From contig CP070837.1 of NCBI GenBank assembly GCA_020341815.1, positions 1,044,575 to 1,108,574 on the forward strand: 64,000 nucleotides of DNA, in the 5' to 3' direction. Positions 1 through 64,000 of this stretch are shown here, piece by piece (position 1 is the first letter of the stretch; the number at the start of each line of letters is the position of its first letter). Below the pieces are notes generated by a model. It ran no database searches, was not told the DNA's origin, and worked only from the letters and a program-made list of their open reading frames with translations. The stretch comes from Candidatus Omnitrophota bacterium. Lineage in GTDB: Bacteria > Omnitrophota > Gorgyraeia > JAFGHF01. The position numbers and the translations under genes were made by a program.

Positions 1-2
1 AG

Positions 3-1121
3 AAAGCTAAACAGGATTTTCTTGATCTCTTATTGGTTTTTGCCTCGGCAAAGTTTGACCAGCAAAATCTTCTTCGGGGCATCAAATCCGTCTGTCGGGA
101 TGCAACTATAGTCGGCTGTTCAACCGCCGGAGAGATAACTACCGCCGGGCCTGCAAAAAATTCCGTGGCAATAATGGGATTTAAATCCGACTCTTTAGAA
201 TTTGCCACAGGCCTGGGCTGCGGCCTTTCCGAAGATGCCCGCGGCGCAGGACAAAAATGCGCCCAGCAGGCAATTAGAACAAGGATACGCAAGAGACATG
301 CCCTTGTCATGTTACCTGACGGCCTCTCCGGAAACGGTGCCGATGTAATCAGGGGCGCGCAGGAAGTTCTGGGGACAAGCTTTCCTATCGTGGGAGGTTC
401 CGCCGGCGATGACTACCTTTTTAAAAAAACCTACCAATATTACCAGGACAAGGTGCTTAGCGATTCGGTGGTGGGAATTCTCTTCGGAGGAGAAATCTCC
501 ATAGGCATCGGTATAAGGCACGGCTGGGCCCCTATCGGCAAGGCGCATCAAGTTACTAAAAGCCGCGGCAATGTCATCGAGGGGCTCGACGGAAAAGAGG
601 CCTTGAGGATCTACCAGGATTATTTTGGAGACGAAGCTCAGCAGTTAAAAGAACTCTCCTGGGCAAAAATCGGCACAATTTATCCTCTGGGCATGTCCAT
701 ACCGGATGAAGAGGAATATCTTATCAGATATGCCTCCCGAGCCACGCCTCAAGGCGCGCTCGTCTGCGCTGCGGAAGTGCCGCAAGGCTCCCAGGTGCGT
801 TTAATGATTGCCGATAAAGACAGGGTCTTAAATGCTGCTCGGGAAGCCGCCACAAGAGCCAAAGAAGGATTAGAAGAGGCTAAAATTTCAGCAATAATTG
901 TCTTTGATTCCATAGCCCGTAAAAGGATTTTAGGAAGGGGCGCCTCGGCAGAAATCGAAGTTATTAAAAAAACTCTGGGGAAGAACATTCCTGTAATCGG
1001 ATTTTACAGCTATGGAGAGCAGGCCCCTTTGGGGGCGGAAAGATACGCAGGCATTTCCTATTTCCACAACGAAACAGTGGTAATCCTGGCTATAGCCGAA
1101 GCCGGCCAAAAAGAAAGATAA
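3..1121 (+). CDS. FIST-domain sensory protein (5' partial, reading frame open to window edge)
   Basis: The 362-aa ORF has no in-frame stop upstream back to position 3. The Gly-rich IVGGSAGDD / GIGIRHGW pattern is typical of FIST N/C domains. It lies immediately upstream of a histidine kinase. Confidence 0.55.
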   Translation, partial: KAKQDFLDLLLVFASAKFDQQNLLRGIKSVCRDATIVGCSTAGEITTAGPAKNSVAIMGFKSDSLEFATGLGCGLSEDARGAGQKCAQQAIRTRIRKRHALVMLPDGLSGNGADVIRGAQEVLGTSFPIVGGSAGDDYLFKKTYQYYQDKVLSDSVVGILFGGEISIGIGIRHGWAPIGKAHQVTKSRGNVIEGLDGKEALRIYQDYFGDEAQQLKELSWAKIGTIYPLGMSIPDEEEYLIRYASRATPQGALVCAAEVPQGSQVRLMIADKDRVLNAAREAATRAKEGLEEAKISAIIVFDSIARKRILGRGASAEIEVIKKTLGKNIPVIGFYSYGEQAPLGAERYAGISYFHNETVVILAIAEAGQKER

Positions 1122-1125
1122 GAAA

Positions 1126-2613
1126 ATGTTCGATCTAAATATAGGCGTAATGTCCGTTATCGCCAGCATCACAATCGTCAGCGCCTTTATTTATCTGGTT
1201 ATCCTTACCGAAAGACAGAGAAGAAGCAGACAAAGCCTGCAGCGCTCTTTGGATAAGCTAAAGAAGGCCTACGATGAATTAGACGAACAGGCAAAAATTA
1301 TCGTAAAGAAGGACCTGGAGCTTAATAAAACCCAGGAAGAATTGGATAAAAAACTTAACAGTCTTTATACCTTGCATAAATTAACCAAAGCCATCAGCTC
1401 CACTTTCGATACAGAAAAATTATTTTCCCAGATTAATAAATCATTTATCTCGGAATTGGGATTTGATAAGGGCTTGATTGTCCTGATAGATAAAGGCACG
1501 AAGGAGCCGTCCTTTCCTGTGGCCGTAGGTTATCCTGCCGAAAAACAGGAAGAAATTAAAAAGTTTTTAATCCGGGAAAGTGTACTGGATAAAGTTAATC
1601 AGCCTTTATTGCTCGATACCAGCCTTTCGCTCGGCGGCGCAAAAGAAGAACTGTTTCGATTGCTTGATTTATCCTCTCTTTGTCTGGTGCCGATTATATC
1701 ACAGGAAGCCAAGCTCGGCCTGCTTATGGTAGGCACAGAACTTCCTTATGTCAGGGCCACCGAAGGCGACCTGGAAATCCTATCTATCCTTGCCGGACAG
1801 ATTGCTGCCGGCGCCGAAAACGCCAAGCTTTACGAAGAGCTCTGGCTATCGCATCAACACCTGGAGCAAAGAGTAACTCAAAGAACACAGGAGTTGGCCT
1901 CGGCCAATGAGAAGCTTAAAAAGATAGATAAATTAAAGTCGGAATTTGTCTCGGCGGTCTCCCACGAATTACGCACGCCCTTGACTTCCATTAAAGGCTA
2001 TGCCGCTATCCTGATGGCGGGAAAACTGGGGGCGGTACCTCATCCGGTCAAAGAACGTCTGAATAAAATCAATAAACATTCCGACAGCCTGACCAAGCTC
2101 GTCAATGACCTTTTGGATATCTCCAGAATCGAATCGGGCAAAGTAGGAATGAGATTACAAAAACTCCACCTAAAAGATGCGCTGGATGAAGTCCTGGACA
2201 TAATGGCGCCGCAAATAAAAGATAAAAAAATTCAGCTTTCTGTGGAAGGAATCGATAAACTCCCTGCCTGTATGGGAGATAAGGTTCAACTGACGCGAGT
2301 CCTGACCAATTTATTAGGCAATGCCATTAAGTTTACTCCCGAAGAAGGAAAAATATCCATCAAAGCCAAAAGCAACAAAGACTTCCTGCAAATAGATATC
2401 CGCGACTCCGGTATCGGCATTGCCGAGAAAAACCTGGCAAATATTTTTGAAGAGTTCTATCGTGAAGACAACGCCGTTAACCAGCAGGTAAAGGGAACGG
2501 GCCTGGGACTTTCCCTGGTTAAGCGTATCATAGAGGCGCACAAGGGTAAAATCTGGGCCAGCAGCAAACCCGGCAAAGGCGCGATCTTCAGCTTCACATT
2601 ACCTAAGGCATAA
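1126..2613 (+). CDS. sensor histidine kinase (TM, coiled coil, GAF-like region, HisKA, HATPase_c)
   Basis: N-terminal hydrophobic segment. H-box SHELRTPLTSIKGYAAIL. N/G boxes LLGNAIKFT and GTGLGLSLVKRIIEAHKGKIW. Confidence 0.88.
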   Translation: MFDLNIGVMSVIASITIVSAFIYLVILTERQRRSRQSLQRSLDKLKKAYDELDEQAKIIVKKDLELNKTQEELDKKLNSLYTLHKLTKAISSTFDTEKLFSQINKSFISELGFDKGLIVLIDKGTKEPSFPVAVGYPAEKQEEIKKFLIRESVLDKVNQPLLLDTSLSLGGAKEELFRLLDLSSLCLVPIISQEAKLGLLMVGTELPYVRATEGDLEILSILAGQIAAGAENAKLYEELWLSHQHLEQRVTQRTQELASANEKLKKIDKLKSEFVSAVSHELRTPLTSIKGYAAILMAGKLGAVPHPVKERLNKINKHSDSLTKLVNDLLDISRIESGKVGMRLQKLHLKDALDEVLDIMAPQIKDKKIQLSVEGIDKLPACMGDKVQLTRVLTNLLGNAIKFTPEEGKISIKAKSNKDFLQIDIRDSGIGIAEKNLANIFEEFYREDNAVNQQVKGTGLGLSLVKRIIEAHKGKIWASSKPGKGAIFSFTLPKA

Positions 2614-2736
2614 ATAGTCGCTGGTCGCTAGTATCTAGTATCTAGTTAAAAACTTTTTTATATAATCTTTAATATTTATAAGTGTTTTTATTGTTTTTTA
2701 TTTTACTAAATACCAGATACTAGCGACTAGATACTG
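2614..2736. repeat. palindromic intergenic element, copy 1 (inverted arms of TAGTCGC/TAGTATC heptads around an AT-rich core)
   Basis: Left arm atagtcgctggtcgctagtatctagtatctagtt (2614-2647). Right arm accagatactagcgactagatactg (2712-2736) is its near reverse complement. A near-identical copy is at 14277-14389. Confidence 0.6.
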
Positions 2737-2758
2737 TTGAGAACGGAGTGAGCAACGA

Positions 2759-3688
2759 ATGGCAAAAAAACGCATATTAATAGTTGATGACGACCCGGAT
2801 ATCTTAGACGTGCTGCGTCTGGCTATTCCGGAAGAAGAATATGAAGTAGTCGAGGCGCATGATGGACAAGAGGCCCTGGATAAGGCATATGAGCGCCCCC
2901 CGGATCTAATTATTCTGGATTATATTATTCCCAAGATAGACGGCCGCAGCGTCTGCCAGAAGCTAAAAAAAGATATCCTCTTACGCCACATGCCTATTAT
3001 TATGCTGACCGGAAAGGGTGAAGTAAAAGATAAGGTCGAAGGATTAGACGCCGGAGCAGATGATTATATCGTTAAGCCTTTCGAACCGCAGGAGCTCTTA
3101 GCGCGCATCAGGATGATTCTCAGGCGCAGCCAGATAGATTTAGATGCCGCTCCCTTAACCCGCCTTCCCGGAAACGTCTCCATCTTCAATGAAATCGACA
3201 GAAGAATTAAAAACAGGGAGAAATTCGCGGTCGGCTATATCGATATGGACAAGTTCAAAATCTTTAACGATAAATACGGCTTTACCTGGGGAGACCGCAT
3301 TATCCAGGAAAGCGCCCGTGTCATCGTAAAGACAGTGGAAGAAAAAGGCGACCCCGATGATTTCGTCGGGCATATCGGCGGGGATGACTTCGTAATAGTT
3401 ACCTCTCTTGCCACTATCGAAGAAATCTGCCGGCAAATCATCAAAGAGTTTGACGAAGTGACTAAAAAGCTCTACAACCCCCAAGACCTGAAAAAAGGCC
3501 ACATCATAGGTAAAGACAGGCAGGGAAAGACCGTTAAGGTAGGGCTGATTACTATTTCCATAGGCGTAGTTACCAATGAGCACCGCAAGTTTACCCACGT
3601 AGCCCAGGTCGCAGAAATCGGCGCCGAGCTAAAAGAATATGCCAAGACAAAAAAGAAAAGCAATTATGTGAAAGACAAGCGTAAATAG
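2759..3688 (+). CDS. response regulator with REC domain and GGDEF-like domain (motif GGDDF)
   Basis: REC hallmarks ILIVDDDPDIL and DLIILDYIIPKIDG. C-terminal GGDEF-family pattern IDMDKFKIFNDKYGFTWGDRII ... GHIGGDDFVIV. Confidence 0.8.
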   Translation: MAKKRILIVDDDPDILDVLRLAIPEEEYEVVEAHDGQEALDKAYERPPDLIILDYIIPKIDGRSVCQKLKKDILLRHMPIIMLTGKGEVKDKVEGLDAGADDYIVKPFEPQELLARIRMILRRSQIDLDAAPLTRLPGNVSIFNEIDRRIKNREKFAVGYIDMDKFKIFNDKYGFTWGDRIIQESARVIVKTVEEKGDPDDFVGHIGGDDFVIVTSLATIEEICRQIIKEFDEVTKKLYNPQDLKKGHIIGKDRQGKTVKVGLITISIGVVTNEHRKFTHVAQVAEIGAELKEYAKTKKKSNYVKDKRK

Positions 3689-3719
3689 GTTTTCAAAGCA
3701 AAACATTGGAAATTAAAAA

Positions 3720-3750
3720 GAGCCCCAAAAATCTTGGGGCTCTTTTATTA
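3720..3750. terminator. bidirectional rho-independent terminator hairpin
   Basis: An 8-bp GC-rich stem gagcccca/tggggctc with a 7-nt loop. It is flanked by an A-run upstream and a T-run downstream. It sits between the plus-strand RR gene end and the 3' end of the minus-strand tRNA-Leu. Confidence 0.6.
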
Positions 3751-3754
3751 TCTG

Positions 3755-3841
3755 GTGCGCAGGGCGAGATTTGAACTCGCACAGGGTTTCCCCCACTACC
3801 CCCTCAAAGTAGCGTGTCTACCAGTTCCACCACCTGCGCAA
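3755..3841 (-). tRNA. tRNA-Leu (anticodon GAG), type II with long variable arm, CCA encoded
   Basis: Manual fold of the reverse complement. Acceptor GCGCAGG/CCTGCGC, D-arm GTG-GAACTGGTAGA-CAC, anticodon stem CTACT/GGTAG with loop TTGAGGG, T-arm GCGAG-TTCAAAT-CTCGC, discriminator A, CCA. Confidence 0.85.
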
Positions 3842-3930
3842 ATTGCCTCAAAAAACTACAGTAAATCTTTAGCCTCCTAAAACATTTGCTAAGTTGTCAA
3901 ATTTCTTTAAAGATGTTATCGCTGGTGATA

Positions 3931-5364
3931 TCATGATTTTTGTCTTTGCCTAACTTTCCATAAAAAATACAAGTCTTGGCTACGTATTGTTTCTTCTAGA
4001 TCACTTTTTGCCATTGTCCTTTTAGTGAGCTCTGCAATGATTTTGACTAGTCCAAGTGCACTGGCGGCAGCGATAAGTCCGTCCGGAAGAAGCCCAGAAT
4101 ACATGCCAAAAGATATAGCTCCGGTCCAAGCAATGATTTCTCGTCTTACGCCTTTAATCAATGAGCGTTGAGCTGATTTTATTCTAGTATCAAGTAAACT
4201 CAATTTAGGTCTGATTATATCTTGGAAAATTGCTTGAGCATCGCGTTTTGAAAAATTTTTACCACTTTTTCTGTATTCATTAATTGCCTTATTGAGAACA
4301 TTTCGAAATAAAATAAAAGATTCTTCCTCTCCAGCTCTAAGTTTAAGAATTTCTAAAGGATCAATATCCTCAATGAATGGAACTAAACAGGTCATATATT
4401 TTTGTATTATTTGATTCCGTTGTTCAATGTTTGGATCTAATGAGATTTCTCTCAAAAAATCAATATGGAGTATTCGTTCGGTAAGAAACGATGTATTAAG
4501 ACACTGTGCTGTTGCCAATTCAAAATTGATATTTTCGTAATTTTTTTTCGCTAGGTATTCTGCATATCCAATTTTTTTAAGAGCAGTTCTGGATAAATGA
4601 ATTTCTTTACCCTTTTTAATTTTGGCAATAATATGTGGTATTTTTTTTAAGGGCACTGGCATTTTTTCCGCTACATTAACTGTGGCTCCATGTTCAAGCA
4701 ATATTTCTGGTCCATGTGCATCTACAACATATAATCCTTTCTCCATTCTTACTGAAGCTTTGATTTGATTGTTGAATCGGTCGATTAGTTTTGTTAATGC
4801 TTTTTTTAATCTTCTATCATCTTTCTGTCCAAGAGAGTGTTTTGCTAAACAGTGCGTACAAAAATAGGGGGCTGTAATAGGGACAATCTTTTCTGCTTTT
4901 ATTAGAGGGCGTAGATAATTTAAAATAAGTAGGTCTTCAGCGAAATCTTTTTGAAATTTTCTTACATCAGATAAATTTTTTTTATTAGAGTGTTCAACGT
5001 GATCAGCTAAAAAATTCCGTATATAAACTTTATCGCTATAAAAAGCTGCGAATTGTGCCAATTGTTTTACGTAAGCCATCCTACAATCAAAAACAACGCA
5101 AGGCCATCGACTACCGCCGAGCGAAAATGAAGCAGAATGAGAAAACACAGATTCTTCCCTTGGCAATTTTTTGACAGAAGTAAGTTCCAATGATTGTTTA
5201 GAAAAATCGATAATATCGATTGGTGAGGCATGTTCAATCTGAAAAAGATTCAGTTTGCCATTACGCATAAATTTTGATTTATCAATCTGTTCAAATAAAA
5301 GATTTTTCATTATTTTCCTATTTACTGATATTAAGGAAAGGGTAAATTTACTGTTTGAATCCAA
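3931..5364 (-). CDS. hypothetical protein, 477 aa, AT-rich, no domain recognisable by eye
   Basis: Long uninterrupted ORF in a markedly AT-rich segment flanked by tRNA-Leu and tRNA-Gln. No motif I can assign. Confidence 0.5.
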   Translation of the reverse strand: MDSNSKFTLSLISVNRKIMKNLLFEQIDKSKFMRNGKLNLFQIEHASPIDIIDFSKQSLELTSVKKLPREESVFSHSASFSLGGSRWPCVVFDCRMAYVKQLAQFAAFYSDKVYIRNFLADHVEHSNKKNLSDVRKFQKDFAEDLLILNYLRPLIKAEKIVPITAPYFCTHCLAKHSLGQKDDRRLKKALTKLIDRFNNQIKASVRMEKGLYVVDAHGPEILLEHGATVNVAEKMPVPLKKIPHIIAKIKKGKEIHLSRTALKKIGYAEYLAKKNYENINFELATAQCLNTSFLTERILHIDFLREISLDPNIEQRNQIIQKYMTCLVPFIEDIDPLEILKLRAGEEESFILFRNVLNKAINEYRKSGKNFSKRDAQAIFQDIIRPKLSLLDTRIKSAQRSLIKGVRREIIAWTGAISFGMYSGLLPDGLIAAASALGLVKIIAELTKRTMAKSDLEETIRSQDLYFLWKVRQRQKS

Positions 5365-5409
5365 TCCCAGAACTCTTTAGCTTTCTTAATCTCCTCAAGC
5401 ATATCCGTA

Positions 5410-5483
5410 TGGCTGCCGAGCCAGGATTCGAACCTAGACTAAATGGTCCAGAGCCATTCGTGCTACCATTACACCACTCGGCA
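5410..5483 (-). tRNA. tRNA-Gln (anticodon CTG)
   Basis: Reverse complement folds with acceptor TGCCGAG/CTCGGCA, anticodon stem AATGG/CCATT with loop CTCTGGA, T-arm with TTCGAAT loop, discriminator G, CCA encoded. Confidence 0.8.
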
Positions 5484-5500
5484 ATATTTGCTTCTATATT

Positions 5501-6802
5501 TTATAACAGCTTTAGCGCCTGCGTCAATCTTGCACTAACTCTTTCCCTGCCTAAAGCTGCCATAGTCTCAAAAAGTCCCGGGCCCACTCTTTTGCCGGTA
5601 AGGGCTACCCTGACCGGGTGTATCAAATCCCCGCTTTTGATGCCCTCTTTGGCAATCAGGTCCCGGCAGCTATCCTCAACGGTCTTTATATCAAAAGAAT
5701 CTATTTTCTCTAAGACTGCGATTAGTTTGGTAAAGATATCCTTTGTGTTTTTCTTCTTCTGCAAGAATGTCTTTGCCTCAGGCGCAAACTCAATCTTATC
5801 CACAAAGAAAAAATCAGCCAACTCGGGGAAATCCGAAAGCTTCTTAACCCTTATCTTAAACAGTTCTACAATCTCGGTGAGCTTCTTTTTATCATAATCT
5901 TTATTGATATATTTTTTCTGAATCAAAAATGGCGCTATGAGCTCGGTTAATCTCTTTGTATCCAATTGCTGAATATACTGACCGTTCATCCACTCTAATT
6001 TTTCCGGATTAAATGCGGCGGCGGTCTTGAGCACTCTCTCCAGAGTAAACTCCCTGATTATCTCTTCTTTTGAGGCGATTTCCTGACGGGCGCCCAAAGA
6101 CCAGCCCAGAAGCGCCAGAAAGTTAAATAAAGCCTCCGGCAAATACCCCTGCTCGCGGTAATAAGAAACCGGCATTGCCCCTTTGCGCTTGGAAAGGCGC
6201 GAGCGGTCAGCCGCCACAATCAAAGGTATATGGGCAAAGCGCGGCAGGCTAAACCCTAAAGCCTCATAAATAGCCATCTGCTTAGGCGTATTGGAAATAT
6301 GGTCTTCGCCGCGGATGATGTGGGTAATTTTCATATCGTGGTCGTCAATTACGCAGGCAAAATTATAGGTCGGTGTGCCGTCGGATTTCATCAATACCTG
6401 ATCCTTAAAAGAACCGGCGGCAAACTCAATCGGGCCGCGGATTATATCGTCAAACCTGAAAGGCTTCTGGGGAACGCGTAAAATAATCGCCGTTCCTTCA
6501 GAATAGGCCTTTTTCTCATCCAGGAGTTTCTGGGCATATTTTTTATAAATAGGAAAACGTTGGCTTTGAAAATGAGGCCCCTCATCCCAATGCAAGCCCA
6601 GCCATTTAAGGTCTTCTAAAATCTGATCCAGATAAACCTTCTCCGAGCGGGCCTTATCGGTGTCCTCGATCCTCAAGACAAAGACTCCCTTGTTGTGGCG
6701 GGTGAACAGCCAGTTAAATAAAGCGGTCCTTACTCCCCCGATATGCAAATATCCCGTCGGGCTGGGCGCAAAGCGCGCTCTTACTATTTCTTTATCGGCC
6801 AT
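5501..6802 (-). CDS. gltX: glutamyl-tRNA synthetase
   Basis: N-terminus RFAPSPTGYLHIGGVRTALFNW (HIGH motif) and overall class I GluRS pattern. Lies 18 nt upstream of tRNA-Gln. Confidence 0.85.
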   Translation of the reverse strand: MADKEIVRARFAPSPTGYLHIGGVRTALFNWLFTRHNKGVFVLRIEDTDKARSEKVYLDQILEDLKWLGLHWDEGPHFQSQRFPIYKKYAQKLLDEKKAYSEGTAIILRVPQKPFRFDDIIRGPIEFAAGSFKDQVLMKSDGTPTYNFACVIDDHDMKITHIIRGEDHISNTPKQMAIYEALGFSLPRFAHIPLIVAADRSRLSKRKGAMPVSYYREQGYLPEALFNFLALLGWSLGARQEIASKEEIIREFTLERVLKTAAAFNPEKLEWMNGQYIQQLDTKRLTELIAPFLIQKKYINKDYDKKKLTEIVELFKIRVKKLSDFPELADFFFVDKIEFAPEAKTFLQKKKNTKDIFTKLIAVLEKIDSFDIKTVEDSCRDLIAKEGIKSGDLIHPVRVALTGKRVGPGLFETMAALGRERVSARLTQALKLL

Positions 6803-7328
6803 GCCTGGTGCCTTCCTCCAATGCCTTTTGATTAATTTCTATCAGATGCTGCTTATCCTTGGGAGCAATCTGGCGAAAAACCGACAAGACGCTCTCGAGT
6901 TTTAAAATATTTTTATTCTTCAAATAGGCCCCCAAAGCTACCATATTAGCCACGCGCACATCACCCAAGGAAGTGGCAATCTCGGTAAAAGAGATATTGC
7001 GCACATCTATTTTATCGGGCAAGGAGCCTGTCTTAATCAGGCTTGAATTCACCAAGGCCAGGCCCCCTTTTTTCACTCTTTCTTTAAACCTATCCCAGGA
7101 AGGCTGGTTAAAGACGAAAAGTGTATCCGTTTTATCTACATAAGGAGAGGCGATTTCTTCATCGGAGATAACCACCATACAATAGGCGCATCCGCCGCGC
7201 ATGGCCGCCCCATAAGAAGGCATCCAGGTCGTCTTTTTATTTTCCTCTAGCGCCGCCTGGGCCAGCACCTTACCCAGAAGCATTATCCCCTGTCCGCCGA
7301 AGCCGGCGCAGATAATCTCTTCTCTCAC
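6792..7328 (-). CDS. 2-oxoacid:ferredoxin oxidoreductase gamma subunit
   Basis: MREEIICAGFGGQGIMLLGKVLA ... typical POR/KOR gamma N-terminus. Last gene of the por delta-alpha-beta-gamma series. Confidence 0.8.
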   Translation of the reverse strand: MREEIICAGFGGQGIMLLGKVLAQAALEENKKTTWMPSYGAAMRGGCAYCMVVISDEEIASPYVDKTDTLFVFNQPSWDRFKERVKKGGLALVNSSLIKTGSLPDKIDVRNISFTEIATSLGDVRVANMVALGAYLKNKNILKLESVLSVFRQIAPKDKQHLIEINQKALEEGTRHGR

Positions 7329-7435
7329 CCCGCTCTTCCCTTTCTTCCTAACGCCAAGGCTTTATCCCCATCCTTTTCTTCTACCACCTTCGCCCATATC
7401 TCTTATACAAAGCATAGTATTTGGAAGGGCGGGGC

Positions 7436-7609
7436 TCATTTTAATGAAAAGGGTTTATTCACGCCCAACATTTTTTTCCATATTTTATAAGCTTTTTTAT
7501 TAAAAGTATACTTTAAGTGGAAATTGACAAATTTCAAATAATCATCCATTGATAGCCATTTTGCATCAGGAATACCTTTTTTAATAATGGGTAAATTTAA
7601 TTTTTTCAT
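7436..7609 (-). CDS. small ORF (57 aa), possible partner of the adjacent nucleotidyltransferase
   Basis: Manually translated as MKKLNLPIIKKGIPDAKWLSMDDYLKFVNFHLKYTFNKKAYKIWKKMLGVNKPFSLK. Below the ORF-track cutoff. Lies in a stop-codon-rich AT-rich spacer. Weakly similar to the 61-aa ORF at 51826-52011. Confidence 0.3.
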   Translation of the reverse strand: MKKLNLPIIKKGIPDAKWLSMDDYLKFVNFHLKYTFNKKAYKIWKKMLGVNKPFSLK

Positions 7610-7619
7610 TCTGCAATCT

Positions 7620-8150
7620 TTATATGCTTTCTAATATCTCGTTGTAGATTTCTTTTGTTCCATATTTTAGACAAAGTTTCTGGAATTTTTTGCTTTTGAA
7701 ATCTACCTCATTAATTCTGATTAAATTAATGATATCCGGCAAATCTTTAATATTACGGACCTTAGGATTATATTTAATTGAATGGAGCTTGAGCGCAATT
7801 AAATTGTATAATGAAGGGACTGTGAACTTTTGTCCCGCTATATTAATTTCTTTTCCATCTTTAATGATCTCGAGTAAAGTTTCTTTGTCCACAAACATAA
7901 AATCTATATCCCATAGATTATATTTGCTACTTTTAAGCCGAGTAAATACTTTCTGGGTATAGTCTTGTTTATAGCCTGCCTCCTTCAATAAGCCCGCTAT
8001 TTTTTCAAAATCCTCTTTAGTAATCAAAAAATCAACGTCTGCAGTCTGCCGCGTGTATTTATAATAATTAACGGCAAATCCGCCAACTAAAATACAAGAG
8101 ACGCCTGCTTTTTTAGATATAGCTGAAATGAGATGAAAAACTGTAGTCAT
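7620..8150 (-). CDS. minimal nucleotidyltransferase-fold protein (DUF6036/AbiEii-like), AT-rich insert in the por operon
   Basis: N-terminal ILVGGFAVNYY ... ADVDFLI matches the hG[GS]...D.D NTase signature. Paralogous to ORF 51971-52417. Its start codon overlaps the porB stop (ATGA). Confidence 0.6.
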   Translation of the reverse strand: MTTVFHLISAISKKAGVSCILVGGFAVNYYKYTRQTADVDFLITKEDFEKIAGLLKEAGYKQDYTQKVFTRLKSSKYNLWDIDFMFVDKETLLEIIKDGKEINIAGQKFTVPSLYNLIALKLHSIKYNPKVRNIKDLPDIINLIRINEVDFKSKKFQKLCLKYGTKEIYNEILESI

Positions 8151-8875
8151 TTAAACTTCCCCAAAGGAAATGTCTTGGTCATCTCACTCCCCACCCATTG
8201 CCAGGCACCCTGAGGCGTCTTTTTCCAGCAGACAGGACAGGGAGAGAGTATCTCTACAAGCGAAAAACCTTTATTCTCAAGCTGATTTATAAAGGCCTCT
8301 TTCAGGGCCTTTTTGGTCTTGATTACCCCGCCTACAGAATCCAGGGCCACCCGCTCCAGGGACCTTACAGCCGGCAGAACAGCTAACAACTCACAAATCT
8401 TTAAAGGGTATCCCTCAAGGGCGGGATTTCGCCCCAGAGGAGTGGTAGTGGTCTTCTGCTTCAATAAGCTTGTCGGGGCCATCTGCCCACCGGTCATTCC
8501 GTAAATCGCGTTATTGATAAAAGCCACGCTTAAGTTTTCTCCGCGATTAGCCGCATGGATTGTCTCGGCAGTGCCGATAGCCGCTAAATCCCCGTCGCCC
8601 TGATAGGTAAAGACAAACCTATTCGGCTGCGTGCGCTTAATGCCCGTAGCCACTGCCAGGGCGCGGCCGTGAGCAGCCTCACAGCAGTCAAAGTTCCAGT
8701 AATCATAGGCCACTACCGCACAACCCACGGGACAGACGGCAATAGTCTTTTCCCTGATTCCCAGCTCATCAATCAGCTCACAAATCAGCCGATGTACTAT
8801 GCCGTGTCCGCAGCCTGCGCAATAATGCGTATCTACATCTCGCAATGATTCAGGACGGGTAAATATCTTTTCCAA
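8147..8875 (-). CDS. 2-oxoacid:ferredoxin oxidoreductase beta subunit (TPP-binding)
   Basis: CAGCGHG ... GDGD TPP-binding pattern typical of POR/KOR beta. Confidence 0.85.
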   Translation of the reverse strand: MEKIFTRPESLRDVDTHYCAGCGHGIVHRLICELIDELGIREKTIAVCPVGCAVVAYDYWNFDCCEAAHGRALAVATGIKRTQPNRFVFTYQGDGDLAAIGTAETIHAANRGENLSVAFINNAIYGMTGGQMAPTSLLKQKTTTTPLGRNPALEGYPLKICELLAVLPAVRSLERVALDSVGGVIKTKKALKEAFINQLENKGFSLVEILSPCPVCWKKTPQGAWQWVGSEMTKTFPLGKFK

Positions 8876-8878
8876 GAA

Positions 8879-9928
8879 TTATATCCTTTCCAAAATCTCT
8901 TCTTCCGTGGGGATGCCTCCGCCTGCGCGGCCATAAAAATCAATCCTAGCACGCCCATTAACCGCTAAGCGCACATCCTCAACCATCTGCCCGTAGGACA
9001 TCTCGGTAACAAAAAATCTTAATTTTTTCTTTTTCTTCTTAAGTAAATCCTCAAATATGCCGACGGGGAAAGGCCAGAGACTGATGGGCCGCAAAAGGCC
9101 GGCCTTCTTACCCTTCTTACGCAGACTCTGGACCGCACTGCGGGCAATACGTGCTGTGCTTCCATAAGCTACCAAAATTATCTCACTATCCTCTAAATGC
9201 ATTCCTTCGAAGCGCTGCTCTTTCTGGGTAATCTGCGCATATTGCTTCTGGAGAACCTTATTGAATTTCTCCAGGTCCCCTTCCTGCATATAAAATGACT
9301 TTACTATATTAGGAGCCTTCCCTTTACAACCCGTCAGCGCCCAGGGTTTCTTAACCTGTTTTTTACCGGATGCACTGGAAGTAATTGTAATAGGCTCCAT
9401 CATCTGCCCCAGCATCCCATCACCCAATATTATTGCGGGCGTGCGGTATTTATCGGCGAGGTCAAAGCCTAAAAATACGAGGTTGTATGCCTCCTGAACC
9501 GAAGAAGGGGCAAGCACAATACAATGATAGTCCCCATGGCCGCCTCCTTTGGTGGCCTGAAAATAATCCGACTGAGCGGGAGCGATATTACCTAAGCCCG
9601 GTCCCCCGCGCATAATGTTTACAATCAGGCACGGCAGGCGCGCCCCGGCCAGATAAGAAATCCCCTCCTGTTTAAGGCTGATTCCCGGGCCTGAAGAAGA
9701 GGTCATTGCCCGCCGGCCGCTGGCCGCAGCTCCCATTACCATGCTAATAGCGGCCAGTTCGCTTTCTGCCTGCACAAATACACGATTTGCCCGGGGCATG
9801 TTTTCAGCCATATAAGCGGTAAGCTCATTTTGGGGCGTAATCGGATAACCGGCGTAAAAATCGCATCCGGCGCGAATTGCTCCTTCAGCAATGGCTTCAT
9901 TTCCGCTTATCAGTATCTTCTCACGCAT
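8879..9928 (-). CDS. 2-oxoacid:ferredoxin oxidoreductase alpha subunit
   Basis: ISGNEAIAEGAIRAGCDFYAGYPITP N-terminus typical of POR/KOR alpha. Confidence 0.85.
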   Translation of the reverse strand: MREKILISGNEAIAEGAIRAGCDFYAGYPITPQNELTAYMAENMPRANRVFVQAESELAAISMVMGAAASGRRAMTSSSGPGISLKQEGISYLAGARLPCLIVNIMRGGPGLGNIAPAQSDYFQATKGGGHGDYHCIVLAPSSVQEAYNLVFLGFDLADKYRTPAIILGDGMLGQMMEPITITSSASGKKQVKKPWALTGCKGKAPNIVKSFYMQEGDLEKFNKVLQKQYAQITQKEQRFEGMHLEDSEIILVAYGSTARIARSAVQSLRKKGKKAGLLRPISLWPFPVGIFEDLLKKKKKKLRFFVTEMSYGQMVEDVRLAVNGRARIDFYGRAGGGIPTEEEILERI

Positions 9929-9930
9929 AC

Positions 9931-10131
9931 TTACTTATACACCTCGATACAACAATCCGGGCATATCCGGGCGCAAAGCGCACAGGCAGAACAGTCTCCC
10001 TCGGTAAAACAGACAAAGCGCACCCCGCGCTTATTTAAAGATTTACTTAAGGTAATCAGCTTTTTGGGACAACTATCTATGCAAAGACAACAACCCTTGC
10101 ATTTTTCTTTTTTTATTTTTATCTTACCCAT
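9931..10131 (-). CDS. 4Fe-4S ferredoxin-type delta subunit of 2-oxoacid:ferredoxin oxidoreductase
   Basis: Two CxxCxxCxxxCP cluster motifs in 66 aa. Immediately upstream of the alpha subunit. Confidence 0.75.
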   Translation of the reverse strand: MGKIKIKKEKCKGCCLCIDSCPKKLITLSKSLNKRGVRFVCFTEGDCSACALCARICPDCCIEVYK

Positions 10132-12019
10132 TTATCATTTTCTCGTGTTGCGCCGACAGGCCTATTTCTGCATTAAGCACGCTATTAACTATACCCTCGG
10201 CGCTCAATCCATGCTTTTCCAGAAGAAATTCCCGTTTTGCGTGGGGAATAAAGACAGAAGGAAGAGCAATCCTTATTACGCGCACCTTTTCAAGGCCTTC
10301 TCTTTCCAGAAACTCCAACACCGCCGAGCCAAACCCGCCTTCTGCGACCCCTTCCTCTACCGTAACTATCGTCTCAACTTCAATGCAGAGCCTCTTGAAC
10401 AATAACCCATCAAGCGGTTTTACAAAACGGGCATTGATTACGGTGCAATCTATGCCCTGTGAGCTTAATATCCGCGCTGCCTCCAGGGCAGGATAAACCA
10501 TGCTCCCCAAGGCCACAATCGCCAGGTCTTTACCTCGTCTCAAAACTTCAGCCTTGCCGCATTGAATCTCGGAAGGCTTATAGTCTTCAGAAAACAATTC
10601 ACCTCTTTGAGGGACTTCTCCTTTTGGATATCTGATAGCTAAAGGCCTTGACTGGCCAGAGGCAAACTCCAGCATCTTCTCTAATTCTTCTCCGTCTTTA
10701 GGAGCCAAAAGCGTTAAATTGGGAATATGCCTGAGATATGCCACATCAAAAATACCCTGATGGGTAGCGCCGTCCTCTCCGACGATACCTGCGCGGTCAA
10801 GACATAAGACTACGGGTAAGCTCTGCAGACAGACATCGTGGATAAGCTGGTCGTAAGAACGCTGTAAAAAAGTAGAATAAATAGCCACAAAGGGCCTTAA
10901 GCCTCTCCGGGCTAGCCCGGCGGCAAAACCTACGGCGTGGGCCTCGGCCATTCCCACATCATAAAACCTTTTAGGAAAACTCTGAGCAAACTTATCTAAT
11001 CCCGTGCCTTCGGCCATAGCCGCAGTAATGCCTGCAATCTTTTCGTCCTTTTGGGCCAGAGAAATTAATTTTTCGCTGAAGACTTGAGTAAAAGTTTTAT
11101 TCGTAACTTTATTGTCTCCACCGTTGGCGCTTATCCCGTGAAATTTCTCGGGGATTCGCTCAGCCTGAGAATATCCTTTGCCTTTTACGGTAACCGCATG
11201 GATAAGCACCGGTTCTTTCAACTTAAGCACATTTCTTAAAGTGCGCACCACTTCTTTAACATTATGCCCGTCGATGGGGCCGAAATAACGAAAGCCCAAT
11301 TCTTCAAAGATTATTCCCGGCACTAAAAGATTTTTTAAGCTTTCCTCTAAGCGCTTAGCAGCAGAAAACAGTTTATTCCCCAGGCGGGGAACCCTCTTCA
11401 CCAGATTTTCTATATCCTGCCTTATGCGGTTGTATATCGGCATGGTAAGTATGCGGTTAAGATAGCGGCTGAGCGCCCCCACGCTTTTGGAAATAGCCAT
11501 CTTATTATCATTGAGCACGACTACCAAATCTTTATGCAGCTGTCCGGCATGATTAAGGGCCTCAAAGGCCATTCCTCCGCCTAAGGCGGCATCGCCGATT
11601 ACCGCTACAACCTTAGAGTTTTTCTCTGTATCGGCACAGGCAAGCCCCAGGGCCGTAGAAATAGAAGTGGAGCCATGGCCAGTCGTAAACGTATCATAGA
11701 CGCTCTCCTCTTTATTGGGAAAACCGCTTATCCCCTGCCACTGCCTGAGCGTCTTTAGTCTCTCTCTGCGCCCGGTTAAAATTTTATGGGCATAGGCCTG
11801 ATGCCCCACGTCCCAGACTATTTTGTCTTTCGGGGTATCAAGGCAATAGTGCAAGGCAATAGCCAGTTCCACCGCTCCCAGGCTGGACGCCAGATGCCCG
11901 CCGGTCACAGAGACGGTTGCGATAATCTCCCGGCGAATCTCCTGGGCAAGAAGTGAAAGCTCTTTTAGGGCGAGCTTTTTTAAATCAGCGGGATTACTGA
12001 TTTGTTCTAATAAGCTCAT
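10124..12019 (-). CDS. dxs: 1-deoxy-D-xylulose-5-phosphate synthase
   Basis: ELSLLAQEIR ... GGHLASSLGAVEL ... GDGA TPP motif. Transketolase-like layout of ~630 aa. Confidence 0.9.
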   Translation of the reverse strand: MSLLEQISNPADLKKLALKELSLLAQEIRREIIATVSVTGGHLASSLGAVELAIALHYCLDTPKDKIVWDVGHQAYAHKILTGRRERLKTLRQWQGISGFPNKEESVYDTFTTGHGSTSISTALGLACADTEKNSKVVAVIGDAALGGGMAFEALNHAGQLHKDLVVVLNDNKMAISKSVGALSRYLNRILTMPIYNRIRQDIENLVKRVPRLGNKLFSAAKRLEESLKNLLVPGIIFEELGFRYFGPIDGHNVKEVVRTLRNVLKLKEPVLIHAVTVKGKGYSQAERIPEKFHGISANGGDNKVTNKTFTQVFSEKLISLAQKDEKIAGITAAMAEGTGLDKFAQSFPKRFYDVGMAEAHAVGFAAGLARRGLRPFVAIYSTFLQRSYDQLIHDVCLQSLPVVLCLDRAGIVGEDGATHQGIFDVAYLRHIPNLTLLAPKDGEELEKMLEFASGQSRPLAIRYPKGEVPQRGELFSEDYKPSEIQCGKAEVLRRGKDLAIVALGSMVYPALEAARILSSQGIDCTVINARFVKPLDGLLFKRLCIEVETIVTVEEGVAEGGFGSAVLEFLEREGLEKVRVIRIALPSVFIPHAKREFLLEKHGLSAEGIVNSVLNAEIGLSAQHEKMING

Positions 12020-12249
12020 TGTTCCTCGGCATTGTCGGTGAAGGGCTCAACCTCCCAGCCCTCATCCTTTTTGGTCAGGACCTGTATTTTCTTCTGGGCT
12101 GCCTGCAGGCTCTTATGGCAAAAGCGGGAAAGCTTTACGCCCTCTTCATATCGCTTCAATGAATCCTCTAAAGAGAGCTTACCCGACTCCAATTCCTCAA
12201 CTATTTTTTCCAACCTTTTTAAAGCCTCTTCGAATTTCATCTCCGTCAT
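12016..12249 (-). CDS. xseB: exodeoxyribonuclease VII small subunit
   Basis: 77-aa coiled-coil protein FEEALKRLEKIVEELESG. Coupled upstream of dxs and downstream of xseA. Confidence 0.8.
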   Translation of the reverse strand: MTEMKFEEALKRLEKIVEELESGKLSLEDSLKRYEEGVKLSRFCHKSLQAAQKKIQVLTKKDEGWEVEPFTDNAEEQ

Positions 12250-13472
12250 TGCCTATCATCTCCTTCGATTTTCTCTACCTTGCTGATAAATGAACCACAG
12301 GCTAACTTTGTCTCCAGTCTTTCCCCAATTTTTAGCGTCTTTACTTCTGTAACTGAATGCCTTTGAGGCAGCTTAAGTGTTATGCTGTAGCCGCGGGATA
12401 GAATATTTAGAGGGCTTAAGGCATGGAGCTTGCCGATTAAGACATTATATCTTTCCTGATAGATCTCGGCTAAGTGGGAGGCCTTAAGATCCAGAATTGA
12501 AACTAATTCATCTATGCGCAATTTGTATTGCCGGATTAAGTCGGTTGGTTCTTTAAAGACATACCGTCCTCGGAAAACCCTTAATTTTTCCTGAAGCAAT
12601 TCTATCTTGTTGCAAACGGCAATCTTTGCCCGGGAATAAAAATTATCTATCCTATCCAGAAGCTCCTGTTTGCGAGCAATAACCTGCTCGGCCGCCGCCG
12701 AGGGCGTGGGCGCACGCAGGTCAGCCACAAAATCCGATATAGTATAATCTATCTCATGCCCCACCGCGGAAATCACCGGTATCGCCGAACGAAATATCGC
12801 TCGAGCTACCGCCTCCTCATTAAACGCCCAGAGGTCTTCTAAGCTTCCGCCTCCGCGGGTAACAATCAAAACATCAACTGCGCCAAAACTGTTAAACTCA
12901 TCGATGGCCCGGGCAATCTCAAGCCCTGAGCCCTCTCCCTGCACTTTTACCGGATTTATAATTATGGAAAGATTGGCAAATCTTCTCCTTAAGACCTGCA
13001 GGATATCGCGAATAGCTGCGCCTCGAGGCGAGGTGACAATACCAATGCGCTGCGGAAGAAAAGGAAGAGGCTTTTTATGTTCTTCCTCAAAAAGGCCCTC
13101 GGCCAAAAGCCGCTCTTTAAGCTGCTGAAAGGCCAGCTGAAGCGCCCCCAGACCCTTTGGCTCGATAACGTCGGGATAAAACTGATATCTGCCGTCGCGC
13201 TCAAAGACCGAAATTCTTCCCCTGCACGTTACCTGCAGGCCGGTCTTTAGCTTAAACTTAAGAGCCTTTGCCATATTGGCAAAGATTACGCATTTTAATT
13301 GCGCCTTTTCGTCTTTAAGGGTAAAAAATACTGTCCCGGTGGAAATAGGGCTAACCCCGGAAATTTCGCCCTCTATCCAGACCTGCTGAAAGCCTTCCTC
13401 CAGCAATATCTTTACTCTGCGCGTCAACTCCGTAACTGTATAAATACGTCTTTTGGTATCTGCCTGCTTCAT
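12246..13472 (-). CDS. xseA: exodeoxyribonuclease VII large subunit
   Basis: N-terminal OB-fold region and overall XseA pattern (YTVTELTRRVKILLE ...). 4-nt overlap with xseB. Confidence 0.85.
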   Translation of the reverse strand: MKQADTKRRIYTVTELTRRVKILLEEGFQQVWIEGEISGVSPISTGTVFFTLKDEKAQLKCVIFANMAKALKFKLKTGLQVTCRGRISVFERDGRYQFYPDVIEPKGLGALQLAFQQLKERLLAEGLFEEEHKKPLPFLPQRIGIVTSPRGAAIRDILQVLRRRFANLSIIINPVKVQGEGSGLEIARAIDEFNSFGAVDVLIVTRGGGSLEDLWAFNEEAVARAIFRSAIPVISAVGHEIDYTISDFVADLRAPTPSAAAEQVIARKQELLDRIDNFYSRAKIAVCNKIELLQEKLRVFRGRYVFKEPTDLIRQYKLRIDELVSILDLKASHLAEIYQERYNVLIGKLHALSPLNILSRGYSITLKLPQRHSVTEVKTLKIGERLETKLACGSFISKVEKIEGDDRQ

Positions 13473-13482
13473 CTTTAATATC

Positions 13483-14265
13483 TTATTTTACTTTTTCCTG
13501 TATTCTCTCGATAGAGACGGCCTTGCCTGTTTTCTCATCTATATCCAGCACCACCCCGTGCAACTGTACATTTTCGCTAGCCATCTCAAAACGCACGGGC
13601 ATCTGGGTAACAAAACGGGCCAAAATCTGCTCAACTTTCCTGCCGATTACAGAGTCATAAGGCCCGGTCATCCCTAAATCTGTAATGTATGCGCTGCCGC
13701 GGGGGAGGATTTTCTCGTCCGCAGTCTGCACATGGGTGTGCGTGCCTAAAACCGCACTCACCATCCCGTCGAGAAACCAACCCAGGGCAATCTTTTCGCT
13801 GGTGGCCTCTGCGTGCATATCCACCAGGATTACAGGTGTCTTTTCTTTGAGTTCCTTGGCGGCCTCTTTTGCCCGCTTGAAAGGACAATCCAAAGTAGAC
13901 ATAAATACCCGGCCTTCTAAGTTTATCACTCCCACTTTCTTGCCTTTTTTCGTCTCGACAATACCATAACCCCTGCCGGGAGAGCCTTTGGGATAATTTG
14001 CCGGACGCAGGAGCCTCATTTCCGAATCAAGGATTTCCAGGACTTCCTTTCTCTTCCAGATATGGTCGCCGCTGGTAAGCATATTAAGGCCATATCCGAA
14101 AAGTTCCTCGGCAATCTCCGGAGTTACCCCTGAACCCCCGGCGGCATTTTCGGCGTTAGCGATGGACAAATCAATCTTGTATTTCTTTACCAGTCCCGGA
14201 AGCAGCAGATGCACAGCCTCTCTGCCGGGCTTGCCGACTATATCTCCAATGAATAGTATTCTCAT
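13483..14265 (-). CDS. YmdB-like metallophosphoesterase (TIGR00282 family)
   Basis: MRILFIGDIVGKPGR ... GDH metallophosphoesterase motifs. A ymdB-rny pairing is conserved in many bacteria. Confidence 0.75.
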   Translation of the reverse strand: MRILFIGDIVGKPGREAVHLLLPGLVKKYKIDLSIANAENAAGGSGVTPEIAEELFGYGLNMLTSGDHIWKRKEVLEILDSEMRLLRPANYPKGSPGRGYGIVETKKGKKVGVINLEGRVFMSTLDCPFKRAKEAAKELKEKTPVILVDMHAEATSEKIALGWFLDGMVSAVLGTHTHVQTADEKILPRGSAYITDLGMTGPYDSVIGRKVEQILARFVTQMPVRFEMASENVQLHGVVLDIDEKTGKAVSIERIQEKVK

Positions 14266-14276
14266 ATAAACTCCTT

Positions 14277-14389
14277 GTATCTAGTCGCTAGTATCTTGTA
14301 TCTCGTAAAACAAAAACATAAAAAGCTTTAAAATTTAAAAATTAAGAAAGCTTTTAACTAGATACTAGATACGAGCGACAAGCGACTAT
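14277..14389. repeat. palindromic intergenic element, copy 2 (inverted relative to copy 1)
   Basis: Its right arm aactagatactagatacgagcgacaagcgactat is the reverse complement of copy 1's left arm with 2 mismatches. AT-rich core. Fills the whole ymdB-rny spacer and overlaps the rny stop codon. Confidence 0.6.
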
Positions 14390-15960
14390 TTTGCGTATTC
14401 TATCGCCCTGGTCTCGCGAATCACCATAACCTTAATCTGACCCGGATACTCCAGGCCCTCTTCAATCTTTTTTCTAATCTCACCCGCCAGAACTGCGGCT
14501 TCGGCATCGCTTATCTTATTGGGCTGGACAATGACTCTCACCTCTCTGCCTGCCTGGATAGCATAGGCCTTGCCCACACCCTTGAAGGAATCGGCGATGG
14601 ATTCGAGCTTCTCCAGACGCTTCACATAGGATTCCAATGTCTCGCGCCTTGCCCCCGGACGGGTTGCGCTTACGGCATCAGCAGCCTGAACCAATACGGC
14701 CAGGAGCGATTTTGGTTCGGTGTCCTGATGATGGGCGGCGATAGAGTTTACTACAAGGTCCGACTCTCCGTATTTTTTTGCCAGCTCCGCGCCGATTCCG
14801 GCGTGGGTGCCTTCTACCTCATGGTCTACGGCCTTACCGATGTCGTGCAGAAGCCCCACTCTGCGCGCCAGGGCAAAATCTATCTTTAATTCCGAAGCCA
14901 TCACTCCTAATATATACGCCACTTCCTTGGAATGCTGTAACACATTTTGCCCGAAACTGGTCCTGTATTTAAGCCGTCCCAGGAGCTTTATCTCCTCCGG
15001 ATGCAACCTGTGCACGCCGGCGTCAAAGGCGGCGCGCTTGCCTTCGTCTCTGATAGTCGCCTCCATCTCCTGCTTAACGCGGGTTACCACTTCTTCGATG
15101 CGCGCAGGATGGATGCGCCCGTCGGTAATTAACCGCTCCAGGGTAATTCTGGCAATCTCTCTTTTTACCAAATCAAAGCCGGAAAGCGTAACCGCCTCCG
15201 GCGTATCATCGACAATCACGTCAATGCCCGTAGCAATCTCCAAAGCGCGGATATTTCTCCCCTCGCGGCCGATAATCCTGCCTTTCATTTCGTCGCTGGG
15301 AAGGCTAACCACGCTAACCGTAGACTCTACCGTATGGTCGGCGGCACATCTTTGAATAGCTGCGCTGATTATCTCCTTGGCCTTTTTCTCGGAGGCCTCC
15401 TTTGCTTCCTCTTCTACGCGCTTAATCATGGATGCAGCCTCAAGCCTGGCCTCGCCCTCCATCCTCTCCAGAAGGATTTTCTTTGCCTGTTCCGCGGTCA
15501 GCCCGGAAACCCTTTGCAGCCTCTGCTTCTCTTCCTCGATTAGATTATTGAGCTCTGCATTCTTTCCGTCGAGCTCTTTTTCGCGATAGGTTATATTTTT
15601 CTCTCTGCCCAGGACCTGTCTTTCTTTCTTGTCCAGAATATCAACCTTGCGGTCGATATTCTCTTCCTTCTGGTGCATTCTCTTTTCTAAAGCGGCGAGC
15701 TGCTGCCTTGTCTCTTTGGTCTCTTTTTCGAATTCCGCCCGCGTCCTGTAAAGCAGGTCTTTGGCCTCTAATTTCGCCTCCCGACGGATGTTCTCGGCCT
15801 CTCTGCCTGCACCCTGAATGAGCTCCTGGGCCTTGGCCTCGGCAACCCTGACTTTTCTTTCCGCGACATACTTGCGAATAAGATACCCGATAGCAAAAAA
15901 AGTCGCAGCGCACAGGGCAATAAGAGCCACTAGCTGTATAGAATTGATTTCTGTTATCAT
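14386..15960 (-). CDS. rny: ribonuclease Y
   Basis: N-terminal TM helix, long coiled coil, KH domain ([15 protein letters not shown]), HD domain (HSKEVAYI ... LLHDIGK). Confidence 0.9.
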
Positions 15961-15977
15961 GGAAGCCTCCCCTTTAA

Positions 15978-16529
15978 CTATGCAGAGATTACTCGGGTAA
16001 CGGGGATATCGTGGGAAAGCACAGGCAAGTCCTTTAAGACTTGAAAATCAAAGGCCAGACCAATGCGCGGAATGCCCAAAGGCAGCCTGGCCAGAAATTT
16101 ATCATAATAGCCCCCGCCCCGGCCCAGACGCCTGCCTTCTTTATCAAAGGCCAAGCCCGGCACCACCACTAAATCTATAGATTTATATGGTATTGGGCGG
16201 ATGTATTTGCTTTGAGGCTGGAATATGTCATAAAGCCCCGGAGCGAGTTCCTTTTCCATATCTTCTATCAGGGAAGCTATTATTTTCTTTTCTTTCCTTA
16301 ATATCACCGGTACCGCTATCCTTTTGCCGATTTTCTGGGCCTCAAGTATCATAAAGCGTGTTTCGACTTCTTCATCCGTGGCAATGTAAAACATCACGCA
16401 TTTCGCCCGCTTAAATTCGGCAAGGTTAAAAAGTCTTTTTTTAATCAAACGACTTTTGCGTAATCGCTGCTGATTGCTTTGTTTGACTAATCTGCTTCTA
16501 ATCTCCTTTCTAAACTTCCGCTTTAGCAT
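15978..16529 (-). CDS. 5-formyltetrahydrofolate cyclo-ligase
   Basis: ~180 aa with a conserved GRGGGYYD C-terminal motif. Confidence 0.7.
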
Positions 16530-18189
16530 GTCCTTTATACTTTTTGATATCGTCCCACTGAAAAGAGCCCATTACTGCCTGGGCAACATTGGTGAGGTGA
16601 TCGCCGATTTTCTCCAGGTTGTTGATAAAATCCAGGAAGATAATTCCGGAGAGCACATAACATTTTCCCTCATTAAGCCTCTGAATGTGATTCTGCCGTA
16701 ATTCAAACTGCAGCCTGTTGATGGTTTCTTCCCGCCTCAGCGCCGATGTAGCATGACGTTCGGTATCATTTTGCAGGGCCGCCTTAACGTCGTTCATCAT
16801 CGCATCTACTTCGTTATAGACAAGATGCAACTCTTTAATTGCCTGGTCGGTAAAGGGCAATTTTTCCTCCACCGCCCTCTCGGCCAACTCCTGCAAATTC
16901 TCGGCGTGGTCGCCAATCCTTTCCACATCGTTTACGGAATGCAAAAGCACCGGCAGCTTTTCTGATTCTTTGGGAGTAAGACTGCGCTGGGAGATTTCCA
17001 CTAAATATTGAGTAATCTCCTTCTGCAGGTTATCCACGGCTTCTTCCTGGCGAGAGACACGGGATAGGAGACGCGGATTACCACCAAAGAAACCTCTCAT
17101 TGCACAGGATAGGGCGTCCTGCGCAAGCCGGGTCATTCTGACTAATTCTTTCGTTGCCTGGTCTAATGCCACAGGCGGAGTGTCCAGAAGATGCTTCTCT
17201 AAAAATTTAGGCTCTGCGGGCATCTCTTCTATTTCGCCGGGAATTACCCAGTAACAAATCTTCTCCAGCAATCCTATGAATGGCAAAAAGATCACAGCGT
17301 TGACCAATTTAAAGGATACATGGGCATTGGCAATCAGGCGCAATATATTATTCCCCGGAGTGATAAGCTCAATAAATCTGACAAACCAGCCGTTATAAAC
17401 AAAGATAAGCATATAAGCAACACCCAGAAGATTAAACAAGGTATGCGCCCAGGCTGCCCGACGGGCAGTAAGGTTAGTGCCGATACTGGCAACTTGAGCG
17501 GTTATGGTCGTGCCGATATCGGCCCCCAGGATTAAACTAACGCAAGCCGGAAAAGTCAACAGGCCATTAAAGGCCATAGCCATTACCAATCCGATAGTGG
17601 CACTGGATGATTGAATTATCGCAGTAATTATTGCCCCGGCTAAAATTCCCAATAAGGGATTTGCGCTAAAATTAATCAAGGCCTGCCTGGTAAGGGGATT
17701 GTCTTTCAGCGGACCCAAGACCTGCTTCATAATAAAAAGGCCTAAAAAAAGAAGCCCAAAGCCTAACAGCGCCTGGCCCCAAAATTTCCAGCTCCTTCTT
17801 TTAGCTAATATAAACAGGGCAAATCCCAGGCCGATTGCCGGAAGGGCATACTGGTCAATTTTAAAAGCGATAATCTGTGCGGTTATGGTTGTGCCGATAT
17901 TGGCGCCCATAATCACGCCGATAGCCTGCTTAAGAGCCAGAAGCCCGGCATTGACAAACCCTACCACCATTACGGTGGTGGCGGAGGAGCTCTGAATTAT
18001 TCCCGTAACTATCGCTCCCGTGAGCACCCCGACCAAGGCCTTATCGGTCAGGAATTTTAAAATCTGGCGCAGTTTGGTGCCGGCTAACTTCTGAAAGGCC
18101 TCAGAGAGCAATTTCATCCCGAAGAGAAATAGCCCCAATCCGCCTACTATTCCAAAAATAATCTCTTTCATAATAAAATTATTATACAA
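16510..18189 (-). CDS. Na+/phosphate cotransporter family protein with PhoU-like C-terminal domain
   Basis: Duplicated QSSSATT / QSSSATIG transporter signature. Cytoplasmic PhoU-like C-terminus. Confidence 0.8.
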   Translation of the reverse strand: MYNNFIMKEIIFGIVGGLGLFLFGMKLLSEAFQKLAGTKLRQILKFLTDKALVGVLTGAIVTGIIQSSSATTVMVVGFVNAGLLALKQAIGVIMGANIGTTITAQIIAFKIDQYALPAIGLGFALFILAKRRSWKFWGQALLGFGLLFLGLFIMKQVLGPLKDNPLTRQALINFSANPLLGILAGAIITAIIQSSSATIGLVMAMAFNGLLTFPACVSLILGADIGTTITAQVASIGTNLTARRAAWAHTLFNLLGVAYMLIFVYNGWFVRFIELITPGNNILRLIANAHVSFKLVNAVIFLPFIGLLEKICYWVIPGEIEEMPAEPKFLEKHLLDTPPVALDQATKELVRMTRLAQDALSCAMRGFFGGNPRLLSRVSRQEEAVDNLQKEITQYLVEISQRSLTPKESEKLPVLLHSVNDVERIGDHAENLQELAERAVEEKLPFTDQAIKELHLVYNEVDAMMNDVKAALQNDTERHATSALRREETINRLQFELRQNHIQRLNEGKCYVLSGIIFLDFINNLEKIGDHLTNVAQAVMGSFQWDDIKKYKGHAKAEV

Positions 18190-18211
18190 TACTTAGATAA
18201 AATAATCAAGG

Positions 18212-18415
18212 TTAGCGGCTGCTACGCATCTTAACAATCATCAGTTCTTTCTTAATCTCATCCAGCTGCTTGAACACCTCATTCTGATTAAGCAGGATTT
18301 TATCGAGCTTTTGCATAATCTTATCGGAAGTCCTTTCCTCCTCCTGACACAAGCCAAATTGCAGCCACAAGGCAAATATCAATATGACCGCTATTAAAAC
18401 AAAAACTGGCTTCAT
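18212..18415 (-). CDS. small membrane protein (likely start MKPVFVLIAVIL)
   Basis: Single TM helix followed by a charged coiled tail. No homology recognised. Confidence 0.3.
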   Translation of the reverse strand: MKPVFVLIAVILIFALWLQFGLCQEEERTSDKIMQKLDKILLNQNEVFKQLDEIKKELMIVKMRSSR

Positions 18416-18429
18416 CTTTCCCTCCTTTT

Positions 18430-19425
18430 CTATATTCTCCATTTTTCAATCAATTCCTCTGAAGCAGGATTTACTAAAATAGACTTCTCTTCCTCATAAC
18501 CCTTGCGCCAATAATCAACCTGAACCTCTTTTTCTGACTTTGCCTTGCTGTAACGCGCGATAAGCCCTGCGGCTGTTTCTATTGTCTCCTCGGTAAAAAC
18601 GCTGCTGCCTGTCCGTAAAAGCCCTATCGGCCCGGCGAAACTATGCATCTTAAGCAACGTATCCCCTTTTTCGGCCAAATCCAATAAGAGCTTATTTTCT
18701 CCTTCATTCCGGCCGATGATACATTTAACCGCATTCAAGCGGAAATGCCTGCCCACCTTAAGCAACTGGATATCGCTAAGCCCAAATTTGCCTGAGGCGA
18801 TTAAATCCTTAAACTTTCTGGAGAATTCCTTCTCGGTAAGAAGACATCCTCCGGCGGGGGCAGAGTATTCCTTTATATTTAACTCATCGGCAAGGGCCAA
18901 TTGCCCCTTGCGTGAACGGCCTGAGAAATCAAACAGCTTCTCTCTATCCACCCAGCCTTTCTCCTCGGGGAGGGTAAGCTTTAACAATTTTGCCGAAAGC
19001 GGACGCAAAAGTATCCCCTTAACACCTGCATCGCGCTCAATGATATTCAGGGAATCTTTTCTTTGTGACATCGGGCGCTGACCCAGGACTTCACCGGAGA
19101 TGAGGAAATGAAATCCTCGCTTCTGCATATAGCGCTTTGCCTCTTTCAGCATAAGTATGCGGCAGTCTATGCAGGGATTCATATTCTCTCCATAGCCATA
19201 GCGGGGCTTCTTGACCATTTCTAAATGGGCGGAGGAAATATCCAGAATATGCAATTGTATCCCCAGCGGTGCAGGCAAATGCCCTGCCCTTTTGCACTCC
19301 GACAAAAAGGCATTGGCAAAATAGACGGCCTCTACCTCTATGCCCTGATCTAAAATCACCTTTGCCGCCAGCGTGCTATCCAGACCTCCGGAGAACAATG
19401 CTAAGGCCTTAATTTTTCCAGCCAT
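18430..19425 (-). CDS. PP-loop ATP pyrophosphatase family protein, MnmA/ThiI-like tRNA thiolation enzyme
   Basis: PP-loop ALFSGGLDST. NPCIDCR resembles the MnmA NPDILCN catalytic-cysteine region. Confidence 0.5.
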   Translation of the reverse strand: MAGKIKALALFSGGLDSTLAAKVILDQGIEVEAVYFANAFLSECKRAGHLPAPLGIQLHILDISSAHLEMVKKPRYGYGENMNPCIDCRILMLKEAKRYMQKRGFHFLISGEVLGQRPMSQRKDSLNIIERDAGVKGILLRPLSAKLLKLTLPEEKGWVDREKLFDFSGRSRKGQLALADELNIKEYSAPAGGCLLTEKEFSRKFKDLIASGKFGLSDIQLLKVGRHFRLNAVKCIIGRNEGENKLLLDLAEKGDTLLKMHSFAGPIGLLRTGSSVFTEETIETAAGLIARYSKAKSEKEVQVDYWRKGYEEEKSILVNPASEELIEKWRI

Positions 19426-20768
19426 TCTTTTATCTTCCTCTCATAACCGATAGGTGTAGGGATATAGTATTTCTTCTCTGCGGGTAAGTATTCCTGGGGC
19501 ACAAAATGGTTTTTGTAATCATGGGCGTATTTGTAATCCTGGCCATGCCCCAATCGCTCTGCGCCCGGGTATGTCCCTACCCTTAAATGCTTGGGCACCT
19601 CAAGCGTCTTTTTCTGCTTCACATCGCGCAAGGCCTTTTCTATTCCCAGATAGGCGGCATTGCTTTTGGGTGCGCAGGCAATATAAACTGCGGCCTGGGC
19701 CAGGGGAATTCGCGCCTCGGGCATACCGACAAATTCAGAAATTTGTAACGCCGCATTAGCCACGACTAATGCTTGAGGGTCGGCATTACCCACGTCCTCC
19801 GCCGCGCAGATACATATCCTGCGCGCAATAAAGCGGGGGTCTTCTCCGGCATAAATCATCTTTGCCAGCCAATAAAGAGCAGCATCGGGGTCGGAGCCAC
19901 GCATACTTTTAATAAAAGCGGAAATCGTATCGTAATGGGCACTGCCTGCCTTATCATAAACAACTGCCTTCTTCTGAATAGATTCCTCGGCAACCTTTAA
20001 CGTAAAGTTTATTCTGCCCTCTTTATCGGGCTTAGTGGTAAGCGCCCCCAGCTCCAGGGCATTAAGCGCCCGGCGGGCGTCACCGTCTGAGGCCCCGGCC
20101 AGATATTTCAAGGCGGCGGCTTCCATTTTGATGGGCAATTTTCCTAAGCCCCGTTCTTTATTCTTTAAAGCGGCATTTAAAATGGCAAGGACCTCTTCCT
20201 GCTTTAAGGGGTTTAAGGAAAAGACGATGGAACGCGAAAGAAGCGCCGCTACTATAGAAAAAAACGGGTTGTGCACCGTGGCTCCGATAAGCACAACATT
20301 AGCCTCTTCCACGTCCGGCAAAACAACATCCTGCTGGGCCTTGTTAAAGCGGTGGATTTCATCGATAAAAAGCGTCGTCCTTTTCCGGAGAGTATTTTTT
20401 CGCTGTCTGGCCTGTGAAATTATCCTGCGCAGCTCATCCACATTGGAGGTGGTGGCATTTATTCTTTCGAAGTGGGAGCTGGTGGCATTGCTGACGATAT
20501 GGGCAAGGCAGGTCTTTCCTGTTCCCGGCGGGCCGTAAAGAATTAAAGAGCTGATCCTGTCTGCTGTGATTGCCCGGGTAAGAAGCTTATCCGGCCCTAA
20601 GATGTGCCTCTGCCCCACAAAGTCCTTTAGATTTTGCGGACGCATACGCACAGCCAGCGGCATAAGCTTATTATTTTTTGTCTTGTTAGGTTTCTTTTCG
20701 AACAGGTCCATTGAGCTCATAAAAAAATCCCCGCGCACGCCGTGCGAGTTTGATAATTTTGAACCCAT
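19401..20768 (-). CDS. rarA: replication-associated recombination protein A (AAA+ ATPase)
   Basis: Walker A GPPGTGKT. MgsA/RarA C-terminal pattern. The true start is probably the internal Met at about 20720 (MSSMDLFEK). Confidence 0.85.
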   Translation of the reverse strand: MGSKLSNSHGVRGDFFMSSMDLFEKKPNKTKNNKLMPLAVRMRPQNLKDFVGQRHILGPDKLLTRAITADRISSLILYGPPGTGKTCLAHIVSNATSSHFERINATTSNVDELRRIISQARQRKNTLRKRTTLFIDEIHRFNKAQQDVVLPDVEEANVVLIGATVHNPFFSIVAALLSRSIVFSLNPLKQEEVLAILNAALKNKERGLGKLPIKMEAAALKYLAGASDGDARRALNALELGALTTKPDKEGRINFTLKVAEESIQKKAVVYDKAGSAHYDTISAFIKSMRGSDPDAALYWLAKMIYAGEDPRFIARRICICAAEDVGNADPQALVVANAALQISEFVGMPEARIPLAQAAVYIACAPKSNAAYLGIEKALRDVKQKKTLEVPKHLRVGTYPGAERLGHGQDYKYAHDYKNHFVPQEYLPAEKKYYIPTPIGYERKIKEWLEKLRP

Positions 20769-20938
20769 TTTTATAGGTGGGTACCCTCACAGATACGTTA
20801 AGCCGCATCTAGATTCAGGTTCCCTATAAGATGGTGTTGGCTCAAAAGTTACCAAATCAGCACGCGCATGGCAGGGAATCTATTTAAAGTATATCATACC
20901 CCGCTGGCAAATACAAGTTGTCTTTCTGAGGCTCTCAA

Positions 20939-23047
20939 TCATCGCACCTGGCTTTTGAGTTCTTTATTTAAAGCCTGGCGGACCTCCAGATGAAGCTTAT
21001 CCACTTCCTGCGCAGTCAGAGTCCGCTCCTTGCTGCAATATTTTATAGAAAAGCTCAAGCCCCGAGAGCCTGAAGGAATCTGTTCCCCGAAATACTGGTC
21101 AAAAAGCGTAACTTTCGTTACCAGTTCCCTGCCAATGTTGTTGATTATCGAAACAATCTGTTCTGCGTTAACCTCCTGCGGTACAATTAAAGAGACATCC
21201 CTTTCTATCGAAGGAAATCTCACCAACGGCACAAATCTCTTCTCCCGGCGAATACGCGAGAGAAGCTTGCTCAATTGCAGACTGCAGACATAAACCGCAG
21301 TATTTATATCAAATCTTTCCAAAACCTCTTTCTTTACTTCTCCCAAAAAGCCGAAAGCGGAGCTCTTTTCTCCAGAAAACACAAGAGCCGATGAGCGGCC
21401 TGAAACAAAAACGGGAAAGTCTTCTTCGGCAAAACGAAAATCTTCTATGCCCAGTTTCCTCAGGAGAGTCTCTACAATGCCTTTAAGGTCGAAAAAGCAA
21501 TATTCGCCCGACTTCTTCATCCAGTTATCGTCTTTTTTACCGGCAATACCGATGCAGAGCTCGGTAGATTCAGGCCTGCCGCTTTCCTTAATATAGACAC
21601 GGCTCAACTCAAAAAGCTTTAGATTCGTATTCTTGCGGTTAATGTTGGTAACTATACTGTTTAACATCCCCACAAGCAGACTGGGGCGCAAAATCTCCTG
21701 CTCATAACTCAAAGGATTTTTTATTGTCAATGTCTCATAAGGCGCACCTAATTTCCTCAAGGCCTGACGGCTGATTAAGCTGTAAGTCATAATCTCATTA
21801 AGTCCGAGAGATGCCAGAATCTCACGCACGGCATTATAGGTCGTCTCACTGGTAAGCTCAAGGCCTCCCGCGGAAGAAAGATTCGGCGCTAATCGGGCCA
21901 GGCTCAAAGGAATATTATCATAACCATACAGGCGGGTAACCTCCTCGATTAAATCTGCCTCCCGACTGATATCATTGCGAAAACTGGGAACGGCTACCGT
22001 AATAGCTTCCTTAGACCTGCGGACAATTGCAAATTGCAGTTTGCGCAAGGCCTCTTTAATATAGGCCGGGGAAATCTCCACCCCCAAGGCCTCGGCTACT
22101 TTTGCATAACGCAGGCGGACTTTATTTATTTGGCCCGGTTTTACGGCTTTAGTTTTAGCTCGCCCCCGCGCAGCAACCGGGCGCTTATCGATAAGCTTTC
22201 CGATAAGCACTTTCCGGGACCTGCCTTTACTCGGACGGGCCAATTTTTTTATTAGTTCTATGGCCCGTAAGGCGCCTTCCGAGACACCGGCCCAATCCAC
22301 GCCTCTTTCGAAACGATAGGAAGACTGCGAGGCCAGCCCTAACTTCCGTGAAGTGTTGTGGATATTTAAGGCGTCGAAAAAGGCACTTTCCAATAGAATG
22401 CTTGTGGTGGTCTCGCTAACCTCGCTATTTTTCCCTCCCATAATCCCGGCTATGGCCCGAGGGCTTGCTTTATCCGCAATCACCAAAACGCTGCGGTCCA
22501 GATTTCTTTGCAAGCCGTCGATTGTAACTATTTGCTCGCTCTCCTCAGCAGGCCTGACAATTATCCTGCGGCCTTCCAGCTTATCCAAATCAAAGGCGTG
22601 CAAGGGCTGGCCGAATTCCAAAAGACAGAAGTTGGTAATATCTACGATATTATTTACCGCGCGGATACCCATCGCCTCAAGACGCTGAATCAACCAGGCA
22701 GGAGAAGGACGGACTTCGATATTCTTGATTACGCATCCTATATATCTTCGGCAGAGGTCCTTTTCCTGAATTTGAATGGGCACGCTCAAGACGGACCTGC
22801 CGCGGGAAGAAGTGCTTTTGGGGATTTTAAGTTTTTTGTCTGTGATTGCCGCTACCTCCCTGGCAATACCTATAATGCTTAAGCAATCCGTACGGTTAGG
22901 CGTAACCTCAATTTCCATAATTGTGTCGGCCTCATGCTTTGTCATAGAGGTTACCTCCAGTCCCGCCATGGTCAGCTTATCCGCCAGAGACTGGGGTGAA
23001 ATTCTGATATCTACATAATCTTTAAGCCAATTGAATGAAACGCGCAT
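20939..23047 (-). CDS. pheT: phenylalanine--tRNA ligase beta subunit
   Basis: MRVSFNWLKDYVDI N-terminus, B3/4 and B5 domains, ~700 aa. Confidence 0.9.
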   Translation of the reverse strand: MRVSFNWLKDYVDIRISPQSLADKLTMAGLEVTSMTKHEADTIMEIEVTPNRTDCLSIIGIAREVAAITDKKLKIPKSTSSRGRSVLSVPIQIQEKDLCRRYIGCVIKNIEVRPSPAWLIQRLEAMGIRAVNNIVDITNFCLLEFGQPLHAFDLDKLEGRRIIVRPAEESEQIVTIDGLQRNLDRSVLVIADKASPRAIAGIMGGKNSEVSETTTSILLESAFFDALNIHNTSRKLGLASQSSYRFERGVDWAGVSEGALRAIELIKKLARPSKGRSRKVLIGKLIDKRPVAARGRAKTKAVKPGQINKVRLRYAKVAEALGVEISPAYIKEALRKLQFAIVRRSKEAITVAVPSFRNDISREADLIEEVTRLYGYDNIPLSLARLAPNLSSAGGLELTSETTYNAVREILASLGLNEIMTYSLISRQALRKLGAPYETLTIKNPLSYEQEILRPSLLVGMLNSIVTNINRKNTNLKLFELSRVYIKESGRPESTELCIGIAGKKDDNWMKKSGEYCFFDLKGIVETLLRKLGIEDFRFAEEDFPVFVSGRSSALVFSGEKSSAFGFLGEVKKEVLERFDINTAVYVCSLQLSKLLSRIRREKRFVPLVRFPSIERDVSLIVPQEVNAEQIVSIINNIGRELVTKVTLFDQYFGEQIPSGSRGLSFSIKYCSKERTLTAQEVDKLHLEVRQALNKELKSQVR

Positions 23048-23063
23048 AGAAGTTCCCTTTTGG

Positions 23064-24086
23064 TTAAAACTGTTTAAGAAATCTTACGTCATTTTCAAAA
23101 AATAAACGGATATCGGTAATGCCGTATTTTAACATCGCTATTCTTTCTACGCCCATGCCAAAGGCAAAACCGCGCCAGAGCTCACTATCATATTTGACCG
23201 CGCTGAATACATTCGGGTCAACCAATCCCGCACCCAGTATCTCCAGCCACCCCTTAAACGAACAGACCCGGCAGCCGCTTCCTGCGCAGATAATGCAGGA
23301 GATATCTATCTCGGCGCTGGGTTCGGTGAAAGGGAAAAAGTGGGGCCGGAAGCGCATTTGAGTTTCCTGCCCGAACATCTCGCGCACAAAAACAGAAAGC
23401 GTCCCTTTCAAATCGGCAAAGGTTATATTTTTATCCACCGCCAGGCCTTCTATCTGGTGAAACATAAAGGAATGACTGGCATCGGTAGCATCGGGACGAA
23501 ATACCTTGCCCGGGGCAACAATCTTTAAAGGGGGCTTCTCCTTCTCCATTACCCTTATCTGTACGGGCGAGGTCTGGCTGCGCAGGAGCTTGCCGTTATC
23601 CAGATAAAAAGTATGGAATGTCTCCCGAGAGGGATGGCCTTCGGGGATATTTAAAGCCGTAAAGTTATAATAGTCTGTTTCTATTTCCGGGCCATCCACT
23701 ACCTTAAAGCCTAAATTCATAAATATCTGGCTGATTTGCCGCATTGTTTGCGTAACGGGGTGAATACTGCCTAATTCCTGATGTATGCCCGGCATGGTAA
23801 TATCAATCTTTAGCCGCTCTTTCTCTTTTTTCTTGCGCAACAAATCATGCCTGCTGCGCAATTCCTGTTCCAATTTTCTCTTTAGAAGATTTGCCGACTT
23901 TCCCGCTTCCGGCCTGTATTTTAAAGGGACCTTAGGGATGCTCTTAAGCAATTGCGTAAGCAAGCCTTTTCTCCCCAGGTACTTAGCCTTCAAGTTCTGC
24001 AGCTCTTCCTCGTTCACAATCTTTTCTATCTGGATGAGAGCTTCTTTTTCTATCTTTTCTATTTTTTTGCGCATATTTTTGTACAT
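23064..24086 (-). CDS. pheS: phenylalanine--tRNA ligase alpha subunit
   Basis: Class II aaRS motifs (FRPHFFPFTEPS, GAGLV). Upstream of pheT. Confidence 0.9.
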   Translation of the reverse strand: MYKNMRKKIEKIEKEALIQIEKIVNEEELQNLKAKYLGRKGLLTQLLKSIPKVPLKYRPEAGKSANLLKRKLEQELRSRHDLLRKKKEKERLKIDITMPGIHQELGSIHPVTQTMRQISQIFMNLGFKVVDGPEIETDYYNFTALNIPEGHPSRETFHTFYLDNGKLLRSQTSPVQIRVMEKEKPPLKIVAPGKVFRPDATDASHSFMFHQIEGLAVDKNITFADLKGTLSVFVREMFGQETQMRFRPHFFPFTEPSAEIDISCIICAGSGCRVCSFKGWLEILGAGLVDPNVFSAVKYDSELWRGFAFGMGVERIAMLKYGITDIRLFFENDVRFLKQF

Positions 24087-24088
24087 TT

Positions 24089-24580
24089 TTATCTAAACCT
24101 TCCCGTAATCAAGTGAATAATGGCCAAAGCAAAAGCTATAGCCGACAAAATTATGCTCATTTTAATCTTTTCGGCGTCCAGGGGATGCTCAACAGCTTCT
24201 CCTTCCTGAACTATGCTAATCTTCTCGGCGTGGATATCGGTATCGCCTCCGTGCTCAGGGCACCAGCGCCGAAAGGTTCCTTTCACGGAAATTATATCTC
24301 CCTTAAAAGCGTAACTGCCCTTATATTTAATTTTTTCAACCAGCTCTTTAGGGCAGATTATTCCCATGACACCGCTTTCATCGCTTACATTTATCCAGGC
24401 AAAGTCTTTACGAACCATTACATCTCCGATTACCTCTCCTTTGTAAACTATCTCTTTTCCGTCGTATTGCTGGGGGCTTTTTACAAGCTCCTCTGCGGTA
24501 ACCGCTGCAGCCTGGACATCATAAATTGACAGCTGAAAATAAACGCTAAACAATAAAATCAAAATGATAAATATTCTCAT
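24089..24580 (-). CDS. hypothetical membrane-anchored exported protein (start at MRIFIILILLF, ATGA-coupled to trkH stop)
   Basis: N-terminal signal/TM, C-terminal TM. Central beta-rich region resembling an OB-fold periplasmic domain. Confidence 0.45.
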   Translation of the reverse strand: MRIFIILILLFSVYFQLSIYDVQAAAVTAEELVKSPQQYDGKEIVYKGEVIGDVMVRKDFAWINVSDESGVMGIICPKELVEKIKYKGSYAFKGDIISVKGTFRRWCPEHGGDTDIHAEKISIVQEGEAVEHPLDAEKIKMSIILSAIAFALAIIHLITGRFR

Positions 24581-26079
24581 TTTCCTCTTACCAGAGCAAT
24601 GATTGTGCCCAAAAGAGCAAATACCGAGACGAATTCCAGTCTCCCCGCCCACATCTGAAATATATAGGTAATCTTTAAAGCCGCCGGCATCGAAGGTCGA
24701 GTAATCCCGCAGGAAAGCCCGACATTGGCCCCGGCGGAGACCGATTCAAACAGGGCCAATTTTAATGGGTAGCCTAAAGCGATGCCCGCCAATGTCCCCA
24801 AGAGATACAAAAAGATATAGGCAAGGGTAATTAAGGCAACCTGCCTGAGGAGCTTTTCCCCTAATACTATATCCTTAATGTGGTGTATTTTATCCATTAC
24901 TACGGCGCTGCGCGGAAGCATAGTCCTTTTGATATCTTCCAGTAGCGCCCTAAAAATTACCCCTATACGCAGTATCTTAATTCCTCCGGCGGTAGAGCAG
25001 GCGCCTGCGCCCATAGCCATACACAAGATAACCCCCATTAAAGACAAAGCCCGCCACTCCCCTACAAACTGCAGGGGATGGATAGTCATGTAACCGGTGC
25101 CCGTATGGGCGGAAATTACCTGATAAAATCCTTTGCGGAACAAGCTGGATACCCCCGGATAAGACCCTGCGGAGGCAAGGCCGAATGCGGTTAATCCAAA
25201 TAATAACATTATAGAAATAAAGAAACTCACCGTCTCGATATTGCGAAAAATCTCCTTCCGCTTGCCCGCCCAAAGGGCATAATGCAGGCGAAAATTGAGG
25301 CTGCCCAGAAGCATCAGGGAAATAGTAATCAGCTCAAAAGTAAAATTATGGTAATAGAGAATATTCTGCGACTGGGGCGCAAAGCCGCCGGTATCCCATG
25401 CCGCCATAGCCACCCATAGCCCGTGAAAAAAAGATTTAACCGCGGGCACGCCGGAAGAAAATGCCGTCACAGATAAGGCCAACGTCCCCACCAAAAGATA
25501 AACCAGGCTCACCAGCCAGATAAAACGGGCGGTCTGCACCACATTAGGCAGGACCTTCTCGTCCCTGGCCTCACCCACATAAACAGGAAGGGCACTGCCT
25601 GCCCCGCGCACCAGAAAGGTAATAGCAACAATCATTATCCCCTGCCCGCCGATATACATGGTCAAATGCCGCCACATATTATGGGCAAAAGAGAGGTGAT
25701 CCAAGTCCTGTACCAGAGTCAAGCCCGTGGTGGCAAATCCGCTCATGGCATCAAAACAGGCATCTAAGTATCCTCCCCAATGTCTGCTTAAGTAAAGAGG
25801 AACTGCCCCGAAGAACATCGCCAGGAGCCACGATAAAGACACTATCACCATTCCGTGTTTCCAGGTTGGCTCTTTGTGGGTAAAACAGATGAGTATCAGG
25901 ACGTAGCCTGCACTCAGGCAAAAAGAGGCGGCAATTACAAAGTCCAAGGCGGCGGCATGTTCGCCAAGACACACAGCAACCAAAAGCGGAATTAACATTA
26001 AAAGGCCCAAGCCCAAAATTACCCTGCCGCTGTATTGCCCGATAATCTTGATATCCTGAAGCTGCGGCCGCAGAATCAT
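24577..26079 (-). CDS. trkH: Trk-type K+ transporter membrane subunit
   Basis: Multiple TM segments. GGIKILRIGVIFRAL-type selectivity-filter-like repeats. The ATG at 26079 overlaps the stop of the upstream small ORF. Confidence 0.85.
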   Translation of the reverse strand: MILRPQLQDIKIIGQYSGRVILGLGLLMLIPLLVAVCLGEHAAALDFVIAASFCLSAGYVLILICFTHKEPTWKHGMVIVSLSWLLAMFFGAVPLYLSRHWGGYLDACFDAMSGFATTGLTLVQDLDHLSFAHNMWRHLTMYIGGQGIMIVAITFLVRGAGSALPVYVGEARDEKVLPNVVQTARFIWLVSLVYLLVGTLALSVTAFSSGVPAVKSFFHGLWVAMAAWDTGGFAPQSQNILYYHNFTFELITISLMLLGSLNFRLHYALWAGKRKEIFRNIETVSFFISIMLLFGLTAFGLASAGSYPGVSSLFRKGFYQVISAHTGTGYMTIHPLQFVGEWRALSLMGVILCMAMGAGACSTAGGIKILRIGVIFRALLEDIKRTMLPRSAVVMDKIHHIKDIVLGEKLLRQVALITLAYIFLYLLGTLAGIALGYPLKLALFESVSAGANVGLSCGITRPSMPAALKITYIFQMWAGRLEFVSVFALLGTIIALVRGK

Positions 26080-26204
26080 CTCCAACCCCCGCTAATAAGC
26101 CAGGATATCCCCAGGGCACAGAGCATAATAAAAACGGTCATCATAATCTCCGTACTAATACCTAAGAAAACCAGCCATATCTTGACAAAATTTTTTCCAA
26201 TCAT
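26076..26204 (-). CDS. 42-aa hydrophobic peptide between trkA and trkH
   Basis: Manually translated as MIGKNFVKIWLVFLGISTEIMMTVFIMLCALGISWLISGGWR. Its ATG overlaps the trkA stop (ATGA) and its TGA overlaps the trkH ATG (ATGA). Confidence 0.45.
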   Translation of the reverse strand: MIGKNFVKIWLVFLGISTEIMMTVFIMLCALGISWLISGGWR

Positions 26205-26872
26205 TTAGGGACCTTGCCAATTAAGACATCTAAAAGTTCCTGTTCATTTTCAATAGCGGTTAAGGCAATAATGTCGTCGTTGGCCTGTAAGAGCGTCTCG
26301 CCGTGAGGAATAATCACATCTTCCCCCCTGATGAGGGAAACCAATACCGAGGCCCGGGGAAGCTTTATCTCTCTCACCGGTTTGTTTACGCAAGGAGAAT
26401 TACTGGTTAAATCCACCCTGACCAAAGCCAGTTTTCCCCGCTTGAAAGTCATCAGGGTAACCAGGTCTTCCAGAGAGACTTCTTCTTCGATGATTTTGGC
26501 AATGATAGAGGTGGAATCCACCGCTACATCTACGCCAATCTCATTAAAGGTGTGGGCATTTTTAGGGTCATTTACCCTGGCCACTGTGCGCTTGACCTTG
26601 GAGGACTGCTTTGCCAGCTGGCAAACCATCAAATTGGCCTCATCGCTTCCGGTTACCGCAGCTACCACATCAGCGCGATTTATGCCGGCATCTTCCAGAT
26701 AACGGGAATTACAACCATCCCCGTTAATTAAGAGGACATTGCCCAGGTCTCTGGCAATCTCATCGCAGGTTGCCGCATCCTTCTCGATTAAACTGACCGT
26801 ATGATGCGCCTCGGAAAGCTCTTTAGCCAGATAAAATCCGACTTTACCTCCGCCAACTATGACAATATACAT
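26201..26872 (-). CDS. trkA: Trk K+ uptake NAD-binding subunit (TrkA-N/TrkA-C)
   Basis: Rossmann motif IVIVGGGKVG, C-terminal TrkA-C domain. Confidence 0.85.
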   Translation of the reverse strand: MYIVIVGGGKVGFYLAKELSEAHHTVSLIEKDAATCDEIARDLGNVLLINGDGCNSRYLEDAGINRADVVAAVTGSDEANLMVCQLAKQSSKVKRTVARVNDPKNAHTFNEIGVDVAVDSTSIIAKIIEEEVSLEDLVTLMTFKRGKLALVRVDLTSNSPCVNKPVREIKLPRASVLVSLIRGEDVIIPHGETLLQANDDIIALTAIENEQELLDVLIGKVPK

Positions 26873-26887
26873 TTTATCCTTCCTATC

Positions 26888-27223
26888 TTATTCATACCGC
26901 CTCAAGGCCTTTATGCCTGTTGAGGTATTTATCCTAACAGAGGAAGCCATTGAGTCTCCTGTATCTACTAAAACTATTGCGTAAGTTGCACCCCCTTTTC
27001 TTATTCTTAAAGGAGAAACCGATGTCTCTGCCAACTCACAAGCTATCTTCACTGCCTGACCTCCATAACGCACTCTCAGGCCTATATCCATAAACTCTAC
27101 GTCGAGCTCTGCCATGGCGGAACCATCGCCAGCGCCGCCTAAATAATATAACGCAAATGCCTCTTGCGCACTTACTGCCAATAGAAAGAAAAGCAGGATT
27201 AGAGTTAATTTATAACGCTTCAT
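26888..27223 (-). CDS. small secreted hypothetical protein (signal peptide MKRYKLTLILLFFLLAVSAQEAFA)
   Basis: Signal peptide plus Gly-rich mature part. Part of a cassette between the two trkA genes. Confidence 0.4.
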   Translation of the reverse strand: MKRYKLTLILLFFLLAVSAQEAFALYYLGGAGDGSAMAELDVEFMDIGLRVRYGGQAVKIACELAETSVSPLRIRKGGATYAIVLVDTGDSMASSVRINTSTGIKALRRYE

Positions 27224-27249
27224 TTTAAACAATTCCTTAATGGTAATAC

Positions 27250-28848
27250 CTATGGAGCGGTGCTGGCGCAACGGCCGCCGACCTCAAAGTTCCGAGGCGT
27301 GAAGGCGTGGGCAGCGCTGTGGCGGGCTGAAACACGGGCATACGCCGCACTACTGAGCCAATCGCCGCCGCGGAAGCCGGCACCTTGAGCATCTGTGCCT
27401 GGCCAATCAGCGTTGGTAGCAAAGCCGGTTGAACTTAAACTTCCGTCTCCGTGCGAACCAGCAAAGTCTGATACAGTTACCCCTGTTTGTGAATCCATTA
27501 CGCACACCGGGGTTTCAAATAAGTTTCCTGAGAGCTCCATTACTCCATAATATCCTGCGCCGGCTTCCTCTCTGGTGTCATCAGAATCAGTAAGGCTTCC
27601 GCATCTTAAAGGACCTTGAACCGAACCATGGTTACCATAAACGCAATTTGCTGCATTAGAAGGCACTTCGTTTGTCTGGCCGGAATTACTTATGCCTGTT
27701 GCCTGGGTAATACTGGTTGAACCCCAAGCATATTCACGGGCTACCACGGCTTGGCCGCCTCTTGCGGCTTTCTCAAATTCCAGTTCACTAAAAGGTCTTA
27801 AAGCTGCCCAGTCAGCATAAGCCGCCGTATCCCTCCAGGATAAGTAATTTGCGGCAATCTCTTCTCCGTCTGTAGATTCGTTAAAAATTCCGTCACCGTC
27901 AAGGTCGCAGCCAAAGGTGATAGGGCCTGAAGGAATAGAGGCAGGCGCTCTTATTCCATTTCTATAATAAGGGATGCCGGTATTGGGCATTACAAAGCTA
28001 CCTGCAGCTTGTGAGGCAGTGCGGCTATTCTGCTGGGTTCTGGTCAGGGTGTTTAGGAATTCTTTGTATTGACCTTGGGAAATCTCATACTTCATAATGT
28101 AAAAGGCATTATAGCCGGTAGGATAACTTGCTCCTAACTGGGTTCGCGCAGCAGGAAGATTACCGGCATAAGCCGATTCATTCACCCAGGTAATATCACC
28201 GGCAGTGCCTGTTCCATTATTGACATTGGAAATATAAGGAGCGTTAGAGGTAATTAAAGCCGGATCCCGGGGGTTTGTTGCATCAGCTGCATCAAAAAAA
28301 TGGCTGTTTGAGCTACCGGTTCTATTGGTACCATCTCCCACATAAAAATTACAGGTGGGGATATAAACCATTTCAATAGCAAAGACTTTAATTTTAACAA
28401 TATTGCTATCGGCAACGCCATCTGTTCCATAGGCCCACCTGATTTCAGCATCATTCCAGTCCACTGAACCTGAACCCGCTGCGGAGCGATAGATAAAAAC
28501 CCCTCTATATACGCCGAAAGTTGCGGCAAAATCCATTTGCGAGCCTGCGGGAGCAACATTGCCGGTATTTAAAAGACTGCAATGTCCCCAATCCGACCAA
28601 TTGCCGTCAGAATAAGCAGAATACTTAGCAAATAACCATACTGCATCCCAGTTAGCTGTGGGGCTGGGCGATCCTGTTATGCGCCAGGAATTGTCCCATG
28701 AGACATCAAATTTCATATCATAGGTATCATTGGTCGTATCCTTATCTTCCAAAGAAATATTCTCCAGAACTACATTGCTTGCAAAAGAAACTGCGGGAAT
28801 GGCTATAATAAAAATAAAAATTATTAAAAATTGCATTTTTTGTCTCAT
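27250..28848 (-). CDS. secreted formylglycine-generating-enzyme (FGE/SUMF1) domain protein
   Basis: Signal peptide. C-terminal FGE-sulfatase motifs YIMKYEISQGQYKEF, WRDTAAYADWA, RGGDWLSSAAYARVSARHS. Confidence 0.75.
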   Translation of the reverse strand: MRQKMQFLIIFIFIIAIPAVSFASNVVLENISLEDKDTTNDTYDMKFDVSWDNSWRITGSPSPTANWDAVWLFAKYSAYSDGNWSDWGHCSLLNTGNVAPAGSQMDFAATFGVYRGVFIYRSAAGSGSVDWNDAEIRWAYGTDGVADSNIVKIKVFAIEMVYIPTCNFYVGDGTNRTGSSNSHFFDAADATNPRDPALITSNAPYISNVNNGTGTAGDITWVNESAYAGNLPAARTQLGASYPTGYNAFYIMKYEISQGQYKEFLNTLTRTQQNSRTASQAAGSFVMPNTGIPYYRNGIRAPASIPSGPITFGCDLDGDGIFNESTDGEEIAANYLSWRDTAAYADWAALRPFSELEFEKAARGGQAVVAREYAWGSTSITQATGISNSGQTNEVPSNAANCVYGNHGSVQGPLRCGSLTDSDDTREEAGAGYYGVMELSGNLFETPVCVMDSQTGVTVSDFAGSHGDGSLSSTGFATNADWPGTDAQGAGFRGGDWLSSAAYARVSARHSAAHAFTPRNFEVGGRCASTAP

Positions 28849-28860
28849 GTTCTATTTCTG

Positions 28861-29268
28861 TTAAGGTCCTACATCCGTCCTGAGCCAGATTAGCCCATCG
28901 ATATCTTCAAGGTCTGCTTCATCTTCGTCTGAACCTACCAGCTGTATAACCAGACCGCCGGTTGCCTTTATAATTCCTGCCACCTCTAAGTTCGCCGTCG
29001 GCTGCAGCGTCCCGATACCTACATTACCCTCTATTACCAAATCGGCGTCTTGAGAGATTTCGTTGGGATCAAGGCTACCGCCTGCATCCCAGGGATATGT
29101 AGCGGCGTTATAATAGCCATCTCCTATGGCCATTCTTTGGGCACGCATCTGGCGATATATCCCGTATGGTGCGGGGTAATAGGTGGTCAGGGTGATTTCC
29201 TCGGCAAAGGATGCGGTGGGAAAAATAGCAGCCAAACCAATTATAAGCATTGCACTGATTTTAGGCAT
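28861..29268 (-). CDS. small secreted hypothetical protein with NVGIGT..P.A.LEVAG motif
   Basis: Signal peptide MPKISAMLIIGLAAIFPTASFA. The start overlaps the trkA-2 stop by 1 nt (TAATG). Confidence 0.45.
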   Translation of the reverse strand: MPKISAMLIIGLAAIFPTASFAEEITLTTYYPAPYGIYRQMRAQRMAIGDGYYNAATYPWDAGGSLDPNEISQDADLVIEGNVGIGTLQPTANLEVAGIIKATGGLVIQLVGSDEDEADLEDIDGLIWLRTDVGP

Positions 29269-29993
29269 TACTTTTCTCCTCGATTATTTTTTCCATTCAA
29301 GCCTAAAACTTTCCTTATTTTATTCAGGCTTTCTGTCTTTATTATGGCAATCAAGATATCTCCCTGTTCAACCTTATCTTTTAAGCGAGGGATAAAAAGC
29401 TCTTTGCTCCGGCTCTGCTCGGCATGAGTGGGGAAATTATGCGTTGGCCCGATTGCCTTCTTTTTTATAACGGCCGTTATTATCAGTTCTCCCGGTAAAT
29501 TCAATTCTTCAATTGCTTTACCTGCAATGTTGCTGCTTACCTCAATCTCTATTGCGTCAAGGCGGCTATCTTCAAGAAGAAGACTGCTGGATCTGCCCTC
29601 AAGAAGCTTATTTCTAATTACAGAGGCTAAAAGCGTAGTGCTGTTAACTACATCAATGCCCAATTCCTGATAAATATGCGTATACTGGATGTCATTAATC
29701 CTGGTGATAACCTTGGGGATATGGAAGATCTTTTTGGCTACCTGCCCGGACATAATATTGGCATTATCATTGTCGGTAACGGTGCAAAAAGCGTTGGCCT
29801 GCTCGACACCGGCTTCCTTAAGCAAATCCACATCGAAACCGTCACCCGTCAAAGTCACACCGTTAAAATCGGCTCCCAGGCGCTGAAAGGAATTTACATC
29901 CTTGTCCACAACGACCACATTATGCCCTGCGTCTGCAAGAAGCCGGGCAAGCTCGCTGCCGACCCTACCGCATCCGATAATAATGATATACAT
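29268..29993 (-). CDS. second TrkA-family NAD-binding protein
   Basis: MYIIIIGCGRVGSELA Rossmann motif plus TrkA-C-like C-terminus. Confidence 0.8.
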   Translation of the reverse strand: MYIIIIGCGRVGSELARLLADAGHNVVVVDKDVNSFQRLGADFNGVTLTGDGFDVDLLKEAGVEQANAFCTVTDNDNANIMSGQVAKKIFHIPKVITRINDIQYTHIYQELGIDVVNSTTLLASVIRNKLLEGRSSSLLLEDSRLDAIEIEVSSNIAGKAIEELNLPGELIITAVIKKKAIGPTHNFPTHAEQSRSKELFIPRLKDKVEQGDILIAIIKTESLNKIRKVLGLNGKNNRGEK

Positions 29994-29995
29994 TT

Positions 29996-30349
29996 TTATC
30001 CCTTCATTACTGTTTCAACAACGTAATCAAAGGCCGCCTTATCGTTAACCGCCAGATCGGCCAAAACCTTCCTGTTCAGATTGACTTTTGCTTTTTTCAA
30101 TCCGGCGATAAATTTATTGTAAGAAAGGCCCTTTTCTTTCAAGCGGGCATTTATCCGGGCAATCCAGAGACTGCGCATATCTCTTTTCTTGACCTTTCTA
30201 TCCCGGTAGCTGTAAGCAAGACTGCGTCTTAACGTCTCCTTGGCTGTGCGCAAAAGCTTGCTGCGTCCGCCGCGGGCGCCCTTGACCTTTTTAAAAAGTC
30301 TTTTCTTTTTCCTTCTTCTCGCTGGTGCATATTTTACTCGAACCATCAC
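29996..30349 (-). CDS. rplT: 50S ribosomal protein L20
   Basis: MVRVKYAPARRRKKKRLFK ... characteristic L20 sequence. Confidence 0.9.
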   Translation of the reverse strand: MMVRVKYAPARRRKKKRLFKKVKGARGGRSKLLRTAKETLRRSLAYSYRDRKVKKRDMRSLWIARINARLKEKGLSYNKFIAGLKKAKVNLNRKVLADLAVNDKAAFDYVVETVMKG

Positions 30350-30355
30350 TCCTCC

Positions 30356-30550
30356 TTAATATGACAATAACGCCTTGATTGCTTTTTTATCGGTTGTGGA
30401 AACTAAGCCTGCTTTCCTCAACTGCCTTTTTCTCTTCCTTGATTTTTTGGCCAATAAATGGCCGCGGCCTGCACGCTGCCTCTTGAGCTTGCCTTTTTTG
30501 GTAAGTCTGAATCTTTTGGCTAGACCTTTTTTGGTTTTAATTTTAGGCAT
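30356..30550 (-). CDS. rpmI: 50S ribosomal protein L35 (start at internal MPKIKTKKG)
   Basis: [31 protein letters not shown] matches the L35 consensus. The track ORF is extended upstream. Confidence 0.85.
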
Positions 30551-30569
30551 TGATACTCCTCTCTGATGT

Positions 30570-31076
30570 TTATTTGGGCGCAAAGACCGTATTGATAAAC
30601 CGGCCTTCGGTAATCGGACCACGCTCAACCTGGCCTACGCCGGCTATATCTTTAATAAACTTATCCACCAGGCGCCTGCCCATCTCCTGATGGGCCATTT
30701 CCCGGCCGCGGAATCTTAAAGTAACTTTAACTTTATCTCCCCGGCTCAGGAAACGCTCGGTATGCTTAAGTTTTACCTGGTAATCATGCTCCTCAATCTT
30801 TGGCCCTAATTTTATTTCCTTCACGCGTATCTTTTTCTGATGCTTTTTGGCCAGCTTTTCTTTTTTCTCCTGTTCATATTTATATTTGCTGTAATCCATA
30901 ATGCGGCAGACCGAAGGCTTGGCCTGAGGGGCAACTTCCACCAAATCCAATCCGTCTTCTTGCGCCTGCCTTAGGCCTTCTTCAACAGAAGTAACCCCCA
31001 ATTGTTCGCCGTTTTTACCGATAAGCCTAATTTTATCGGCCCTGATTCTGTTATTTGTTCTAGCATGCTTAAAAAT
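30570..31076 (-). CDS. infC: translation initiation factor IF-3, predicted AUU start codon
   Basis: Frame is open upstream of the track ORF start to a stop at 31083-31085. The N-terminus ...[24 protein letters not shown] matches IF3. The only plausible start is an ATT at 31074-31076, 9 nt after a GAGGGGGTGAAGG SD. infC is classically AUU-initiated. Confidence 0.8.
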
Positions 31077-31139
31077 GTTCCTTCACCCCCTCATACAGTT
31101 CGTAGTTATGAGTTCGTTGTTCATTGACTCTGTTTTTGC

Positions 31140-32852
31140 TTAAATTTTTTGTTCGATTTCTTTTAAAACTCTTTTCACAAACTCATCAATATCCATTATG
31201 CCCTGTTCTCCTCCGGCACGGGTCCTTACCGCCAATTTTCTCTGGGCTGCCTCCCGCTCTCCGACAATCAACATATAAGGAATCTTCTCCATTTGGGCGG
31301 TACGGATGCGCTTCTGCATCAATTCCGAGCGACTATCTAACTGCACGCGAATCTGATGGTCTTTCAAAATCTGCTCTATTTCCCGGGCAAAGCCCTCTTG
31401 CTTATCGGTAATAGGAATAATCACAGCCTGAACAGGCGCCAGCCACAGGGGCATTGCCCCGGCGTAATTCTCAATGAGCGCGCCGATAAAGCGCTCAAGG
31501 CTGCCCAGGATTACCCGGTGCAGCATCACCGGCCGGTATTCCTTGCCGTCTTTTCCTATATAATTGAGGTCGAACCTTTCCGGAAGGGCAAAATCGCACT
31601 GAATAGTTGCGCACTGCCACAGGCGCCCCAGGGCGTCTTTCAATTTTATATCTATCTTCGGGCCGTAAAAGGCGCCCTCGCCTTCATTGATATCATATTT
31701 TATTCCCTTCGCCGATAATGCCTGTTTTAAGGCATCGGTTGCTTTCTGCCAGTCGTCTTCCGTGCCGATATATTTGTGCGGACGGGTGCTTAACTCAACG
31801 GAAAACTCAGAAAACCCAAAATCCTTTAATGCCTGCTGGACGAAATCTATTACTGCGCCTATCTCTTCATTTAATTGCTCAGGCAGGCAAAAGATATGGG
31901 CATCGTCCTGCGTAAAACCTCTGGCGCGCAAGAGCCCATGCAAGACGCCGGACTTTTCATGACGGTAAACAGTGCCCAATTCAAAATATCTTATCGGTAA
32001 ATCGCGCCAACTGCGCGTTGTCGACTTATAAATCAACATATGCCCCGGGCAATTCATCGGCTTGATGGCGTATTCCTGGCCCTCTATCTTGAAGATATAC
32101 ATACTCTTTTTATAATAGGCATAATGCCCGGAGCGAACCCAGATATCGCTCTTTAGAATATGGGGGCCGATAGCCAGCTGATAACCTCTTTTCAAATGCT
32201 CTTTTTTCTCATAATCCTCAATAATTGTGCGCAGCATTGCCCCTTTGGGATGATAAAGTATAAGCCCTGGGCCAATCCCTTCAGGAAAACTAAAGAAACC
32301 CAACCTTGGCCCTAAAATCCTGTGGTCGCGCTTTTTCCCCTCTTCTTTAAGATGTAAATAGGTATCCAGTTCCTTTTTGGTAAAGAAGCAGCTGCCATAG
32401 ATGCGTTGAAGCATGGGATTATTTTCATTGCCCCGCCAATAGGCCCCGGCCACAGAAAGCAATTTGAAAAATTTAATCTCGCCGCAGGAGGCAACGTGCG
32501 GCCCGCGGCAGAGGTCAACGAACTTTCCGCTGCGATAGACCGATACTTCTTTTTCGGTGATATCCTGAATGAGCTCTAACTTAAACGGCTCACGCAGCTT
32601 CTTAAAAAGCTTGCGTGCTTCAGCTTTAGTTAAGACCTCTTTTTTAAACTTATAATCCTTATTGATAATCTGCTGCATCTTTTTTTCGATTTTACTCAAA
32701 TCTTCCGGGGTAAAAGGTTTTTCCCGGGCAAAATCATAGTAAAAGCCGTCGGCGATTGCCGGGCCAATGCCCAATTTGGTCTGGGGATAAAGCTCCTTTA
32801 CCGCCGCCGCCAATACATGGCTACAACTATGTCTTAAGGTCTCTAAATCCAT
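31140..32852 (-). CDS. thrS: threonine--tRNA ligase (no N-terminal TGS extension)
   Basis: Class II motifs, editing-domain HxxxH pattern (SCSHVLAAAV), anticodon-binding C-terminus. Upstream of infC. Confidence 0.9.
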   Translation of the reverse strand: MDLETLRHSCSHVLAAAVKELYPQTKLGIGPAIADGFYYDFAREKPFTPEDLSKIEKKMQQIINKDYKFKKEVLTKAEARKLFKKLREPFKLELIQDITEKEVSVYRSGKFVDLCRGPHVASCGEIKFFKLLSVAGAYWRGNENNPMLQRIYGSCFFTKKELDTYLHLKEEGKKRDHRILGPRLGFFSFPEGIGPGLILYHPKGAMLRTIIEDYEKKEHLKRGYQLAIGPHILKSDIWVRSGHYAYYKKSMYIFKIEGQEYAIKPMNCPGHMLIYKSTTRSWRDLPIRYFELGTVYRHEKSGVLHGLLRARGFTQDDAHIFCLPEQLNEEIGAVIDFVQQALKDFGFSEFSVELSTRPHKYIGTEDDWQKATDALKQALSAKGIKYDINEGEGAFYGPKIDIKLKDALGRLWQCATIQCDFALPERFDLNYIGKDGKEYRPVMLHRVILGSLERFIGALIENYAGAMPLWLAPVQAVIIPITDKQEGFAREIEQILKDHQIRVQLDSRSELMQKRIRTAQMEKIPYMLIVGEREAAQRKLAVRTRAGGEQGIMDIDEFVKRVLKEIEQKI

Positions 32853-32921
32853 TTTAGTTTAATGGTGGGCCGCCAACAATAATCTGGCGAGCCTCACCAG
32901 TAATTTTTCTTTGAAAATTAC

Positions 32922-32998
32922 TGGTGGGCGGTACAGGATTCGAACCTGTGACCTTTTGCATGTCAAGCAAACGCGCTAACCAACTGCGCCAACCGCCC
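32922..32998 (-). tRNA. tRNA-Val (anticodon GAC)
   Basis: Reverse complement GGGCGGTTGGCGCAGTTGGTTAGCGCGTTTGCTTGACATGCAAAAGGTCACAGGTTCGAATCCTGTACCGCCCACCA folds as a cloverleaf with loop TTGACAT. Confidence 0.85.
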
Positions 32999-33006
32999 TA
33001 TTGTTC

Positions 33007-33094
33007 TGGTGCCGAGAGTGGGAGTCGAACCCACACGGAGCTAAGCTCCAATGGATTTTAAGTCCATATCGTCTACCAGTTCCGACATCTCGGC
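33007..33094 (-). tRNA. tRNA-Leu (anticodon TAA), type II
   Basis: Acceptor GCCGAGA/TCTCGGC, anticodon stem ATGGA/TCCAT with loop CTTAAAA, long variable arm, T-arm GTGGG-TTCGACT-CCCAC, CCA encoded. Confidence 0.85.
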
Positions 33095-33096
33095 AA

Positions 33097-33771
33097 TCAA
33101 TTATTTTCACCAAAAACAGTTTTACTCTTCTGCCAACCTCTATAAGAAACGATGCATTCCTGAGCTAATTTCATTTTTCTTTTTAACCCAAGAGCATGTT
33201 TATAATAACATTTTTTCGCAATCTCTCTCGCTGCCATCTTACCATATTTTAATACCCATTTAGTTTTAGTAGTACGTTCTTTGTGAATTTTACCATGAAC
33301 TCTTAATAGTAATGTTATCGCACCATCTAACCATTTGACAAATTTTTCGGAACCAGAATAGATCCTTAAGCTCCATTGTTCTCTATTATTAGTTGGGTGT
33401 ATCCATCGACGTATAGAACCATCGCCATCGATTAAACCTCTTAAAAAATCAATAAAGTGTTGGTTGGGTACTTCTATTGCACCCAAAGTTAATGATTTAT
33501 TTTGCGTGAGCCCAATAGATAATAGAAAATCATAGAATCTAACATTCGAAAATTGAATTTGATAAGCTTGATTAATTTTATTTTTATTTTTAGTACCGAC
33601 CTTATTAATCAATCCAAGTGTATTTTTAAGTTCTTTAAGAAATATAAAATCCTTTGAAGTAATATTTATATGCCTTCCATCGCAACTTAAACTTCCATCG
33701 CTGGTAATTAACCCCACTAAATACCAAAGATTTGTTCCTTTGATTTTTAAATCTTTTCGTTTATGTGGCAT
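33097..33771 (-). CDS. free-standing double-motif LAGLIDADG homing endonuclease
   Basis: Two LAGLIDADG motifs, LVGLITSDGSL and LRGLIDGDGSI, about 100 aa apart. AT-rich. Bounded by intact tRNA genes 3 and 9 nt away. Confidence 0.8.
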   Translation of the reverse strand: MPHKRKDLKIKGTNLWYLVGLITSDGSLSCDGRHINITSKDFIFLKELKNTLGLINKVGTKNKNKINQAYQIQFSNVRFYDFLLSIGLTQNKSLTLGAIEVPNQHFIDFLRGLIDGDGSIRRWIHPTNNREQWSLRIYSGSEKFVKWLDGAITLLLRVHGKIHKERTTKTKWVLKYGKMAAREIAKKCYYKHALGLKRKMKLAQECIVSYRGWQKSKTVFGENN

Positions 33772-33780
33772 TTATCAATC

Positions 33781-33855
33781 TGGAGGCGGCTGTCGGATTC
33801 GAACCGACGAATAAGGGTTTTGCAGACCCCCGCCTTCCCACTTGGCTAAGCCGCC
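33781..33855 (-). tRNA. tRNA-Cys (anticodon GCA)
   Basis: Acceptor GGCGGCT/AGCCGCC, discriminator U, anticodon stem GGGGT/ACCCT with loop CTGCAAA, T-arm GTCGG-TTCGAAT-CCGAC. Confidence 0.8.
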
Positions 33856-34496
33856 CTTTCTATTCTCTCAAGCAAAACTCTGGAAAGATGCGTTTTGGTT
33901 TTTGCTTTTATTTCCTGCTTATATCCGTTGCTATCGGCAAGCAGAACATCGATGCCTTTTTTCCCGAAGGGAAGTTTATTTATTTTCATCTGCGTTGCCA
34001 CAATCAAATCCAGATTTTTCTCTTTTAATTTATCCTGCGCATTTTTCTGCAGGTTTTCTGTTTCCAGGGCAAAGCCGACCAGCATCTTCTTCCCTTTTTT
34101 ACCGCCGAGGCTCTTCAAGATATCGGGATTCTGCTTTAATTTCAGCTCTATTTCCTTTTTATTGCCTCTTTTGATTTTCTTCTTCGCTGTTTTCTTGACA
34201 TAGAAATCACAAACAGCCGCTGTCATTATCAGGCAATCGCACCAGCCAAATACTTTCTCAAGCTCTTTTTTCATCTGGCGCGCCGTAACTACATCTATCA
34301 AGCGCACGCCTTGCGGCCTCAATAATGAAGTCGGCCCGCTAATCAGAATGACCCGATGTCCTCTTTTTACGGCTTCTTTTGCGATTTCATAACCAAGAAA
34401 GCCCGTAGAATAATTAGAGATAAATCGCACCGGATCTATAGGCTCACGCGTCGGCCCGGCAGTTATCAGGATATTGAGCCTTTTTTTTAGCTTCAC
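33846..34496 (-). CDS. coaB: phosphopantothenate--cysteine ligase (stand-alone CoaB domain)
   Basis: ILITAGPTREPIDPVRFISNYSTG motif of Dfp C-terminal (CoaB) domains. The last 3 codons overlap the tRNA-Cys 5' end. Confidence 0.8.
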   Translation of the reverse strand: MKLKKRLNILITAGPTREPIDPVRFISNYSTGFLGYEIAKEAVKRGHRVILISGPTSLLRPQGVRLIDVVTARQMKKELEKVFGWCDCLIMTAAVCDFYVKKTAKKKIKRGNKKEIELKLKQNPDILKSLGGKKGKKMLVGFALETENLQKNAQDKLKEKNLDLIVATQMKINKLPFGKKGIDVLLADSNGYKQEIKAKTKTHLSRVLLERIERAA

Positions 34497-35035
34497 TTTA
34501 AGTTCTTTATCGCTTCTTTGACTATCTCAGCTACATCGGCAAGATGCCCCATTCCCCTGCCGCCGCAAACTAAATGCCCCACTTTAGGACCGACAAAACG
34601 ATAGCCCAGCTTCTTCAAGCGAGCGATATTCTCCGATGTTATTTTATGCTTGAACATCTTCTCGTTCATCGCACAAGCGATTACTACCGGCGCGCGCGTA
34701 GAAAGCGCAAGGCATGTTAATGCATCATCCGCAATGCCGCAGGCAAGCTTTGCCACTACATTCGCCGTGGCCGGGGCAATCAACACCAAGTCCGCCTTTT
34801 CCGCCAGAGAGATATGCGCCGGGCTCGCGTGCTCTGCGGGCGTAAATAAATCGCAGATTACCTTATTTGCACTTAAGGCCTGAAGCGCAAGAGGCGTAAT
34901 AAACTCCTGAGCCTCTTTTGTCATTACTACGGTGACATTGATATGGCGCTTCCTTAAGCCATTGATTATCTCGCAAGCCTTATAGGCGGCAATACTGCCG
35001 GTTACTCCTAATATCACTTCTTTCTGTCTGGGCAT
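34493..35035 (-). CDS. coaC: phosphopantothenoylcysteine decarboxylase (stand-alone CoaC flavoprotein)
   Basis: ILGVTGSIAAYKA flavoprotein motif. 4-nt overlap with coaB. Confidence 0.8.
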   Translation of the reverse strand: MPRQKEVILGVTGSIAAYKACEIINGLRKRHINVTVVMTKEAQEFITPLALQALSANKVICDLFTPAEHASPAHISLAEKADLVLIAPATANVVAKLACGIADDALTCLALSTRAPVVIACAMNEKMFKHKITSENIARLKKLGYRFVGPKVGHLVCGGRGMGHLADVAEIVKEAIKNLK

Positions 35036-35037
35036 TT

Positions 35038-35235
35038 TTATTTCTTCGCCGTCTCAAGCTTAACCTTGCCTTCAGCAATTTCTTTTAAGGCAACGCTGGA
35101 AATCTTCTCGCTATCGGATTCCACCAATTTAGGGGCGCCGGCATTAAGCTGTGCGGCGCGCCTGGAAGCTAAGGCCACCAATTTATAGATACTATTTGTC
35201 TTGCTTAATAAATCCTGAACCGGAACATAGGACAT
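35038..35235 (-). CDS. rpoZ: DNA-directed RNA polymerase subunit omega
   Basis: 65 aa. KLVALASRRAAQL motif. Position after gmk. Confidence 0.8.
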   Translation of the reverse strand: MSYVPVQDLLSKTNSIYKLVALASRRAAQLNAGAPKLVESDSEKISSVALKEIAEGKVKLETAKK

Positions 35236-35237
35236 TT

Positions 35238-35819
35238 TTATTTCTTCTTCCTTTCTTGCCGAATAATCTCTTTTAGTTGTTTAAGGGCTCTGGCGATTTC
35301 ATCATTCAAAACCGCGTAGTTGTATTTCCTTACAAAACGCATCTCGTGCCTGGCAAATTTCAGACGTCGGGCGATCTCTGCCTTGCTTTCCGTTGATCTT
35401 CGCCTGAGGCGTCCCTCCAATACCTTAAAAGAAGGCGGAAGGATAAAGATAAGCACAGCATCGCGCTTTTTGCGCTTAATCTTCATCGCCCCCTGCACAT
35501 CGATATTTAAAAGAACATCGTCTCCGCGCCCGGTGTGCTTCTCTATAAAATCACAGGGTGTGCCGTAGTAATTATTCAACACTCTGGCCCACTCCAGAAA
35601 CTCCTGCCTGTTTCTCCTCTTTATAAATTCTCTCGGAGAAACAAAAAAGTAATCCCTGCCTTCACGCTCTTTACCCCGGCGCCTGCGCGTAGTTACAGAA
35701 ATCGAACGCACCAGTTTTCTTTTGCCTCGCAGGCTGCGGATAAGCTCACGGCAAAGAGTAGTTTTACCTGAACCGGAAGGCGCAGATACTACAAAAAGCT
35801 TACCCCTTTTTTTGCCCAT
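35238..35819 (-). CDS. gmk: guanylate kinase
   Basis: P-loop SAPSGSGKTTL and GMP-binding region. Confidence 0.9.
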   Translation of the reverse strand: MGKKRGKLFVVSAPSGSGKTTLCRELIRSLRGKRKLVRSISVTTRRRRGKEREGRDYFFVSPREFIKRRNRQEFLEWARVLNNYYGTPCDFIEKHTGRGDDVLLNIDVQGAMKIKRKKRDAVLIFILPPSFKVLEGRLRRRSTESKAEIARRLKFARHEMRFVRKYNYAVLNDEIARALKQLKEIIRQERKKK

Positions 35820-35828
35820 GCTAATTAA

Positions 35829-36068
35829 TTAGCCCGCTTCTTCAATACGCTGGGTGAGGGTCTGCGGCTGAATAGCCGAAAGAAATACATGCCCGCTATC
35901 GGTAACCACTATTGCCCTTGTGCGACGGCCGTTGGTTACATCTATGAGCCTGTGATTTTTCCGTGCTTCCTCTCTCAGCCGCTTCATCGGAGCAGCCGTT
36001 GCATTGGCAACCGCCACTATGCGATGAGCCGCCACTCCATTATCAAACCCCAAACTAATTACTTTCAT
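35829..36068 (-). CDS. DUF370 (RemA/YlzA-like) protein
   Basis: 79 aa. Conserved position between yicC and gmk, as in the Bacillus yloC-ylzA-gmk arrangement. Confidence 0.7.
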   Translation of the reverse strand: MKVISLGFDNGVAAHRIVAVANATAAPMKRLREEARKNHRLIDVTNGRRTRAIVVTDSGHVFLSAIQPQTLTQRIEEAG

Positions 36069-36943
36069 TCTACGTTCTGCAATTGTTCGCGCATCTTTTC
36101 AATCTGGCTTTTAATCTTGATTACCCATCGCGAGATACGAAAATCGCTGGCCTTGGCACCGATAGTATTGGCCTCGCGAAATAACTCCTGGGCAATGAAG
36201 TCCAGTTCCTTGCCTGCCTCTTTTTGATTGCGCAGGGCCGTACGAAATGCCTTAAGGTGACTCTTAATACGTGTAACCTCTTCGCTGACATCGCTATTAC
36301 GCACAAATAAGGCCACCTCTTCTGCCACTCTGTCGTGATTGGGTTTTTTTATTCCGGAAAAGCTCCTTAATTTCCGGAAAAGCTCTTTTCTATATTTTTC
36401 GATTGCCTTAGGCAATTGGCTCTCAATATTTCCCAGATAATACCGAATTCGTCTGAGCCTTTTCAATAAATCACGTAATAGTCTTTTTCCTTCGGCCTGG
36501 CGCATCTGATCTAATTTATACAAGGCGCGCTCTATTGCCTTTTTAAGAAAAGGCCAAAGCTGGGCTGTTTTTTCTTTCTTCTGCTCATAAGTAATCACTT
36601 CCGGCAAAGAGATGATTTGACTTAACCCCAAATCATCTTTTAATTTCAATTCCCTTTTTAATTTCAAAAGCTCGTGATGATATCTCCTGGCTAAATGCAA
36701 ATCCAGCGAAAATAGGCTTTGCGCCTTTTCCTTGCTTTCCCATGTCACAAATAGATTGATTCTGCCTCTTCTGATTTTCTTTTTGACATAATCCCGCACT
36801 TTGTCATCAAAAATCGAAAGATGGTTAGGCAGGCGGCTGACAATATCGAAATATTTATGGTTTAAACTGCGCATCTCCACTGTAATTGTGCCCACCCGGC
36901 TCACCAGTCGCCCCTTGCCGTAACCGGTCATACTCTTTATCAT
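36065..36943 (-). CDS. yicC: YicC family stress-induced protein
   Basis: MIKSMTGYGKG N-terminus and ~290 aa length typical of YicC/YloC. Confidence 0.8.
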   Translation of the reverse strand: MIKSMTGYGKGRLVSRVGTITVEMRSLNHKYFDIVSRLPNHLSIFDDKVRDYVKKKIRRGRINLFVTWESKEKAQSLFSLDLHLARRYHHELLKLKRELKLKDDLGLSQIISLPEVITYEQKKEKTAQLWPFLKKAIERALYKLDQMRQAEGKRLLRDLLKRLRRIRYYLGNIESQLPKAIEKYRKELFRKLRSFSGIKKPNHDRVAEEVALFVRNSDVSEEVTRIKSHLKAFRTALRNQKEAGKELDFIAQELFREANTIGAKASDFRISRWVIKIKSQIEKMREQLQNVE

Positions 36944-36960
36944 AAAGAATTCTCTCTTTC

Positions 36961-37464
36961 TTATGTCCAGACCTTTTGCTTGGTCTTATTTACCTCAATA
37001 GTCTTGGTTGGATACAAATCGACAATGATTTCCTCAGGCTTAAACCAGAGCTTGATCTCTCTTTCGGCCTCCCCTTTATCCCGTGAGGTATGGATTACGT
37101 TTTCGTAAACCCCCTTAGTGGTAATCCGCCCGTAGGCCCCGCGTATGGAAACCGGATCGGCCTCTTCGGGATTGGTCAGGCCTGCCAATTGGCGCACTTT
37201 ATTAATAGCGTCTTCCCCCCAATACACCATAGCCATTACCTTGCGCCTTTGATGCAATTCCCCGCGAATATATCTAATCAATTCTTCAAAAAACGGTTTG
37301 TCTTTCATGTGGCTATAGTGCTCCTGGGCTAACTCACGGGTCACCCGGGTTATCTTGGCCGCAACAATTTCCAGCTTGGTTTCCGAAAGCCGGGTCAAAA
37401 TGTTGCCCGTAAGCGACTTTTTCAGGCCATCCGGTTTAATCAATACTAATGTCTGCTCTACCAT
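36961..37464 (-). CDS. ndk: nucleoside diphosphate kinase
   Basis: ERTLVLIKPDG-like N-terminus and NxxHGSD-like active-site region (NVIHTS). Confidence 0.8.
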   Translation of the reverse strand: MVEQTLVLIKPDGLKKSLTGNILTRLSETKLEIVAAKITRVTRELAQEHYSHMKDKPFFEELIRYIRGELHQRRKVMAMVYWGEDAINKVRQLAGLTNPEEADPVSIRGAYGRITTKGVYENVIHTSRDKGEAEREIKLWFKPEEIIVDLYPTKTIEVNKTKQKVWT

Positions 37465-37559
37465 TTTATCCTTCTTTCATAAAAATTTGACTTCGTATGC
37501 TTTCCCTAACTTATTGATTTTAAAATGTTAACACTGTAAAGAAATGTTTACTAAAGAAA

Positions 37560-38402
37560 TTATTTAACTCTTTTTAAAAGTTTTGTTAACCTTTCCATAT
37601 CATTTGACGAATAATATTCCAATATTATCTTACCTCTTTTGCGTCCGGCCACAATTTTAACCTTTGTTCCTAAGGTTCTCTGCAATTCTTCTTCCAAGGC
37701 AACTATATGAGGATTGCGGGTGAGCTGTTTTTTGTGTCCTGTGCCGCCTACCTTTTTCGTTACCAGATTCTCCAATTCACGCACAGACAGCTGCTGCGTA
37801 ACCGTACGCCTAAATACCCGATCTTGTTCGGGAAGGCTTTTGAGGCCTAAGATCGTGCGGGCATGCCCCATGGAAATCGTTCCCTTGCGTAAAGCAAGTT
37901 TTATCTCTTCTGGCAACTTCAATAAACGCAATGTGTTAGAGATGGAGCTGGGATTCTTGCCCACCAGTTGAGCAATCTTTTCCTGAGTAAAACCAAACTT
38001 TAAAATAAGCTGTTCATAGGCCTGGGCCTCTTCCAGAGGATTCAATTCCTCTCTCTGGATATTTTCAATAAGGGCTAATTGCAGGGCCTCGGCATCTTCC
38101 GCATCTCTAATTACAACGGGCAGTTGCGCAAAACCTAATTCTTTTGCCGCGCGCATTCTTCTTTCACCGGCAATCAATTCATAACCATCCCCCTTAGGGC
38201 GCACTACCACAGGCTGGATTACTCCTTTTTCCTTAATAGAAGCCATGAGCTCCTGCGCCTTTTGAGGATTTCTCTCCTGACGGGGCTGAAAAGGACTAAA
38301 ACTAATCTTATTGATATCTACAGTAACTACATTAGCGCCGGGTTTAACCGGTTTTTCTGGCATTAAGGCGCTCAAGCCCCTGCCTAATACTTTCTTCTGC
38401 AT
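37560..38402 (-). CDS. parB: chromosome partitioning protein ParB
   Basis: LGRGLSAL N-terminal motif. ParB box IQPVVVRP ... GERRMRAAKELG. HTH. Confidence 0.85.
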   Translation of the reverse strand: MQKKVLGRGLSALMPEKPVKPGANVVTVDINKISFSPFQPRQERNPQKAQELMASIKEKGVIQPVVVRPKGDGYELIAGERRMRAAKELGFAQLPVVIRDAEDAEALQLALIENIQREELNPLEEAQAYEQLILKFGFTQEKIAQLVGKNPSSISNTLRLLKLPEEIKLALRKGTISMGHARTILGLKSLPEQDRVFRRTVTQQLSVRELENLVTKKVGGTGHKKQLTRNPHIVALEEELQRTLGTKVKIVAGRKRGKIILEYYSSNDMERLTKLLKRVK

Positions 38403-39168
38403 TTATAGCCTCCTTACCCAGTATTTCCTGGCAAAGCTCTAAATATTTCTGCGCCCCAGGGGAGTTACGATCGTATAAAGCAATGGGTTTACCGAACCCG
38501 GGCGCCTCACTTAAGCGAATATTGCGCGGGATTATTGTATCATAAACCTTGTGCTTGAAGTAGGTTCTGGCCTCAACTATTACTTCATTGGTAAGATTGG
38601 TGCGATAATCAGCCATGGTCAAAAGCACACCCTCAATCTCTAACTCAGGATTTAGATTGTCCTTTACCAGGCTCATAGTATGCGCCAGCTGGCCTAACCC
38701 TTCCAAGGCAAAATATTCACATTGGATAGGAATAATTATGGAGTCGGAAGCAGTAAGGGCATTAATGGTAAGCAAGCCTAAGGAGGGCGGGCAATCAATA
38801 ATTATACAATCGAACTCGTCTTTGACTACCTCCAACGCCCTTTTTAAGCGATACTCCCGGCTCATTACCCCTACAAGCTCTACTTCTGCGCCTGTAAGAT
38901 TGATATTTGAAGGAGCCAAAAAAAGACTGCCGATTGCTGTAGGCAAAATAACTTCGGCGATGCTTGCCTGCTCCAGCATAACATTATATATGCTGGATGC
39001 AATGCCCTGTTTATCTACGCCTACGCCGCTGGTGGCATTACCTTGAGGGTCGATGTCTACTAACAAGACTCTCTTGCCGGCCAAAGCCAAGTAGGCACAA
39101 ATATTAATAGCAGAGGTGGTCTTGCCTGTCCCGCCTTTTTGATTGCATACAGCAATTATTCTACCCAT
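38344..39168 (-). CDS. parA: chromosome partitioning ATPase ParA/Soj
   Basis: Deviant Walker A CNQKGGTGKTT. 59-nt overlap with the annotated parB start. Confidence 0.85.
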   Translation of the reverse strand: MGRIIAVCNQKGGTGKTTSAINICAYLALAGKRVLLVDIDPQGNATSGVGVDKQGIASSIYNVMLEQASIAEVILPTAIGSLFLAPSNINLTGAEVELVGVMSREYRLKRALEVVKDEFDCIIIDCPPSLGLLTINALTASDSIIIPIQCEYFALEGLGQLAHTMSLVKDNLNPELEIEGVLLTMADYRTNLTNEVIVEARTYFKHKVYDTIIPRNIRLSEAPGFGKPIALYDRNSPGAQKYLELCQEILGKEAINAEESIRQGLERLNARKTG

Positions 39169-39190
39169 GTTTCCACGTGAAATGTTTGAG

Positions 39191-39364
39191 TTACTTTAAA
39201 GTAACCTTTACCCGGGCCTGCTTTGCGCCCTTCATGCCAAAAAGCCCTTTGTTTTCCTCGGAAAGGACTTCAATCTTAACCTGGCTTCTGGAAACTCCTA
39301 ATTTTTTCAAGGCAATCTTAATTGCCTCCTGGGGTGTTCGTCCTTCTACCTCAATACTCTTCAT
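39191..39364 (-). CDS. 57-aa Jag_N-like small ORF between yidC and parA
   Basis: Manually translated as MKSIEVEGRTPQEAIKIALKKLGVSRSQVKIEVLSEENKGLFGMKGAKQARVKVTLK. Resembles the N-terminal domain of Jag/KhpB, which normally follows yidC. Below the track cutoff. Confidence 0.4.
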   Translation of the reverse strand: MKSIEVEGRTPQEAIKIALKKLGVSRSQVKIEVLSEENKGLFGMKGAKQARVKVTLK

Positions 39365-39368
39365 ATCG

Positions 39369-41129
39369 TTATATACTAACCGCTTTCTGTTTTTTTCTGA
39401 TTAAAAGCTGCTGTAAGGCCGTAGCCACATTAAAAGTAAACCAATAAAGCACTACGCCCGAAGGAAGACTGGCAAAGATCCAGGTCAAGAATACAGGCAT
39501 CAAGTAGGCCATCATCTTTGCCTGCTCCTGCTGGGCGCCGCCCGCAGTGCCCATGCCTGTAAGCTTCTGCTGCACAAACATACTTATCCCCATAAGGATA
39601 GGTAAGACATAATAAGGGTCCTTTGCAGAAAGGTCCGTTATCCAGCCTATAAAGGGCGCGCCACGTAACTCTATGCTATTATACAAGATACCGTAAAGGG
39701 CAAAGAAAACCGGCATCTGCAGTAAGAGGGGTAAACAACCGCTCTGGCAGCTACTTAATGGATTTACACCCCTTCTGCGATAAAGACCCATAATCTCCTT
39801 ATTCAGTTTTTGGGGATTGTCTTTAAATTTCTCGCGCAGTTCATCCATCTCCGGCTGGATAGATTTCATCTGTTGCTGCATCTTCTGCATTGATTCAAAA
39901 CTGTGGTGGGTAAGGGGATAGAAGAGTATCTTGGTAACCAAACATAATAGAATAATCCCCCAGCCAAAGTTATTTGTCCAGCCGGAAAAGAAAAGCAGGA
40001 TGCGATACATAAACCGGGCAATAGTGCCAAAAAAGCCATAATCTATTGATTTCTCAAGGCTTACGCCAATTTCTTTCAGCCGTTCTCTCTTTTTAGGCCC
40101 CAGATAAAGCCTGAAATTATACGGCTCGCCTGGATCTTTCCCGGACACAGCCAGAGCTGCTTTTTGCTCGCCGGCCTTATTTTTTTCTACTATTACTGCA
40201 TCCGCCGGCTGCAAGGGGATAAGGGCAGTCAAAAAATATTTATTCTCTAAACCGGCCCAGAGTATCTCTCCTTTTTGCCTATGTTCCCGACGGACAAAAA
40301 GATTATTTTCGCTGCGCGAATATTTTTCCGTCTGGGTCCAGGCCTGGCGGCCATTATAAAAACAGCTTACCGGCCCCTGATATCCGTACATCCTGCCTCG
40401 CTGCAGACGGGGCATACCTACATCCGGACCGCAGGATAAAAGAAAATCCGCCTTTTTCCAGCCGCGGAGTGAAATATCTAACCCTATGCTATAATTAGAG
40501 TTGGAGAAGCTGTAAACCTTCTTTATCTTTCGTCCCCGAGAATCGGTATATATAAACTCCAATTGGCCGCTGGGATTGTCGTTACTCAACCTCAAGCCCT
40601 CTTCAGGGCAGCGATATAAAGCGCTATTCAACTCGGAACTCGCCTCTTCGTCGTCCGGAAAGATTATTGCCGGGCTGAAATCGCCGTCAAGCGTAGATGG
40701 CAGAGAGACTAACTGGGCCATCTGCGGCTTTTGTTCTAAGCGCTTAAGCAAGAGCTCTAATTTATTCCTTTCGCGCTGGGAAATCCGTCCTGCGCTAAGC
40801 TGTTTCCGGACAGTCCTGATATCTATTTTTTCCTCGGGATATCGCTTGAGCTCACAGCTCTTAATCCTTGCGCCGCTTTCGGTTATGACTAATCTTACCA
40901 GGTCTGTCTCTACCACGAAATCTCTGGCCGAGCTTATTATCCCGGGGCTGACAGCGCTTTCCGGCATCCGGCCTGAAGGCTGCGCAGGGCGATAAGGTGC
41001 AATGGTCTCTTTTGTTTGCCCGGGAACAACCTCCTGCTCTGCAGGGGGATATTTCCGAGCCATCATATAGTTGTAACTCATTATTACCAATAATGATAGG
41101 AATAAAGCAAGCGCAGTCCTTTTGCCCAT
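39369..41129 (-). CDS. yidC: membrane protein insertase YidC
   Basis: Large periplasmic domain plus conserved C-terminal 5-TM core (GWGIIL ... NPL ... P). Confidence 0.9.
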   Translation of the reverse strand: MGKRTALALFLSLLVIMSYNYMMARKYPPAEQEVVPGQTKETIAPYRPAQPSGRMPESAVSPGIISSARDFVVETDLVRLVITESGARIKSCELKRYPEEKIDIRTVRKQLSAGRISQRERNKLELLLKRLEQKPQMAQLVSLPSTLDGDFSPAIIFPDDEEASSELNSALYRCPEEGLRLSNDNPSGQLEFIYTDSRGRKIKKVYSFSNSNYSIGLDISLRGWKKADFLLSCGPDVGMPRLQRGRMYGYQGPVSCFYNGRQAWTQTEKYSRSENNLFVRREHRQKGEILWAGLENKYFLTALIPLQPADAVIVEKNKAGEQKAALAVSGKDPGEPYNFRLYLGPKKRERLKEIGVSLEKSIDYGFFGTIARFMYRILLFFSGWTNNFGWGIILLCLVTKILFYPLTHHSFESMQKMQQQMKSIQPEMDELREKFKDNPQKLNKEIMGLYRRRGVNPLSSCQSGCLPLLLQMPVFFALYGILYNSIELRGAPFIGWITDLSAKDPYYVLPILMGISMFVQQKLTGMGTAGGAQQEQAKMMAYLMPVFLTWIFASLPSGVVLYWFTFNVATALQQLLIRKKQKAVSI

Positions 41130-41286
41130 AAATTACATCTCCTCAATAAACACTGGACTTATAGAGCACAAAGTGCGAGATAAGTCCATCTTCTTTAGTT
41201 GTTCCTCGTAGTTTGTGTGAATTAATCCCGAAGCTTAAGGGGAAATTGTCGAAGAGAATTTCCCCTTGTTTAAGCAAGGGATAAGC

Positions 41287-41529
41287 TCATGCTTCATTTA
41301 CCGGATCAAAAAAGCCCCTCCGGCTAAATGGATGGCAACGCAACAGGCGCCCCAGAGACATCCTCAAACCCCGCCACAAGCCTTTTTTTTCCACAGCCTC
41401 CCGGGCATAAGCAGAACAGCTGGGATAGAATCTACATCTTGGTAACATCAAGCAAGATATAGAGTTACGATAAAAATCGATGGCAGAGATAACAGCCTTC
41501 TTAAGCACCTTTTGAATTATGCCTGGCAT
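41287..41529 (-). CDS. yidD: membrane protein insertion efficiency factor YidD
   Basis: Conserved FYPSCSAYA motif. 80 aa. Confidence 0.8.
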   Translation of the reverse strand: MPGIIQKVLKKAVISAIDFYRNSISCLMLPRCRFYPSCSAYAREAVEKKGLWRGLRMSLGRLLRCHPFSRRGFFDPVNEA

Positions 41530-41987
41530 TTTAATAATTTTGCTTTCTGCGCAAGAGAGAGAAGCTCCGCGGTTATTTCTCCAAAACCCGTAGTCTTTTT
41601 AATATTACGGGCTACTATTACTATATCATAACCCTGCAAAAAGCGCATTTTGTTCAGACGATAAGCCTCCCGCAGGCGCCGCTGGATATAATGTCGTCGG
41701 ACGCTTAACCTGAACCTCTTTTTAGTGACCGATAAGCCCATCCGGCTAAGCTTCAGCTTATTGGGCATAAAGAATAAAGTCAAAAGGGGCCCACTTTGTC
41801 TGCGGCCCCGCATATAGACTTCTCTAAACTGACGGTTGCGCCGGAGCTTCTGTTGTTTGCTCTGGTCTGGCTTCACCCCGCTCTTCTTTTCATCCCTTAG
41901 CTCATAAGCACTTTTTTGCAGAGTAGAACTGCCACGAAGCCTCTCTGTGCCATTTGCCTTAGGGGTTTTAGGAAGGGCGGGGTTCAT
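41517..41987 (-). CDS. rnpA: ribonuclease P protein component
   Basis: Basic protein with [10 protein letters not shown] ... LTLFF region matching RnpA. ATG overlaps the rpmH stop (ATGA). Confidence 0.75.
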
Positions 41988-42121
41988 GGAGTAAGCGTCT
42001 TTTTGCCTTTTCGGCGCCGGCGGGCAATAACAGCCCTGCCGGAAGCCCCTGACATCCGTCGGCGAAATCCATGTTTCCTTTTTTTCTTAAGATTGGTCTT
42101 TACCCTAAGCGTCTTCTTCAT
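41984..42121 (-). CDS. rpmH: 50S ribosomal protein L34 (45 aa, absent from ORF track)
   Basis: Manually translated as [45 protein letters not shown], matching the L34 consensus. Canonical position upstream of rnpA, adjacent to the origin. Confidence 0.85.
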
Positions 42122-42230
42122 ATTTATTAGAGGCAATTATAACATAAAGATTTTTTAAGTCAAGTAAAATCTGCCCAAAGGGTAAAAAATATCCGGCTCC
42201 TTATTTCTTGTGAATTTTTAAAAAAATCTC

Positions 42231-42259
42231 TTGCCAAGGCCTCAAGGCTCTGCTATAAT
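42231..42259 (+). promoter_or_regulatory. sigma70-type dnaA promoter (TTGCCA-17-TATAAT) followed by a DnaA box
   Basis: -35 TTGCCA at 42231-42236, 17-bp spacer, -10 TATAAT at 42254-42259. DnaA box tgtggataa at 42286-42294, within a near-palindrome ttatcctgtggataa. Confidence 0.55.
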
Positions 42260-42316
42260 TACAAAACTGAACACAGTTTTATCCTGTGGATAACTTGTGA
42301 ATAAACAGGGGAGAGG

Positions 42317-43690
42317 ATGGAAGGCTTAGCAGAACAGCTTTGGAGGCAAATCCTGGACACAGCCAAGGAAACTTTAGGCGAACAAAGCTTCGAGACCTGG
42401 TTTCGCCCTATAAGAGTGCAGGATTTCTCAGAGAATACACTGACCCTGGAGCTGCCAAATAAGTTTTTCCAGACCTGGATAAAAGAGCACTATCTGGGAT
42501 TGATTAAACAGGCCTTAAGCTCCGCTATTCAGAAAGATGATGTAGAGGTGCAGCTGGTGTTGACGCAGGCAGAACCGCTTTCTTCGCCGGAGAAAAAAGA
42601 AGAGCCCAAACCAAGGCGGTGGTTTTTTCGCAAACCTCCTCAGCCGCAACAAGAGACTCAATCCGCTGATTCCTTCAAGGTAGATGCCCGCTACAGCTTT
42701 GAGAATTTTGTGGTAGGCCCGAGTAACCGATTTGCCCACGCCGCCTCTATGGCGGTGGGAGAGTCTCCGGCCCGCTCTTACAATCCCTTGTTTATCTACG
42801 GAGGGGTGGGGTTAGGAAAAACACACCTGATGCAGGCCATCGGCGGGCACATCCTGAAAAACAACCCCCGGCTTAAAGTAACTTATATCTCCAGCGAAAA
42901 GTTTACCAATCAACTAATCAGCGCTATTCAGCACCGCACCACTACGAACTTCAGGGAAAAATACCGCCATGTGGATATCCTGTTAATCGACGATATCCAT
43001 TTTATCGGCGGCAAAGAGGCCACCCAGGAAGAGTTTTTCCATACTTTCAATGCTCTTTACGACGCCCATAAACAGATTGTCCTTTCCAGCGACCGGCCCC
43101 CGAAAGATATCCCCACCTTGGAAGAAAGGCTGGTTTCCCGTTTTGAATGGGGCCTGGTTACCGACATCCAGCCTCCGGATTTAGAAACCCGCATCGCCAT
43201 CCTGAAGAAAAAACTCGAACAGAATAAAATCGATGTGCCCGACGATGTTATCTTTTTCATCGCCGACAAAGTCCGGCTGAATATCCGTGAGCTGGAAGGG
43301 GCGCTGATTCGGGTGGTGGCCTACTCCTCTTTAACCAATGAAAAAATTACCCTGGATTTGGCCCGCTCCGTCTTAAAAGACATGCTGCTGGAAGACAAAA
43401 AACTCTCTGTTGAAGCTATTCAGAAAAAAGTGGCTGCCCATTTCGATATCCGTATCCTGGATTTAAAAGCGAAAAAGAGAAATCGGGCGGTAGTTTACCC
43501 CCGTCAGATTGCCATGTATCTCACCCGTACTCTTACTGATTTTTCCTTACCGGAAATAGGCGAATATTTCGGGGGCAGAGACCATACTACAGTCCTCTAT
43601 GCTTACGACAAGATCCAGAGGGATTCAAAAAAGGACTCGAACTTACAAGACCTGCTTGACAGATTGGTAATGGATATAAGAAGTGATTAA
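42317..43690 (+). CDS. dnaA: chromosomal replication initiator DnaA
   Basis: AAA+ Walker A GGVGLGKTHL. Box VII and the C-terminal DNA-binding signature (YPRQIAMYL ... GGRDHTTV). Confidence 0.95.
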   Translation: MEGLAEQLWRQILDTAKETLGEQSFETWFRPIRVQDFSENTLTLELPNKFFQTWIKEHYLGLIKQALSSAIQKDDVEVQLVLTQAEPLSSPEKKEEPKPRRWFFRKPPQPQQETQSADSFKVDARYSFENFVVGPSNRFAHAASMAVGESPARSYNPLFIYGGVGLGKTHLMQAIGGHILKNNPRLKVTYISSEKFTNQLISAIQHRTTTNFREKYRHVDILLIDDIHFIGGKEATQEEFFHTFNALYDAHKQIVLSSDRPPKDIPTLEERLVSRFEWGLVTDIQPPDLETRIAILKKKLEQNKIDVPDDVIFFIADKVRLNIRELEGALIRVVAYSSLTNEKITLDLARSVLKDMLLEDKKLSVEAIQKKVAAHFDIRILDLKAKKRNRAVVYPRQIAMYLTRTLTDFSLPEIGEYFGGRDHTTVLYAYDKIQRDSKKDSNLQDLLDRLVMDIRSD

Positions 43691-43720
43691 GCCATCCGTG
43701 ACTTAGTCCCGAGACGAGTC

Positions 43721-43812
43721 TGTGGATAAGATGTGGATAGAATACCAGACTTATCCACAAGGTTTTAAGTTTGTTATTCTTTACATTTATTGAAGTAACG
43801 AAGTTATCCACA
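43721..43812. promoter_or_regulatory. DnaA-box cluster (oriC segment) between dnaA and dnaN
   Basis: tgtggataa (43721-29), tgtggatag (43733-41), ttatccaca (43751-59), ttatccaca (43804-12). AT-rich stretch between them. Confidence 0.7.
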
Positions 43813-43881
43813 GTTTCCTCAAGACTTACTATTACGACTACTTATTTTTCTATCTAAAAGAGAATATAAGGAGAACAAAAA

Positions 43882-44975
43882 ATGAAAATAAAAACATCTA
43901 AAGAATCTTTATTAAAAGCGGTTCAGACGCTCCAAAGTGTTATTTCCACAAAAAGCACTCTCCCTGTTCTCTCTAATTTTCTCTTAGAGGCCCAGAAGGA
44001 TAAAATTCTTATGGCTGCCACAGACCTGGACGTAGGCATTTCGCTTGATTTTTCTCCCATAGAAATAAATGAGGAAGGCAGTATTACTGTTCCGGCCAAG
44101 AAATTTCTGGATATTATTAAGGATTTACCCGCAGGGGATATAACTGTAACCGTGAGGAAGAATAATTCTATTTCCATTGAATCGCAAAAATGCTTCTTCA
44201 GGTTGATGGGCCTGCCTAAAGACGAGTTTCCTAAATTGCCGAAACTTCACGAAAAAGAAAGTATCAGTCTGGATCAGCGATTGTTGAAGAATATGCTTAA
44301 CCTTACCTCTTTTGCGGTTTCTCGCGATGAGACCAGATACATACTGACCGGCGTCCTTTTTTTGGTTGAAGGTAAAAGAGTAAGATTTGTAGCTACCGAC
44401 GGAAGAAGATTGGCTTTAATCGAAAAAGAAATGAACGAGGCCCAGCGCTTTAAGAAAGAAGTTATCGTTCCTATTAAGGCGATTCAGGAATTAACGCGCA
44501 ACTTAAAAGACGAGGGCGTGGTAAAAATAGTTTTCGGAGAAAATCAGATTTCTTTTCAATTCGATAATATAACGCTTATTTCCCGTCTTATCGAGGGGCA
44601 ATTTCCTAACTATGAACAGGTAATCCCCAAAGGAGGCAAGGATAAGGTTGTTATTGACCGGGAGAGATTTCTCTGGGCCGCAAAAAGGGTTGCTATTTTA
44701 ACTTCTGCCGATTCACAGTCGATAAAATTAGATTTATTTAAGGATAAATTAATCTTTTCTAAAAACAGTCCGGATATGGGTGAAGCCCGGGAAGAAATAG
44801 ATATCGAGCATAGGGGGGGAGAGTTTTCCGTAGGTTTTAACCCGCAATATTTAATCGATGCCTTAAAGACGCTTAAGGATCAGGATATCAGTTTGGAATT
44901 GACGGGTTCGGAAAGCCCGGGTATAATCAGGGCCCAGGGCAGTTATGTTTATATAGTTTTACCGATGCAACTAGC

Positions 44976-44979
<4 letters not shown>
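43882..44979 (+). CDS. dnaN: DNA polymerase III beta sliding clamp
   Basis: Three-domain ~365 aa protein. The N-terminus MKIKTSKESLLKAVQTLQSVI is typical of DnaN. Confidence 0.9.
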
Positions 44980-49387
<4,408 letters not shown>

Positions 49388-49389
49388 CT

Positions 49390-51822
49390 ATGTATACAAA
49401 AGGCGAAAAGATAGTACCCGTTTATATCGAAAATGAAATGAAGGATTCCTATGTTTCCTATGCCATGAGCGTAATCGTGGGACGGGCGCTTCCCGATGTG
49501 CGCGACGGCCTCAAGCCCGTGCACCGACGGATTCTTTATGCGATGAAAGAGCTGCACCTGGAGCACAGCAAGCCTTATAAGAAATGCGCGCGTATAGTTG
49601 GAGACACCCTTGGCCGTTTTCACCCGCATGGTGACACGGCGGTATTTGATGCCCTGGTGCGTATGGTTCAGGATTTTTCCTTAAGGTATCCTTTAGTTGA
49701 CGGTCAGGGGAATTTTGGCTCAATCGACGGGGATGCTGCGGCGGCTATGCGTTATGTTGAAGCACGCTTAAGCTCGATTACCGATTGGATGCTTAAAGAC
49801 CTGGAAAAAGAAACCGTCAACTTTGTGCCCAATTTCGACGAATCTATGACCGAGCCCTCGGTCCTGCCGGCGGTTTTGCCAAATCTTCTGGTAAACGGCT
49901 CAAGCGGCATAGCCGTGGGTATGGCTACCAATATCCCGCCGCATAATCTGGGTGAGATAATTGAGGGAGTTAAGCTGGTTATCGATGAGCCCGATTGCGA
50001 GATAAAAGAATTGATGCGCCTGATTAAAGGCCCGGACTTTCCCACCGGCGGATTTATCTGCGGGCGGGAAGGGATAAAGCATGCCTACACCTCAGGGCGC
50101 GGGCGGCTTAAGGTGCGCGCCAAGGCCAATATCGAACAGCAGAAAAGCGGCAAAGAGGCCATTGTAATTTCCGAGATACCCTACCAGGTAAATAAAACAA
50201 ACGTAATCAACTCTATCGCCAAGCTGGTGCAGGACAGAAAGATAGACGGCATCAGCGACTTAAGAGACGAGTCAGATAAAGACGGAATGCGTATTGTGGT
50301 AGAGCTGCGCCGGGGGGCAATAGCCCAGGTGGTGCTTAATCATTTATTTAAGCAGACCCAGATGGAAGAGACCTTTGGCGTAATTCTGCTTGCCCTGGTG
50401 GACAACCAGCCGCGCATTCTCAACCTGAAGCAACTGCTTGAGCTTTATATCGAGCATCGCAAAGAGATAATTATCCGCCGCACCACCTTTGACCTGCGCC
50501 GGGCGGAGGAACGGGCGCATATCTTAGAGGGTTTGAAGATTGCCCTTTCGCATCTGGATAAAGTTATTAAAACTATTAGAGAGTCCAAGACGCCCCAGAT
50601 TGCCAAAGAGCAATTGATGAAGAAGTTTTCTTTAAGTGAAAGACAGGCCCAGGCGATTCTGGAGATGCAGCTTCAGAGGCTGACCGCTCTTGAGCGCGAT
50701 AAAATCGACCAGGAATATCTGGAGCTGATTAAAAAGATTGAGCAGCTCAAAAGCATCTTGGCCAGCGAAAAAAAGGTCTTGGGGATTATCAAGGATGAGC
50801 TGGATGAGCTGAAGAAGAAATTCGGCGACGACAGAAGAACGCAGGTTGTGGGCGAGGCCGAGGATCTGGAAATAGAAGACTTGATTGCCGAGGAAGATGT
50901 TATTATTACCATTACTCATTCCGGCTATATAAAGCGCCTTCCGGTAAGCGCATACAAGCGGCAGCGCCGGGGCGGAAGAGGCGTAACCGCAATGGGGACG
51001 AAAGAGGAGGATTTTGCCGAGCATCTTTTCCTTGCCTCAACGCATGAATATATTCTTTTCTTCACTAATAAAGGAAAAGTCTATTGGCTAAAAGTGCATG
51101 AGATTCCTCAAGGAGGACGCCTTTCCAAGGGTAAGGCAATCGTCAATCTTCTGCAGGTGGAGTCGGGTGAGAAAATCTCCGCGCACGTCCCGGTAAAAGA
51201 GTTCGACCCCAAGAAATACCTTGTTTTGGTTACCAAACAGGGTTTGATTAAAAAGACCTGCCTGGATGCCTTCAGTAATCCGCGCCGCGCGGGTATCGTA
51301 GCTATTTCCCTTGAGTCCGGAGATGAATTGATTGCAGCCACCCTTACCGACGGAAAACACGAAGTCTTTCTGGCCAGCCGCCAGGGCAAGGCCCTGCGCT
51401 TTAAGGAAAGCGATGTGCGCGATATGGGTAGAACTGCCAAGGGCGTGCGGGCAATAAAATTGCGCAAGAACGATGAGGTAATCGGGATGGAAATCGTCAG
51501 GCCCGAGGCCACGCTGCTTACGGTAACCTCAGGCGGTTTTGGCAAGAGGACCCCGTTTAAGGACTACAGGCTGCAGTCCCGCGCCGGACAAGGAGTTATC
51601 AATATTAAAGTGACCAGTAAAAATGGCGAGGTCGTCGGCCTCAAATCCGTTAACGATAAAGATGAAGTAATGATTATCACTCAAAACGGGATGGTAGTGC
51701 GCTGTCCCGTCAAGGATATTCGCACCGTGGGCAGAAATACTCAAGGCGTGCGGATAATCCGCCTGGGGCAAAAAGATAAGGTTTCATCGATTGCCTCGGT
51801 AGTAAAGAAGGAAGAAGAATAG
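49390..51822 (+). CDS. gyrA: DNA gyrase subunit A
   Basis: Catalytic-Tyr region [12 protein letters not shown]-terminal beta-pinwheel repeats. 810 aa. Confidence 0.95.
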
Positions 51823-51825
51823 ATT

Positions 51826-52011
51826 ATGAAAGGAATTCTCAAATTAAACAAACACAATAAAGATAAAGAAATAGACTTTGAATTAAATTATCTTAAGTCA
51901 TTATCCTTTCAGCAGAGGCTGCAAATGTGTTTGCAAAAGTCTAAAGAAATGAAGGAGCTTTTAAAGAAAAGTGGGCACAGAAAGACTTTTGAAATTATTA
52001 AAAGGACATAA
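51826..52011 (+). CDS. small ORF (61 aa), putative partner of the downstream nucleotidyltransferase
   Basis: AT-rich. Overlaps the NTase start by 41 nt in another frame. Weak similarity to the 57-aa ORF at 7436-7609 (shared ...D/N-YLK-x-h-x-F segment). Confidence 0.3.
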   Translation: MKGILKLNKHNKDKEIDFELNYLKSLSFQQRLQMCLQKSKEMKELLKKSGHRKTFEIIKRT

Positions 52012-52417
52012 GGTAGATTTCGTAATTATCGGCGCTACCGCCTTTCCTCTCTACGGCTATGCGCGTGCTACATTGGATATAGATATTTTTATTCGCCCCG
52101 AGGAAAATAATGCCAAAAAGACCTGGCGGGCTTTAAGGAAATTCGGGTATGATTTAAGCGATGTAACTATAGAAGATTTAATGAGTAAAAAATTATTAAT
52201 TCGTCAATACAACGTAGAAACAGACATTCACCCTTTTGTAAAAGGCATCACTTTTAAAAGGGTATGGAAGAACAAACTGCGGGCAAAATTTGGCCATACC
52301 TTTGTATATTTCGCTGCGCTTGAGGATTTGATCAAGATGAAGAAGGCTGCGGCGCGGCCTCAGGATTTAGAAGATCTTAAATATTTAAACAGATTAGCCA
52401 AAAAACATAAAAGCTAA
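51971..52417 (+). CDS. minimal nucleotidyltransferase-fold protein, paralogue of ORF 7620-8150
   Basis: VDFVIIGATAFPLYGYARATLDIDIFI NTase signature. AT-rich. Ends 1 nt before tRNA-Glu. Confidence 0.6.
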   Translation: MGTERLLKLLKGHKVDFVIIGATAFPLYGYARATLDIDIFIRPEENNAKKTWRALRKFGYDLSDVTIEDLMSKKLLIRQYNVETDIHPFVKGITFKRVWKNKLRAKFGHTFVYFAALEDLIKMKKAAARPQDLEDLKYLNRLAKKHKS

Positions 52418-52418
52418 C

Positions 52419-52496
52419 GACCCCATCGTCTAGCCCGGCCTAGGACAAGAGCTTTTCAAGCTCTCGACACCGGTTCGAATCCGGTTGGGGTCGCCA
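52419..52496 (+). tRNA. tRNA-Glu (anticodon TTC)
   Basis: Acceptor GACCCCA/TGGGGTC, D-arm GTCT-AGCCCGGCCTA-GGAC, anticodon stem AGAGC/GCTCT with loop TTTTCAA, T-arm ACCGG-TTCGAAT-CCGGT, discriminator G, CCA. Confidence 0.85.
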
Positions 52497-52545
52497 TCAA
52501 TTCGGACACTCTTGTAACTTAAACAGTTATAAGAGGTTAAATAAA
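52482..52545. repeat. left direct repeat (putative attL) spanning the tRNA-Glu 3' end plus 49 bp
   Basis: 64 bp. Matches 63801-63865 with ~5 mismatches and 1 indel: cggttg(c)gggtcgccatc[a/g]attc[g/a]gacactcttgtaactta..cagttataagaggttaaataaa. Confidence 0.7.
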
Positions 52546-52710
52546 GTAAGGGGAGTTGAAGTACTTCAAAAAAGGAGTATTTTGGCTTCCTTTTTTATTT
52601 TATCTCAAAAGCATAGTTCAATTTTTGAATTCAGCTTTAAGCAAAGCATAATTCAAAATTTGAACTCTCATATATTAAATAAATAGATACTTAAATAGAA
52701 GACTTAAACT

Positions 52711-53190
52711 ATGAGAACCATTTACCCATTTGGCTGGATAGACAGAGACCTTAAAGAATTAGGATTTTTAAAGGAAATGTCTCCTACAGCGGCAAAGCTT
52801 TATATTCTTTATATCCTGGCCGGTGGCGCAAATGGCAGAAGCTGTTACAGCGCTAAGGCCTTAAACGAAGCAACCGGCCTGGCAAACGCCACAATATGCA
52901 AAGCAAGACAGGAGCTTCAAGATATGGGTCTTATTGCAGTAGAGAAGGAAATGATACCGGGTCGCAAGAACAAGAAGCCAAAGATATGGGTAGAGCTCCA
53001 GGATCTTCCGGTTGACAGGATGGAGGTTAAACAACGCAGAAACACCGCCCATAAAGAACTTACCACTAAGAGAATCAGGAAAAGGAGATCGGAATTCATT
53101 GAACAGCCGAGACTTCTTTGTGAAAGGCCATATATGGCTCCAGATTGGCTGAAACAAGGTGTAAAACGAGCAAGGAGGCCTTATGTTTAG
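52711..53190 (+). CDS. winged-helix DNA-binding protein (regulator or replication-initiator-like)
   Basis: Predicted HTH around SAKALNEATGLANATICKARQELQDMGLI. Basic C-terminal tail. Preceded by paired inverted-repeat sites. Confidence 0.5.
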   Translation: MRTIYPFGWIDRDLKELGFLKEMSPTAAKLYILYILAGGANGRSCYSAKALNEATGLANATICKARQELQDMGLIAVEKEMIPGRKNKKPKIWVELQDLPVDRMEVKQRRNTAHKELTTKRIRKRRSEFIEQPRLLCERPYMAPDWLKQGVKRARRPYV

Positions 53191-53407
53191 CCTGCGCCGC
53201 TGGCTCAAATATACCCTAAATCCCCCAGAATATATTTGGATAAAGGCCATTTTGCTCAAAGAAACCCGCAAAGCCATCTTAATTGAGTTCGATGGCAAGC
53301 AAATCTGGCTCCCGAAGGTCTGGATTTTACGTATCAAACGAATTCAATGCAACCCTACCATAAGCATCAAAATATCCCAGTATCACTGGGCCAAGAAGCT
53401 CGGGTAA
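53183..53407 (+). CDS. hypothetical small protein (74 aa)
   Basis: Overlaps the previous gene by 8 nt. No recognised motif. Confidence 0.35.
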   Translation: MFSLRRWLKYTLNPPEYIWIKAILLKETRKAILIEFDGKQIWLPKVWILRIKRIQCNPTISIKISQYHWAKKLG

Positions 53408-53541
53408 TTTCTGTATTCAGCCTCGTTTTTTTCATGTATTCCCCTTTACAACCCTCTCAAAAGCATTTATAATAGTAAGCCAACTAGACGCTAAATGCTA
53501 GCAAAAGGGCTTATTTTACCGGTCCAAGAAGTATTTAATAC

Positions 53542-53571
53542 TTGAAAACAGAGCTTTTTCAGGAGTATAAT
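53542..53571 (+). promoter_or_regulatory. sigma70-type promoter for the methyltransferase operon, with a 15-bp palindrome over the -35 box
   Basis: TTGAAA (53542-47), 17-bp spacer, TATAAT (53566-71). Palindrome aagtatttaatactt at 53529-53543. Confidence 0.5.
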
Positions 53572-53610
53572 ATATAGCTGTCGAATGTCTATATAAAGCT
53601 GGAGAAATGT

Positions 53611-54669
53611 ATGCCTTGCAATTTTAGCGTTATTGATTTATTTTCTGGATGTGGCGGACTGTCGTACGGCTTTGTTAGGTCGGGGTATAATGTCTTGCTG
53701 GGTATAGATAATGATCCGGTAGCCCTCAAAACTTTCAAGCTCAACCATTCCGGATCGGATACTATAATAGCTGATATTGCAGGCATTTCCGGACAGGATA
53801 TCCTGAAAGCTGTGGGCAGAAGACAAATAGACGTTGTTATAGGCGGACCGCCATGTCAGGGATTTTCGCTTTCTGGCCCCAGAAAATTTAGTGATCCCAG
53901 AAACAAATTATACCTTTCTTTTATAAGGCTGGTTAAAGAACTGAAGCCTAGGGCATTTCTGATTGAGAATGTTCCCGGCATTATGAGTCTCTACAAAGGA
54001 CAGATAAAAGACGAAATTATTGGCAGATTTTCGAAAATGGGTTATAAAGTGAGTTGCAGTAAGCTGAATTCGGCAGACTACGGCGTTCCCCAACTGAGAA
54101 ACAGGGTTTTTTTTGTGGGAATATATAAGGCGAAAGAGTACTTTAAGTTCCCCCCTCCAGTGTTAAATAAAGAATGTTATATTGTTGCCGAAGAAGCCAT
54201 CGGCGATCTGCCAGGTTTGGAGGATCGTATCGGCACAGATCCAGCCCCTTATCCCGGAAACGGCGAACTCACGAGATATCAGAAATATATGAGGCAAGGT
54301 TCTCAGTATATACATAATCATATCGGAACGCGCCATGCCGAAATGACAAAGCGCGTTATATCTCTCGTTCCGGAAGGATGTAATTATAAAAGTCTGCCGC
54401 CGGAATATGCCAATACCAGAAATTTTCATGTTGCATGGACAAGGTTCCACAGCAAAAAGCCGGCACCGACCGTTGACACTGGCCATAGACACCACTTCCA
54501 TTATTTATATGACAGGGTTCCTACTGTCAGAGAATGCGCAAGGCTGCAATCTTTTCCGGACATTTTTATTTTCATCGGAAATAAATCACAACAATATTCC
54601 CAGGCAGGAAATGCAGTTCCTCCATTCACGGCACAAGCTATTGCGGAAGAAATGAGGCATTATTTATGA
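53611..54669 (+). CDS. DNA (cytosine-5)-methyltransferase, copy 1
   Basis: Motif I DLFSGCGGLSYGF, motif IV GGPPCQGFS, motif VI ENVPG, motif VIII QLRNRVFFVG, motif X GNAVPPF. Confidence 0.9.
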   Translation: MPCNFSVIDLFSGCGGLSYGFVRSGYNVLLGIDNDPVALKTFKLNHSGSDTIIADIAGISGQDILKAVGRRQIDVVIGGPPCQGFSLSGPRKFSDPRNKLYLSFIRLVKELKPRAFLIENVPGIMSLYKGQIKDEIIGRFSKMGYKVSCSKLNSADYGVPQLRNRVFFVGIYKAKEYFKFPPPVLNKECYIVAEEAIGDLPGLEDRIGTDPAPYPGNGELTRYQKYMRQGSQYIHNHIGTRHAEMTKRVISLVPEGCNYKSLPPEYANTRNFHVAWTRFHSKKPAPTVDTGHRHHFHYLYDRVPTVRECARLQSFPDIFIFIGNKSQQYSQAGNAVPPFTAQAIAEEMRHYL

Positions 54670-56081
54670 GATACCAGATACCAGAAGAATATTATTGTAG
54701 GTTGCACCACATACGTCCGAGGTTTAAAAATAATATAGAAAATGTTCTTATTTATATGGCTACCGAGATATCTAAAATTCGAAGAAAGAGCAAAAGAGAA
54801 TTCGATAAAGAAGTTAATAAAGCAATTAAAAAATTCCCAGGGAATGCAACGAAAAAGATTAAGACAATCAACAATTGGCGCACAGAAATCTCCTCTCTGT
54901 TTGGTTTTATCCGCACCAGCAGATCAAAAGATAAGTCGTGGCCAGCACTGAGGGCGACAGAGCTGGCGGATAAACAGGATTTGGTGCATTCGTTCAAGCT
55001 TTTTCTGTACCATTTTCAGTATCCCGGAGGACATCTCAAGCCTCACGAAAATGCTGAAGTTATCAGGCAAGGTATCAAATTCAGACCGGCACCTTTTATT
55101 TTGAAATTACTGCATAGCGCTGAAAAAAATGAAAAGACCAGGAAAGGTATCACCAAGCCCGAGCTGACCCACTGTGTTTTCAATGACCTGAGAGTCACGC
55201 GTGACGGGGAAGGTCCGGAATCCGTATGGGAGCGCATTAAAGAAAACAGGAAGAAAAAGGTTCAATATGACTGCAGGGGGGATGTTATACGTTATGCCGG
55301 AGATATTCTCGACTATATGGTAACGGCTAACTTACTTACTCCCCACGGGCAGAAATATTTTATAAATACCCTGGAGAAAAACGCGGTGCAGAAATTTATG
55401 GAGTCAAAAGATTGGTTTAGCAAGTATGACCGTTATATAGATAAAAGAAATGTTACCTTAGCGCAGATAAATAGTCTTCAGGAAGCATGGTTTGAATATG
55501 TAAATATGCCCAGGGAAGAGATATTCGAAACGGATGCTTTGGCTTTTATCGCCAGAGACGAGACAGAATATGCGAAGTTGCGAAAACAGATCGTAAGCAG
55601 TTTTATGGAAAAGCTCGAAGAGCCTAGTGAAATTGGCACGAAGGAAATAGGGGATGTGGGCGAAAATCTTGTGCACGGGCACGAATGTATGAGGATTAAA
55701 TTGCGCGAGCGTACAGACTTAATACATCTTATTCGGTGCATACCGGATCATCTCGCTGCCGGTTACGATATCAGATCTGTCGAGGCAGATGCTACATACA
55801 GATATATAGAGGTTAAAACTACCATAAGCAACAGCGAAATTGATTTTACCAGAATTCATCTGACGCCTGTGGAATGGACTGCGGCAGACACTCTTAAAAG
55901 CAGATACTTTGTCTACAGACTGCTCTTAAGCAAGAGGTCAAGAAAATTATTTCTGCTTCGCGATCCGGTGGGCCAGTACAAACAAGAAAAACTATCAATG
56001 ACGCCGCGCAACGGGGCAGATATTGTTTTCAGCCCTGCAAGATGCGGTGAATATACGGAGCTTCTGGAGTGGAGAGATTAA
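54666..56081 (+). CDS. protein with C-terminal DUF3883 (restriction-endonuclease-like fold) domain and uncharacterised N-terminal region
   Basis: C-terminal GENLVHGHE ... GYDIRSVEADATYRYIEVKTT ... IHLTPVEWTAA ... YFVYRLL matches the DUF3883 pattern. ATGA-coupled to the upstream MTase and overlaps the downstream MTase. Confidence 0.6.
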   Translation: MRYQIPEEYYCRLHHIRPRFKNNIENVLIYMATEISKIRRKSKREFDKEVNKAIKKFPGNATKKIKTINNWRTEISSLFGFIRTSRSKDKSWPALRATELADKQDLVHSFKLFLYHFQYPGGHLKPHENAEVIRQGIKFRPAPFILKLLHSAEKNEKTRKGITKPELTHCVFNDLRVTRDGEGPESVWERIKENRKKKVQYDCRGDVIRYAGDILDYMVTANLLTPHGQKYFINTLEKNAVQKFMESKDWFSKYDRYIDKRNVTLAQINSLQEAWFEYVNMPREEIFETDALAFIARDETEYAKLRKQIVSSFMEKLEEPSEIGTKEIGDVGENLVHGHECMRIKLRERTDLIHLIRCIPDHLAAGYDIRSVEADATYRYIEVKTTISNSEIDFTRIHLTPVEWTAADTLKSRYFVYRLLLSKRSRKLFLLRDPVGQYKQEKLSMTPRNGADIVFSPARCGEYTELLEWRD

Positions 56082-57484
56082 GAATAGCTTCGCTTTTCTG
56101 TGGTTGCGGCGGCACGGACGCGGGAATGCTCGGGGGGTTTACTTTCCTCGGCAGTAAATATGAAAAGCATCCTGTACAAATCGTTTACGCGAACGACATA
56201 GATGCCTCCGCAGCCAGAATATACGATGCAAATTTTAAACACAAATGCCTGGTGAAAGATATCCGGAAGATAAAAGCAGCAGAAATACCGGATCATGACA
56301 TATTGGCCGGCGGATTTCCCTGCCAGTCGTTTTCCATAGTTGCGCAGAATCCGCCTCGTCTGGGATATAGAGATGAAAACGGCCGGTTATTCTTTGAAAT
56401 GTGTAGGATTTTGCGTAATAAAAAACCGTTAGCCTTTGTTGCCGAAAACGTCAAAGGTATTTTATCGGCAAACAATAAACATGCTTTTCCTCTTATAATA
56501 AAAGAGTTTGAAAAATGTGGATACATAGTTTCCTGGTGTCTCCTGAACGCGGCTAATTATGGCATTCCGCAGCGAAGGGAACGTGTTTTTATTGTCGGAA
56601 TAAGAAAAAATATAGGCAGGAAGTTTTATCCTCCGGATTCTACCCACAGGCCGGAAAGCGATCTCTTGGCCGAAAGAAAATGGGTATCATTAAAAAGAGT
56701 TGTCTTTCCGCATGCCAAGGTGCCGAAGAAATATTTTTTTTCCGACAGGGCGCATAAGGGTCTTCATAATTCCAATCCCGCAATGAATAAAGGCCGGGCG
56801 CAGGATCCCGAGAAAGTTTGTAATACTGTGGGAGCGCACCTTGCTAAAGTCAGCCTTAACAGCACGGATCCCGTTTTAAAGATAAATGGTCGTTTCAGGC
56901 GCTTCGCGCCCAGAGAAGTGGCCAGAATTCAGTCTTTCCCTGATACTTTCAGGCTGCCGGGACCGGACACGGCTAAATACAAGGCTCTGGGGAACGCAAT
57001 TCCGCCGGTGTTGATGTGGCATATGACAGAAAGACTGCTCGAGATATTGGTTAAAGGTCCGGCCGAAGATGCAAGGACCGGCCGGGAAAAAAGAAGCTAT
57101 AATATGGCGCGAATTTGTTCAAAAAACACATTAATAGAACGTATTCTTGATGAAGCATTAAAGTCCTTAGGCTTGGAATATAAAAGAAATGTCAAAGGGC
57201 TTCCCGGAAAACCAGATATAGTTTTTGAGAAAAATCGTCTGGCGGTTTTCTGTGACAGCACGTTTTGGCACGGCAGACATTATCCCGAATGCGTAGAACG
57301 GATTAACACAAATAAAAGTTTCTGGAAAAACAAGATATTGAGAAACATGGAACGAGATAAAAAGACAACCAAAGAATTAAGATATCTAGGCTGGAAAGTG
57401 CTTCGTTTTTGGGATACCGATATAGAGAACAGAATGCAAGCCGTGATAGGAAAAATAGAAAAAATATTGGGTGCCCAGAAATGA
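56069..57484 (+). CDS. DNA (cytosine-5)-methyltransferase, copy 2, fused to a C-terminal Vsr-like very-short-patch-repair endonuclease domain
   Basis: MTase motifs FCGCGGTDAGM, GGFPCQSFS, ENVKG, QRRERVFIVG, GNAIPPV. C-terminal ~130 aa PDIVFEKNRLAVFCDSTFWHGRHYPE ... FW.NK ... RD ... LGWKVLRFWDTD matches the Vsr signature. Confidence 0.8.
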   Translation: MERLRIASLFCGCGGTDAGMLGGFTFLGSKYEKHPVQIVYANDIDASAARIYDANFKHKCLVKDIRKIKAAEIPDHDILAGGFPCQSFSIVAQNPPRLGYRDENGRLFFEMCRILRNKKPLAFVAENVKGILSANNKHAFPLIIKEFEKCGYIVSWCLLNAANYGIPQRRERVFIVGIRKNIGRKFYPPDSTHRPESDLLAERKWVSLKRVVFPHAKVPKKYFFSDRAHKGLHNSNPAMNKGRAQDPEKVCNTVGAHLAKVSLNSTDPVLKINGRFRRFAPREVARIQSFPDTFRLPGPDTAKYKALGNAIPPVLMWHMTERLLEILVKGPAEDARTGREKRSYNMARICSKNTLIERILDEALKSLGLEYKRNVKGLPGKPDIVFEKNRLAVFCDSTFWHGRHYPECVERINTNKSFWKNKILRNMERDKKTTKELRYLGWKVLRFWDTDIENRMQAVIGKIEKILGAQK

Positions 57485-57999
57485 TATATGAAAGCCGCAC
57501 ACTAGGAGAGTCGCCATTTGATTTTGATATTAGCTGGCCCTTTCCGGAAGGACAGAGAAAGTTGCTTGAAGCAGCCGTAACTAAAATAAAAATAGAATCA
57601 GCATCCCAAATTGATAAATTTGAAGAATCTTTCAATGAGGAGATTGCGCAGCATGGTTATATGTGGGACAAGAAAGATAAAAGCACATGTTCTCTCTGGC
57701 GGCCCGATTTCAGAATGTCTGTTGATTTCTATAACGCAAAGGAAAAAATTGCAGTTGAAATTGAAAAGACAGAGGTTAAAAGAATTATCCACGACGTATT
57801 AAAGCTAGTGAACGGCTCCTTAACCTTTGTGCCCAAAGTGAGATATGGAGTAATTATTCATCCGCACACATATAAACGCACATCAGGTAAAGAGAGTGTA
57901 TTTGCATCACGGGTTGTAAGCGAAGTTTCCTTCTATTTCAGGCGTTTGATCGGAAACACCTTATTAAATGATGTTCTTTTTATAGTTTATAATTTTTGA
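57481..57999 (+). CDS. hypothetical protein (172 aa), candidate PD-(D/E)xK nuclease
   Basis: Likely start MIYESRTLGE is ATGA-coupled to the MTase-Vsr stop. RPDFRMSVDF ... IAVEIEKTEVK is weakly PD-ExK-like. Confidence 0.4.
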   Translation: MIYESRTLGESPFDFDISWPFPEGQRKLLEAAVTKIKIESASQIDKFEESFNEEIAQHGYMWDKKDKSTCSLWRPDFRMSVDFYNAKEKIAVEIEKTEVKRIIHDVLKLVNGSLTFVPKVRYGVIIHPHTYKRTSGKESVFASRVVSEVSFYFRRLIGNTLLNDVLFIVYNF

Positions 58000-58148
58000 G
58001 CTGGTTTAAGGTTTTTCTTCGTCGGTAGAGTTTTCATGTTTCTTTGACTCGAATTCCCCGATAGAAAAGTGTTATGTTCCCAGAATTGCTGCACTTTATC
58101 TAGACGGCAAGAGGAAAACTTGGTTGTATAGGAATAAAGGCAAATATC

Positions 58149-58436
58149 TTGATTGGACGCGATTTTGGAATAACTTCTCGTTTTTTAATTAGAGGATTGA
58201 ATATAAAGAAGCTCCTGGCTCTGGCAATTCTAATCTGCCTAATATCCCTAACTGTTTTTGGCCAAGAAAAGAATTACCAAATGAAAACAGGCATATTAAA
58301 GACTTATGGAGAACCATTTTGGAAAGGCGAAGGCAAGCAGCGAGAAGTTTGGTATTACCCACGCCAAAGAATGTTTATTTATTTTGAAGGAGATAGAGCT
58401 ATTGAGATTGATGTAATTGCAGGGGAGAAGACATAA
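58149..58436 (+). CDS. small exported or lipoprotein-like hypothetical protein
   Basis: Hydrophobic N-terminus LLALAILICLISLTVFG. 95 aa. Confidence 0.4.
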   Translation: MIGRDFGITSRFLIRGLNIKKLLALAILICLISLTVFGQEKNYQMKTGILKTYGEPFWKGEGKQREVWYYPRQRMFIYFEGDRAIEIDVIAGEKT

Positions 58437-58439
58437 CGA

Positions 58440-59099
58440 ATGGAAATAATAAAACAAACATATTGTGCGGTTTTAAATAGCTTAAACCAAAATGCTAAAG
58501 ATAACTTTGATTATTTTTGTTCTGAAATTCAAAGAGTTGCAAACGAATATGGGATAGCGAATAAAGTCACTAAACTTGAACTTATCTGCAAAGGGAACCT
58601 TTATCGAAATATAGCAATAAGCTCCGGAAGAGTAAATATAAAAAATAATAATGATAAAACCTACAACTTCTGGGCTTCCTGTTCATTGTTTGTTACTAGG
58701 AAAGAAAGAATTACTGCAATAGTGCAACATGAATTGATGCATATTAAAGATATGGAGGATAAAGAATTTAAATTTGATAAAGAACTGTGGGACGGGTTGC
58801 TTGAAGACAAAATAATAGCCACATCGATTAGGCATATTTGGGACATCTATATAGATTCACGGATTGCGAGAACGAGTAAAATTGGTATTTCTAAACAAGA
58901 TAGGCTCGATGGGATCCTGCGTCTCGCTTTAAATAAGAATTTTCAATTAAGACATTGCATTTGGGAAATTGAAGATGATTTTGATTATCTTTGGAATATT
59001 GAGAAAATAGATTTTCCGACTATCATTGATAAAGCTAAAGAATTAAAAGAGAAAGTAGCGAATAAAGGTATGGCCCACCCGTCCGAAGAAACTTTATGA
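58440..59099 (+). CDS. HExxH-motif putative metallopeptidase
   Basis: HELMH motif (IVQHELMHIKD). 219 aa. AT-rich. Confidence 0.45.
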   Translation: MEIIKQTYCAVLNSLNQNAKDNFDYFCSEIQRVANEYGIANKVTKLELICKGNLYRNIAISSGRVNIKNNNDKTYNFWASCSLFVTRKERITAIVQHELMHIKDMEDKEFKFDKELWDGLLEDKIIATSIRHIWDIYIDSRIARTSKIGISKQDRLDGILRLALNKNFQLRHCIWEIEDDFDYLWNIEKIDFPTIIDKAKELKEKVANKGMAHPSEETL

Positions 59100-59328
59100 A
59101 ACTCAACGCTAAAGTAAAGATCTGGATGATCTTAGCCCCTTTGTGATAATGGCGACAATAGCCACAAAGGCTTTTTGCTATCCAGCAGAGGTTGAGGATA
59201 TGAGCGGAGAAAAATGCGTAGGATAATCTTTCGCCATAGTGGCCAAAAAATGCTATCCCTATGCAAAGGGGATAATGGATAAATAGCAGTTATTCTCATT
59301 TTTATAAAGTTTATGGAGTAAAAGGAAG

Positions 59329-59889
59329 ATGATTGACAGAAGTTTTGTTGATTATTGGAGCGAAAGATACGATAAGAATGCTCTGAAGAGAGATAAAAAG
59401 CTAGAGAAGAGAATTAGAGGAAAACTAAAGAAACTTTTTCCCGATGGGAAGGTAAAATACATTTTGAAAGACACGTTATTCGACATCGTTAACTGGAAAG
59501 CTCCGAGAAAGAAAAAATTAGCCAAAGATAATAAAAAAGAATATGTCTTTGAATTAACCAAGGCAAATTTTAAGGGGCATAGAGAACAGCTAAAGATAGA
59601 GGGACTAACATTACTGAAGGGTGTTGAGTATCGGGTTGCGAGTGCAATTCTTCATTTCTGTTTTCCCAAAAAATATACCGTAATGGACTATCGGACTTGG
59701 GAGTGTTTACAGAAAGAAAAAGAACTTCCTAAGGATTGCAACATTAAAGATGATTTTGAGCATTGGCAGAAATATTTAAAAATCTGTAGAAAAATAGCCA
59801 AAAGATGTAATGTCCCATTAAGAAAACTTGATAAGGCACTCTGGCAATACCATAAGGAATTGGAATGTAAAAAGAAGCTCAGGAAATGA
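59329..59889 (+). CDS. hypothetical protein (186 aa, Lys-rich)
   Basis: ORF with a plausible SD (aaaaggaag 8 nt before the ATG). No recognised domain. Confidence 0.4.
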   Translation: MIDRSFVDYWSERYDKNALKRDKKLEKRIRGKLKKLFPDGKVKYILKDTLFDIVNWKAPRKKKLAKDNKKEYVFELTKANFKGHREQLKIEGLTLLKGVEYRVASAILHFCFPKKYTVMDYRTWECLQKEKELPKDCNIKDDFEHWQKYLKICRKIAKRCNVPLRKLDKALWQYHKELECKKKLRK

Positions 59890-59963
59890 TAGCAGGGAGA
59901 AAAAATAAATCCGCCCCCCTGCTTTTTACTATTTCTATAACTTATTGAAGATAGTCCATACTA

Positions 59964-61130
59964 TCATTCTGGCCAAGCACTTAATTTCTGGTTGCCATGG
60001 AAAGAAAATAACTGAACATGACCACAATAGCCGCAGGTAAAGATTTTCATTGAATGAGTTCCAACGTATTTGAAGCCAAACTGCATCATGTCATTTGGGT
60101 CGCGATCAGCAATTAGTTTGTATTTACCAATCCCGCAAACTCTACATAATCGTTCAATATCGGGATCAAGCCGATCAGCACCCTCATCAATAATAGATAA
60201 GGTATTATCCACTTCTGCGAGAAGTTCGGAGGCATCCCTAAGGCAGTTTTTTTCATCTTCTACTATACATTTTTTAAGAAGTGAATTAGCCAATCGCATT
60301 AAACGACTGCTTGGGAACTTCTTTTCTAGATTAAAGTCCGGTCTATCAAAATACCAGAGAGGAAGAATAGGTGTGTCTGAAACCATTGCCCATAAGACCT
60401 TCCCCAAACAAAATACATCAAATGATGGTTTTACATCTTCTATCCGCATCCCTATTGCCCAACCGGGCATCCAATCCCGACTTCCTACATTCTCCCAGGT
60501 GCCAGAGATTCTGGTATGTCTTTGGTCTGTAAAGAATATCAGCCCAAAATCTCCAAGAATTAAATTATCGCTGGAATCAAGAAAAATATTTTGAGGCTTA
60601 ATATCTCTATGTACATTATTTTTTTCATGTAATTTGGCAATACCTTCCACAAGTGGCCTAAATGCTCTAAGGGCTTTAGCAAAATCACCGGTAAATTTAT
60701 TTAAATGTTTAGCCATCGTTTCTTTTGGGTAAAATTGAGACACAAACCATTTTGAATCTGGATCAGCATCTATAATTTTTAAAAGATTGGGATGTGAAAT
60801 GTTAGACATCGCTTTAATTTCACGCTCAATTCTTTTTTCGGCTAATCCGGCATTTCTTGCGTCTTGGGGACTATGCAATACTTTTAAAGCGCCGTGGTTT
60901 GAAGGATCTTCCATTTTAACAAGATGGACTATAGCATCCTTGAATAATTCAAATTGATTCTTCTTGATATCTTCTATTGCAACCACAGGCCCCATATATT
61001 TAACTGCTTTTTCAATGTTTGTCCGAATTTTGGTTATATTAAATTTATCGTTATCAATAACGCGATAAACCTTTCCTTGCCCGCCCTCTCCTTTATGCTC
61101 AATAATACGCCATCGGTTTGAATATTCCAT
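59964..61130 (-). CDS. eukaryotic-like Ser/Thr protein kinase with C-terminal zinc-ribbon
   Basis: Gly loop GEGGQGKVYRV, catalytic loop HRDIKPQNIFLD, DFG, C-terminal CRVCG ... CGYCGH. Confidence 0.85.
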   Translation of the reverse strand: MEYSNRWRIIEHKGEGGQGKVYRVIDNDKFNITKIRTNIEKAVKYMGPVVAIEDIKKNQFELFKDAIVHLVKMEDPSNHGALKVLHSPQDARNAGLAEKRIEREIKAMSNISHPNLLKIIDADPDSKWFVSQFYPKETMAKHLNKFTGDFAKALRAFRPLVEGIAKLHEKNNVHRDIKPQNIFLDSSDNLILGDFGLIFFTDQRHTRISGTWENVGSRDWMPGWAIGMRIEDVKPSFDVFCLGKVLWAMVSDTPILPLWYFDRPDFNLEKKFPSSRLMRLANSLLKKCIVEDEKNCLRDASELLAEVDNTLSIIDEGADRLDPDIERLCRVCGIGKYKLIADRDPNDMMQFGFKYVGTHSMKIFTCGYCGHVQLFSFHGNQKLSAWPE

Positions 61131-61282
61131 TTAAGACCTCCTGCTTTAGGTTTCTAGGCTTCTTCTGCCTTTCTTGAGGTTTGAGAAGCAGTTATTTTAC
61201 AACTTCCGTTACTAATTATAATCCTTAAAACAATGGATCTCAAGCAAAATCTGCCCAGAGAGAAAATTTTTTAAAATTTCTC

Positions 61283-61311
61283 TTGACAGATGCCCAAGCA
61301 TATGCTATTAT
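61283..61311 (+). promoter_or_regulatory. sigma70 promoter (TTGACA-17-TATTAT) with a palindromic operator in the spacer, driving a leaderless HTH gene
   Basis: -35 TTGACA at 61283-88, spacer gatgcccaagcatatgc, -10 TATTAT at 61306-11. The ATG at 61319 is ~7 nt downstream of the -10. The ORF-track start at 61283 is the TTG of the -35 box. Confidence 0.55.
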
Positions 61312-61318
61312 TAAAACG

Positions 61319-61498
61319 ATGACAGAAAAGGAGATTCTTGCAAAGATAGAAGATTACATGAGGAAGAATAATCTCCGGCAGTACGAATTGGCAAAAAAGT
61401 TAGGCGTTCCAGAGTCGACACTTAATAGGTGGCTTAAAGAGAAAACAAATATCTCAAATGCCTACCTGGCCATTTTAAAAAGAGAAGGGATTATTTAA
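61319..61498 (+). CDS. small HTH (XRE/cI-like) transcriptional regulator, probably leaderless
   Basis: HTH LRQYELAKKLGVPESTLNRWL. Start revised from the track's TTG to the ATG at 61319. Confidence 0.6.
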   Translation: MTEKEILAKIEDYMRKNNLRQYELAKKLGVPESTLNRWLKEKTNISNAYLAILKREGII

Positions 61499-61631
61499 AA
61501 AATTTTTAAGGAAAATATTAGCATATGCCAAAGCAAGCGTTAATAGAAAAGAGAGCAAAGCAAGGCAAAGAAATTTTTTTGCCCAATAAATTAGCATATG
61601 CCAAAGCAAATAAAGGAAAGGAGAGAGAGCT

Positions 61632-61838
61632 ATGTCAGAGCTGGCAAGGAAGATAGGGGATAATATCCGCCATTATCGCACGGAGAAGAAGCTGACGCAG
61701 GCGCAACTGGCCAAGAAGGCCAAGTTGAGCCGCGGTTATATCTGCAGAATTGAGCATGGCAGGGTTAATATGTATTTAACGACTCTTTTTGAACTTGCCA
61801 AGGTCCTTGGGGTTAGCTGCCGGGATCTGGTTAAATAA
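61632..61838 (+). CDS. XRE-family HTH transcriptional regulator
   Basis: LTQAQLAKKAKLSRGYICRIEHG HTH. Strong SD aggaaaggagag. Two copies of attagcatatgccaaagcaa upstream. Confidence 0.8.
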   Translation: MSELARKIGDNIRHYRTEKKLTQAQLAKKAKLSRGYICRIEHGRVNMYLTTLFELAKVLGVSCRDLVK

Positions 61839-61853
61839 AAAGGAGAGCCTGAT

Positions 61854-61988
61854 ATGGAGAGCAAAGAGAAGCCGGTCGCGGGAGAAAGGATTAATCAGTT
61901 TATTATCGAGTGCTTATTTAATAAGTACTTCGAGGAGCAGAAGGATAAAGAAGTAGTCGTCAAGAAGGAAGAAGTCGCAGCCCAATGA
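61854..61988 (+). CDS. 44-aa acidic small ORF translationally coupled to the serine recombinase (possible recombination directionality factor)
   Basis: Manually translated as MESKEKPVAGERINQFIIECLFNKYFEEQKDKEVVVKKEEVAAQ. SD aaaggagag. TGA overlaps the recombinase ATG (ATGA). Confidence 0.35.
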   Translation: MESKEKPVAGERINQFIIECLFNKYFEEQKDKEVVVKKEEVAAQ

Positions 61989-63622
61989 AACAGGCAATTG
62001 CCTATTTAAGAAAATCAACAGACTTACAAGAAGCCTCTTTGGAGCAGCAGAGGGAGAAAATCCTCCTGTTTGCAGAAGAGCATTCTATTAAAGTGATTGA
62101 GTTCTTTGCCGAGGAGGCCTGCGGCGAGAATGTCGAAGGCCGGCCGCAATTCCGCAGGATGATAGATTGCTGTAAAGGACAGGATAACTTTCAATACGTG
62201 TTTGTATATGATATCTCCCGATGGGGCAGATTTGAGAATCCGAAGGAAGCTGTATATTGGGAAGTAGAAATAGAGAAGGCAGGCAAAAAGCTTGTTTTTG
62301 TTTCGGAAGGTTTTAAGGAAGACAATATAGGCACCTCAATTACAAATTTTGTAAAGAGCGCAGAGGCCTCAGAATATCTAAAGAATATCCGGCGGCAGAC
62401 GACAAGGGGCATGATTTACAACGCAAAGCAGGGCTTTTGGATGGGCGGCAGGCCTCCTTATGGATATGACCGGGCTATTGTTGAAAACGGAAAGATAATC
62501 GGGGTTTTGCCGCAAGGGAAGCAGAAGGGCATAAAAGATCAGAAAATAAAGCTTGTTATAAATAAGCAGCAGGCCAAGGTGATAAGGATAATATATATCA
62601 TGTTTGCGAAGCAAGGCCTGTCGGTGCGCTCTATAGCTACTTACTTAAATCAAAGCCGATATTCTCCTCCAAGGGGCCGGATGTGGACAAAATCAGCCCT
62701 CTGGCGGATGTTACATAATGAGGTTTATATCGGGATGTTAGTGTATAACCGGGAAAATAAACACAAGAGGCACGGCAGACATAAATATAACCCTAAAGAC
62801 AAATGGATAATTGTAGAGAATGCCCACCAGCCGATAATTCCTCTGGAGCTTTGGGAAATGGCCCAGGCAAGGACAAATCAGGCCTTTGCAGGCGGAAGGT
62901 TTGTGTCCAGAGGAAACAGGCCGCGGAGCAATTATCTTTTATCAGGACTTATAAAATGCGGGAAATGCGGCTCTAACTTTCATGGCAGCCGCTATCATAG
63001 AAAACATTCCATAACCAGAGTATATTGCTGCGGCGGTTATAATATGTATGGTAACAATGTCTGCGCCAGATGGGAAGTGAATGCCGGTGAGCTCGAAGAC
63101 TTTGTCTTAAAATATATACAGGGCAAAATAGATAATCCTATATGGCGCAAGGAGTTAAGACAGGAACTCTTGAAGATGGTTAAAATTGCAGAAGGCAAAT
63201 CAGGCGGCAGGCTGCACGAGCTTGACAAAGAAATCAAAGAAGTGTCTCTAAAGATAGAGAACTGGAAAAGAGCCATTGAAAAAGGCGTAGAATTGGATAA
63301 TGCCGTCAGTATTATCAATAAATATGTATTTCAGAGGCAGCAATTATATCAGGAAAAGGGCAGGCTGTCGGCAAAAGTGCATAACGGCAGCGCCGATAAG
63401 GCCGTAGAGAAGATGCTGTCTTATCTGGACGACTTCAAAGACATATTGAGCTATGGCGAGCCGGAAAGGAAAAAGGACTTTATCAGGCTGTTTGTTAAGG
63501 GTGTTATGATGAATCCTGAGACGAGAGAAGCCAAAATAACCCTTTACAGGCGGCCGAAATCTGGTATAATATTAGGACCTGAAAAGTGCGAGTTGACAGA
63601 AGAAATAGTCTATCAGAATTGA
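61985..63622 (+). CDS. large serine recombinase (integrase)
   Basis: N-terminal resolvase catalytic domain AIAYLRKSTDLQ (Ser nucleophile). Recombinase domain. C-terminal zinc-ribbon CGKCG ... CCGG ... C and coiled coil. Confidence 0.85.
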   Translation: MKQAIAYLRKSTDLQEASLEQQREKILLFAEEHSIKVIEFFAEEACGENVEGRPQFRRMIDCCKGQDNFQYVFVYDISRWGRFENPKEAVYWEVEIEKAGKKLVFVSEGFKEDNIGTSITNFVKSAEASEYLKNIRRQTTRGMIYNAKQGFWMGGRPPYGYDRAIVENGKIIGVLPQGKQKGIKDQKIKLVINKQQAKVIRIIYIMFAKQGLSVRSIATYLNQSRYSPPRGRMWTKSALWRMLHNEVYIGMLVYNRENKHKRHGRHKYNPKDKWIIVENAHQPIIPLELWEMAQARTNQAFAGGRFVSRGNRPRSNYLLSGLIKCGKCGSNFHGSRYHRKHSITRVYCCGGYNMYGNNVCARWEVNAGELEDFVLKYIQGKIDNPIWRKELRQELLKMVKIAEGKSGGRLHELDKEIKEVSLKIENWKRAIEKGVELDNAVSIINKYVFQRQQLYQEKGRLSAKVHNGSADKAVEKMLSYLDDFKDILSYGEPERKKDFIRLFVKGVMMNPETREAKITLYRRPKSGIILGPEKCELTEEIVYQN

Positions 63623-63756
63623 AAGAGACCCCTTGGGGTCGCCAGATTATATACTTCTTTAGTTCCCAACCGGAACAAAAGAGGGGTTTGGGGAGAAAAA
63701 AGTGTTTTTTCTCCCCAAGGGCAACTTCTTCTTTGCGTAAGGAAAGAAAAATATTA

Positions 63757-63790
63757 AAAAGAAAACCATCAGGGTTTTCTTTTTAAGGAG
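63757..63790 (+). terminator. rho-independent terminator after the recombinase region
   Basis: gaaaacc-atca-gggttttc hairpin followed by ttttt. Preceded by a 12-bp-stem hairpin ggggagaaaaaa/ttttttctcccc at about 63698-63724. Confidence 0.5.
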
Positions 63791-63800
63791 CGAAGCGACC

Positions 63801-63865
63801 CGGTTGCGGGTCGCCATCGATTCAGACACTCTTGTAACTTACGCAGTTATAAGAGGTTAAATAAA
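63801..63865. repeat. right direct repeat (putative attR) containing a degenerate tRNA-Glu 3'-end remnant
   Basis: Matches 52482-52545. The upstream gcgacccggttgcgggtcgcca looks like a deletion derivative of the tRNA T-arm/acceptor end. Confidence 0.7.
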
Positions 63866-63897
63866 TTGTTTCTAGCCTAGAAAGAGGAGGGCGGACG

Positions 63898-64000
63898 TGG
63901 ATAAAAGTCGATTAGCAGTTTTTATTGATTATGAGAATATTTACATAGGCATGAAGAAACAATTTTCAGCAATTCCGAATCCGGATAAAATAGTAGCTCT
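63898..64000 (+). CDS. NYN/LabA-like domain protein (3' partial, continues beyond the window)
   Basis: Begins VDKSRLAVFIDYENIYIGMKK, a typical NYN-domain N-terminus, after an SD agaggagg. Confidence 0.5.

Follow-up and report, generated by a model that had tools for sequence, protein, structure and literature searches.

The window, i.e. the whole 64-kb stretch of DNA that was analysed, holds two copies of a short palindromic element, each of which fills the junction between two genes (Table 1). Copy 1 separates a histidine kinase gene (HK) from the gene of a response regulator with a GGDEF domain (RR), and copy 2 lies between rny, which encodes RNase Y, and ymdB. A FIST protein is a further neighbour confirmed by Pfam, and, among named homologues, those closest to YmdB and to the RR are all from Candidatus Omnitrophota. 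An earlier reading of this DNA, made from the sequence alone, had described a repeated palindromic element filling operon junctions, and this is confirmed at the HK/RR-GGDEF and rny/ymdB pairs. It had also made copy 1 begin at the first base past the HK stop codon (2611-2613) and end 22 nt before the RR start, which agrees with an element occupying positions 2614-2736 and a start codon at 2759. At the other junction, the first heptad of copy 2 overlaps the end of rny, its TAG serving as the stop codon of that gene (14386-14388). A link between copy 2 and RNase Y was considered and dropped, having no support beyond adjacency; the position looks incidental.

Table 1. Coordinates of the two elements, of their parts and of the adjoining genes in the window.
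Feature	Position	Strand	Remarks
Histidine kinase (HK), upstream of copy 1	1126-2613	+	Pfam HisKA/HATPase
Copy 1, whole element	2612-2738	+	Similarity to copy 2 begins at AAATAGTCGC; absent in L135 and L131
Copy 1, 5' arm	2615-2649	+	Five tandem heptads, TAGTCGC TGGTCGC TAGTATC TAGTATC TAGTTAA
Copy 1, AT-rich core	2650-2706	+	T-rich on the sense strand
Copy 1, 3' arm	2707-2736	+	Complementary heptads TAAATAC CAGATAC TAGCGAC TAGATAC (2707-2734)
Rearranged spacer after copy 1	2737-2758	+	RBS GGAG 2745-2748; TGA 2738-2740
Response regulator (RR) with GGDEF, downstream of copy 1	2759-3688	+	Pfam Response_reg+GGDEF
ymdB, downstream of copy 2	13483-14265	−	Pfam YmdB
Copy 2, whole element	14275-14391	− (transcribed strand)	Layout as in copy 1
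Copy 2, 3' arm	14275-14309	−	ymdB RBS AAGGAG directly after, ATG at 14265
Copy 2, AT-rich core	14310-14353	−	Small inner stem AAAAGCUUU/AAAGCUUUU, then U-rich run
Copy 2, 5' arm	14354-14388	− (transcribed strand)	TAGTCGC TTGTCGC TCGTATC TAGTATC TAGTTAA
rny (RNase Y), upstream of copy 2	14386-15960	−	Pfam RNase_Y_N/KH/HD

Both elements are made of inverted arms of tandem TNGTCGC/TNGTATC heptads with an AT-rich core between them. On the + strand, copy 2 reads TTGTATC TAGTCGC TAGTATC TTGTATC TCGTAAA over 14275-14309 and carries the complementary heptads at 14354-14388. This layout, heptad arms inverted around an AT-rich core, had been reported for both copies by the sequence-only reading, and inspection of the sequence and the repeat finder agree on it at the same places. 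Each arm comprises four to five units, and the 7-nt period is strong in the two copies (lag-7 z of 6.1 and 7.4) but not significant in the AT-rich cores (lag-7 z of 0.7 for the core of copy 1). The heptads keep a constant T.GT frame, their other positions being variable, and on one RNA strand both arms of each copy display UAG, UGG or CAG every 7 nt. The elements measure 110-127 nt and are non-coding, with stop codons in all frames; in the 5' arm of copy 1, TAG is present in all three.

Within the window, arrays of 7-nt period exceed a fixed threshold solely at the two elements, and the same threshold yields no array of period 5, 6, 8 or 9. In the same way, the 15-mer TAGTCGCTAGTATCT, searched over the 64 kb with at most three mismatches, gives 12 matches for 0.95 expected, a number reached by none of 100 shuffles, and nine of the 12 fall inside the two elements. 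A possible third, partial copy at 54663-54685 (AGATACC repeated 2.4 times) was rejected as a chance match; it is located in the overlap of two coding restriction-modification ORFs. The copy number in the window is two.

The two copies share 83% identity over 123 nt. Identity reaches 37/39 positions in the left arm, 35/50 in the core and 31/39 in the right arm, so that the value of 32/34 given earlier for the arms is about right for the left one but does not extend to the right one. The repeat finder connects the copies in inverted orientation (49 nt at 92% and 40 nt at 90%) and pairs, within copy 1, arms of 38 nt that are 82% complementary and 50 nt apart. The similarity also takes in edges that are not made of heptads, namely AAATAG, CTAGTTAAA and TTTTAC, and this argues that the copies share one origin and did not grow independently. 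Furthermore, they diverge from one another by 17%, whereas the host diverges by 7-8% from a relative that lacks the elements. As the copies differ more than the host differs from this empty relative, copy 1 and copy 2 probably derive from separate source copies, unless the element evolves fast, and with separate sources more copies probably exist. Conservation is much higher in the arms (95%) than in the core (70%). A contrast of this kind would not usually be seen in a passive copy of recent date, and could mean function or homogenisation.

The sequence-only reading had named an assembly artefact as an outcome that would refute it. This is excluded by an independent Logan assembly (SRR14739666): its locus L113 is 100% identical over 4477 nt that include copy 2, and L136 contains the right half of copy 1, the contig beginning inside the core. 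To see where short-read contigs end on the other side of copy 1, the HK protein was looked up with either start codon, and no record of it was found.

Among the relatives compared, Logan SRR24270831 (loci L130 and L135) is the closest, with 92-93% DNA identity over the syntenic genes. In L130, as well as in L131 and L133, the element is absent from the rny-ymdB spacer, which measures 8-9 nt; the YmdB proteins of these loci are 97%, 89% and 88% identical to that of the window, and that of a further locus, L134, is 84% identical. The L130 spacer, of 8 nt, reads …CAAATAGGAGTGTATATG. When the window is compared with L130 by BLAST, the alignment stops at 14275 and resumes at 14386, and L130 is contiguous from 9991 to 9992. 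Relative to L130, copy 2 is a clean insertion of 110 nt (14276-14385, − strand) between the rny stop codon TAG and the RBS AGGAG. The dinucleotide AG alone is common to both its ends and the empty site, and the boundary is uncertain by 2 nt.

The same holds for the HK-RR junction, where the element is absent and the spacer is 7 nt in L135, whose RR is 98% identical, and in L131. The L135 junction reads TGA GGAGATT ATG, and 152 nt of the window stand in place of 14 nt in L135. The insertion is less clean than that of copy 2: at the left edge of copy 1, the HK stop codon is TGA in L135 and TAA in the window, and a TGA is present at the right edge (2738-2740), which may be the displaced ancestral HK stop. 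The spacing between RBS and ATG also differs from that of L135, and these extra changes blur the boundaries of the insertion. The distant relatives L131 (76-82% DNA identity) and L133 are likewise without elements at the junctions compared.

Judged from these alignments, each copy was evidently inserted recently, after the split from the relative with 92-93% DNA identity. Each insertion evidently entered a junction of 7-8 nt, past the stop codon of the first gene and ahead of the Shine-Dalgarno sequence of the second, and left both reading frames and the RBS intact. A MITE-like nature was one of the possibilities raised by the sequence-only reading, and the absence of the copies from the orthologous junctions of both the closest and more distant relatives gives it direct support.

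An insertion is not the only way in which heptads could accumulate at a junction. The elements could have grown in place by replication slippage, with a preference for 7 nt, together with template switching in a quasi-palindrome, and no transposition would then be needed. Heptanucleotides have been reported as the commonest tandem repeats of 5-11 nt in many bacteria (PMC4679880), and the arm lengths and the order of the heptads vary among relatives of the elements. The locus L134 has, in a rny-ymdB spacer of 114 nt, an unrelated AT-rich heptad palindrome (AAAATCA…/TTTTGCA TTTTGAT…; lag-7 z of 6.6), and its presence at the same junction could mean growth in place, or junctions that are hot spots. 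However, growth in place does not explain why the left arms and their non-repeat edges are nearly identical, with cores at 70%, at unlinked loci, nor why a full-length homologue exists in another MAG (see below). Moreover, insertion is all-or-none, as no intermediate forms were found in the relatives examined. Such an origin is therefore regarded as very improbable.

Relatives of the elements were searched for in one genome per species with the pattern GTCGCTNGTATCTNGTAT, which fits all four arms and gave at least 112 loci, for about 280 chance matches expected from its 16 specified bases. Among the matches listed, those from Planctomycetota, Nitrospirota, Omnitrophota, some Clostridia MAGs and Bacteroidota are abundant. 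Of 114 listed matches, 49 are located in runs of at least four heptads, and 14 of these 49 have reverse heptads within 260 nt, compared with a null value of 4.3%. The GTATC/GTCGC vocabulary common across phyla is partly imposed by the search pattern, and related arrays in other phyla have TCG in place of XAG. A scan of metagenomes with a TAG-type pattern gave 16 loci, none of them from the source organism, and added little, viral contigs gave 19 loci that are mostly coding or chance, and no match was found in a plasmid collection.

A relative that resembles the elements along its whole length comes from Omnitrophota. The Omnitrophota MAG KR11_S3.mb.51 carries a full-length homologue (locus L010, 5514-5642) that shows 72% identity over 128 nt, and homologues also occur at L022 and L112; many of the relatives in this MAG are limited to the arms. 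In L010, the ATC and CGC heptads of one arm do not follow the mirror order of the other, and the core is turned the other way round with respect to the gene downstream. The common orientation with respect to transcription, which had been pointed out for the two copies of the window and which their T-rich cores on the sense strand corroborate, is therefore not a rule of the family. Besides L010, KR11_S3.mb.51 contains a single array between lepA and lepB, whose first TAG is the stop codon of lepA, and, between rpsQ and rplN, a hairpin with a short loop that the reading frame of S17 enters. In two other Omnitrophota contigs (L025 and L076), heptad hairpins recur several times over a few kilobases, some of them located 3-6 nt past a stop codon and 4-14 nt ahead of the next start. 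A common 3' tail bearing the RBS (GGAGTGA..AACGA), proposed for copy 1 and the locus L115, was set aside as marginal (p about 0.05).

The loci fetched amount to about 1 Mb, and every inverted pair in them has the order 5'-TNGTNNC…GNNACNA-3', with 27 forward-to-reverse pairs (19 unique) and no reverse-to-forward pair. This polarity is not forced by palindromy, since the reversed arrangement is a distinct structure. A fixed polarity would be expected if the ends are read in one orientation. In the literature, the heptad strings came up as primer coincidences only and not as repeats; neither the heptad units, nor the Omnitrophota repeats, nor the polarity rule were found described, in a search that was thin on subscription journals.

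The empty sites, together with the edges common to both copies, the relatives in a second MAG and an anatomy like that of MITEs, lead us to infer, with moderate confidence, that the elements belong to a family of small, non-coding and non-autonomous mobile palindromes of MITE/REPIN-like type in Candidatus Omnitrophota, whose transcript would fold into a long imperfect hairpin between the cistrons. A search for an autonomous element bounded by such ends found none; the pairs of arrays located 0.25-4 kb apart are neighbouring hairpins that enclose no transposase. In the same way, no transposase is present among the 25 most frequent of the 139 Pfam families detected in 150 ORFs flanking heptad arrays, these 25 being housekeeping families, and the sole recombinase of the window is part of an island at tRNA-Glu that is not related to the elements.

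Two modes of spread can be proposed for such mobile palindromes. Elements of the IS200/IS605/RAYT type transpose through single-strand hairpins with nearly no target duplication. A mechanism of this kind, speculative here, would fit a target duplication of at most 2 nt. Another speculative mode would be copying between junctions by microhomology (AAATAG … GGAG): the sequence AAATAG precedes both copies, being native at the rny site, and GGAG follows both.

Whichever strand is read, each of the three frames is expected to meet a stop in the TAG-rich arms, and insertion at the 3' end of a gene could be tolerated because a TAG every 7 nt would end every frame. The TCG-type relatives do not have this all-frame stop property. 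If the junction is still transcribed through, the operon mRNA would gain an imperfect hairpin of about 25-30 bp with a large AT-rich loop. This hairpin could act as a barrier to exonucleases, be a substrate for a double-strand RNase, or loosen translational coupling. The net effect would probably be near neutral, i.e. that of a tolerated selfish element.

Folding of the transcript, which had been recommended as a check, predicts a long imperfect hairpin for both copies. On the sense strand, the RNA of copy 1 reaches -41.8 kcal/mol (z of -7.0) and that of copy 2 -31.5 kcal/mol (z of -2.4); folded as DNA, the copies reach -19.4 and -19.3 kcal/mol (z of -4.9 and -3.3). Any T.GT..C heptad should be able to pair with any other at four constant positions, and the stems would thereby tolerate slips of register, as in the predicted folds of L010, L115 and L076. 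A role in RNA processing or stabilisation is plausible in the light of these folds. Searches of Rfam returned no family at the gathering threshold, and the matches obtained in E-value mode (plant miRNA precursors, WsnRNA46) were discarded as generic long hairpins far below it.

If such a role is what maintains the elements, they would be intercistronic stem-loops selected by the host, in which the hairpin sets the stability, processing or translation of individual cistrons, for instance through a double-strand RNase or RNase Y, and their spread would be secondary. In favour of this, the hairpin predicted on the sense strand is strong in both copies, the downstream RBS is unpaired in both predicted folds, and the arms are the best conserved part. 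Furthermore, the copies are placed in operons between a stop codon and an RBS, like the related hairpins of L076, L089 and L115. However, the antisense strands are predicted to fold about as strongly as the sense strands, the orientation to transcription is not fixed, and the heptad order of L010 is not what mirrored arms would give. No compensatory change was found between the copies; their differences fall, uncompensated, at the freely varying second position of the heptads. This position is complementary in about 54% of cases only, and in the predicted fold of copy 2 it is mismatched in every heptad. Since both junctions lack the element in close relatives and compensatory changes are missing, selection by the host for a stem-loop is weakened as an explanation and appears rather unlikely.

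The hypothesis of an internal promoter, or of a terminator or attenuator module, finds some basis in the AT-rich core, with a perfect TATAAT in copy 1, and in the small inner stem of copy 2, behind which the sequence is U-rich. However, a simple scan for intrinsic terminators (a G+C-rich stem and then a T run) found none inside either element, in line with the initial statement that they are not simple terminators. In addition, a consensus scan detected no sigma-70-like promoter (-35/-10 boxes with 16-18-nt spacing) in either of them, and the TATAAT of copy 1 is not conserved in copy 2. This goes against the internal promoter or operator that had also been envisaged. Related hairpins are moreover found inside ribosomal-protein and lepA-lepB operons, where termination would harm. 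Of all the readings considered, this one deserves the least credence, and very little of it.

The strict 7-nt period, in a constant T.GT frame with other positions left variable, could also be expected if the elements were bound by an oligomeric protein that recognises one short motif in every 7 nt. Such a protein would act either on RNA, like HutP or TRAP, or on DNA, as a nucleoid protein or a global regulator. TRAP, like HutP, binds XAG triplets. In the hut leader of Bacillus subtilis, HutP recognises XAG every 7 nt in two clusters of three beside a stem (PMC2425495), and in both arms of the elements UAG, UGG or CAG recurs with this spacing on the same RNA strand. The fixed polarity of the pairs would also suit such a protein. 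However, the clusters of the hut leader are separated by a linker of 12-17 nt, overlap a terminator and serve one dedicated regulator and locus, whereas the elements have a core of 44-57 nt and no terminator to counteract. Their likeness to HutP sites thus consists of the XAG period and remains a resemblance only. Furthermore, the motifs would be buried in the duplex, related arrays of other phyla have TCG instead of XAG, and no candidate protein was identified. The relatives also lack the sites at the same genes, and this absence, with the lack of compensatory change, weakens the case for a heptad-reading protein, which is considered improbable.

Arrays on DNA have a closer published counterpart. 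The class 3 “global regulator sites” of Geobacter metallireducens occur in many copies, each a pair of arrays of five heptanucleotides (MTYCTGA) in tandem; one such pair separates proB from proA, two genes of the same operon, and the sister species has none (PMC2700814). These pairs are the nearest published anatomy, with another unit sequence and in another phylum, and the role of DNA-binding sites for a regulator that was proposed for them (PMC2700814) speaks for a similar use of the elements.

Beyond Omnitrophota, the elements may belong to a class spanning several phyla, made of polar heptad inverted repeats of the form 5'-(TNGTNNC)n … (GNNACNA)n-3' that would settle precisely between stop codon and RBS inside operons and be propagated or read by a dedicated machinery. 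It should be emphasized that this is a tentative proposal that is more likely wrong than right by a wide measure. As part of it, the class may span Omnitrophota, Planctomycetota, Nitrospirota, Bacteroidota and some Clostridia MAGs, and candidates for its machinery would be a hairpin-specific single-strand transposase acting without target duplication, or an oligomeric protein reading one motif per 7 nt. If such a class exists, heptad arrays would be a general signal of intercistronic control or mobility and not slippage debris. Heptanucleotide repeats have been known near genes for decades (in cyanobacteria, Beggiatoaceae, Geobacter and Nostoc) and, to our knowledge, no mechanism has been established for them. 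The elements described here offer a cleaner handle than most repeats, since the unit is discrete, measures about 115 nt and has defined edges, and since its insertion is dated and both empty sites are available. To this are added a placement rule (stop codon, element, RBS) and a polarity rule holding across phyla.

The meaning of the two elements depends on which of their properties matters. If they are mobile, they represent a type of MITE with ends made of tandem 7-mers and almost no target duplication, and the enzyme that mobilises them should then be an unusual one. Should expression depend on the hairpin, one insertion would be enough to rewire the tightly coupled operon junctions of very compact genomes. 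Failing both, they are an ordinary small selfish repeat in an uncultured lineage.

Among known systems, the heptanucleotide repeats share with the elements intergenic runs of three to six 7-nt units close to start codons. The cyanobacterial STRR are tandem heptanucleotide repeats of this kind. Heptamer repeats are also documented in Nostoc (10.1101/2022.06.06.494920), and the TAACTGA repeats of Beggiatoaceae, Cyanobacteria and Bacteroidetes have no established function but are suspected of a post-transcriptional role (PMC4679880). Known heptanucleotide repeats are mostly direct arrays of one unit, whereas the elements alternate two types of units in an inverted pair around a core and, unlike them, constitute a discrete insertable unit. 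The units TNGTCGC/TNGTATC also differ from those of the heptanucleotide families described in the literature searched.

The REPINs, which RAYT transposases mobilise, resemble the elements in that two inverted units and a spacer form one long hairpin, in their extragenic location, in the lack of a clear target duplication and in a suspected mechanism based on single-strand hairpins (PMC3337134, PMC3733652). The REP unit itself is an imperfect palindrome of 20-40 nt that folds by itself and has a conserved, unpaired GTAG or CGTC tag at one end (PMC3733652). No self-folding unit of this type was found in the elements, whose arms are tandem heptads in which only CTAG is self-complementary, and the GTAG and CGTC tags and their complements are absent from both copies. 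No RAYT gene was seen in the annotated parts of the window.

Prokaryotic MITEs are non-coding, shorter than 500 bp and bounded by terminal inverted repeats (PMC10969869). Like the elements, MITEs such as Correia/NEMIS, RUP and QMITE2 have an AT-rich body, inverted repeats, a transcript folding into a stable stem-loop and an intergenic location, and their presence or absence differs between close relatives (PMC10969869). Unlike MITEs, the elements have inverted repeats that are tandem heptad arrays instead of one unique sequence, no clear target-site duplication (2 nt at the most), and no insertion sequence related to them among the flanking ORFs sampled; they also insert precisely between a stop codon and an RBS. 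Because some of the characters looked for in MITEs and in REPs were not found, the elements are described as working like a MITE and not as members of a named family. They add a variant to types that are already known, the MITEs and the heptanucleotide repeats.

The inverted heptad pairs share a single polarity, 5'-(T.GT..C)n … (G..AC.A)n-3', which was seen in 27 pairs (19 of them unique) across all the fetched loci (about 1 Mb), against none in the reversed order. This uniformity spans MAGs of Omnitrophota, Planctomycetota, Nitrospirota, Bacteroidota and Clostridia (examples in the table below). A longer element of about 190-270 nt, with heptads at its ends (TTGTTGC, TAGTTGC or TAGTCGC) and an AT-rich core that is itself heptad-periodic (lag-7 z, the score for 7-nt periodicity, of 5.6), occurs in two length variants in one 'Clostridia' MAG and three metagenome contigs (L114 10155-10348, L117 2535-2805, L129 and L001 97-290). 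Other arrays of Omnitrophota are built from unrelated units (see table). The feature common to the heptad arrays of this phylum is the 7-nt period and not a single motif.

Heptad arrays also lie at gene junctions. In L134, a more remote Omnitrophota relative, positions 9887-10000 hold an AT-rich heptad palindrome (AAAATCA…/TTTTGCA TTTTGAT…, lag-7 z 6.6), which differs from the elements of the window yet occupies the identical rny-ymdB junction; in relatives closer than L134, the rny-ymdB spacer measures 8-9 nt. The rpsQ/rplN junction of another member of the Omnitrophota holds a short-loop heptad hairpin (L115 996-1057, the same as L112 419-480), and the S17 reading frame enters this array and ends at its third TAG. 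At the lepA/lepB junction of the Omnitrophota MAG KR11_S3.mb.51 (L010 1938-1970), a lone unpaired array, TAGTCGC TAGTCGC TTGTCGC TAGTATC, supplies the lepA stop codon with its first TAG.

Position 1 of L136, which is a contig assembled from short reads of the window's own organism in an independent Logan assembly, corresponds to window position 2663, so that this contig begins within the core of copy 1, the palindrome of the HK/RR-GGDEF junction. A record look-up for the HK protein returned no complete gene. Both observations fit an assembly break at copy 1 because of further copies that share its left half.

Features of the window and of other Omnitrophota or fetched loci
Feature	Locus	Position	Strand	Context
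BpuJI-like restriction enzyme	window			tRNA-Glu island
C5 cytosine methylases (two, one a Vsr fusion)	window			tRNA-Glu island
Ser/Thr kinase	window	59964-61130	−	tRNA-Glu island
Large serine recombinase	window	61985-63622		tRNA-Glu island
477-aa ORF	window	3931-5364	−	tRNA-Leu/tRNA-Gln stretch
6S RNA gene	window	20724-20880	−	Rfam RF00013, 72.4 bits
Inverted heptad pair	L076	610-679
Inverted heptad pair	L025	4540-4656
Inverted heptad pair	L089	1941-2014
ATAGGTG/CACCTAT inverted pair	L076	1255-1327		Omnitrophota array, unrelated unit
ACTGGCA direct array	L025	2761-2795		Omnitrophota array, unrelated unit

Elsewhere in the window, the repeat finder detected a 58-nt direct repeat (93%) at 52488-52545, where it overlaps the 3' end of a tRNA-Glu gene, and at 63808-63865. 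Within the segment 52419-63865, this pair encloses a low-GC region of about 11.3 kb, which looks like an integrated island with the 58-nt repeats as att sites. A 39-nt direct repeat (…TTAGCATATGCCAAAGCAA), found with the same tool, occurs three times at 61263-61609, immediately 5' of the serine recombinase gene. Besides this island and a 6S RNA gene, the window contains a 1.57-kb stretch (3840-5409, GC about 36%) between tRNA-Leu and tRNA-Gln, whose 477-aa ORF had no match in a Pfam search. The stretch is absent from L135, a locus of the closest relative (92% identical), in which tRNA-Leu and tRNA-Gln adjoin.

Follow-up and report, generated by a model that had tools for sequence, protein, structure and literature searches.

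The space between the genes for tRNA-Leu(GAG) and tRNA-Gln(CTG) in an Omnitrophota genome is occupied by a single open reading frame (ORF), and the whole 64,000-nucleotide stretch of DNA in which it was analyzed is referred to here as the window. The neighbors of this slot are gltX, POR, a response regulator/GGDEF gene, a histidine kinase gene, and a FIST gene. A first-pass annotation made from the nucleotide sequence alone had described a long intact ORF next to gltX and between two tRNAs, and this description holds: the ORF is uninterrupted at 3931-5364 on the minus strand, and both tRNA genes as well as gltX were found (Table 1). The protein length of 477 aa given there had been counted mechanically from an upstream TTG codon and is corrected to 459 aa, because all homologues start at the Met encoded at 5310, with an AGGA sequence five nucleotides upstream. 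The in-frame extension upstream of this Met was found in no aligned homologue and is probably an untranslated leader. The 459-aa protein is 100% identical to the metagenome-assembled genome protein JSV30_05580 of a “Candidatus Omnitrophota” bacterium. A 6-kb Logan contig, assembled independently, matches the locus across both junctions at 100% identity.

Table 1. Features of the tRNA-bounded slot and its cargo gene (positions in the window)
Feature	Position	Strand	Remark
GC-rich hairpin, then T-run	3716..3746	.	Perfect 13-bp hairpin after tRNA-Leu; from inverted-repeat search and sequence
tRNA-Leu(GAG)	3753-3839	-	Downstream slot boundary; conserved in L014
Cargo segment	3841..5409	.	All sequence between both tRNAs; without counterpart at the syntenic sister locus
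CDS of the 459-aa protein	3931..5310	-	ATG 5310-5308; TGA stop 3933-3931
C-terminal aromatic/basic amphipathic helix	3946..3978	-	D-L/M-Y-F-L-W-K-V
Gly/Ala-rich hydrophobic helical hairpin	4021..4149	-	Residues 388-430; pLDDT 55-65
Middle and C-terminal helical region	4156..4665	-	Residues 216-385
N-terminal α/β domain	4666..5310	-	Residues 1-215; most conserved part of the protein
Codon of H207	4690-4692	-	
Codon of C154	4849-4851	-	
Codon of C151	4858-4860	-	
Codon of C76	5083-5085	-	
Codon of C71	5098-5100	-	
In-frame upstream extension from TTG	5311..5364	-	Source of the 477-aa length; contains AGGA 5319-5316
tRNA-Gln(CTG)	5410-5483	-	Upstream slot boundary; next to gltX in relatives too
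Best sigma-70-like promoter match	5498..5527	-	TTGACG-18-TAAAAT; 10/12 positions, consensus match only; just upstream of tRNA-Gln
gltX	5501-6802		

The composition of the gene sets it apart from its surroundings, as had been noted at the outset. Its GC content is 0.336, compared with 0.457 in the flanks and 0.448 in the window, and 600-nt windows (mean, 0.448; standard deviation, 0.047) fall to a minimum of 0.313 within the gene. At third codon positions the GC content (GC3) is 0.228 versus 0.50 to 0.55 in the neighboring genes, so the difference sits at synonymous sites and does not stem from amino acid content. A GC3 value 27 to 32 points under that of the neighbors means that the gene is not ameliorated, and a recent arrival therefore fits better: the proposal of an old acquisition retained in a tRNA-bounded slot stands as to acquisition, while its age is doubtful. 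No integrase and no att-like repeat lie around the gene, again in agreement with the first-pass annotation. A tRNA-targeting integrative element or genomic island was rejected, there being no integrase or recombinase at either end and no att repeats. Searches for att-type direct repeats or a duplicated tRNA 3' end across the flanks returned only short, chance-level repeats (≤73% identity), and ARAGORN and Rfam detected in the slot nothing but the two intact tRNAs, with no partial tRNA duplication.

The slot was compared in five related Omnitrophota genomes, in one of which alone (L014) both of its boundaries are visible. The L014 backbone is the same as that of the window (gltX, tRNA-Gln, tRNA-Leu, response regulator/GGDEF, histidine kinase, and FIST; 71 to 78% identity), while the cargo between the same two tRNAs differs and consists of a 23S_rRNA_IVP protein gene and a membrane ORF. 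In blastn, the match between the two genomes breaks off precisely at the edges of the tRNAs (5410 and 3840). After tRNA-Gln, a second genome (L013) carries LexA and then AlwI restriction-modification genes, a third (L016) HNH and DUF3800 genes, and a fourth (L015) DUF3800. The gene itself was sought at 80 gltX loci and was present in none. Since the flanks are conserved and the cargo differs among genomes, the slot is a cargo hotspot, variable in content and framed by conserved core genes, without an integrase, and the gene is its horizontally acquired, sole cargo downstream of gltX in this Omnitrophota genome. Integrase-free variable defense hotspots between conserved core genes occur in E. 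coli and Pseudomonas; the present slot resembles them in its conserved flanks, its genome-dependent cargo (AlwI in one case, HNH and DUF3800 in others), and the lack of an integrase or att sites. It differs from them in that its cargo here is a single gene, and the comparison covers only five related genomes, one with both boundaries. As an integrase-free tRNA-Gln/tRNA-Leu hotspot of small-genome Omnitrophota, the locus could be mined for further candidates.

The gene had been called an orphan, which it is not. A word-indexed search returned 84 full-length homologues, and an exhaustive profile search, with clusters defined at 50% identity, returned 2,426 cluster representatives at E ≤ 1e-3, including 742 that reach E ≤ 1e-30. 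Nearly all of the best-scoring 150 representatives are full-length (about 455 to 470 aa). The family ranges over at least six phyla and is found mostly in uncultured ones, e.g., Omnitrophota, Planctomycetota, Verrucomicrobiota, Acidobacteriota, and Gemmatimonadota. Second and third word-indexed searches, with an alignment query and with a distant Fusibacter member, yielded no new or annotated branches; named members, or matches to Pfam, NCBIfam, or PADLOC, were not found among the family, and viral contigs, a phage collection, and a plasmid collection contained no relatives. Homology searches were also used to check whether the gene falls into a common housekeeping family whose members elsewhere have ordinary composition, and it does not. 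Instead, the family is a large, widely scattered set of uncharacterized single-gene modules.

The first-pass annotation had found no motif that it could place, and database searches agree, with nothing significant in Pfam, NCBIfam, PADLOC, or PHROGs. The 5,027 models of PADLOC-DB v2.0.0 gave 0 families at E ≤ 1 with the protein, Foldseek of the structural model gave no match at E ≤ 1e-3 in PDB or BFVD, and a PDB sequence search with the family profile and consensus halves returned only noise (MRPS26, and shikimate dehydrogenase; E of 0.003 over 55 residues). A Pfam scan of the family (65 aligned members plus the consensus, whole and halved) gave as its only lead a sub-threshold likeness to DUF6236 (PF19749), itself a domain of unknown function. 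Family residues from about 296 to 394 align to profile positions from about 166 to 262, in the same place in every matching member, and this stretch of ~100 residues of the C-terminal helical module contains an L-x-L-R-x2-E-x3-F-x3-R block. Scores are 12.5 to 16.4 bits (E of 0.0035 to 0.085) against a gathering cutoff of 26.2; the family consensus scores 14.9 to 16.4 bits (E of 0.0055 to 0.016), 4 of the 65 members match at E ≤ 0.1, and the window protein does not match. The alignment extends neither to the N-terminal domain with its four cysteines nor to the hydrophobic hairpin or the YFLW helix of the family, and at most the likeness suggests a distant shared module, not membership. In the literature library that was searched, no paper mentions DUF6236 or PF19749. 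Matches to Col-Pyo_DNase (E of 0.007 to 0.2) fall in another region and concern a nuclease, not a pore domain; these and scattered Pfam matches to OrfB_IS605, RRF, and others were regarded as noise.

The AlphaFold2 model of the 459-aa protein is confident (pLDDT, 82; pTM, 0.81). Across 206 sequences, the N-terminal α/β domain retains C71, C76, C151, and H207 in ≥95% and C154 in 85 to 95%; R77, Y91, S92, D93, and D126 are also conserved. Strands 57-60, 94-98, and 142-146 each precede Cys-bearing loops (pLDDT of about 90), and in the model both Cys pairs lie in loops after neighboring parallel strands, which suggests a putative metal (Zn or Fe−S) site at the C-terminal edge of the parallel sheet. 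The helical region that follows contains a conserved block (P311, R325, E328, F332, R336, D364, P368). Next is a helical hairpin with a turn at LLPDG and conserved G402xxxG406 and G420, which is the most hydrophobic stretch of the family profile. In the window protein the Kyte-Doolittle hydropathy over 19 residues has its maximum of 1.75 at residues 407-425 and is about 1.1 in the first hairpin arm; across the family the median is 1.58, with values above 1.6 in 42% of members, borderline for a transmembrane segment. The hairpin is a candidate membrane-inserting or oligomerization element. Y448, F449, L450, and W451 of the C-terminal helix are nearly invariant, and a membrane-interface role of this helix is putative.

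Several known activities were considered for this architecture and rejected. A SIR2-type NADase, prompted by the four cysteines and an “EHG” sequence, has no SIR2 Pfam match in 65 members; no sirtuin fold is among the Foldseek PDB matches, and the cysteines precede the His, in contrast to the GAGxS, HG, CxxC, CxxC order. For the Cys/His/Asp pattern, a PD-(D/E)xK nuclease, an HNH nuclease, a deaminase, and a DDE transposase were weighed on the basis of motif order and secondary structure, but neither profiles nor folds supported any of them. A type II toxin-antitoxin system was discarded, with no partner ORF in the 99-nt and 91-nt spacers and no recurrent neighbor elsewhere. The same applies to a type III system (ToxIN or AbiQ-like), whose tandem RNA repeats upstream of the toxin gene were not found here: TRF detected a single 19-nt repeat, at chance level and within the ORF, and Rfam detected none.

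Elsewhere, the family gene is always solitary, without a recurrent neighbor at about 30 independent loci. Its GC content is below that of the flanks at 30 of 37 loci (median, −5 points; down to −17), and in one locus pair it is 15 points above them. Genes lying at most three genes away include those for a type IIG restriction-modification enzyme (E of 2.7e-194), a TIR effector (5.8e-97), and Ppl (7.5e-50), and further neighbors in this range are DpnI, Bpu10I, toxin-antitoxin pairs (L004 and L011), a serine recombinase, and an integrase (recombinase or integrase at L001 and L012). Many other loci, L002 and L006 among them, have housekeeping neighbors only. The family neighbors match 170 PADLOC families versus 13, all weak, for the control neighbors of gltX in 21 genomes, a crude comparison in which the 170 is inflated by redundant models, ORFs came from a greedy picker, and a single control anchor was used. 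Defense, toxin-antitoxin, and recombinase genes are much commoner around the family gene than around the control gltX.

The cargo of related slots and the family neighborhoods make a circumstantial case for a defense or toxin role. We tentatively read the gene, from its sequence and setting, as encoding a stand-alone conflict or defense protein, anti-phage or abortive-infection in type, with a membrane-active C terminus. The N-terminal domain, with its four Cys, a His, and conserved Arg/Asp/Ser/Tyr, would bind a metal and serve as the sensing or catalytic part; the C-terminal hairpin with its Gly/Ala-rich hydrophobic tip (GxxxG), followed by the YFLW helix, would be the effector, which may engage the cytoplasmic membrane or drive oligomerization. 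Counting against this reading are the empty PADLOC and PHROGs searches and those of the phage, plasmid, and viral-contig collections, the many family loci whose neighbors are all housekeeping genes, the crudeness of the neighborhood comparison, and the borderline hydrophobicity of the hairpin. Unlikely in this specific form is an unrecognized single-protein anti-phage system in which a Cys4 sensor or enzyme, of a fold not in PDB, would be coupled to a colicin-like hairpin that inserts and kills or arrests the infected cell.

Single-gene abortive-infection and defense proteins with membrane-active C termini include the lactococcal Abi proteins and the transmembrane effectors of CBASS and Pycsar. 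The family resembles these in that its gene is solitary, AT-rich relative to the host, and patchy across phyla, that it occupies variable hotspots where restriction-modification, toxin-antitoxin, and TIR genes lie close by, and that an N-terminal globular domain is joined to a C-terminal hydrophobic helical hairpin. It differs from them in having no match among the PADLOC models, no cyclase or other signaling partner, and a hairpin of borderline hydrophobicity for a true transmembrane hairpin. In pore-forming colicins a buried hydrophobic hairpin inserts when triggered, and the ~40-residue Ala/Gly-rich hairpin within an otherwise soluble helical protein recalls colicin or Bcl-2-type hairpins, although as a structural analogy only, with no sequence or Foldseek similarity. 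If the family is a defense or toxin module, it would be a new single-gene system of at least 2,400 clusters, in phyla whose immune repertoires are poorly charted, with a domain that so far has no detectable structural relatives.

A mobile accessory gene with a non-defense role, such as a membrane-associated metal-dependent enzyme or regulator for niche adaptation, is a somewhat doubtful alternative. The strongest conservation, in the polar and Cys cluster of the N-terminal domain, is active-site-like, several loci lie amid housekeeping genes, and PADLOC and PHROGs are without a match. Accessory genes are generally AT-rich and located in hotspots, and on this view the gene would merely happen to land in variable regions, like most of them. 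Against such a role, about 30 loci show no conserved metabolic or transport partner, Pfam, NCBIfam, and PDB offer no relative, and restriction, TIR, Ppl, and toxin-antitoxin neighbors are much commoner than in the control. An ordinary accessory enzyme would make the family a routine conserved hypothetical protein, worth a DUF entry and little more.

That the gene is a selfish or addiction toxin, or leftover cargo of a degraded tRNA-targeting integrative element, of no benefit to the host, is quite improbable. The tRNA-flanked position and unameliorated composition agree with it, as do the recombinase or integrase genes and toxin-antitoxin pairs found near some family members. In the window, however, the slot lacks an integrase, att repeats, a partial tRNA copy, and an antitoxin ORF, no small gene co-occurs with the family across loci, and the family is absent from the viral, phage, and plasmid collections. 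Moreover, family members have stayed intact and full-length across thousands of lineages, which points to selection on function and argues against a selfish or leftover origin.

A housekeeping factor related to tRNA or aminoacyl-tRNA synthetases and tied to gltX and the two tRNAs is scarcely credible: gltX, tRNA-Gln, and tRNA-Leu all run in the same direction as the gene and may share a transcript with it, and methionyl-tRNA synthetases (MetRS) form the top Foldseek PDB rows, but these matches are at noise level (E of 0.06 to 1.6; TM of 0.15 to 0.24; rmsd of >20 Å), and a MetRS-like class I synthetase was rejected because the TM score is about 0.2; there is also no tRNA-synthetase Pfam match and, on inspection, no HIGH or KMSKS motif, a tRNA lies within 2.5 kb of the family gene at only 1 of 37 loci, the gene is missing from relatives that have this tRNA pair or gltX, and its GC3 is foreign.

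From the candidate promoter upstream of tRNA-Gln, one transcript may span tRNA-Gln, the ORF, and tRNA-Leu and end at the hairpin past tRNA-Leu. This hairpin is the sole terminator-like element downstream of the ORF, is absent from the list of a stricter terminator scan, and might act as a terminator for the convergent GGDEF gene as well.

The gene in the slot between tRNA-Gln(CTG) and tRNA-Leu(GAG), read by the first-pass annotation as an AT-rich, 477-residue orphan, perhaps of old acquisition and with a possible defense or toxin function, is a genuine, intact coding sequence that evolves under purifying selection and belongs to a large, undescribed, and uncharacterized family. The ORF, both flanking tRNAs, and the low GC content hold up: the GC content is 0.336 in the gene versus 0.457 in the flanks and 0.448 in the window, and within the gene the GC minimum over 600 nt falls about 2.9 standard deviations below the window mean. 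The length does not, because all homologues begin at the Met encoded at position 5310, with AGGA five nucleotides upstream, and the protein thus has 459 aa. GC3 is 0.228 in the gene versus 0.50 to 0.55 in six neighboring genes; the synonymous sites of the gene thus have a foreign composition, with no drift to that of the host, which bears out an acquisition but makes “old” probably wrong. An assembly chimera at the junctions is ruled out, since a separately assembled 6,012-bp Logan contig from run SRR14739666 matches window positions 2663 to 8674 at 100% identity. A TTG ORF antisense to tRNA-Gln and the 3′ end of gltX is almost certainly spurious.

Features of the window, of gltX loci in related Omnitrophota (L013 to L016), and of loci carrying family members in other genomes (remaining L numbers)
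Locus	Feature	Position	Strand	Remarks
Window	Terminator-like hairpin	3716-3746		perfect 13 bp plus T-run
Window	tRNA-Leu(GAG)	3753-3839	minus	flanks ORF
Window	Slot cargo	3841-5409
Window	Mechanical ORF	3931-5364	minus	477 aa from TTG
Window	Antisense TTG ORF	5355-5897	plus	180 aa
Window	tRNA-Gln(CTG)	5410-5483	minus	flanks ORF
Window	Promoter-like site	5527-5498	minus
Window	gltX	5501-6802		directly upstream of ORF
Window	Oxidoreductase γ gene	6792-7328
Window	Low-GC insertion	7329-8150		GC about 0.30, GC3 0.32
Window	57-aa ORF	7436-7609	minus	follows nucleotidyltransferase
Window	Nucleotidyltransferase, 176 aa	7620-8150	minus	NTP_transf_5, AbiEii-like, DUF2204
Window	Oxidoreductase β gene	8147-8875
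Window	Low-GC patch	33001-34100		overlaps tRNA-Val/Leu/Cys cluster (32922-33855)
Window	Low-GC patch	43601-44300
Window	Low-GC patch	51601-52800		overlaps tRNA-Glu (52419-52496)
Window	Cytosine-5 DNA methyltransferase	56069-57484		fused to Vsr-like endonuclease tail
Window	Ser/Thr-kinase-like protein, 388 aa	59964-61130	minus	C-terminal Cys-rich ribbon
Window	Large serine recombinase, 545 aa	61985-63622
L013	PilZ-domain gene	7398-7769
L013	Cargo after tRNA-Gln	7960-12586		LexA, then AlwI restriction endonuclease and two methyltransferases
L014	PilZ-domain gene	7312-7680
L014	Cargo between its two tRNAs	7900-8801		23S_rRNA_IVP four-helix-bundle gene and 122-aa multi-pass membrane ORF
L015	PilZ-domain gene	6624-6992
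L015	Cargo after tRNA-Gln	7203-8407		lipoprotein-like ORF and DUF3800 gene
L016	Cargo after tRNA-Gln	7424-8803		HNH endonuclease and DUF3800 gene
L001	Neighbors			DpnI, serine recombinase
L002	Downstream gap	9387-10201
L004	Downstream gap	2131-2647
L004	Neighbors			MazE, Phd-ParE, Apyc1-like metallo-β-lactamase
L008	Downstream gap	9429-10299
L008	Neighbor			DUF4145
L011	Neighbors			Phd-ParE
L012	Neighbors			integrase, HNH
L105	Neighbor			methyltransferase
L106	Family gene	5797-7167
L106	Neighbor			Ppl (7.5e-50)
L107	Family gene	3735-5105
L114	Neighbor			type IIG restriction-modification enzyme directly downstream (E 2.7e-194)

“Orphan” proved wrong. A Candidatus Omnitrophota MAG encodes the identical protein on a 1.55-Mb contig, as hypothetical protein JSV30_05580. 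A word-indexed search returned 84 full-length homologues (25 to 53% identity) from MAGs labeled Sedimentisphaerales, Verrucomicrobiae, Longimicrobium, Blastocatellia, “Lokiarchaeota,” and Fusibacter, as well as from numerous unbinned metagenome contigs; each of the 84 is annotated as “hypothetical” and lacks Pfam domains. When 1.84 billion cluster representatives were searched exhaustively with a profile, 2,426 matched at E ≤ 1e-3, 742 of them at E ≤ 1e-30, and nearly all of the best 150 of the 2,426 are about 455 to 470 aa long, with a single domain architecture. No significant match came from Pfam scans, which covered the protein, the consensus of the family, and 65 of its members, or from comparison of the protein with NCBIfam, PADLOC, and PHROGs; searches of IMG/VR viral contigs, GenBank phages, and PLSDB plasmids turned up no relative. 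The single recurring Pfam signal, at the same aligned positions in each matching member (residues about 296 to 394), is a sub-threshold match (12.5 to 16.4 bits versus a cutoff of 26.2) to DUF6236, itself uncharacterized and without mention in the searchable literature. The fold is possibly undescribed.

An AlphaFold2 model built from a 65-sequence alignment is confident (pLDDT 82, pTM 0.81). Residues 1 to 215 make up an α/β domain, in which parallel strands at 57 to 60, 94 to 98, and 142 to 146 precede an antiparallel three-strand meander (184 to 214). In a 206-sequence alignment, C71, C76, R77, C151, and H207 are at least 95% conserved, and A60, L64, G66, Y91, S92, D93, D126, P135, and C154 are 85 to 95% conserved. 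In the model, the two Cys pairs occupy loops after neighboring parallel strands, so they are expected to come together along the C-terminal edge of the sheet, the usual ligand-binding place in α/β folds; we infer from the model a putative Zn or Fe−S site beside a polar pocket. The rest of the protein is helical, with a conserved block (P311, R325, E328, F332, R336, D364, and P368) and two very long modeled helices (355 to 404 and 410 to 442). Their tip, residues 388 to 430 (WTGAISFGMYSGLLPDGLIAAASALGLVKII), is where the family profile peaks in hydrophobicity; it carries a conserved G402xxxG406 and G420, and is modeled with low confidence (pLDDT 55 to 65); its KD19 of 1.75 (family median, 1.58; 42% of members above 1.6) is borderline for a transmembrane segment. 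The C-terminal end is a nearly invariant aromatic/basic helix, D-M/L-Y-F-L-W-K-V.

We tentatively favor a stand-alone conflict module, although we put this at somewhat under an even chance. The four-cysteine domain would sense or catalyze, and membrane action or oligomerization would fall to the hydrophobic hairpin and the YFLW helix; the analogy is to pore-forming colicins, which have a hidden hairpin, and to Abi or CBASS effectors that are membrane-active. In all 37 family loci with usable flanks the gene is solitary, and all-against-all BLAST of three neighbors on each side revealed no recurrent partner except in duplicate samplings of the same genome. Its GC content is below that of the flanks in 30 of the 37 (median, −5 points; down to −17); one pair of loci, L106 and L107, shows the reverse (0.477 versus 0.32 to 0.33, +15 points). 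These offsets fit repeated horizontal transfer. In the same pair, a Ppl-like defense gene lies upstream of the GC-richer family gene.

The neighbors are mixed. Some are housekeeping genes (ALAD, RNase E/G, and Lon), and a nondefense accessory enzyme or regulator is a reading that we consider somewhat less likely than a conflict module; many members adjoin defense, toxin-antitoxin, or recombinase genes, further examples being Bpu10I, a TIR effector (5.8e-97), and YLATT. Family-gene neighbors matched 170 PADLOC families (best, 2.7e-194), although redundancy among the models raises this count (one protein matched 33, another 22). A crude control, the three genes flanking gltX on either side in 21 unrelated genomes, matched only 13 (best, 4e-20); with neighbor ORFs called by a simple greedy picker, this enrichment is suggestive and not a statistic. 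Gaps of 500 to 870 bp with no called gene directly follow the family gene at L002, L004, and L008, and neighbor clustering supplied no conserved ORF to fill them. As a conflict module, the family is a reasonable and cheaply testable candidate among many uncharacterized families near defense genes, not yet a surprise.

The slot itself is an integrase-free variable hotspot, at which sister genomes carry in part restriction-type cargo. Among 80 gltX loci fetched by GltX from GTDB species representatives, the closest relatives (GltX identity, 70 to 75%) retain POR-α/β/γ, gltX, and tRNA-Gln(CTG), and in most cases a PilZ gene separates the last two. The sister locus L014 also retains tRNA-Leu(GAG), the response regulator/GGDEF, the histidine kinase, and FIST (71 to 78% protein identity to the window). 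At the nucleotide level, its similarity to the window breaks off precisely at 5410 and 3840, the edges of the tRNAs, and this delimits the cargo and again speaks for acquisition. The PilZ-domain gene (122 to 123 aa) occurs in three of the four closest relatives; L016 and the window have none between gltX and tRNA-Gln, and in the window merely 17 nt (5484 to 5500) separate the gltX stop from the tRNA. L015 and L016 have the DUF3800 gene in common.

In the window slot, as previously noted, there is no integrase, nor is there an att-type repeat, a tandem repeat, or any Rfam element besides the tRNAs; that the gene is a selfish toxin or an island remnant seems improbable. Among the definitions tested, only “variable cargo hotspot between conserved genes” describes the locus; tests for membership in PADLOC families, DUF6236 (below threshold), tRNA-integrating islands, type II and type III toxin-antitoxin systems, class I synthetases, and SIR2 all failed. 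The case is familiar in kind, an accessory gene of unassigned function in a hotspot. A tRNA- or synthetase-related housekeeping role is very improbable, given that the gene is absent from relatives with the same tRNAs (no family member in the 80 gltX loci), shows no tRNA linkage at other family loci, and has MetRS matches at noise level. Of the 37 family loci, a single one has a tRNA within 2.5 kb, so the pairing is specific to the window genome. There, judging from consensus matches, the ORF may be cotranscribed with both tRNAs, because the top promoter-like match on the coding strand immediately precedes tRNA-Gln and the sole terminator-like element downstream follows tRNA-Leu.

Other low-GC regions occur in the window. 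A second insertion splits the pyruvate:ferredoxin oxidoreductase operon between its β and γ genes, which in relatives are 0 to 144 bp apart without a nucleotidyltransferase gene between them; the nucleotidyltransferase and the 57-aa ORF may form a small toxin-antitoxin-like pair. Positions 56069 to 63622, with a low-GC island at 57.3 to 61.7 kb (minimum, 0.32), look like a mobile or defense island: the methyltransferase, kinase-like protein, and recombinase were read from translation only and are accompanied by several small ORFs without assignment. The further patches listed lie more than 1.5 standard deviations under the window mean.

Follow-up and report, generated by a model that had tools for sequence, protein, structure and literature searches.

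Two small, AT-rich genes lie between the beta and gamma subunit genes of an oxidoreductase operon in a Candidatus Omnitrophota bacterium, and their position raises the question of whether they serve the enzyme or form a separate element that has lodged there. We addressed it within a window of 64,000 nucleotides, the whole stretch of contig CP070837.1 that was analyzed. The locus contains the following features, listed in the direction of transcription:

9931 to 10131, minus strand: delta subunit (Pfam Fer4, 2x[4Fe-4S])
8879 to 9928, minus strand: alpha subunit (Pfam POR_N/PFOR_II)
8147 to 8875, minus strand: beta subunit, TPP-binding (TPP_enzyme_C), the host gene 5' of the insert
7620 to 8150, minus strand: NT176, a 176-aa minimal nucleotidyltransferase (NTase), MenT1/AbiEii-like, putative toxin
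7436 to 7609, minus strand: s57, a 57-aa basic protein, the conserved partner of NT176 and putative antitoxin
7329 to 7435, minus strand: host-like structured spacer from the s57 stop to the GTG of gamma (GC 0.495)
6792 to 7328, minus strand: gamma subunit (PF01558 POR, 4e-38), the host gene 3' of the insert

Pfam matches identify the host genes as a four-subunit 2-oxoacid:ferredoxin oxidoreductase with delta, alpha, beta and gamma in a row. An earlier note on this DNA had named the operon porDABG. The four-subunit architecture stands, but the pyruvate specificity implied by that name finds no firm support: the NCBIfam matches are to generic 2-oxoacid, 2-oxoglutarate or pyruvate models, and because all of them fall under their cutoffs they do not settle the substrate. 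The note also described an AT-rich, 176-aa NTase between beta and gamma whose ATG overlaps the beta stop. Both features are present in the sequence, with a GC content of 0.318 in the NTase gene against about 0.50 in its flanks and the NT176 ATG and beta TGA sharing ATGA. What had been taken for a 290-bp AT-rich spacer downstream turns out to be 10 nt, the 174-nt s57 gene and a 107-nt region of host-like composition, so that the insert, 7436 to 8150, consists of exactly two ORFs. The C-terminus of beta is intact, ending in FPLGKFK-stop here and in FPLGRIK-stop or FPLGRVK-stop in relatives, and the insert probably leaves the workings of the host operon unchanged.

Comparison with 80 relatives places the two genes outside the ancestral operon. 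Beta and gamma are adjacent in 78 of the 79 relatives having both genes, separated by at most 129 nt (median 25), compared to 818 nt in the window. The one departure, a Pirellulales locus (L042) with a different small gene, 23S_rRNA_IVP, at the beta-gamma junction, means that the operon is not quite as universally contiguous as had been claimed. The delta-alpha-beta-gamma order is common to 75 of the 80; four others (L011, L016, L024 and L038, of which the L024 locus starts just upstream of beta) gave no match for delta or alpha, and L040 is without an adjacent gamma. In the Omnitrophota relatives L001 to L004 and L006, the wider dxs-delta-alpha-beta-gamma-gltX synteny is kept. The NT176/s57 insert is absent from the operon in every relative (0/80), including these five syntenic Omnitrophota. 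The earlier note, which had proposed this comparison, allowed that relatives might carry the same gene as a conserved, GC-normal operon component; they have no such gene there. A site within the operon, a start codon tied to the stop of beta and the lack of a terminator would all suit functional accessories of the oxidoreductase, acting for example through regulatory nucleotidylation of a subunit. Set against the absence from 80 of 80 relatives, the foreign composition and the more than 20 unrelated contexts described below, such a role is scarcely credible.

The base composition of the pair departs from that of its surroundings in sharp steps, from 0.51 to 0.32 and 0.24 and back to 0.50, that fall exactly at the ORF boundaries (GC of beta 0.514, NT176 0.318, s57 0.241, the 107-nt spacer 0.495 and gamma 0.479). 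GC3 is 0.32 in NT176 and 0.26 in s57, compared to 0.52-0.58 in the neighboring genes. In GC, the 715-nt interval ranks lowest in the 64-kb window for a stretch of this size, at the 0.014th percentile of all 715-nt windows (mean 0.448, sd 0.045). Part of this low GC could reflect the Lys/Asn/Ile-rich composition of the two proteins.

Beyond the window, the same two genes recur in the same order in more than 20 unrelated genomic contexts. In L116 they separate gap from pgk, and in L084 they lie between the gene for DAHP synthase and tyrA. The L081 copy is beside trkA/trkH, and that of L085 has an IS200-type transposase and a Fic pair as neighbors. In L129 and L130, the module heads a toxin-antitoxin island with HEPN/MNT and MNT/HepT pairs; at L108, an AbiEi/AbiEii pair is nearby. 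The closest NTase homologs reach 81-84% identity, compared to 69% for the best beta match among species-representative genomes. In most loci the GC of the module is lower than that of both measured flanks, and only two distinct loci have a module that is not lower than either. No locus has a module gene upstream of the NTase, where the neighbors are unrelated host genes. A 477-aa, low-GC ORF in the window (3931-5364) was considered as a counterpart of the 471-aa ORF upstream of the L081 module, and the two show no similarity. Scanning viral contigs with the NTase alignment found no relatives, which we count as neutral evidence. Taken together, composition and distribution support the view that the two genes at 7436-8150 form an autonomous module of foreign origin, of the toxin-antitoxin or defense type.

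Sequence conservation across the module loci is confined to the two ORFs, and inspection by eye of 80 nt upstream and 160 nt downstream in about 30 loci revealed no shared end sequences or terminal repeats. With no conserved ends, the module does not qualify as a mobile cassette bounded by integron attC sites or by IS or MITE-type repeats. On the gamma side, the 7329-7435 spacer has a closing stem in which the bases just after the s57 stop pair with a purine-rich stretch before the gamma start (z -3.1), and the beta-gamma spacers of two other Omnitrophota (L002 and L006) are spacer-spanning hairpins too (z -6.0 and -4.3). The 107-nt spacer is probably the ancestral beta-gamma intergenic region. 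The region has no Rfam match or riboswitch at E ≤ 1, and no terminator-like site was found between s57 and gamma. Although the module contains 8 sigma-70-like matches, compared to 3.3 ± 1.8 in shuffles, AT-rich DNA is expected to give them, and we do not accept them as evidence of an internal gamma promoter. Because the module has no intergenic space of its own, overlaps its ATG with the beta stop and is followed by no terminator-like site, it probably uses the operon promoter and is translationally coupled to beta. Its co-directional, terminator-free arrangement, which leaves the operon unbroken, would explain why the insert is tolerated.

The family of NT176 bears directly on what the module might do. 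Four Pfam models match it above their gathering scores: NTP_transf_5 (PF14907, 1.2e-9; 38.6 bits against a cutoff of 31.2, over model positions 69-240 of 249), AbiEii (PF08843, DUF1814, 8e-8; 32.9 bits against 22.5, over residues 18-165), Aminoglyc_resit and DUF2204. No function is assigned to the PF14907 family. PF10706 scores 26.8 against a cutoff of 21 but covers residues 7-89 only. Of the three families that had been suggested for this protein, AbiEii is thus upheld, while DUF6036 falls just under its cutoff and MNT (PF01909) is absent; a DUF6036/DUF2204 assignment applies instead to the second NTase of the window, NT148, discussed below.

The predicted active site is preserved in detail. 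Across 63 homologs, G23-G24, D38-x-D40 and D81/D83 are invariant or nearly so, corresponding to pol-beta motifs I and II and the third acidic residue, and the glycines and DxD align to the GG...DVD motif of MenT1. In the same alignment, invariant T36, D38, K121 and D136 match MenT1 T39, D41, K137 and D152, all of which are essential for MenT1 toxicity (PMC10435456). K121 and D136 represent the toxin-specific motifs III (Lys) and IV (Asp), whose equivalents are needed for toxicity in MenT1 (K137/D152) and MenT3 (K189/D211) (PMC10435456, PMC7450476). T36, two residues before the catalytic D38, occupies the phospho-acceptor position, with MenT1 T39 and MenT3 S78 as its counterparts. MenT1 is also the top match in a profile search of PDB sequences and the top fold match by two methods, for which the predicted structures were made from database homologs. 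These results support a description of NT176 as MenT1/AbiEii-like in sequence, modeled fold and putative active-site residues.

The same evidence speaks to a different kind of enzyme, a small-molecule NTase of the ANT(2'')-Ia or Lnu type that would inactivate an antibiotic or metabolite with s57 as an accessory. The NCBIfam Lnu(P) model gives 19.6 bits against a cutoff of 300, MenT1 comes first by three methods, and the MenT-specific Lys, Asp and phospho-acceptor Thr are invariant, all of which makes this reading very improbable. ANT(2'')-Ia and LnuA have no partner protein, and the MenT-type Lys/Asp/Thr signature is what NT176 conserves instead. ANT and Lnu genes are not known to be tied obligately to a small protein that co-evolves with them.

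An abortive-infection or antiphage function of the AbiE type, in which the NTase would be released on phage infection, overlaps with the selfish toxin-antitoxin module that we favor and differs from it in role only. The AbiEii Pfam match above cutoff, the weak matches to PADLOC AbiEii models, the NCBI name "AbiEii/AbiGii toxin family" carried by several NT176 homologs, and the toxin-antitoxin and defense genes near the L129/L130 and L108 loci are all in keeping with it. Yet in this genome and several others the module stands alone inside housekeeping operons rather than in defense islands, it lacks an AbiEi-type partner, and the PADLOC matches are far from confident (best E 2.5e-4). We regard a dedicated AbiE-type role as unlikely.

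The second gene of the module is as constant as the first. Wherever the sequence of a related locus extends far enough 3', an s57 homolog follows the NTase stop at a distance of -4 to +20 nt. These homologs are 56-79 aa long (most 56-64) and 39-84% identical, and the s57 ORF is a real gene. The wider family comprises 277 clusters at 50% identity, almost all of them stand-alone proteins of 54-85 aa. Its conserved, extended N- and C-terminal motifs read LPII..LSMDDY...VPF; within LSMDDY, Tyr24 is invariant and Ser20 nearly so. In an AF2 model of s57 (pLDDT 78), the N-terminal 20 residues are extended and residues 21-35 and 38-50 form a helical hairpin. Searches for relatives found no significant match in Pfam, NCBIfam, PADLOC or PHROGs, no fold match in the PDB (Foldseek) and no similarity to MenA1 or another known antitoxin in sequence or fold. 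The best hit of a sequence-profile search of the PDB, a La-related protein at E 0.43, was taken as chance.

Which of the two proteins would be the toxin is suggested by what happens when the module erodes. Orphan s57 genes exist without the NTase (L105, L108), and in decayed modules an NTase that is truncated or has lost its DxD is still fused to an intact s57 (P0441, P0438); these orphans and decayed copies amount to a handful of cases. No NTase without s57 was seen among the loci. A "Rosetta stone" search returned only the decayed NTase-s57 fusions and no informative domain fusions. From the orphans, the decayed fusions and the constant presence of s57 beside the NTase, we infer that s57 is the harmless partner.

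A reversal of these roles, as in type VII systems, would make NT176 an antitoxin that nucleotidylates a small toxin, s57, just as MNT/MntA modifies a tyrosine of HEPN/HepT. An enzyme-first order agrees with the usual arrangement of antitoxin before toxin and with that of MNT before HepT at L129 and L130, invariant Tyr24 and nearly invariant Ser20 in LSMDDY could accept a nucleotide, and s57, with its pI of 10.2, could bind nucleic acid. Orphan copies and decayed modules that keep s57 would, however, be lethal were s57 the toxin. HEPN/MNT (HepT-MntA) modules likewise have two genes with a minimal NTase first, but there the MNT is a PF01909 antitoxin and the partner a HEPN RNase. NT176 and s57 match neither PF01909 nor any HEPN family, s57 has no other toxin fold, and NT176 is nearest the toxin MenT1, whose phospho-acceptor Thr it keeps. 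Overall, we consider the reversal decidedly unlikely.

Among known systems, the closest comparison is MenAT1 of Mycobacterium tuberculosis (Rv0078B-Rv0078A; PDB 8AN4, 8AN5, 8RR5). It shares with NT176/s57 a short (~180-196 aa) DUF1814-type NTase and a small, helical partner without a DNA-binding domain (68 aa, compared to 57 aa for s57, whose helices are predicted; PMC10435456). In contrast, identity between the NTases is only 20-22%, s57 has no detectable similarity to MenA1, the partner here lies downstream and has extended terminal motifs, and the family is centered on Omnitrophota rather than Actinobacteria. AbiE (AbiEi-AbiEii, type IV), MenAT3 and MenAT4 share the four-motif pol-beta-like NTase core and are likewise mobile and scattered. 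In MenAT1, AbiE and MenAT3/4, the antitoxin gene is upstream (PMC7450476, PMC10435456). The NTase-first order of NT176/s57 is the reverse, which counts against the toxin-antitoxin reading. The module does not have the MenAT/AbiE operon form with an upstream antitoxin (AbiEi/COG5340, COG4861 or MenA1), as its partner is downstream and matches no antitoxin family.

A second NTase in the window had been described as a paralog of the first, paired with a similar small ORF. Its features are as follows:

51826 to 52011, plus strand: s61, a 61-aa ORF that overlaps NT148 by 41 nt
51971 to 52417, plus strand: NT148, a DUF6036/DUF2204 NTase
52419 to 52496: tRNA-Glu, directly after NT148

The second NTase, its 61-aa ORF and the tRNA-Glu are all present, but NT148 is not a close paralog. 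It aligns with NT176 at 33% identity over 46 residues only, its best Pfam matches are DUF6036 and DUF2204, and it has more than 3500 homologs. Nor are the small proteins similar: s57 and s61 are unrelated by BLASTP (E 7.7) and by profile-profile comparison with hhalign (0.7% probability). Gene order also differs, with the small ORF first at this locus and the NTase first at 7436-8150. NT148 homologs in three other contexts (L119, L120-122 and L123-126) are likewise preceded by an s61 homolog, with the 41-nt overlap conserved. By these comparisons, the second locus is a conserved two-gene module with a different NTase family and an unrelated small partner. Each small ORF is conserved together with the NTase beside it, so neither module is called into question by the dissimilarity of s57 and s61. 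The idea of a repeated toxin-antitoxin-like or defense-like architecture therefore survives in that each locus is a conserved two-gene module, but the window holds two different NTase and small-protein modules, of different families and opposite gene order, rather than a repeat.

The DUF6036/DUF2204 modules resemble NT176/s57 in belonging to the same NTase superfamily, in having a basic partner of about 60 aa and low GC, and in being abundant in Omnitrophota, scattered between housekeeping genes. They differ in Pfam family, in the position of the small gene, which is upstream with a 41-nt overlap, and in the unrelated small protein itself. A literature search found no paper mentioning DUF6036.

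The NT176/s57 module is most likely a selfish toxin-antitoxin element and no part of the oxidoreductase. On balance, we favor a specific version of this reading, in which a mobile NTase toxin and the antitoxin encoded downstream of it were acquired horizontally and are transcribed together with the host operon. The bicistronic module would have inserted between the last beta codon and the ancestral beta-gamma hairpin. NT176 would block translation by extending the 3' ends of tRNAs, or of a similar RNA acceptor, with added nucleotides, and s57, made by coupled translation just downstream of NT176, would be a protein antitoxin. By binding across the active-site face of NT176 through its extended N- and C-terminal motifs, s57 would neutralize the enzyme. 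MenA1 blocks the MenT1 active site and induces auto-phosphorylation of T39 (PMC10435456, PMC11375011); by analogy, s57 may also trigger auto-phosphorylation of Thr36. Gamma would be expressed by read-through from its own ribosome-binding site. A module of this kind would be selfish or addictive, and it might act in abortive infection. NT176 and s57 are both basic (pI 9.2 and 10.2, respectively), a property that is unusual for a simple toxin-antitoxin complex and counts against the reading.

A broader version is more doubtful, and we offer it tentatively. It holds that NT176/s57 belongs to a widespread toxin-antitoxin family, centered on Omnitrophota, that combines a MenT1-like, tRNA-modifying toxin with a new kind of downstream, 57-residue antitoxin and has specialized in settling within essential operons. 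On this view, the module would insert in the direction of transcription, at a stop codon or beside one, and would bring neither promoter nor terminator with it. It would then depend for its expression, and for its persistence, on host genes whose loss or silencing the cell cannot afford.

If the favored reading is right, the MenT/AbiEii toxin family would gain a compact member whose gene order is reversed and whose antitoxin, from a family that has no Pfam entry, is without known relatives. Antitoxin-induced auto-phosphorylation has so far been studied in mycobacterial MenAT and Streptococcus AbiE, and NT176/s57 would provide a new handle on it. Omnitrophota genomics preprints mention toxin-antitoxin systems in general terms only. 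The locus would suggest that, in the streamlined genomes of uncultured bacteria, such modules spread by lodging in operons of central metabolism, such as those of the oxidoreductase and gap-pgk, while leaving them unbroken. Annotators who meet two small AT-rich genes within an otherwise conserved operon would then read them as a selfish insert and not as a new enzyme subunit.

Within the window, the 176-aa nucleotidyltransferase NT176 and its 57-aa partner s57, together the module, lie inside an operon whose four oxidoreductase subunits were confirmed by Pfam.

10124-12019, minus strand: dxs
9931-10131, minus strand: delta subunit, ferredoxin-like (Fer4)
8879-9928, minus strand: alpha subunit (POR_N/PFOR_II)
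8147-8875, minus strand: beta subunit (TPP_enzyme_C), GC 0.514
7620-8150, minus strand: NT176, 176-aa ORF, GC 0.318
7436-7609, minus strand: s57, 57-aa ORF, GC 0.241
7329-7435: 107-nt spacer, GC 0.495
6792-7328, minus strand: gamma subunit (PF01558), GC 0.479
5501-6802, minus strand: gltX

Because the NCBIfam matches, all sub-threshold, were confined to models of generic type (2-oxoacid, 2-oxoglutarate and pyruvate), we name the enzyme a four-subunit 2-oxoacid:ferredoxin oxidoreductase rather than specifically POR, as in the porDABG of the earlier note. The ORF map agrees with that note in placing the NTase between beta and gamma, with its ATG overlapping the beta stop codon as ATGA. What had been read as a 290-bp AT-rich spacer is instead a 10-nt gap, the 174-nt s57 gene and a 107-nt host-like spacer. 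The GC shift is abrupt, coincides with the ORF boundaries of NT176 and s57, and recurs at third codon positions (GC3 of 0.32 in NT176 and 0.26 in s57, against 0.52-0.58 in neighbouring genes). Among stretches of equal length in the 64 kb, the 715-nt module interval has the lowest GC, more than 3 sd under the mean; the AT-rich module reported amid ~50% GC neighbours is thereby confirmed.

The window derives from a Candidatus Omnitrophota MAG, and NT176 and s57 match NCBI entries at 100% identity. For operon comparison, we retrieved 80 genomic loci that carry a beta-subunit relative. Gamma lies downstream of beta in 79 of them, and the gap between the two is at most 129 nt in 78 of these 79 (median 25), compared with 818 nt in the window. 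Relatives of the NTase or s57 are encoded in none of the 80, and the five closest Omnitrophota loci show the full dxs-delta-alpha-beta-gamma(-gltX) synteny without an insert. The operon, once called universally contiguous, is so in 78 of 79 relatives; the exception is a Pirellulales MAG (L042), in which a different small gene of 148 aa (1924-2370), a member of the 23S_rRNA_IVP/four-helix-bundle family (Pfam 6e-43), occupies the beta-gamma junction. This junction thus tolerates inserts, and, it appears, repeatedly.

The C-terminus of the window's beta subunit is complete, ending in FPLGKFK where its relatives end in FPLGRIK, and the 107-nt spacer after s57 has a closing stem that spans it (z -3.1). 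Strong, spacer-spanning hairpins also fill the beta-gamma intergenic regions of L002 (3153-3275, z -6.0) and L006 (6733-6835, z -4.3), while that of L001 is weak (z -0.55). The Omnitrophota hairpins run from just past the stop codon of the preceding gene to the gamma ribosome-binding region, and may serve in translational coupling or mRNA stability. From the intact beta C-terminus and a spacer hairpin like those of relatives, we infer that NT176 and s57 probably entered after the last beta codon and ahead of the ancestral intergenic hairpin. The window NTase begins MTTVFHLIS, two residues shorter at its N-terminus than the family consensus MxYPTxFHLIS, and the first module codons may therefore have been remodelled by the junction with the beta stop (8142-8150). 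We conclude that the module is an insert using the host operon rather than an operon component, and have high confidence in its being a unit of two genes that was acquired and is autonomous.

There is no intergenic space upstream of the module, no terminator-like site was found between s57 and gamma, and the gamma GTG has a purine-rich stretch before it. Most likely, the operon promoter would transcribe the module, NT176 would be translationally coupled to beta, and read-through would carry transcription from the module to gamma. The AT-rich module also contains promoter-like matches; its composition predicts them, and they are not evidence of an internal promoter. An Rfam search of the module region matched no family.

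We examined s57 in 30 metagenome loci with NTase relatives and in contigs of selected homologues. In every locus with sufficient 3' sequence, an s57 homologue lies directly 3' of the NTase, at a gap of -4 to +20 nt; these homologues are 39-84% identical to s57 and 56-79 aa long (most 56-64). Six residues are invariant (P7, L19, M21, Y24, F27 and F54), and the motifs LPII, LSMDDYLKFV and VPF are conserved. Such pairing and conservation mark s57 as a real gene and an obligate partner of the NTase. An exhaustive profile search gave 277 clusters at 50% identity, nearly all stand-alone proteins of 54-85 aa. No family matched in Pfam, NCBIfam, PADLOC or PHROG, and the PDB held neither a sequence nor a fold match. 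In an AF2 model (pLDDT 78), the N-terminal 20 residues are predicted to be extended, and a helical hairpin (21-35 and 38-50) comes after them.

NT176 scores above the Pfam cutoffs for NTP_transf_5, AbiEii, DUF2204 and Aminoglyc_resit, the last over its N-terminal half only. Its family exceeds 842 database clusters, mostly labelled Omnitrophota, with many members of ~178 aa that are 64-84% identical. By three methods its closest solved relative is MenT1 (Rv0078A), the toxin of M. tuberculosis MenAT1: MenT1 was the best match of a profile of 63 NTase homologues against PDB sequences (E 0.004) and ranked first in Foldseek with an AF2 model of the NTase (pLDDT 92; E 5e-9), as it did in a second fold comparison. 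Substituting T39, D41, K137 or D152 abolishes MenT1 toxicity (PMC10435456), and T39 is its auto-phosphorylation site (PMC11375011). These four residues align to T36, D38, K121 and D136 of NT176, all invariant in the family.

Close NTase homologues turn up in unrelated surroundings. Most point the same way as the genes beside them (upstream gene in 18/22 and downstream gene in 12/17 distinct loci with a callable neighbour), often at very short gaps. In L116, an 81%-identical NTase and s57 copy (507-1227) separates gap (GAPDH C-terminal domain) from pgk, leaving just 29 and 27 nt on its two sides, a second case of a conserved housekeeping pair being split. Other homologues lie between DAHP synthase and prephenate dehydrogenase (L084), beside trkA/trkH (L081), and adjacent to an RHH/Fic pair and an IS200-type transposase (L085); in L128, from a MAG labelled Saganbacteria, a UvrD-type helicase precedes the homologue. 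In L129 (3001-6347) and L130 (2912-6225), NTase and s57 head toxin-antitoxin islands, followed by HEPN+MNT, a third kind of NTase (164 aa, DUF2204/Aminoglyc_resit) with an 83-aa ORF, and MNT+HepT; the 83-aa ORF overlaps its NTase by 4 nt, again in NTase-first order. In most loci the module has lower GC than either measured flank, and in all distinct loci but two it is lower than at least one of them. The closest NTase match (84% identity) is nearer than the closest beta match (69%), which is only suggestive, as different collections were searched. Neither conserved non-coding ends nor repeats were found around the module across loci, and the viral contigs searched held no NTase copies. Pairing, mobility and a MenT/AbiEii-like NTase support, for the main locus of the window, the general interpretation of a toxin-antitoxin or defense module.

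A second locus lies on the plus strand before tRNA-Glu, where the 61-aa s61 (51826-52011) precedes NT148 (51971-52417), a DUF6036/DUF2204 NTase by Pfam, with a 41-nt out-of-frame overlap. NT148 has >3500 homologue clusters, and we found no mention of DUF6036 in the literature. Since s61 (49-56% identity) and the overlap are conserved in three independent contexts, this is a second genuine two-gene module. Homologues of s61 always end in IIKRT; in one of these contexts, L120, the gene ahead of the pair encodes a 4Fe-4S ferredoxin (nuoI-like) and belongs to an NADH dehydrogenase cluster. Similarity between the two NTases is confined to the region of the catalytic motif (46 residues at 33% identity), and s61 and s57 are unrelated and stand in opposite gene order. 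The repeated paralogous architecture suggested earlier thus holds thematically, as two NTase/small-ORF modules, and not in its parts.

Beyond tRNA-Glu (52419-52496), three ORFs extend to 56081: a 159-aa ORF of no family, a probable C5 DNA methyltransferase (53611-54669; PPCQGFS and ENV motifs read by eye) and a BpuJI-type restriction endonuclease (54666-56081; Pfam 1.6e-100). As a group they resemble a restriction-modification element that has integrated at the tRNA. A 477-aa minus-strand ORF without a Pfam match (3931-5364, GC 0.29-0.35), between tRNA-Leu (3753-3839) and tRNA-Gln (5410-5483), looks like another foreign insert beside tRNA genes. Further low-GC islands lie at 33035-33950, 57887-60140 and 60404-61671 (GC 0.35-0.36, window mean 0.448).

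Which module gene might be the toxin is suggested by unpaired and decayed copies. Two loci carry an orphan extra s57 with no NTase in front, 90-91% nucleotide-identical to the module s57 over exactly the ORF: L105 (copies at 3932-4109 and 5884-6061, the orphan 2.0 kb downstream of the full module) and L108 (3585-3762 and 7545-7722, 4.0 kb downstream), where the copies bracket genes for AbiEi and a truncated AbiEii on the opposite strand. These orphans may be solitary antitoxins or recombination scars. Three database proteins (P0441, 172 aa; P0438, 96 aa; P0444, 142 aa) fuse a partial NTase to an intact s57. The NTase part is internally truncated in P0441, which has lost the DxD motif (QADVLT), and in P0438; P0444 retains only its C-terminal part, perhaps because the contig stops there. 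The fusions resemble decayed modules retaining the small partner, a pattern expected if s57 were harmless and NT176 were not. No NTase without s57 was seen among loci with enough 3' sequence. Although the cases are few, together they favour the NTase as toxin. MenA1 and AbiEi are encoded upstream of their toxins (PMC7450476, PMC10435456), whereas s57 lies downstream of the NTase and is unrelated to MenA1; that both module proteins are basic (pI 9.2 and 10.2) also speaks against a simple MenAT1 analogy. On balance we favour, with moderate confidence, the specific mechanism of an NTase toxin with s57 as antitoxin. The NTase itself belongs to the known MenT/AbiEii-like kind; the module, which is compact and Omnitrophota-centred, departs from that kind in having a downstream partner of a new family.

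Follow-up and report, generated by a model that had tools for sequence, protein, structure and literature searches.

Few K+ uptake systems are as widespread as Trk and Ktr, which are generally regarded as two-protein machines composed of TrkH or KtrB and an RCK protein. A trk operon of a Candidatus Omnitrophota bacterium raises the question whether some Trk systems have a further, small membrane subunit. Within the window (i.e., the whole stretch of 64,000 nucleotides analysed here), the original prediction placed a 42-codon open reading frame (ORF) between trkA and trkH with ATGA overlaps on both sides, and we found that its coordinates are exact. The features of the locus, all on the minus strand, are the following.

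29268 to 29993, minus strand: trkA', second RCK paralogue, 241 aa (assigned by Pfam)
26201 to 26872, minus strand: trkA, 223 aa, RCK-domain gating subunit (Pfam TrkA_N, 3.9e-31, and TrkA_C, 4.6e-13)
26201 to 26204, minus strand: ATGA overlap of trkA stop and peptide start, read from the sequence
26076 to 26204, minus strand: 42-codon ORF (the peptide gene), predicted single-helix membrane peptide with a basic N-terminus followed by a hydrophobic helix
26145 to 26162, minus strand: codons of the family motif G15-I-S-T-E19-I (consensus G-[IVM]-x-[TV]-E-[IVL])
26076 to 26079, minus strand: ATGA overlap of peptide stop and trkH start, read from the sequence
24577 to 26079, minus strand: trkH, 500 aa, K+ translocating subunit of the SKT superfamily, N-terminal D0 helices included (Pfam TrkH, E=4e-41)
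24580 to 24577, minus strand: ATGA overlap of trkH stop and the ATG of the 163-aa gene, read from the sequence; the third such overlap in the operon
24089 to 24580, minus strand: 163-aa partner gene directly downstream of trkH; the protein begins MRIFII

The 3' end of trkA reads CCT AAA TGA, with the TGA at 26203..26201 (-), and the ATG of the peptide ORF lies at 26204..26202 (-), so that four nucleotides are held in common at the trkA stop. At its other end, the TGA of the peptide ORF (26078..26076) overlaps the trkH ATG (26079..26077, minus strand). Both flanking genes are complete without the peptide ORF, as TrkH and TrkA are each full length when compared with Pfam and PDB entries. TrkH residues 19-490 align end to end with Vibrio parahaemolyticus TrkH (PDB 4j9u/3pjz, residues 12-478), and the start ATG is supported by relatives that begin MILRPQ or MILKPR from the same ATG. 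The locus encodes a TrkH-family SKT subunit together with an RCK (TrkA_N/TrkA_C) subunit, i.e., a Trk K+ uptake system. In the window, trkA' and trkA are split by a 2.4-kb insertion of three genes. Since trkA' lies directly upstream of trkA in relatives, the canonical module, judged by gene order, is trkA'-trkA-peptide-trkH-163aa. No riboswitch or other RNA element was found in or near the operon with Rfam, and promoter and terminator scans of the operon gave results at chance level.

The peptide encoded by the 42-codon ORF is MIGKNFVKIWLVFLGISTEIMMTVFIMLCALGISWLISGGWR. The original prediction described it as a single hydrophobic helix, and the models agree: the GRAVY value is 1.32, the best 19-residue Kyte-Doolittle window scores 2.25, and AlphaFold2, given 17 family sequences, predicts a single helix over peptide residues 2-37 with a pLDDT of 89. 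At 42 aa and with one predicted transmembrane (TM) helix, the peptide falls among the small single-TM proteins (less than approximately 50 aa). The ORF had also been described as unannotated, and this holds: Logan gene calls are the only source in which its exact 42-aa sequence is on record, and NCBI lacks it, although NCBI does have a protein identical to the neighbouring TrkH. Taken alone, the window is weak evidence for a gene, with 5.2% of shuffles of the inner 123 nucleotides free of an in-frame stop and the antisense frame of the ORF likewise open. The open frame is thus marginal in itself, and it is the comparative data that place the ORF beyond chance.

We therefore turn to the relatives of this locus, in which the original prediction proposed to check conservation of the ORF. 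The genome set comprises 52 loci that were retrieved by TrkH only, with trkA and trkH placed by tblastn and the ORFs in the gap listed; 48 of these, in which the 5' end of trkH is present, are evaluable. The gap between trkA and trkH is typically 108-145 nt and almost never short. An ORF of 28-54 codons occupies the same position in 46 of the 48 loci, and its product has in each of these a basic N-terminus, then the motif G-[IVM]-x-[TV]-E-[IVL] and approximately 20 hydrophobic residues. In these 46 loci, TrkH is between 89% and 46% identical to that of the window. Carriers include Omnitrophota, Clostridium algoriphilum DSM 16153, Ca. Oleimmundimicrobium and a Coriobacteriia MAG (both Actinomycetota), and a Caldisericota MAG. 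The two exceptions are a Natronincolaceae locus (L040), where the gap is 50 nt, and a Bacteroidales locus whose TrkH is at 30% identity. L040 lies within the clade and lacks the peptide although its trkA, trkH and 163-aa gene are all present, which indicates that the peptide is dispensable in at least one lineage; a motif match elsewhere in L040 proved to be an unrelated 55-aa ORF adjoining pyrR. The distant TrkH loci of Bacteroidota (24-30% identity) have neither the peptide nor the 163-aa gene.

A replication in metagenomes, scanned with a TrkH alignment, yielded 80 loci, and the ORF is present in all 76 that could be evaluated, as 75 distinct peptides. These are close relatives only (TrkH identity 56-81%) and do not set the outer boundary of the clade. 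Over the genome and metagenome sets combined, the ORF and its motif are kept at 122 of 124 independent loci. In a control, a detector for the motif plus a hydrophobic tail, run over 473 kb in six frames, fired 56 times at the expected spot and five times elsewhere, and one of these five off-position matches is a true family member at a contig end. Conservation of the ORF was thus found in both sets, with an invariant Gly and Glu.

We found that the ORF bears the marks of protein-coding constraint. In groups with unsaturated dS, dN/dS for the peptide is 0.12-0.29, and differences in the ORF are distributed 50/26/84 over codon positions 1, 2 and 3; the window's own, more diverged group gives 0.08-0.57 with dS near saturation. 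This pattern of substitutions indicates that the peptide is under purifying selection. Absence or frame disruption of the ORF in relatives had been named as the outcome that would speak against the gene, and what we found when looking for it was an ORF kept and selected. Retention beside a transporter gene (46/48 and 76/76) thus goes together with constraint on the product, as seen in dN/dS and in the invariant Gly and Glu. Judging from these sequence comparisons, the ORF is almost certainly a real gene.

The coupling seen in the window is common in relatives but not universal on both sides. The peptide stop and the trkH ATG share a 4-nt overlap at 23 of 46 genome loci and at about 58 of 76 metagenome loci, and at the trkA-peptide junction an overlap or a gap of at most 3 nt is frequent. 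At other loci (L018, L025, L021, L004, L002) the peptide is kept where 50-230 nt part it from trkH; the stop/start overlap cannot therefore account for conservation of the peptide. A GGAGG or AGGAGG stands 8-11 nt before the peptide ATG in Clostridium-type loci and several others, while in Omnitrophota loci the Shine-Dalgarno sequence is weak for the peptide and equally weak for trkH, a pattern compatible with translation that relies on coupling.

A direct search with the 42-aa peptide returned only itself, and the family was found only through ORFs extracted from the trkA-trkH gaps of loci retrieved by TrkH. When 39 peptides, picked by position and without regard to the motif, were aligned with MAFFT, only the columns of G15 and E19 proved invariant, and both are also invariant in 17 database members. 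We searched a family profile (the window peptide and 16 database members) against 1.84 billion (1.84e9) cluster representatives and obtained 90 proteins at E<=1e-3, all of 32-79 aa. The full motif is present in 84 of 85 profile matches, the remaining one deviating at the last position only, and every divergent member that was looked up lies between a trkA and a trkH. None of the 90 family representatives is fused to a larger protein (TrkH, TrkA or the 163-aa protein). Two longer TrkH homologues (P0087 and P0112) were considered as peptide fusions and rejected, their additions being internal or trivial N-terminal ones.

To describe the shape of the peptide we aligned 146 sequences anchored on the motif Gly. 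In this position profile the mean net charge is +2.3 for the N-terminal segment and +1 for the C-terminal tail, and between them lies an uncharged span of 26 residues (-3 to +22, counted from the Gly). The invariant Glu (+4) is thereby placed approximately seven residues deep in the hydrophobic segment. Peaks of conservation fall at positions 0, 1, 3, 4, 5, 7, 8, 11, 12, 15, 16, 18, 19 and 22, i.e., they recur every 3-4 residues along the helix, and small residues dominate positions 0, 8, 15 and 19. From this spacing, the small residues look like one packing face of a helix.

Public records name family members "hypothetical protein" or leave the gene uncalled, and at nearly all of the more than 120 loci the peptide gene falls into this annotation gap. 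Seven diverse members, searched up to E<=10, matched no Pfam or NCBIfam family beyond sub-threshold matches, and the family profile matched no PDB chain. The original prediction had stated that no such subunit was known for Trk; we likewise found none in Pfam, NCBIfam, the PDB or the literature searched, where full-text searches, whose coverage of the literature is incomplete, gave no small, additional or accessory Trk or Ktr component. KdpF appears in a 2025 review of small membrane proteins in bacteria, which has no occurrence of Trk or Ktr (PMC12648545). By these comparisons the peptide is a member of a previously undescribed small-protein family. Two low matches were weighed and set aside. 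A type I toxin-like peptide was suggested by a lone NCBIfam match to PepG1 (E=0.024, 14 bits against a cutoff of 70), and here the gene is operonic upstream of trkH and not stand-alone; one member scored 13.7 bits as F-type ATPase c subunit against a cutoff of 85, and the peptide is predicted as a single helix and not a hairpin of two.

Which known proteins does the family resemble? KdpF consists of one TM helix, located where KdpA and KdpB meet, and is thought to stabilise the complex; KdpA belongs to the same SKT superfamily as TrkH (PMC12648545). The original prediction had likened the arrangement to KdpF-type subunits, and the likeness stands at the level of arrangement: in both cases, as with the 29-aa KdpF of the KdpFABC pump, a tiny single-TM peptide is encoded directly upstream of the SKT channel-like subunit in the same operon. 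It does not extend to sequence. None of seven diverse members matched PF09604 (Potass_KdpF) at E<=10, while E. coli KdpF, as a positive control, matched it at 1e-06 and above cutoff, and comparison of the Trk peptide with KdpF by hhalign gave a probability of 1.2%. Neither is this the first gene of a kdpFABC operon, as the gene lies upstream of trkH in a module without kdp genes. The Trk peptide is moreover longer than KdpF (28-54 aa), with a basic N-terminal tail and an invariant, predicted membrane-embedded Glu that KdpF does not have, and its putative partner is a channel-like Trk gated by RCK proteins whereas that of KdpF is a P-type ATPase.

Other small proteins offer a similar comparison. 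AcrZ with AcrB, MgtS and MgtR with MgtA, and CydX with cytochrome bd are single helices of less than 50 aa that modulate or stabilise a larger complex and are often missed by annotation (PMC12648545). The Trk peptide is unrelated to these in sequence, and while they are mostly enterobacterial and often encoded apart from their targets, the Trk peptide is in strict synteny across phyla. Canonical TrkH-TrkA of Vibrio and E. coli and KtrAB have in common a TrkH or KtrB SKT subunit and cytoplasmic RCK proteins; the clade studied here differs from them in having two RCK paralogues and two extra conserved membrane-protein genes. To our knowledge, the solved Vibrio TrkH-TrkA complexes (4j9u, 6v4j-l, 7zp9), whose TrkH aligns over only part of the range of identities covered here, consist of these two proteins only, with no extra helix, so any role of the peptide would be specific to this clade of TrkH.

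Taken together, synteny and the analogy with KdpF suggest that the peptide is a KdpF-like accessory TM subunit of TrkH, with binding inferred from strict synteny, and we give this reading a probability of roughly 0.65. Put more broadly, TrkH systems of this clade probably have an undescribed small subunit. The choice of TrkH rather than TrkA as the partner is indicated by the Coriobacteriia locus, where the peptide occurs with trkH and the 163-aa gene and without an adjacent trkA. Under this proposal, the peptide would insert as a single TM helix whose basic N-terminus, by the positive-inside rule, is cytoplasmic. Its conserved small-residue face (Gly0, Glu+4, Ala/Thr+8, Ile+11, Ala/Gly+15, Cys/Ser+19) would pack on TrkH, and the invariant Glu, approximately two helical turns into the membrane from the cytoplasmic side, might make a specific polar or ionic contact. 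Ribosomes would be passed on at the ATGA overlaps, from trkA to the peptide gene, trkH and the 163-aa gene, favouring matched production and assembly at the membrane. As a stoichiometric subunit the peptide may then stabilise or tune the TrkA-TrkH complex, as KdpF does for KdpA/KdpB. We searched TrkH for a residue that could pair with the Glu and found too many conserved polar positions, the contrast being provided by one peptide-less TrkH only. If the proposal holds, the peptide and the bitopic 163-aa protein would add undescribed components to a well-studied class of transporters, and the KdpF/KdpC theme would take in a further branch of SKT proteins. The invariant intramembrane Glu offers a clear target for mutation, and Clostridium algoriphilum DSM 16153 is a cultured carrier.

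We weighed this reading against others, of which the most serious accepts the peptide and denies it a lasting place in TrkH. The peptide could work with the 163-aa protein, or as a transient factor in assembly or insertion, or as an upstream hydrophobic nascent chain through which the trkA-trkH mRNA and its ribosomes reach the membrane ahead of TrkH synthesis. Linkage to trkH is equally tight for the 163-aa gene and the peptide, with all four genes chained by ATGA overlaps, and since TrkA is soluble, a membrane-targeting step just before trkH is plausible; recognition of small membrane proteins by SRP (PMC7549839) counts in the same direction. However, L040 keeps the 163-aa gene without the peptide, and the two are therefore separable. 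A mere targeting signal would need only hydrophobicity, and has no use for an invariant Gly, a membrane-embedded Glu and a face conserved across phyla. We consider such a role unlikely. That the peptide acts on another target (e.g., a sensor-kinase regulator, or as a small hydrophobic toxin) and is simply carried in the trk operon appears improbable. Two-component systems do adjoin the module at some loci (L055, L059), the weak sub-threshold match to PepG1 would fit a type I toxin, and a report on mycobacterial KdpF describes interaction with other membrane proteins (PMC3618439). Yet trkH and the 163-aa gene alone are constant as neighbours; the remaining flanks vary by lineage (pheST and rplT here in the window, kdp or histidine-kinase genes at other loci), and an operonic, overlap-coupled position is unlike that of type I toxin loci.

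The remaining alternatives deny a function to the product. If the ORF were a spacer for translational coupling between trkA and trkH, the overlaps on both sides in the window and the stop/ATG overlap at 58 of 76 and 23 of 46 loci would be accounted for, as would the weak Shine-Dalgarno sequences of Omnitrophota. A spacer has no need of invariant G and E residues, of the low dN/dS (0.12-0.3) or of an excess of substitutions at third positions, and the peptide persists 50-230 nt away from trkH, with a strong Shine-Dalgarno sequence of its own in Clostridium-type loci, which makes a functionless spacer very improbable. A chance ORF or an artefact, such as a frameshifted piece of trkA or trkH, is effectively refuted by the comparative data: 5% of window shuffles stay open and so does the antisense frame, but TrkA and TrkH are full length without the ORF, 122 of 124 loci keep ORF and motif, and no fused homologue was found.

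The accessory-subunit reading has a bolder form that takes in the second conserved neighbour of trkH. By analogy with KdpF, KdpA and KdpC, the Trk of this clade could be a four- to five-component machine of TrkA', TrkA, the peptide, TrkH and a periplasm-facing 163-aa protein and, at its boldest, the invariant Thr-Glu could form an ion- or proton-binding or gating site at the interface with TrkH. We regard this extended version as speculative and rather improbable. If true, the Thr-Glu site would bear on the long-standing question whether and how K+ uptake by Trk is coupled to the proton-motive force. The 163-aa gene parallels that of KdpC, the bitopic subunit with a periplasmic domain encoded in the Kdp operon, by analogy only. 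Wherever a genome locus reaches far enough, as at L040 and the Coriobacteriia locus, the 163-aa gene comes next after trkH, and it stands directly after trkH in 71 of 71 metagenome loci. Its product is predicted to begin with a signal or anchor and to end with a TM anchor, and the beta-rich domain in the middle has a nearly invariant C..HGGDxDIHA motif. Searched as a profile of 22 homologues, the protein gave no PDB match. OB-fold matches are weak and sub-threshold, and the middle domain is possibly OB-like. The AlphaFold2 model of the 163-aa protein from a single sequence is of low confidence (pLDDT 54) and fits this layout of anchor, beta domain and TM segment.

The entire Trk module of the window is housed within what is otherwise a classic translation gene cluster, thrS-infC-rplT ... 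pheS-pheT. The module and its surroundings in the window comprise the following features.

20724..20880, minus strand: 6S RNA (72 bits), just 3' of pheT
20939..32852, minus strand: gene cluster with the Trk module, thrS-infC-rplT ... pheS-pheT
24089..24580, minus strand: gene for a 163-aa protein, directly 3' of trkH, its own ATG overlapping the trkH stop
26035..26208, plus strand: 57-codon open ORF spanning the peptide gene on the opposite strand
26888..29268, minus strand: three inserted genes, separating the RCK paralogues trkA' and trkA
32925..33094 and 33784..33855, minus strand: three tRNA genes, upstream of thrS

We found that virtually every related locus keeps the 163-aa gene 3' of trkH. 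Its product is predicted to begin with a signal or anchor and to end in a TM helix; between the two lies a beta-rich OB-like domain, in which a C..HGGDxDIHA motif is near-invariant. No family for this protein was found in Pfam, NCBIfam or PDB. The 163-aa protein may be a second undescribed component of Trk, in a position like that of KdpC, the bitopic subunit of the Kdp K+ pump.

Codon composition probably accounts for the plus-strand ORF across the peptide gene; it is in the minus-strand frame that selection is seen.

Several relatives' loci depart from the usual arrangement of the peptide or carry Kdp genes beside the module, as listed here in locus coordinates.

L017, 3333..3470: peptide ORF starting within the trkA 3' end, in another frame
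L030, 3848..3994: peptide ORF starting within the trkA 3' end, in another frame
L041 (Coriobacteriia MAG), 1054..1206: high-GC version of the peptide, 51 aa, GTG start, motif GLGTEV
L055 (Clostridium-type contig), 4684..7513: KdpD-like kinase, response regulator and kdpA, after the Trk module

In L017 and L030 the peptide ORF overlaps trkA by 22-46 nt instead of starting at the stop codon. In L041, trkH and the 163-aa gene lie downstream of the peptide, while trkA was not found anywhere across the 6.7-kb locus. The sole peptide-less locus within the TrkH clade is L040 (Natronincolaceae MAG, 3929..3977), where 50 nt separate trkA from trkH and the 163-aa gene has been retained; this locus represents a natural 'knock-out' of the peptide, of use in comparisons. 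The kdpA of L055 has a hydrophobic ORF of 34 aa ahead of it, which did not match Pfam KdpF.

The genes inserted between trkA' and trkA encode products of 127, 532 and 135 aa, and the 532-aa product, which contains an FGE-sulfatase/SUMF1-like domain, had 0 tblastn matches among the fetched loci. Unlike in the window, trkA' adjoins trkA in all relatives.
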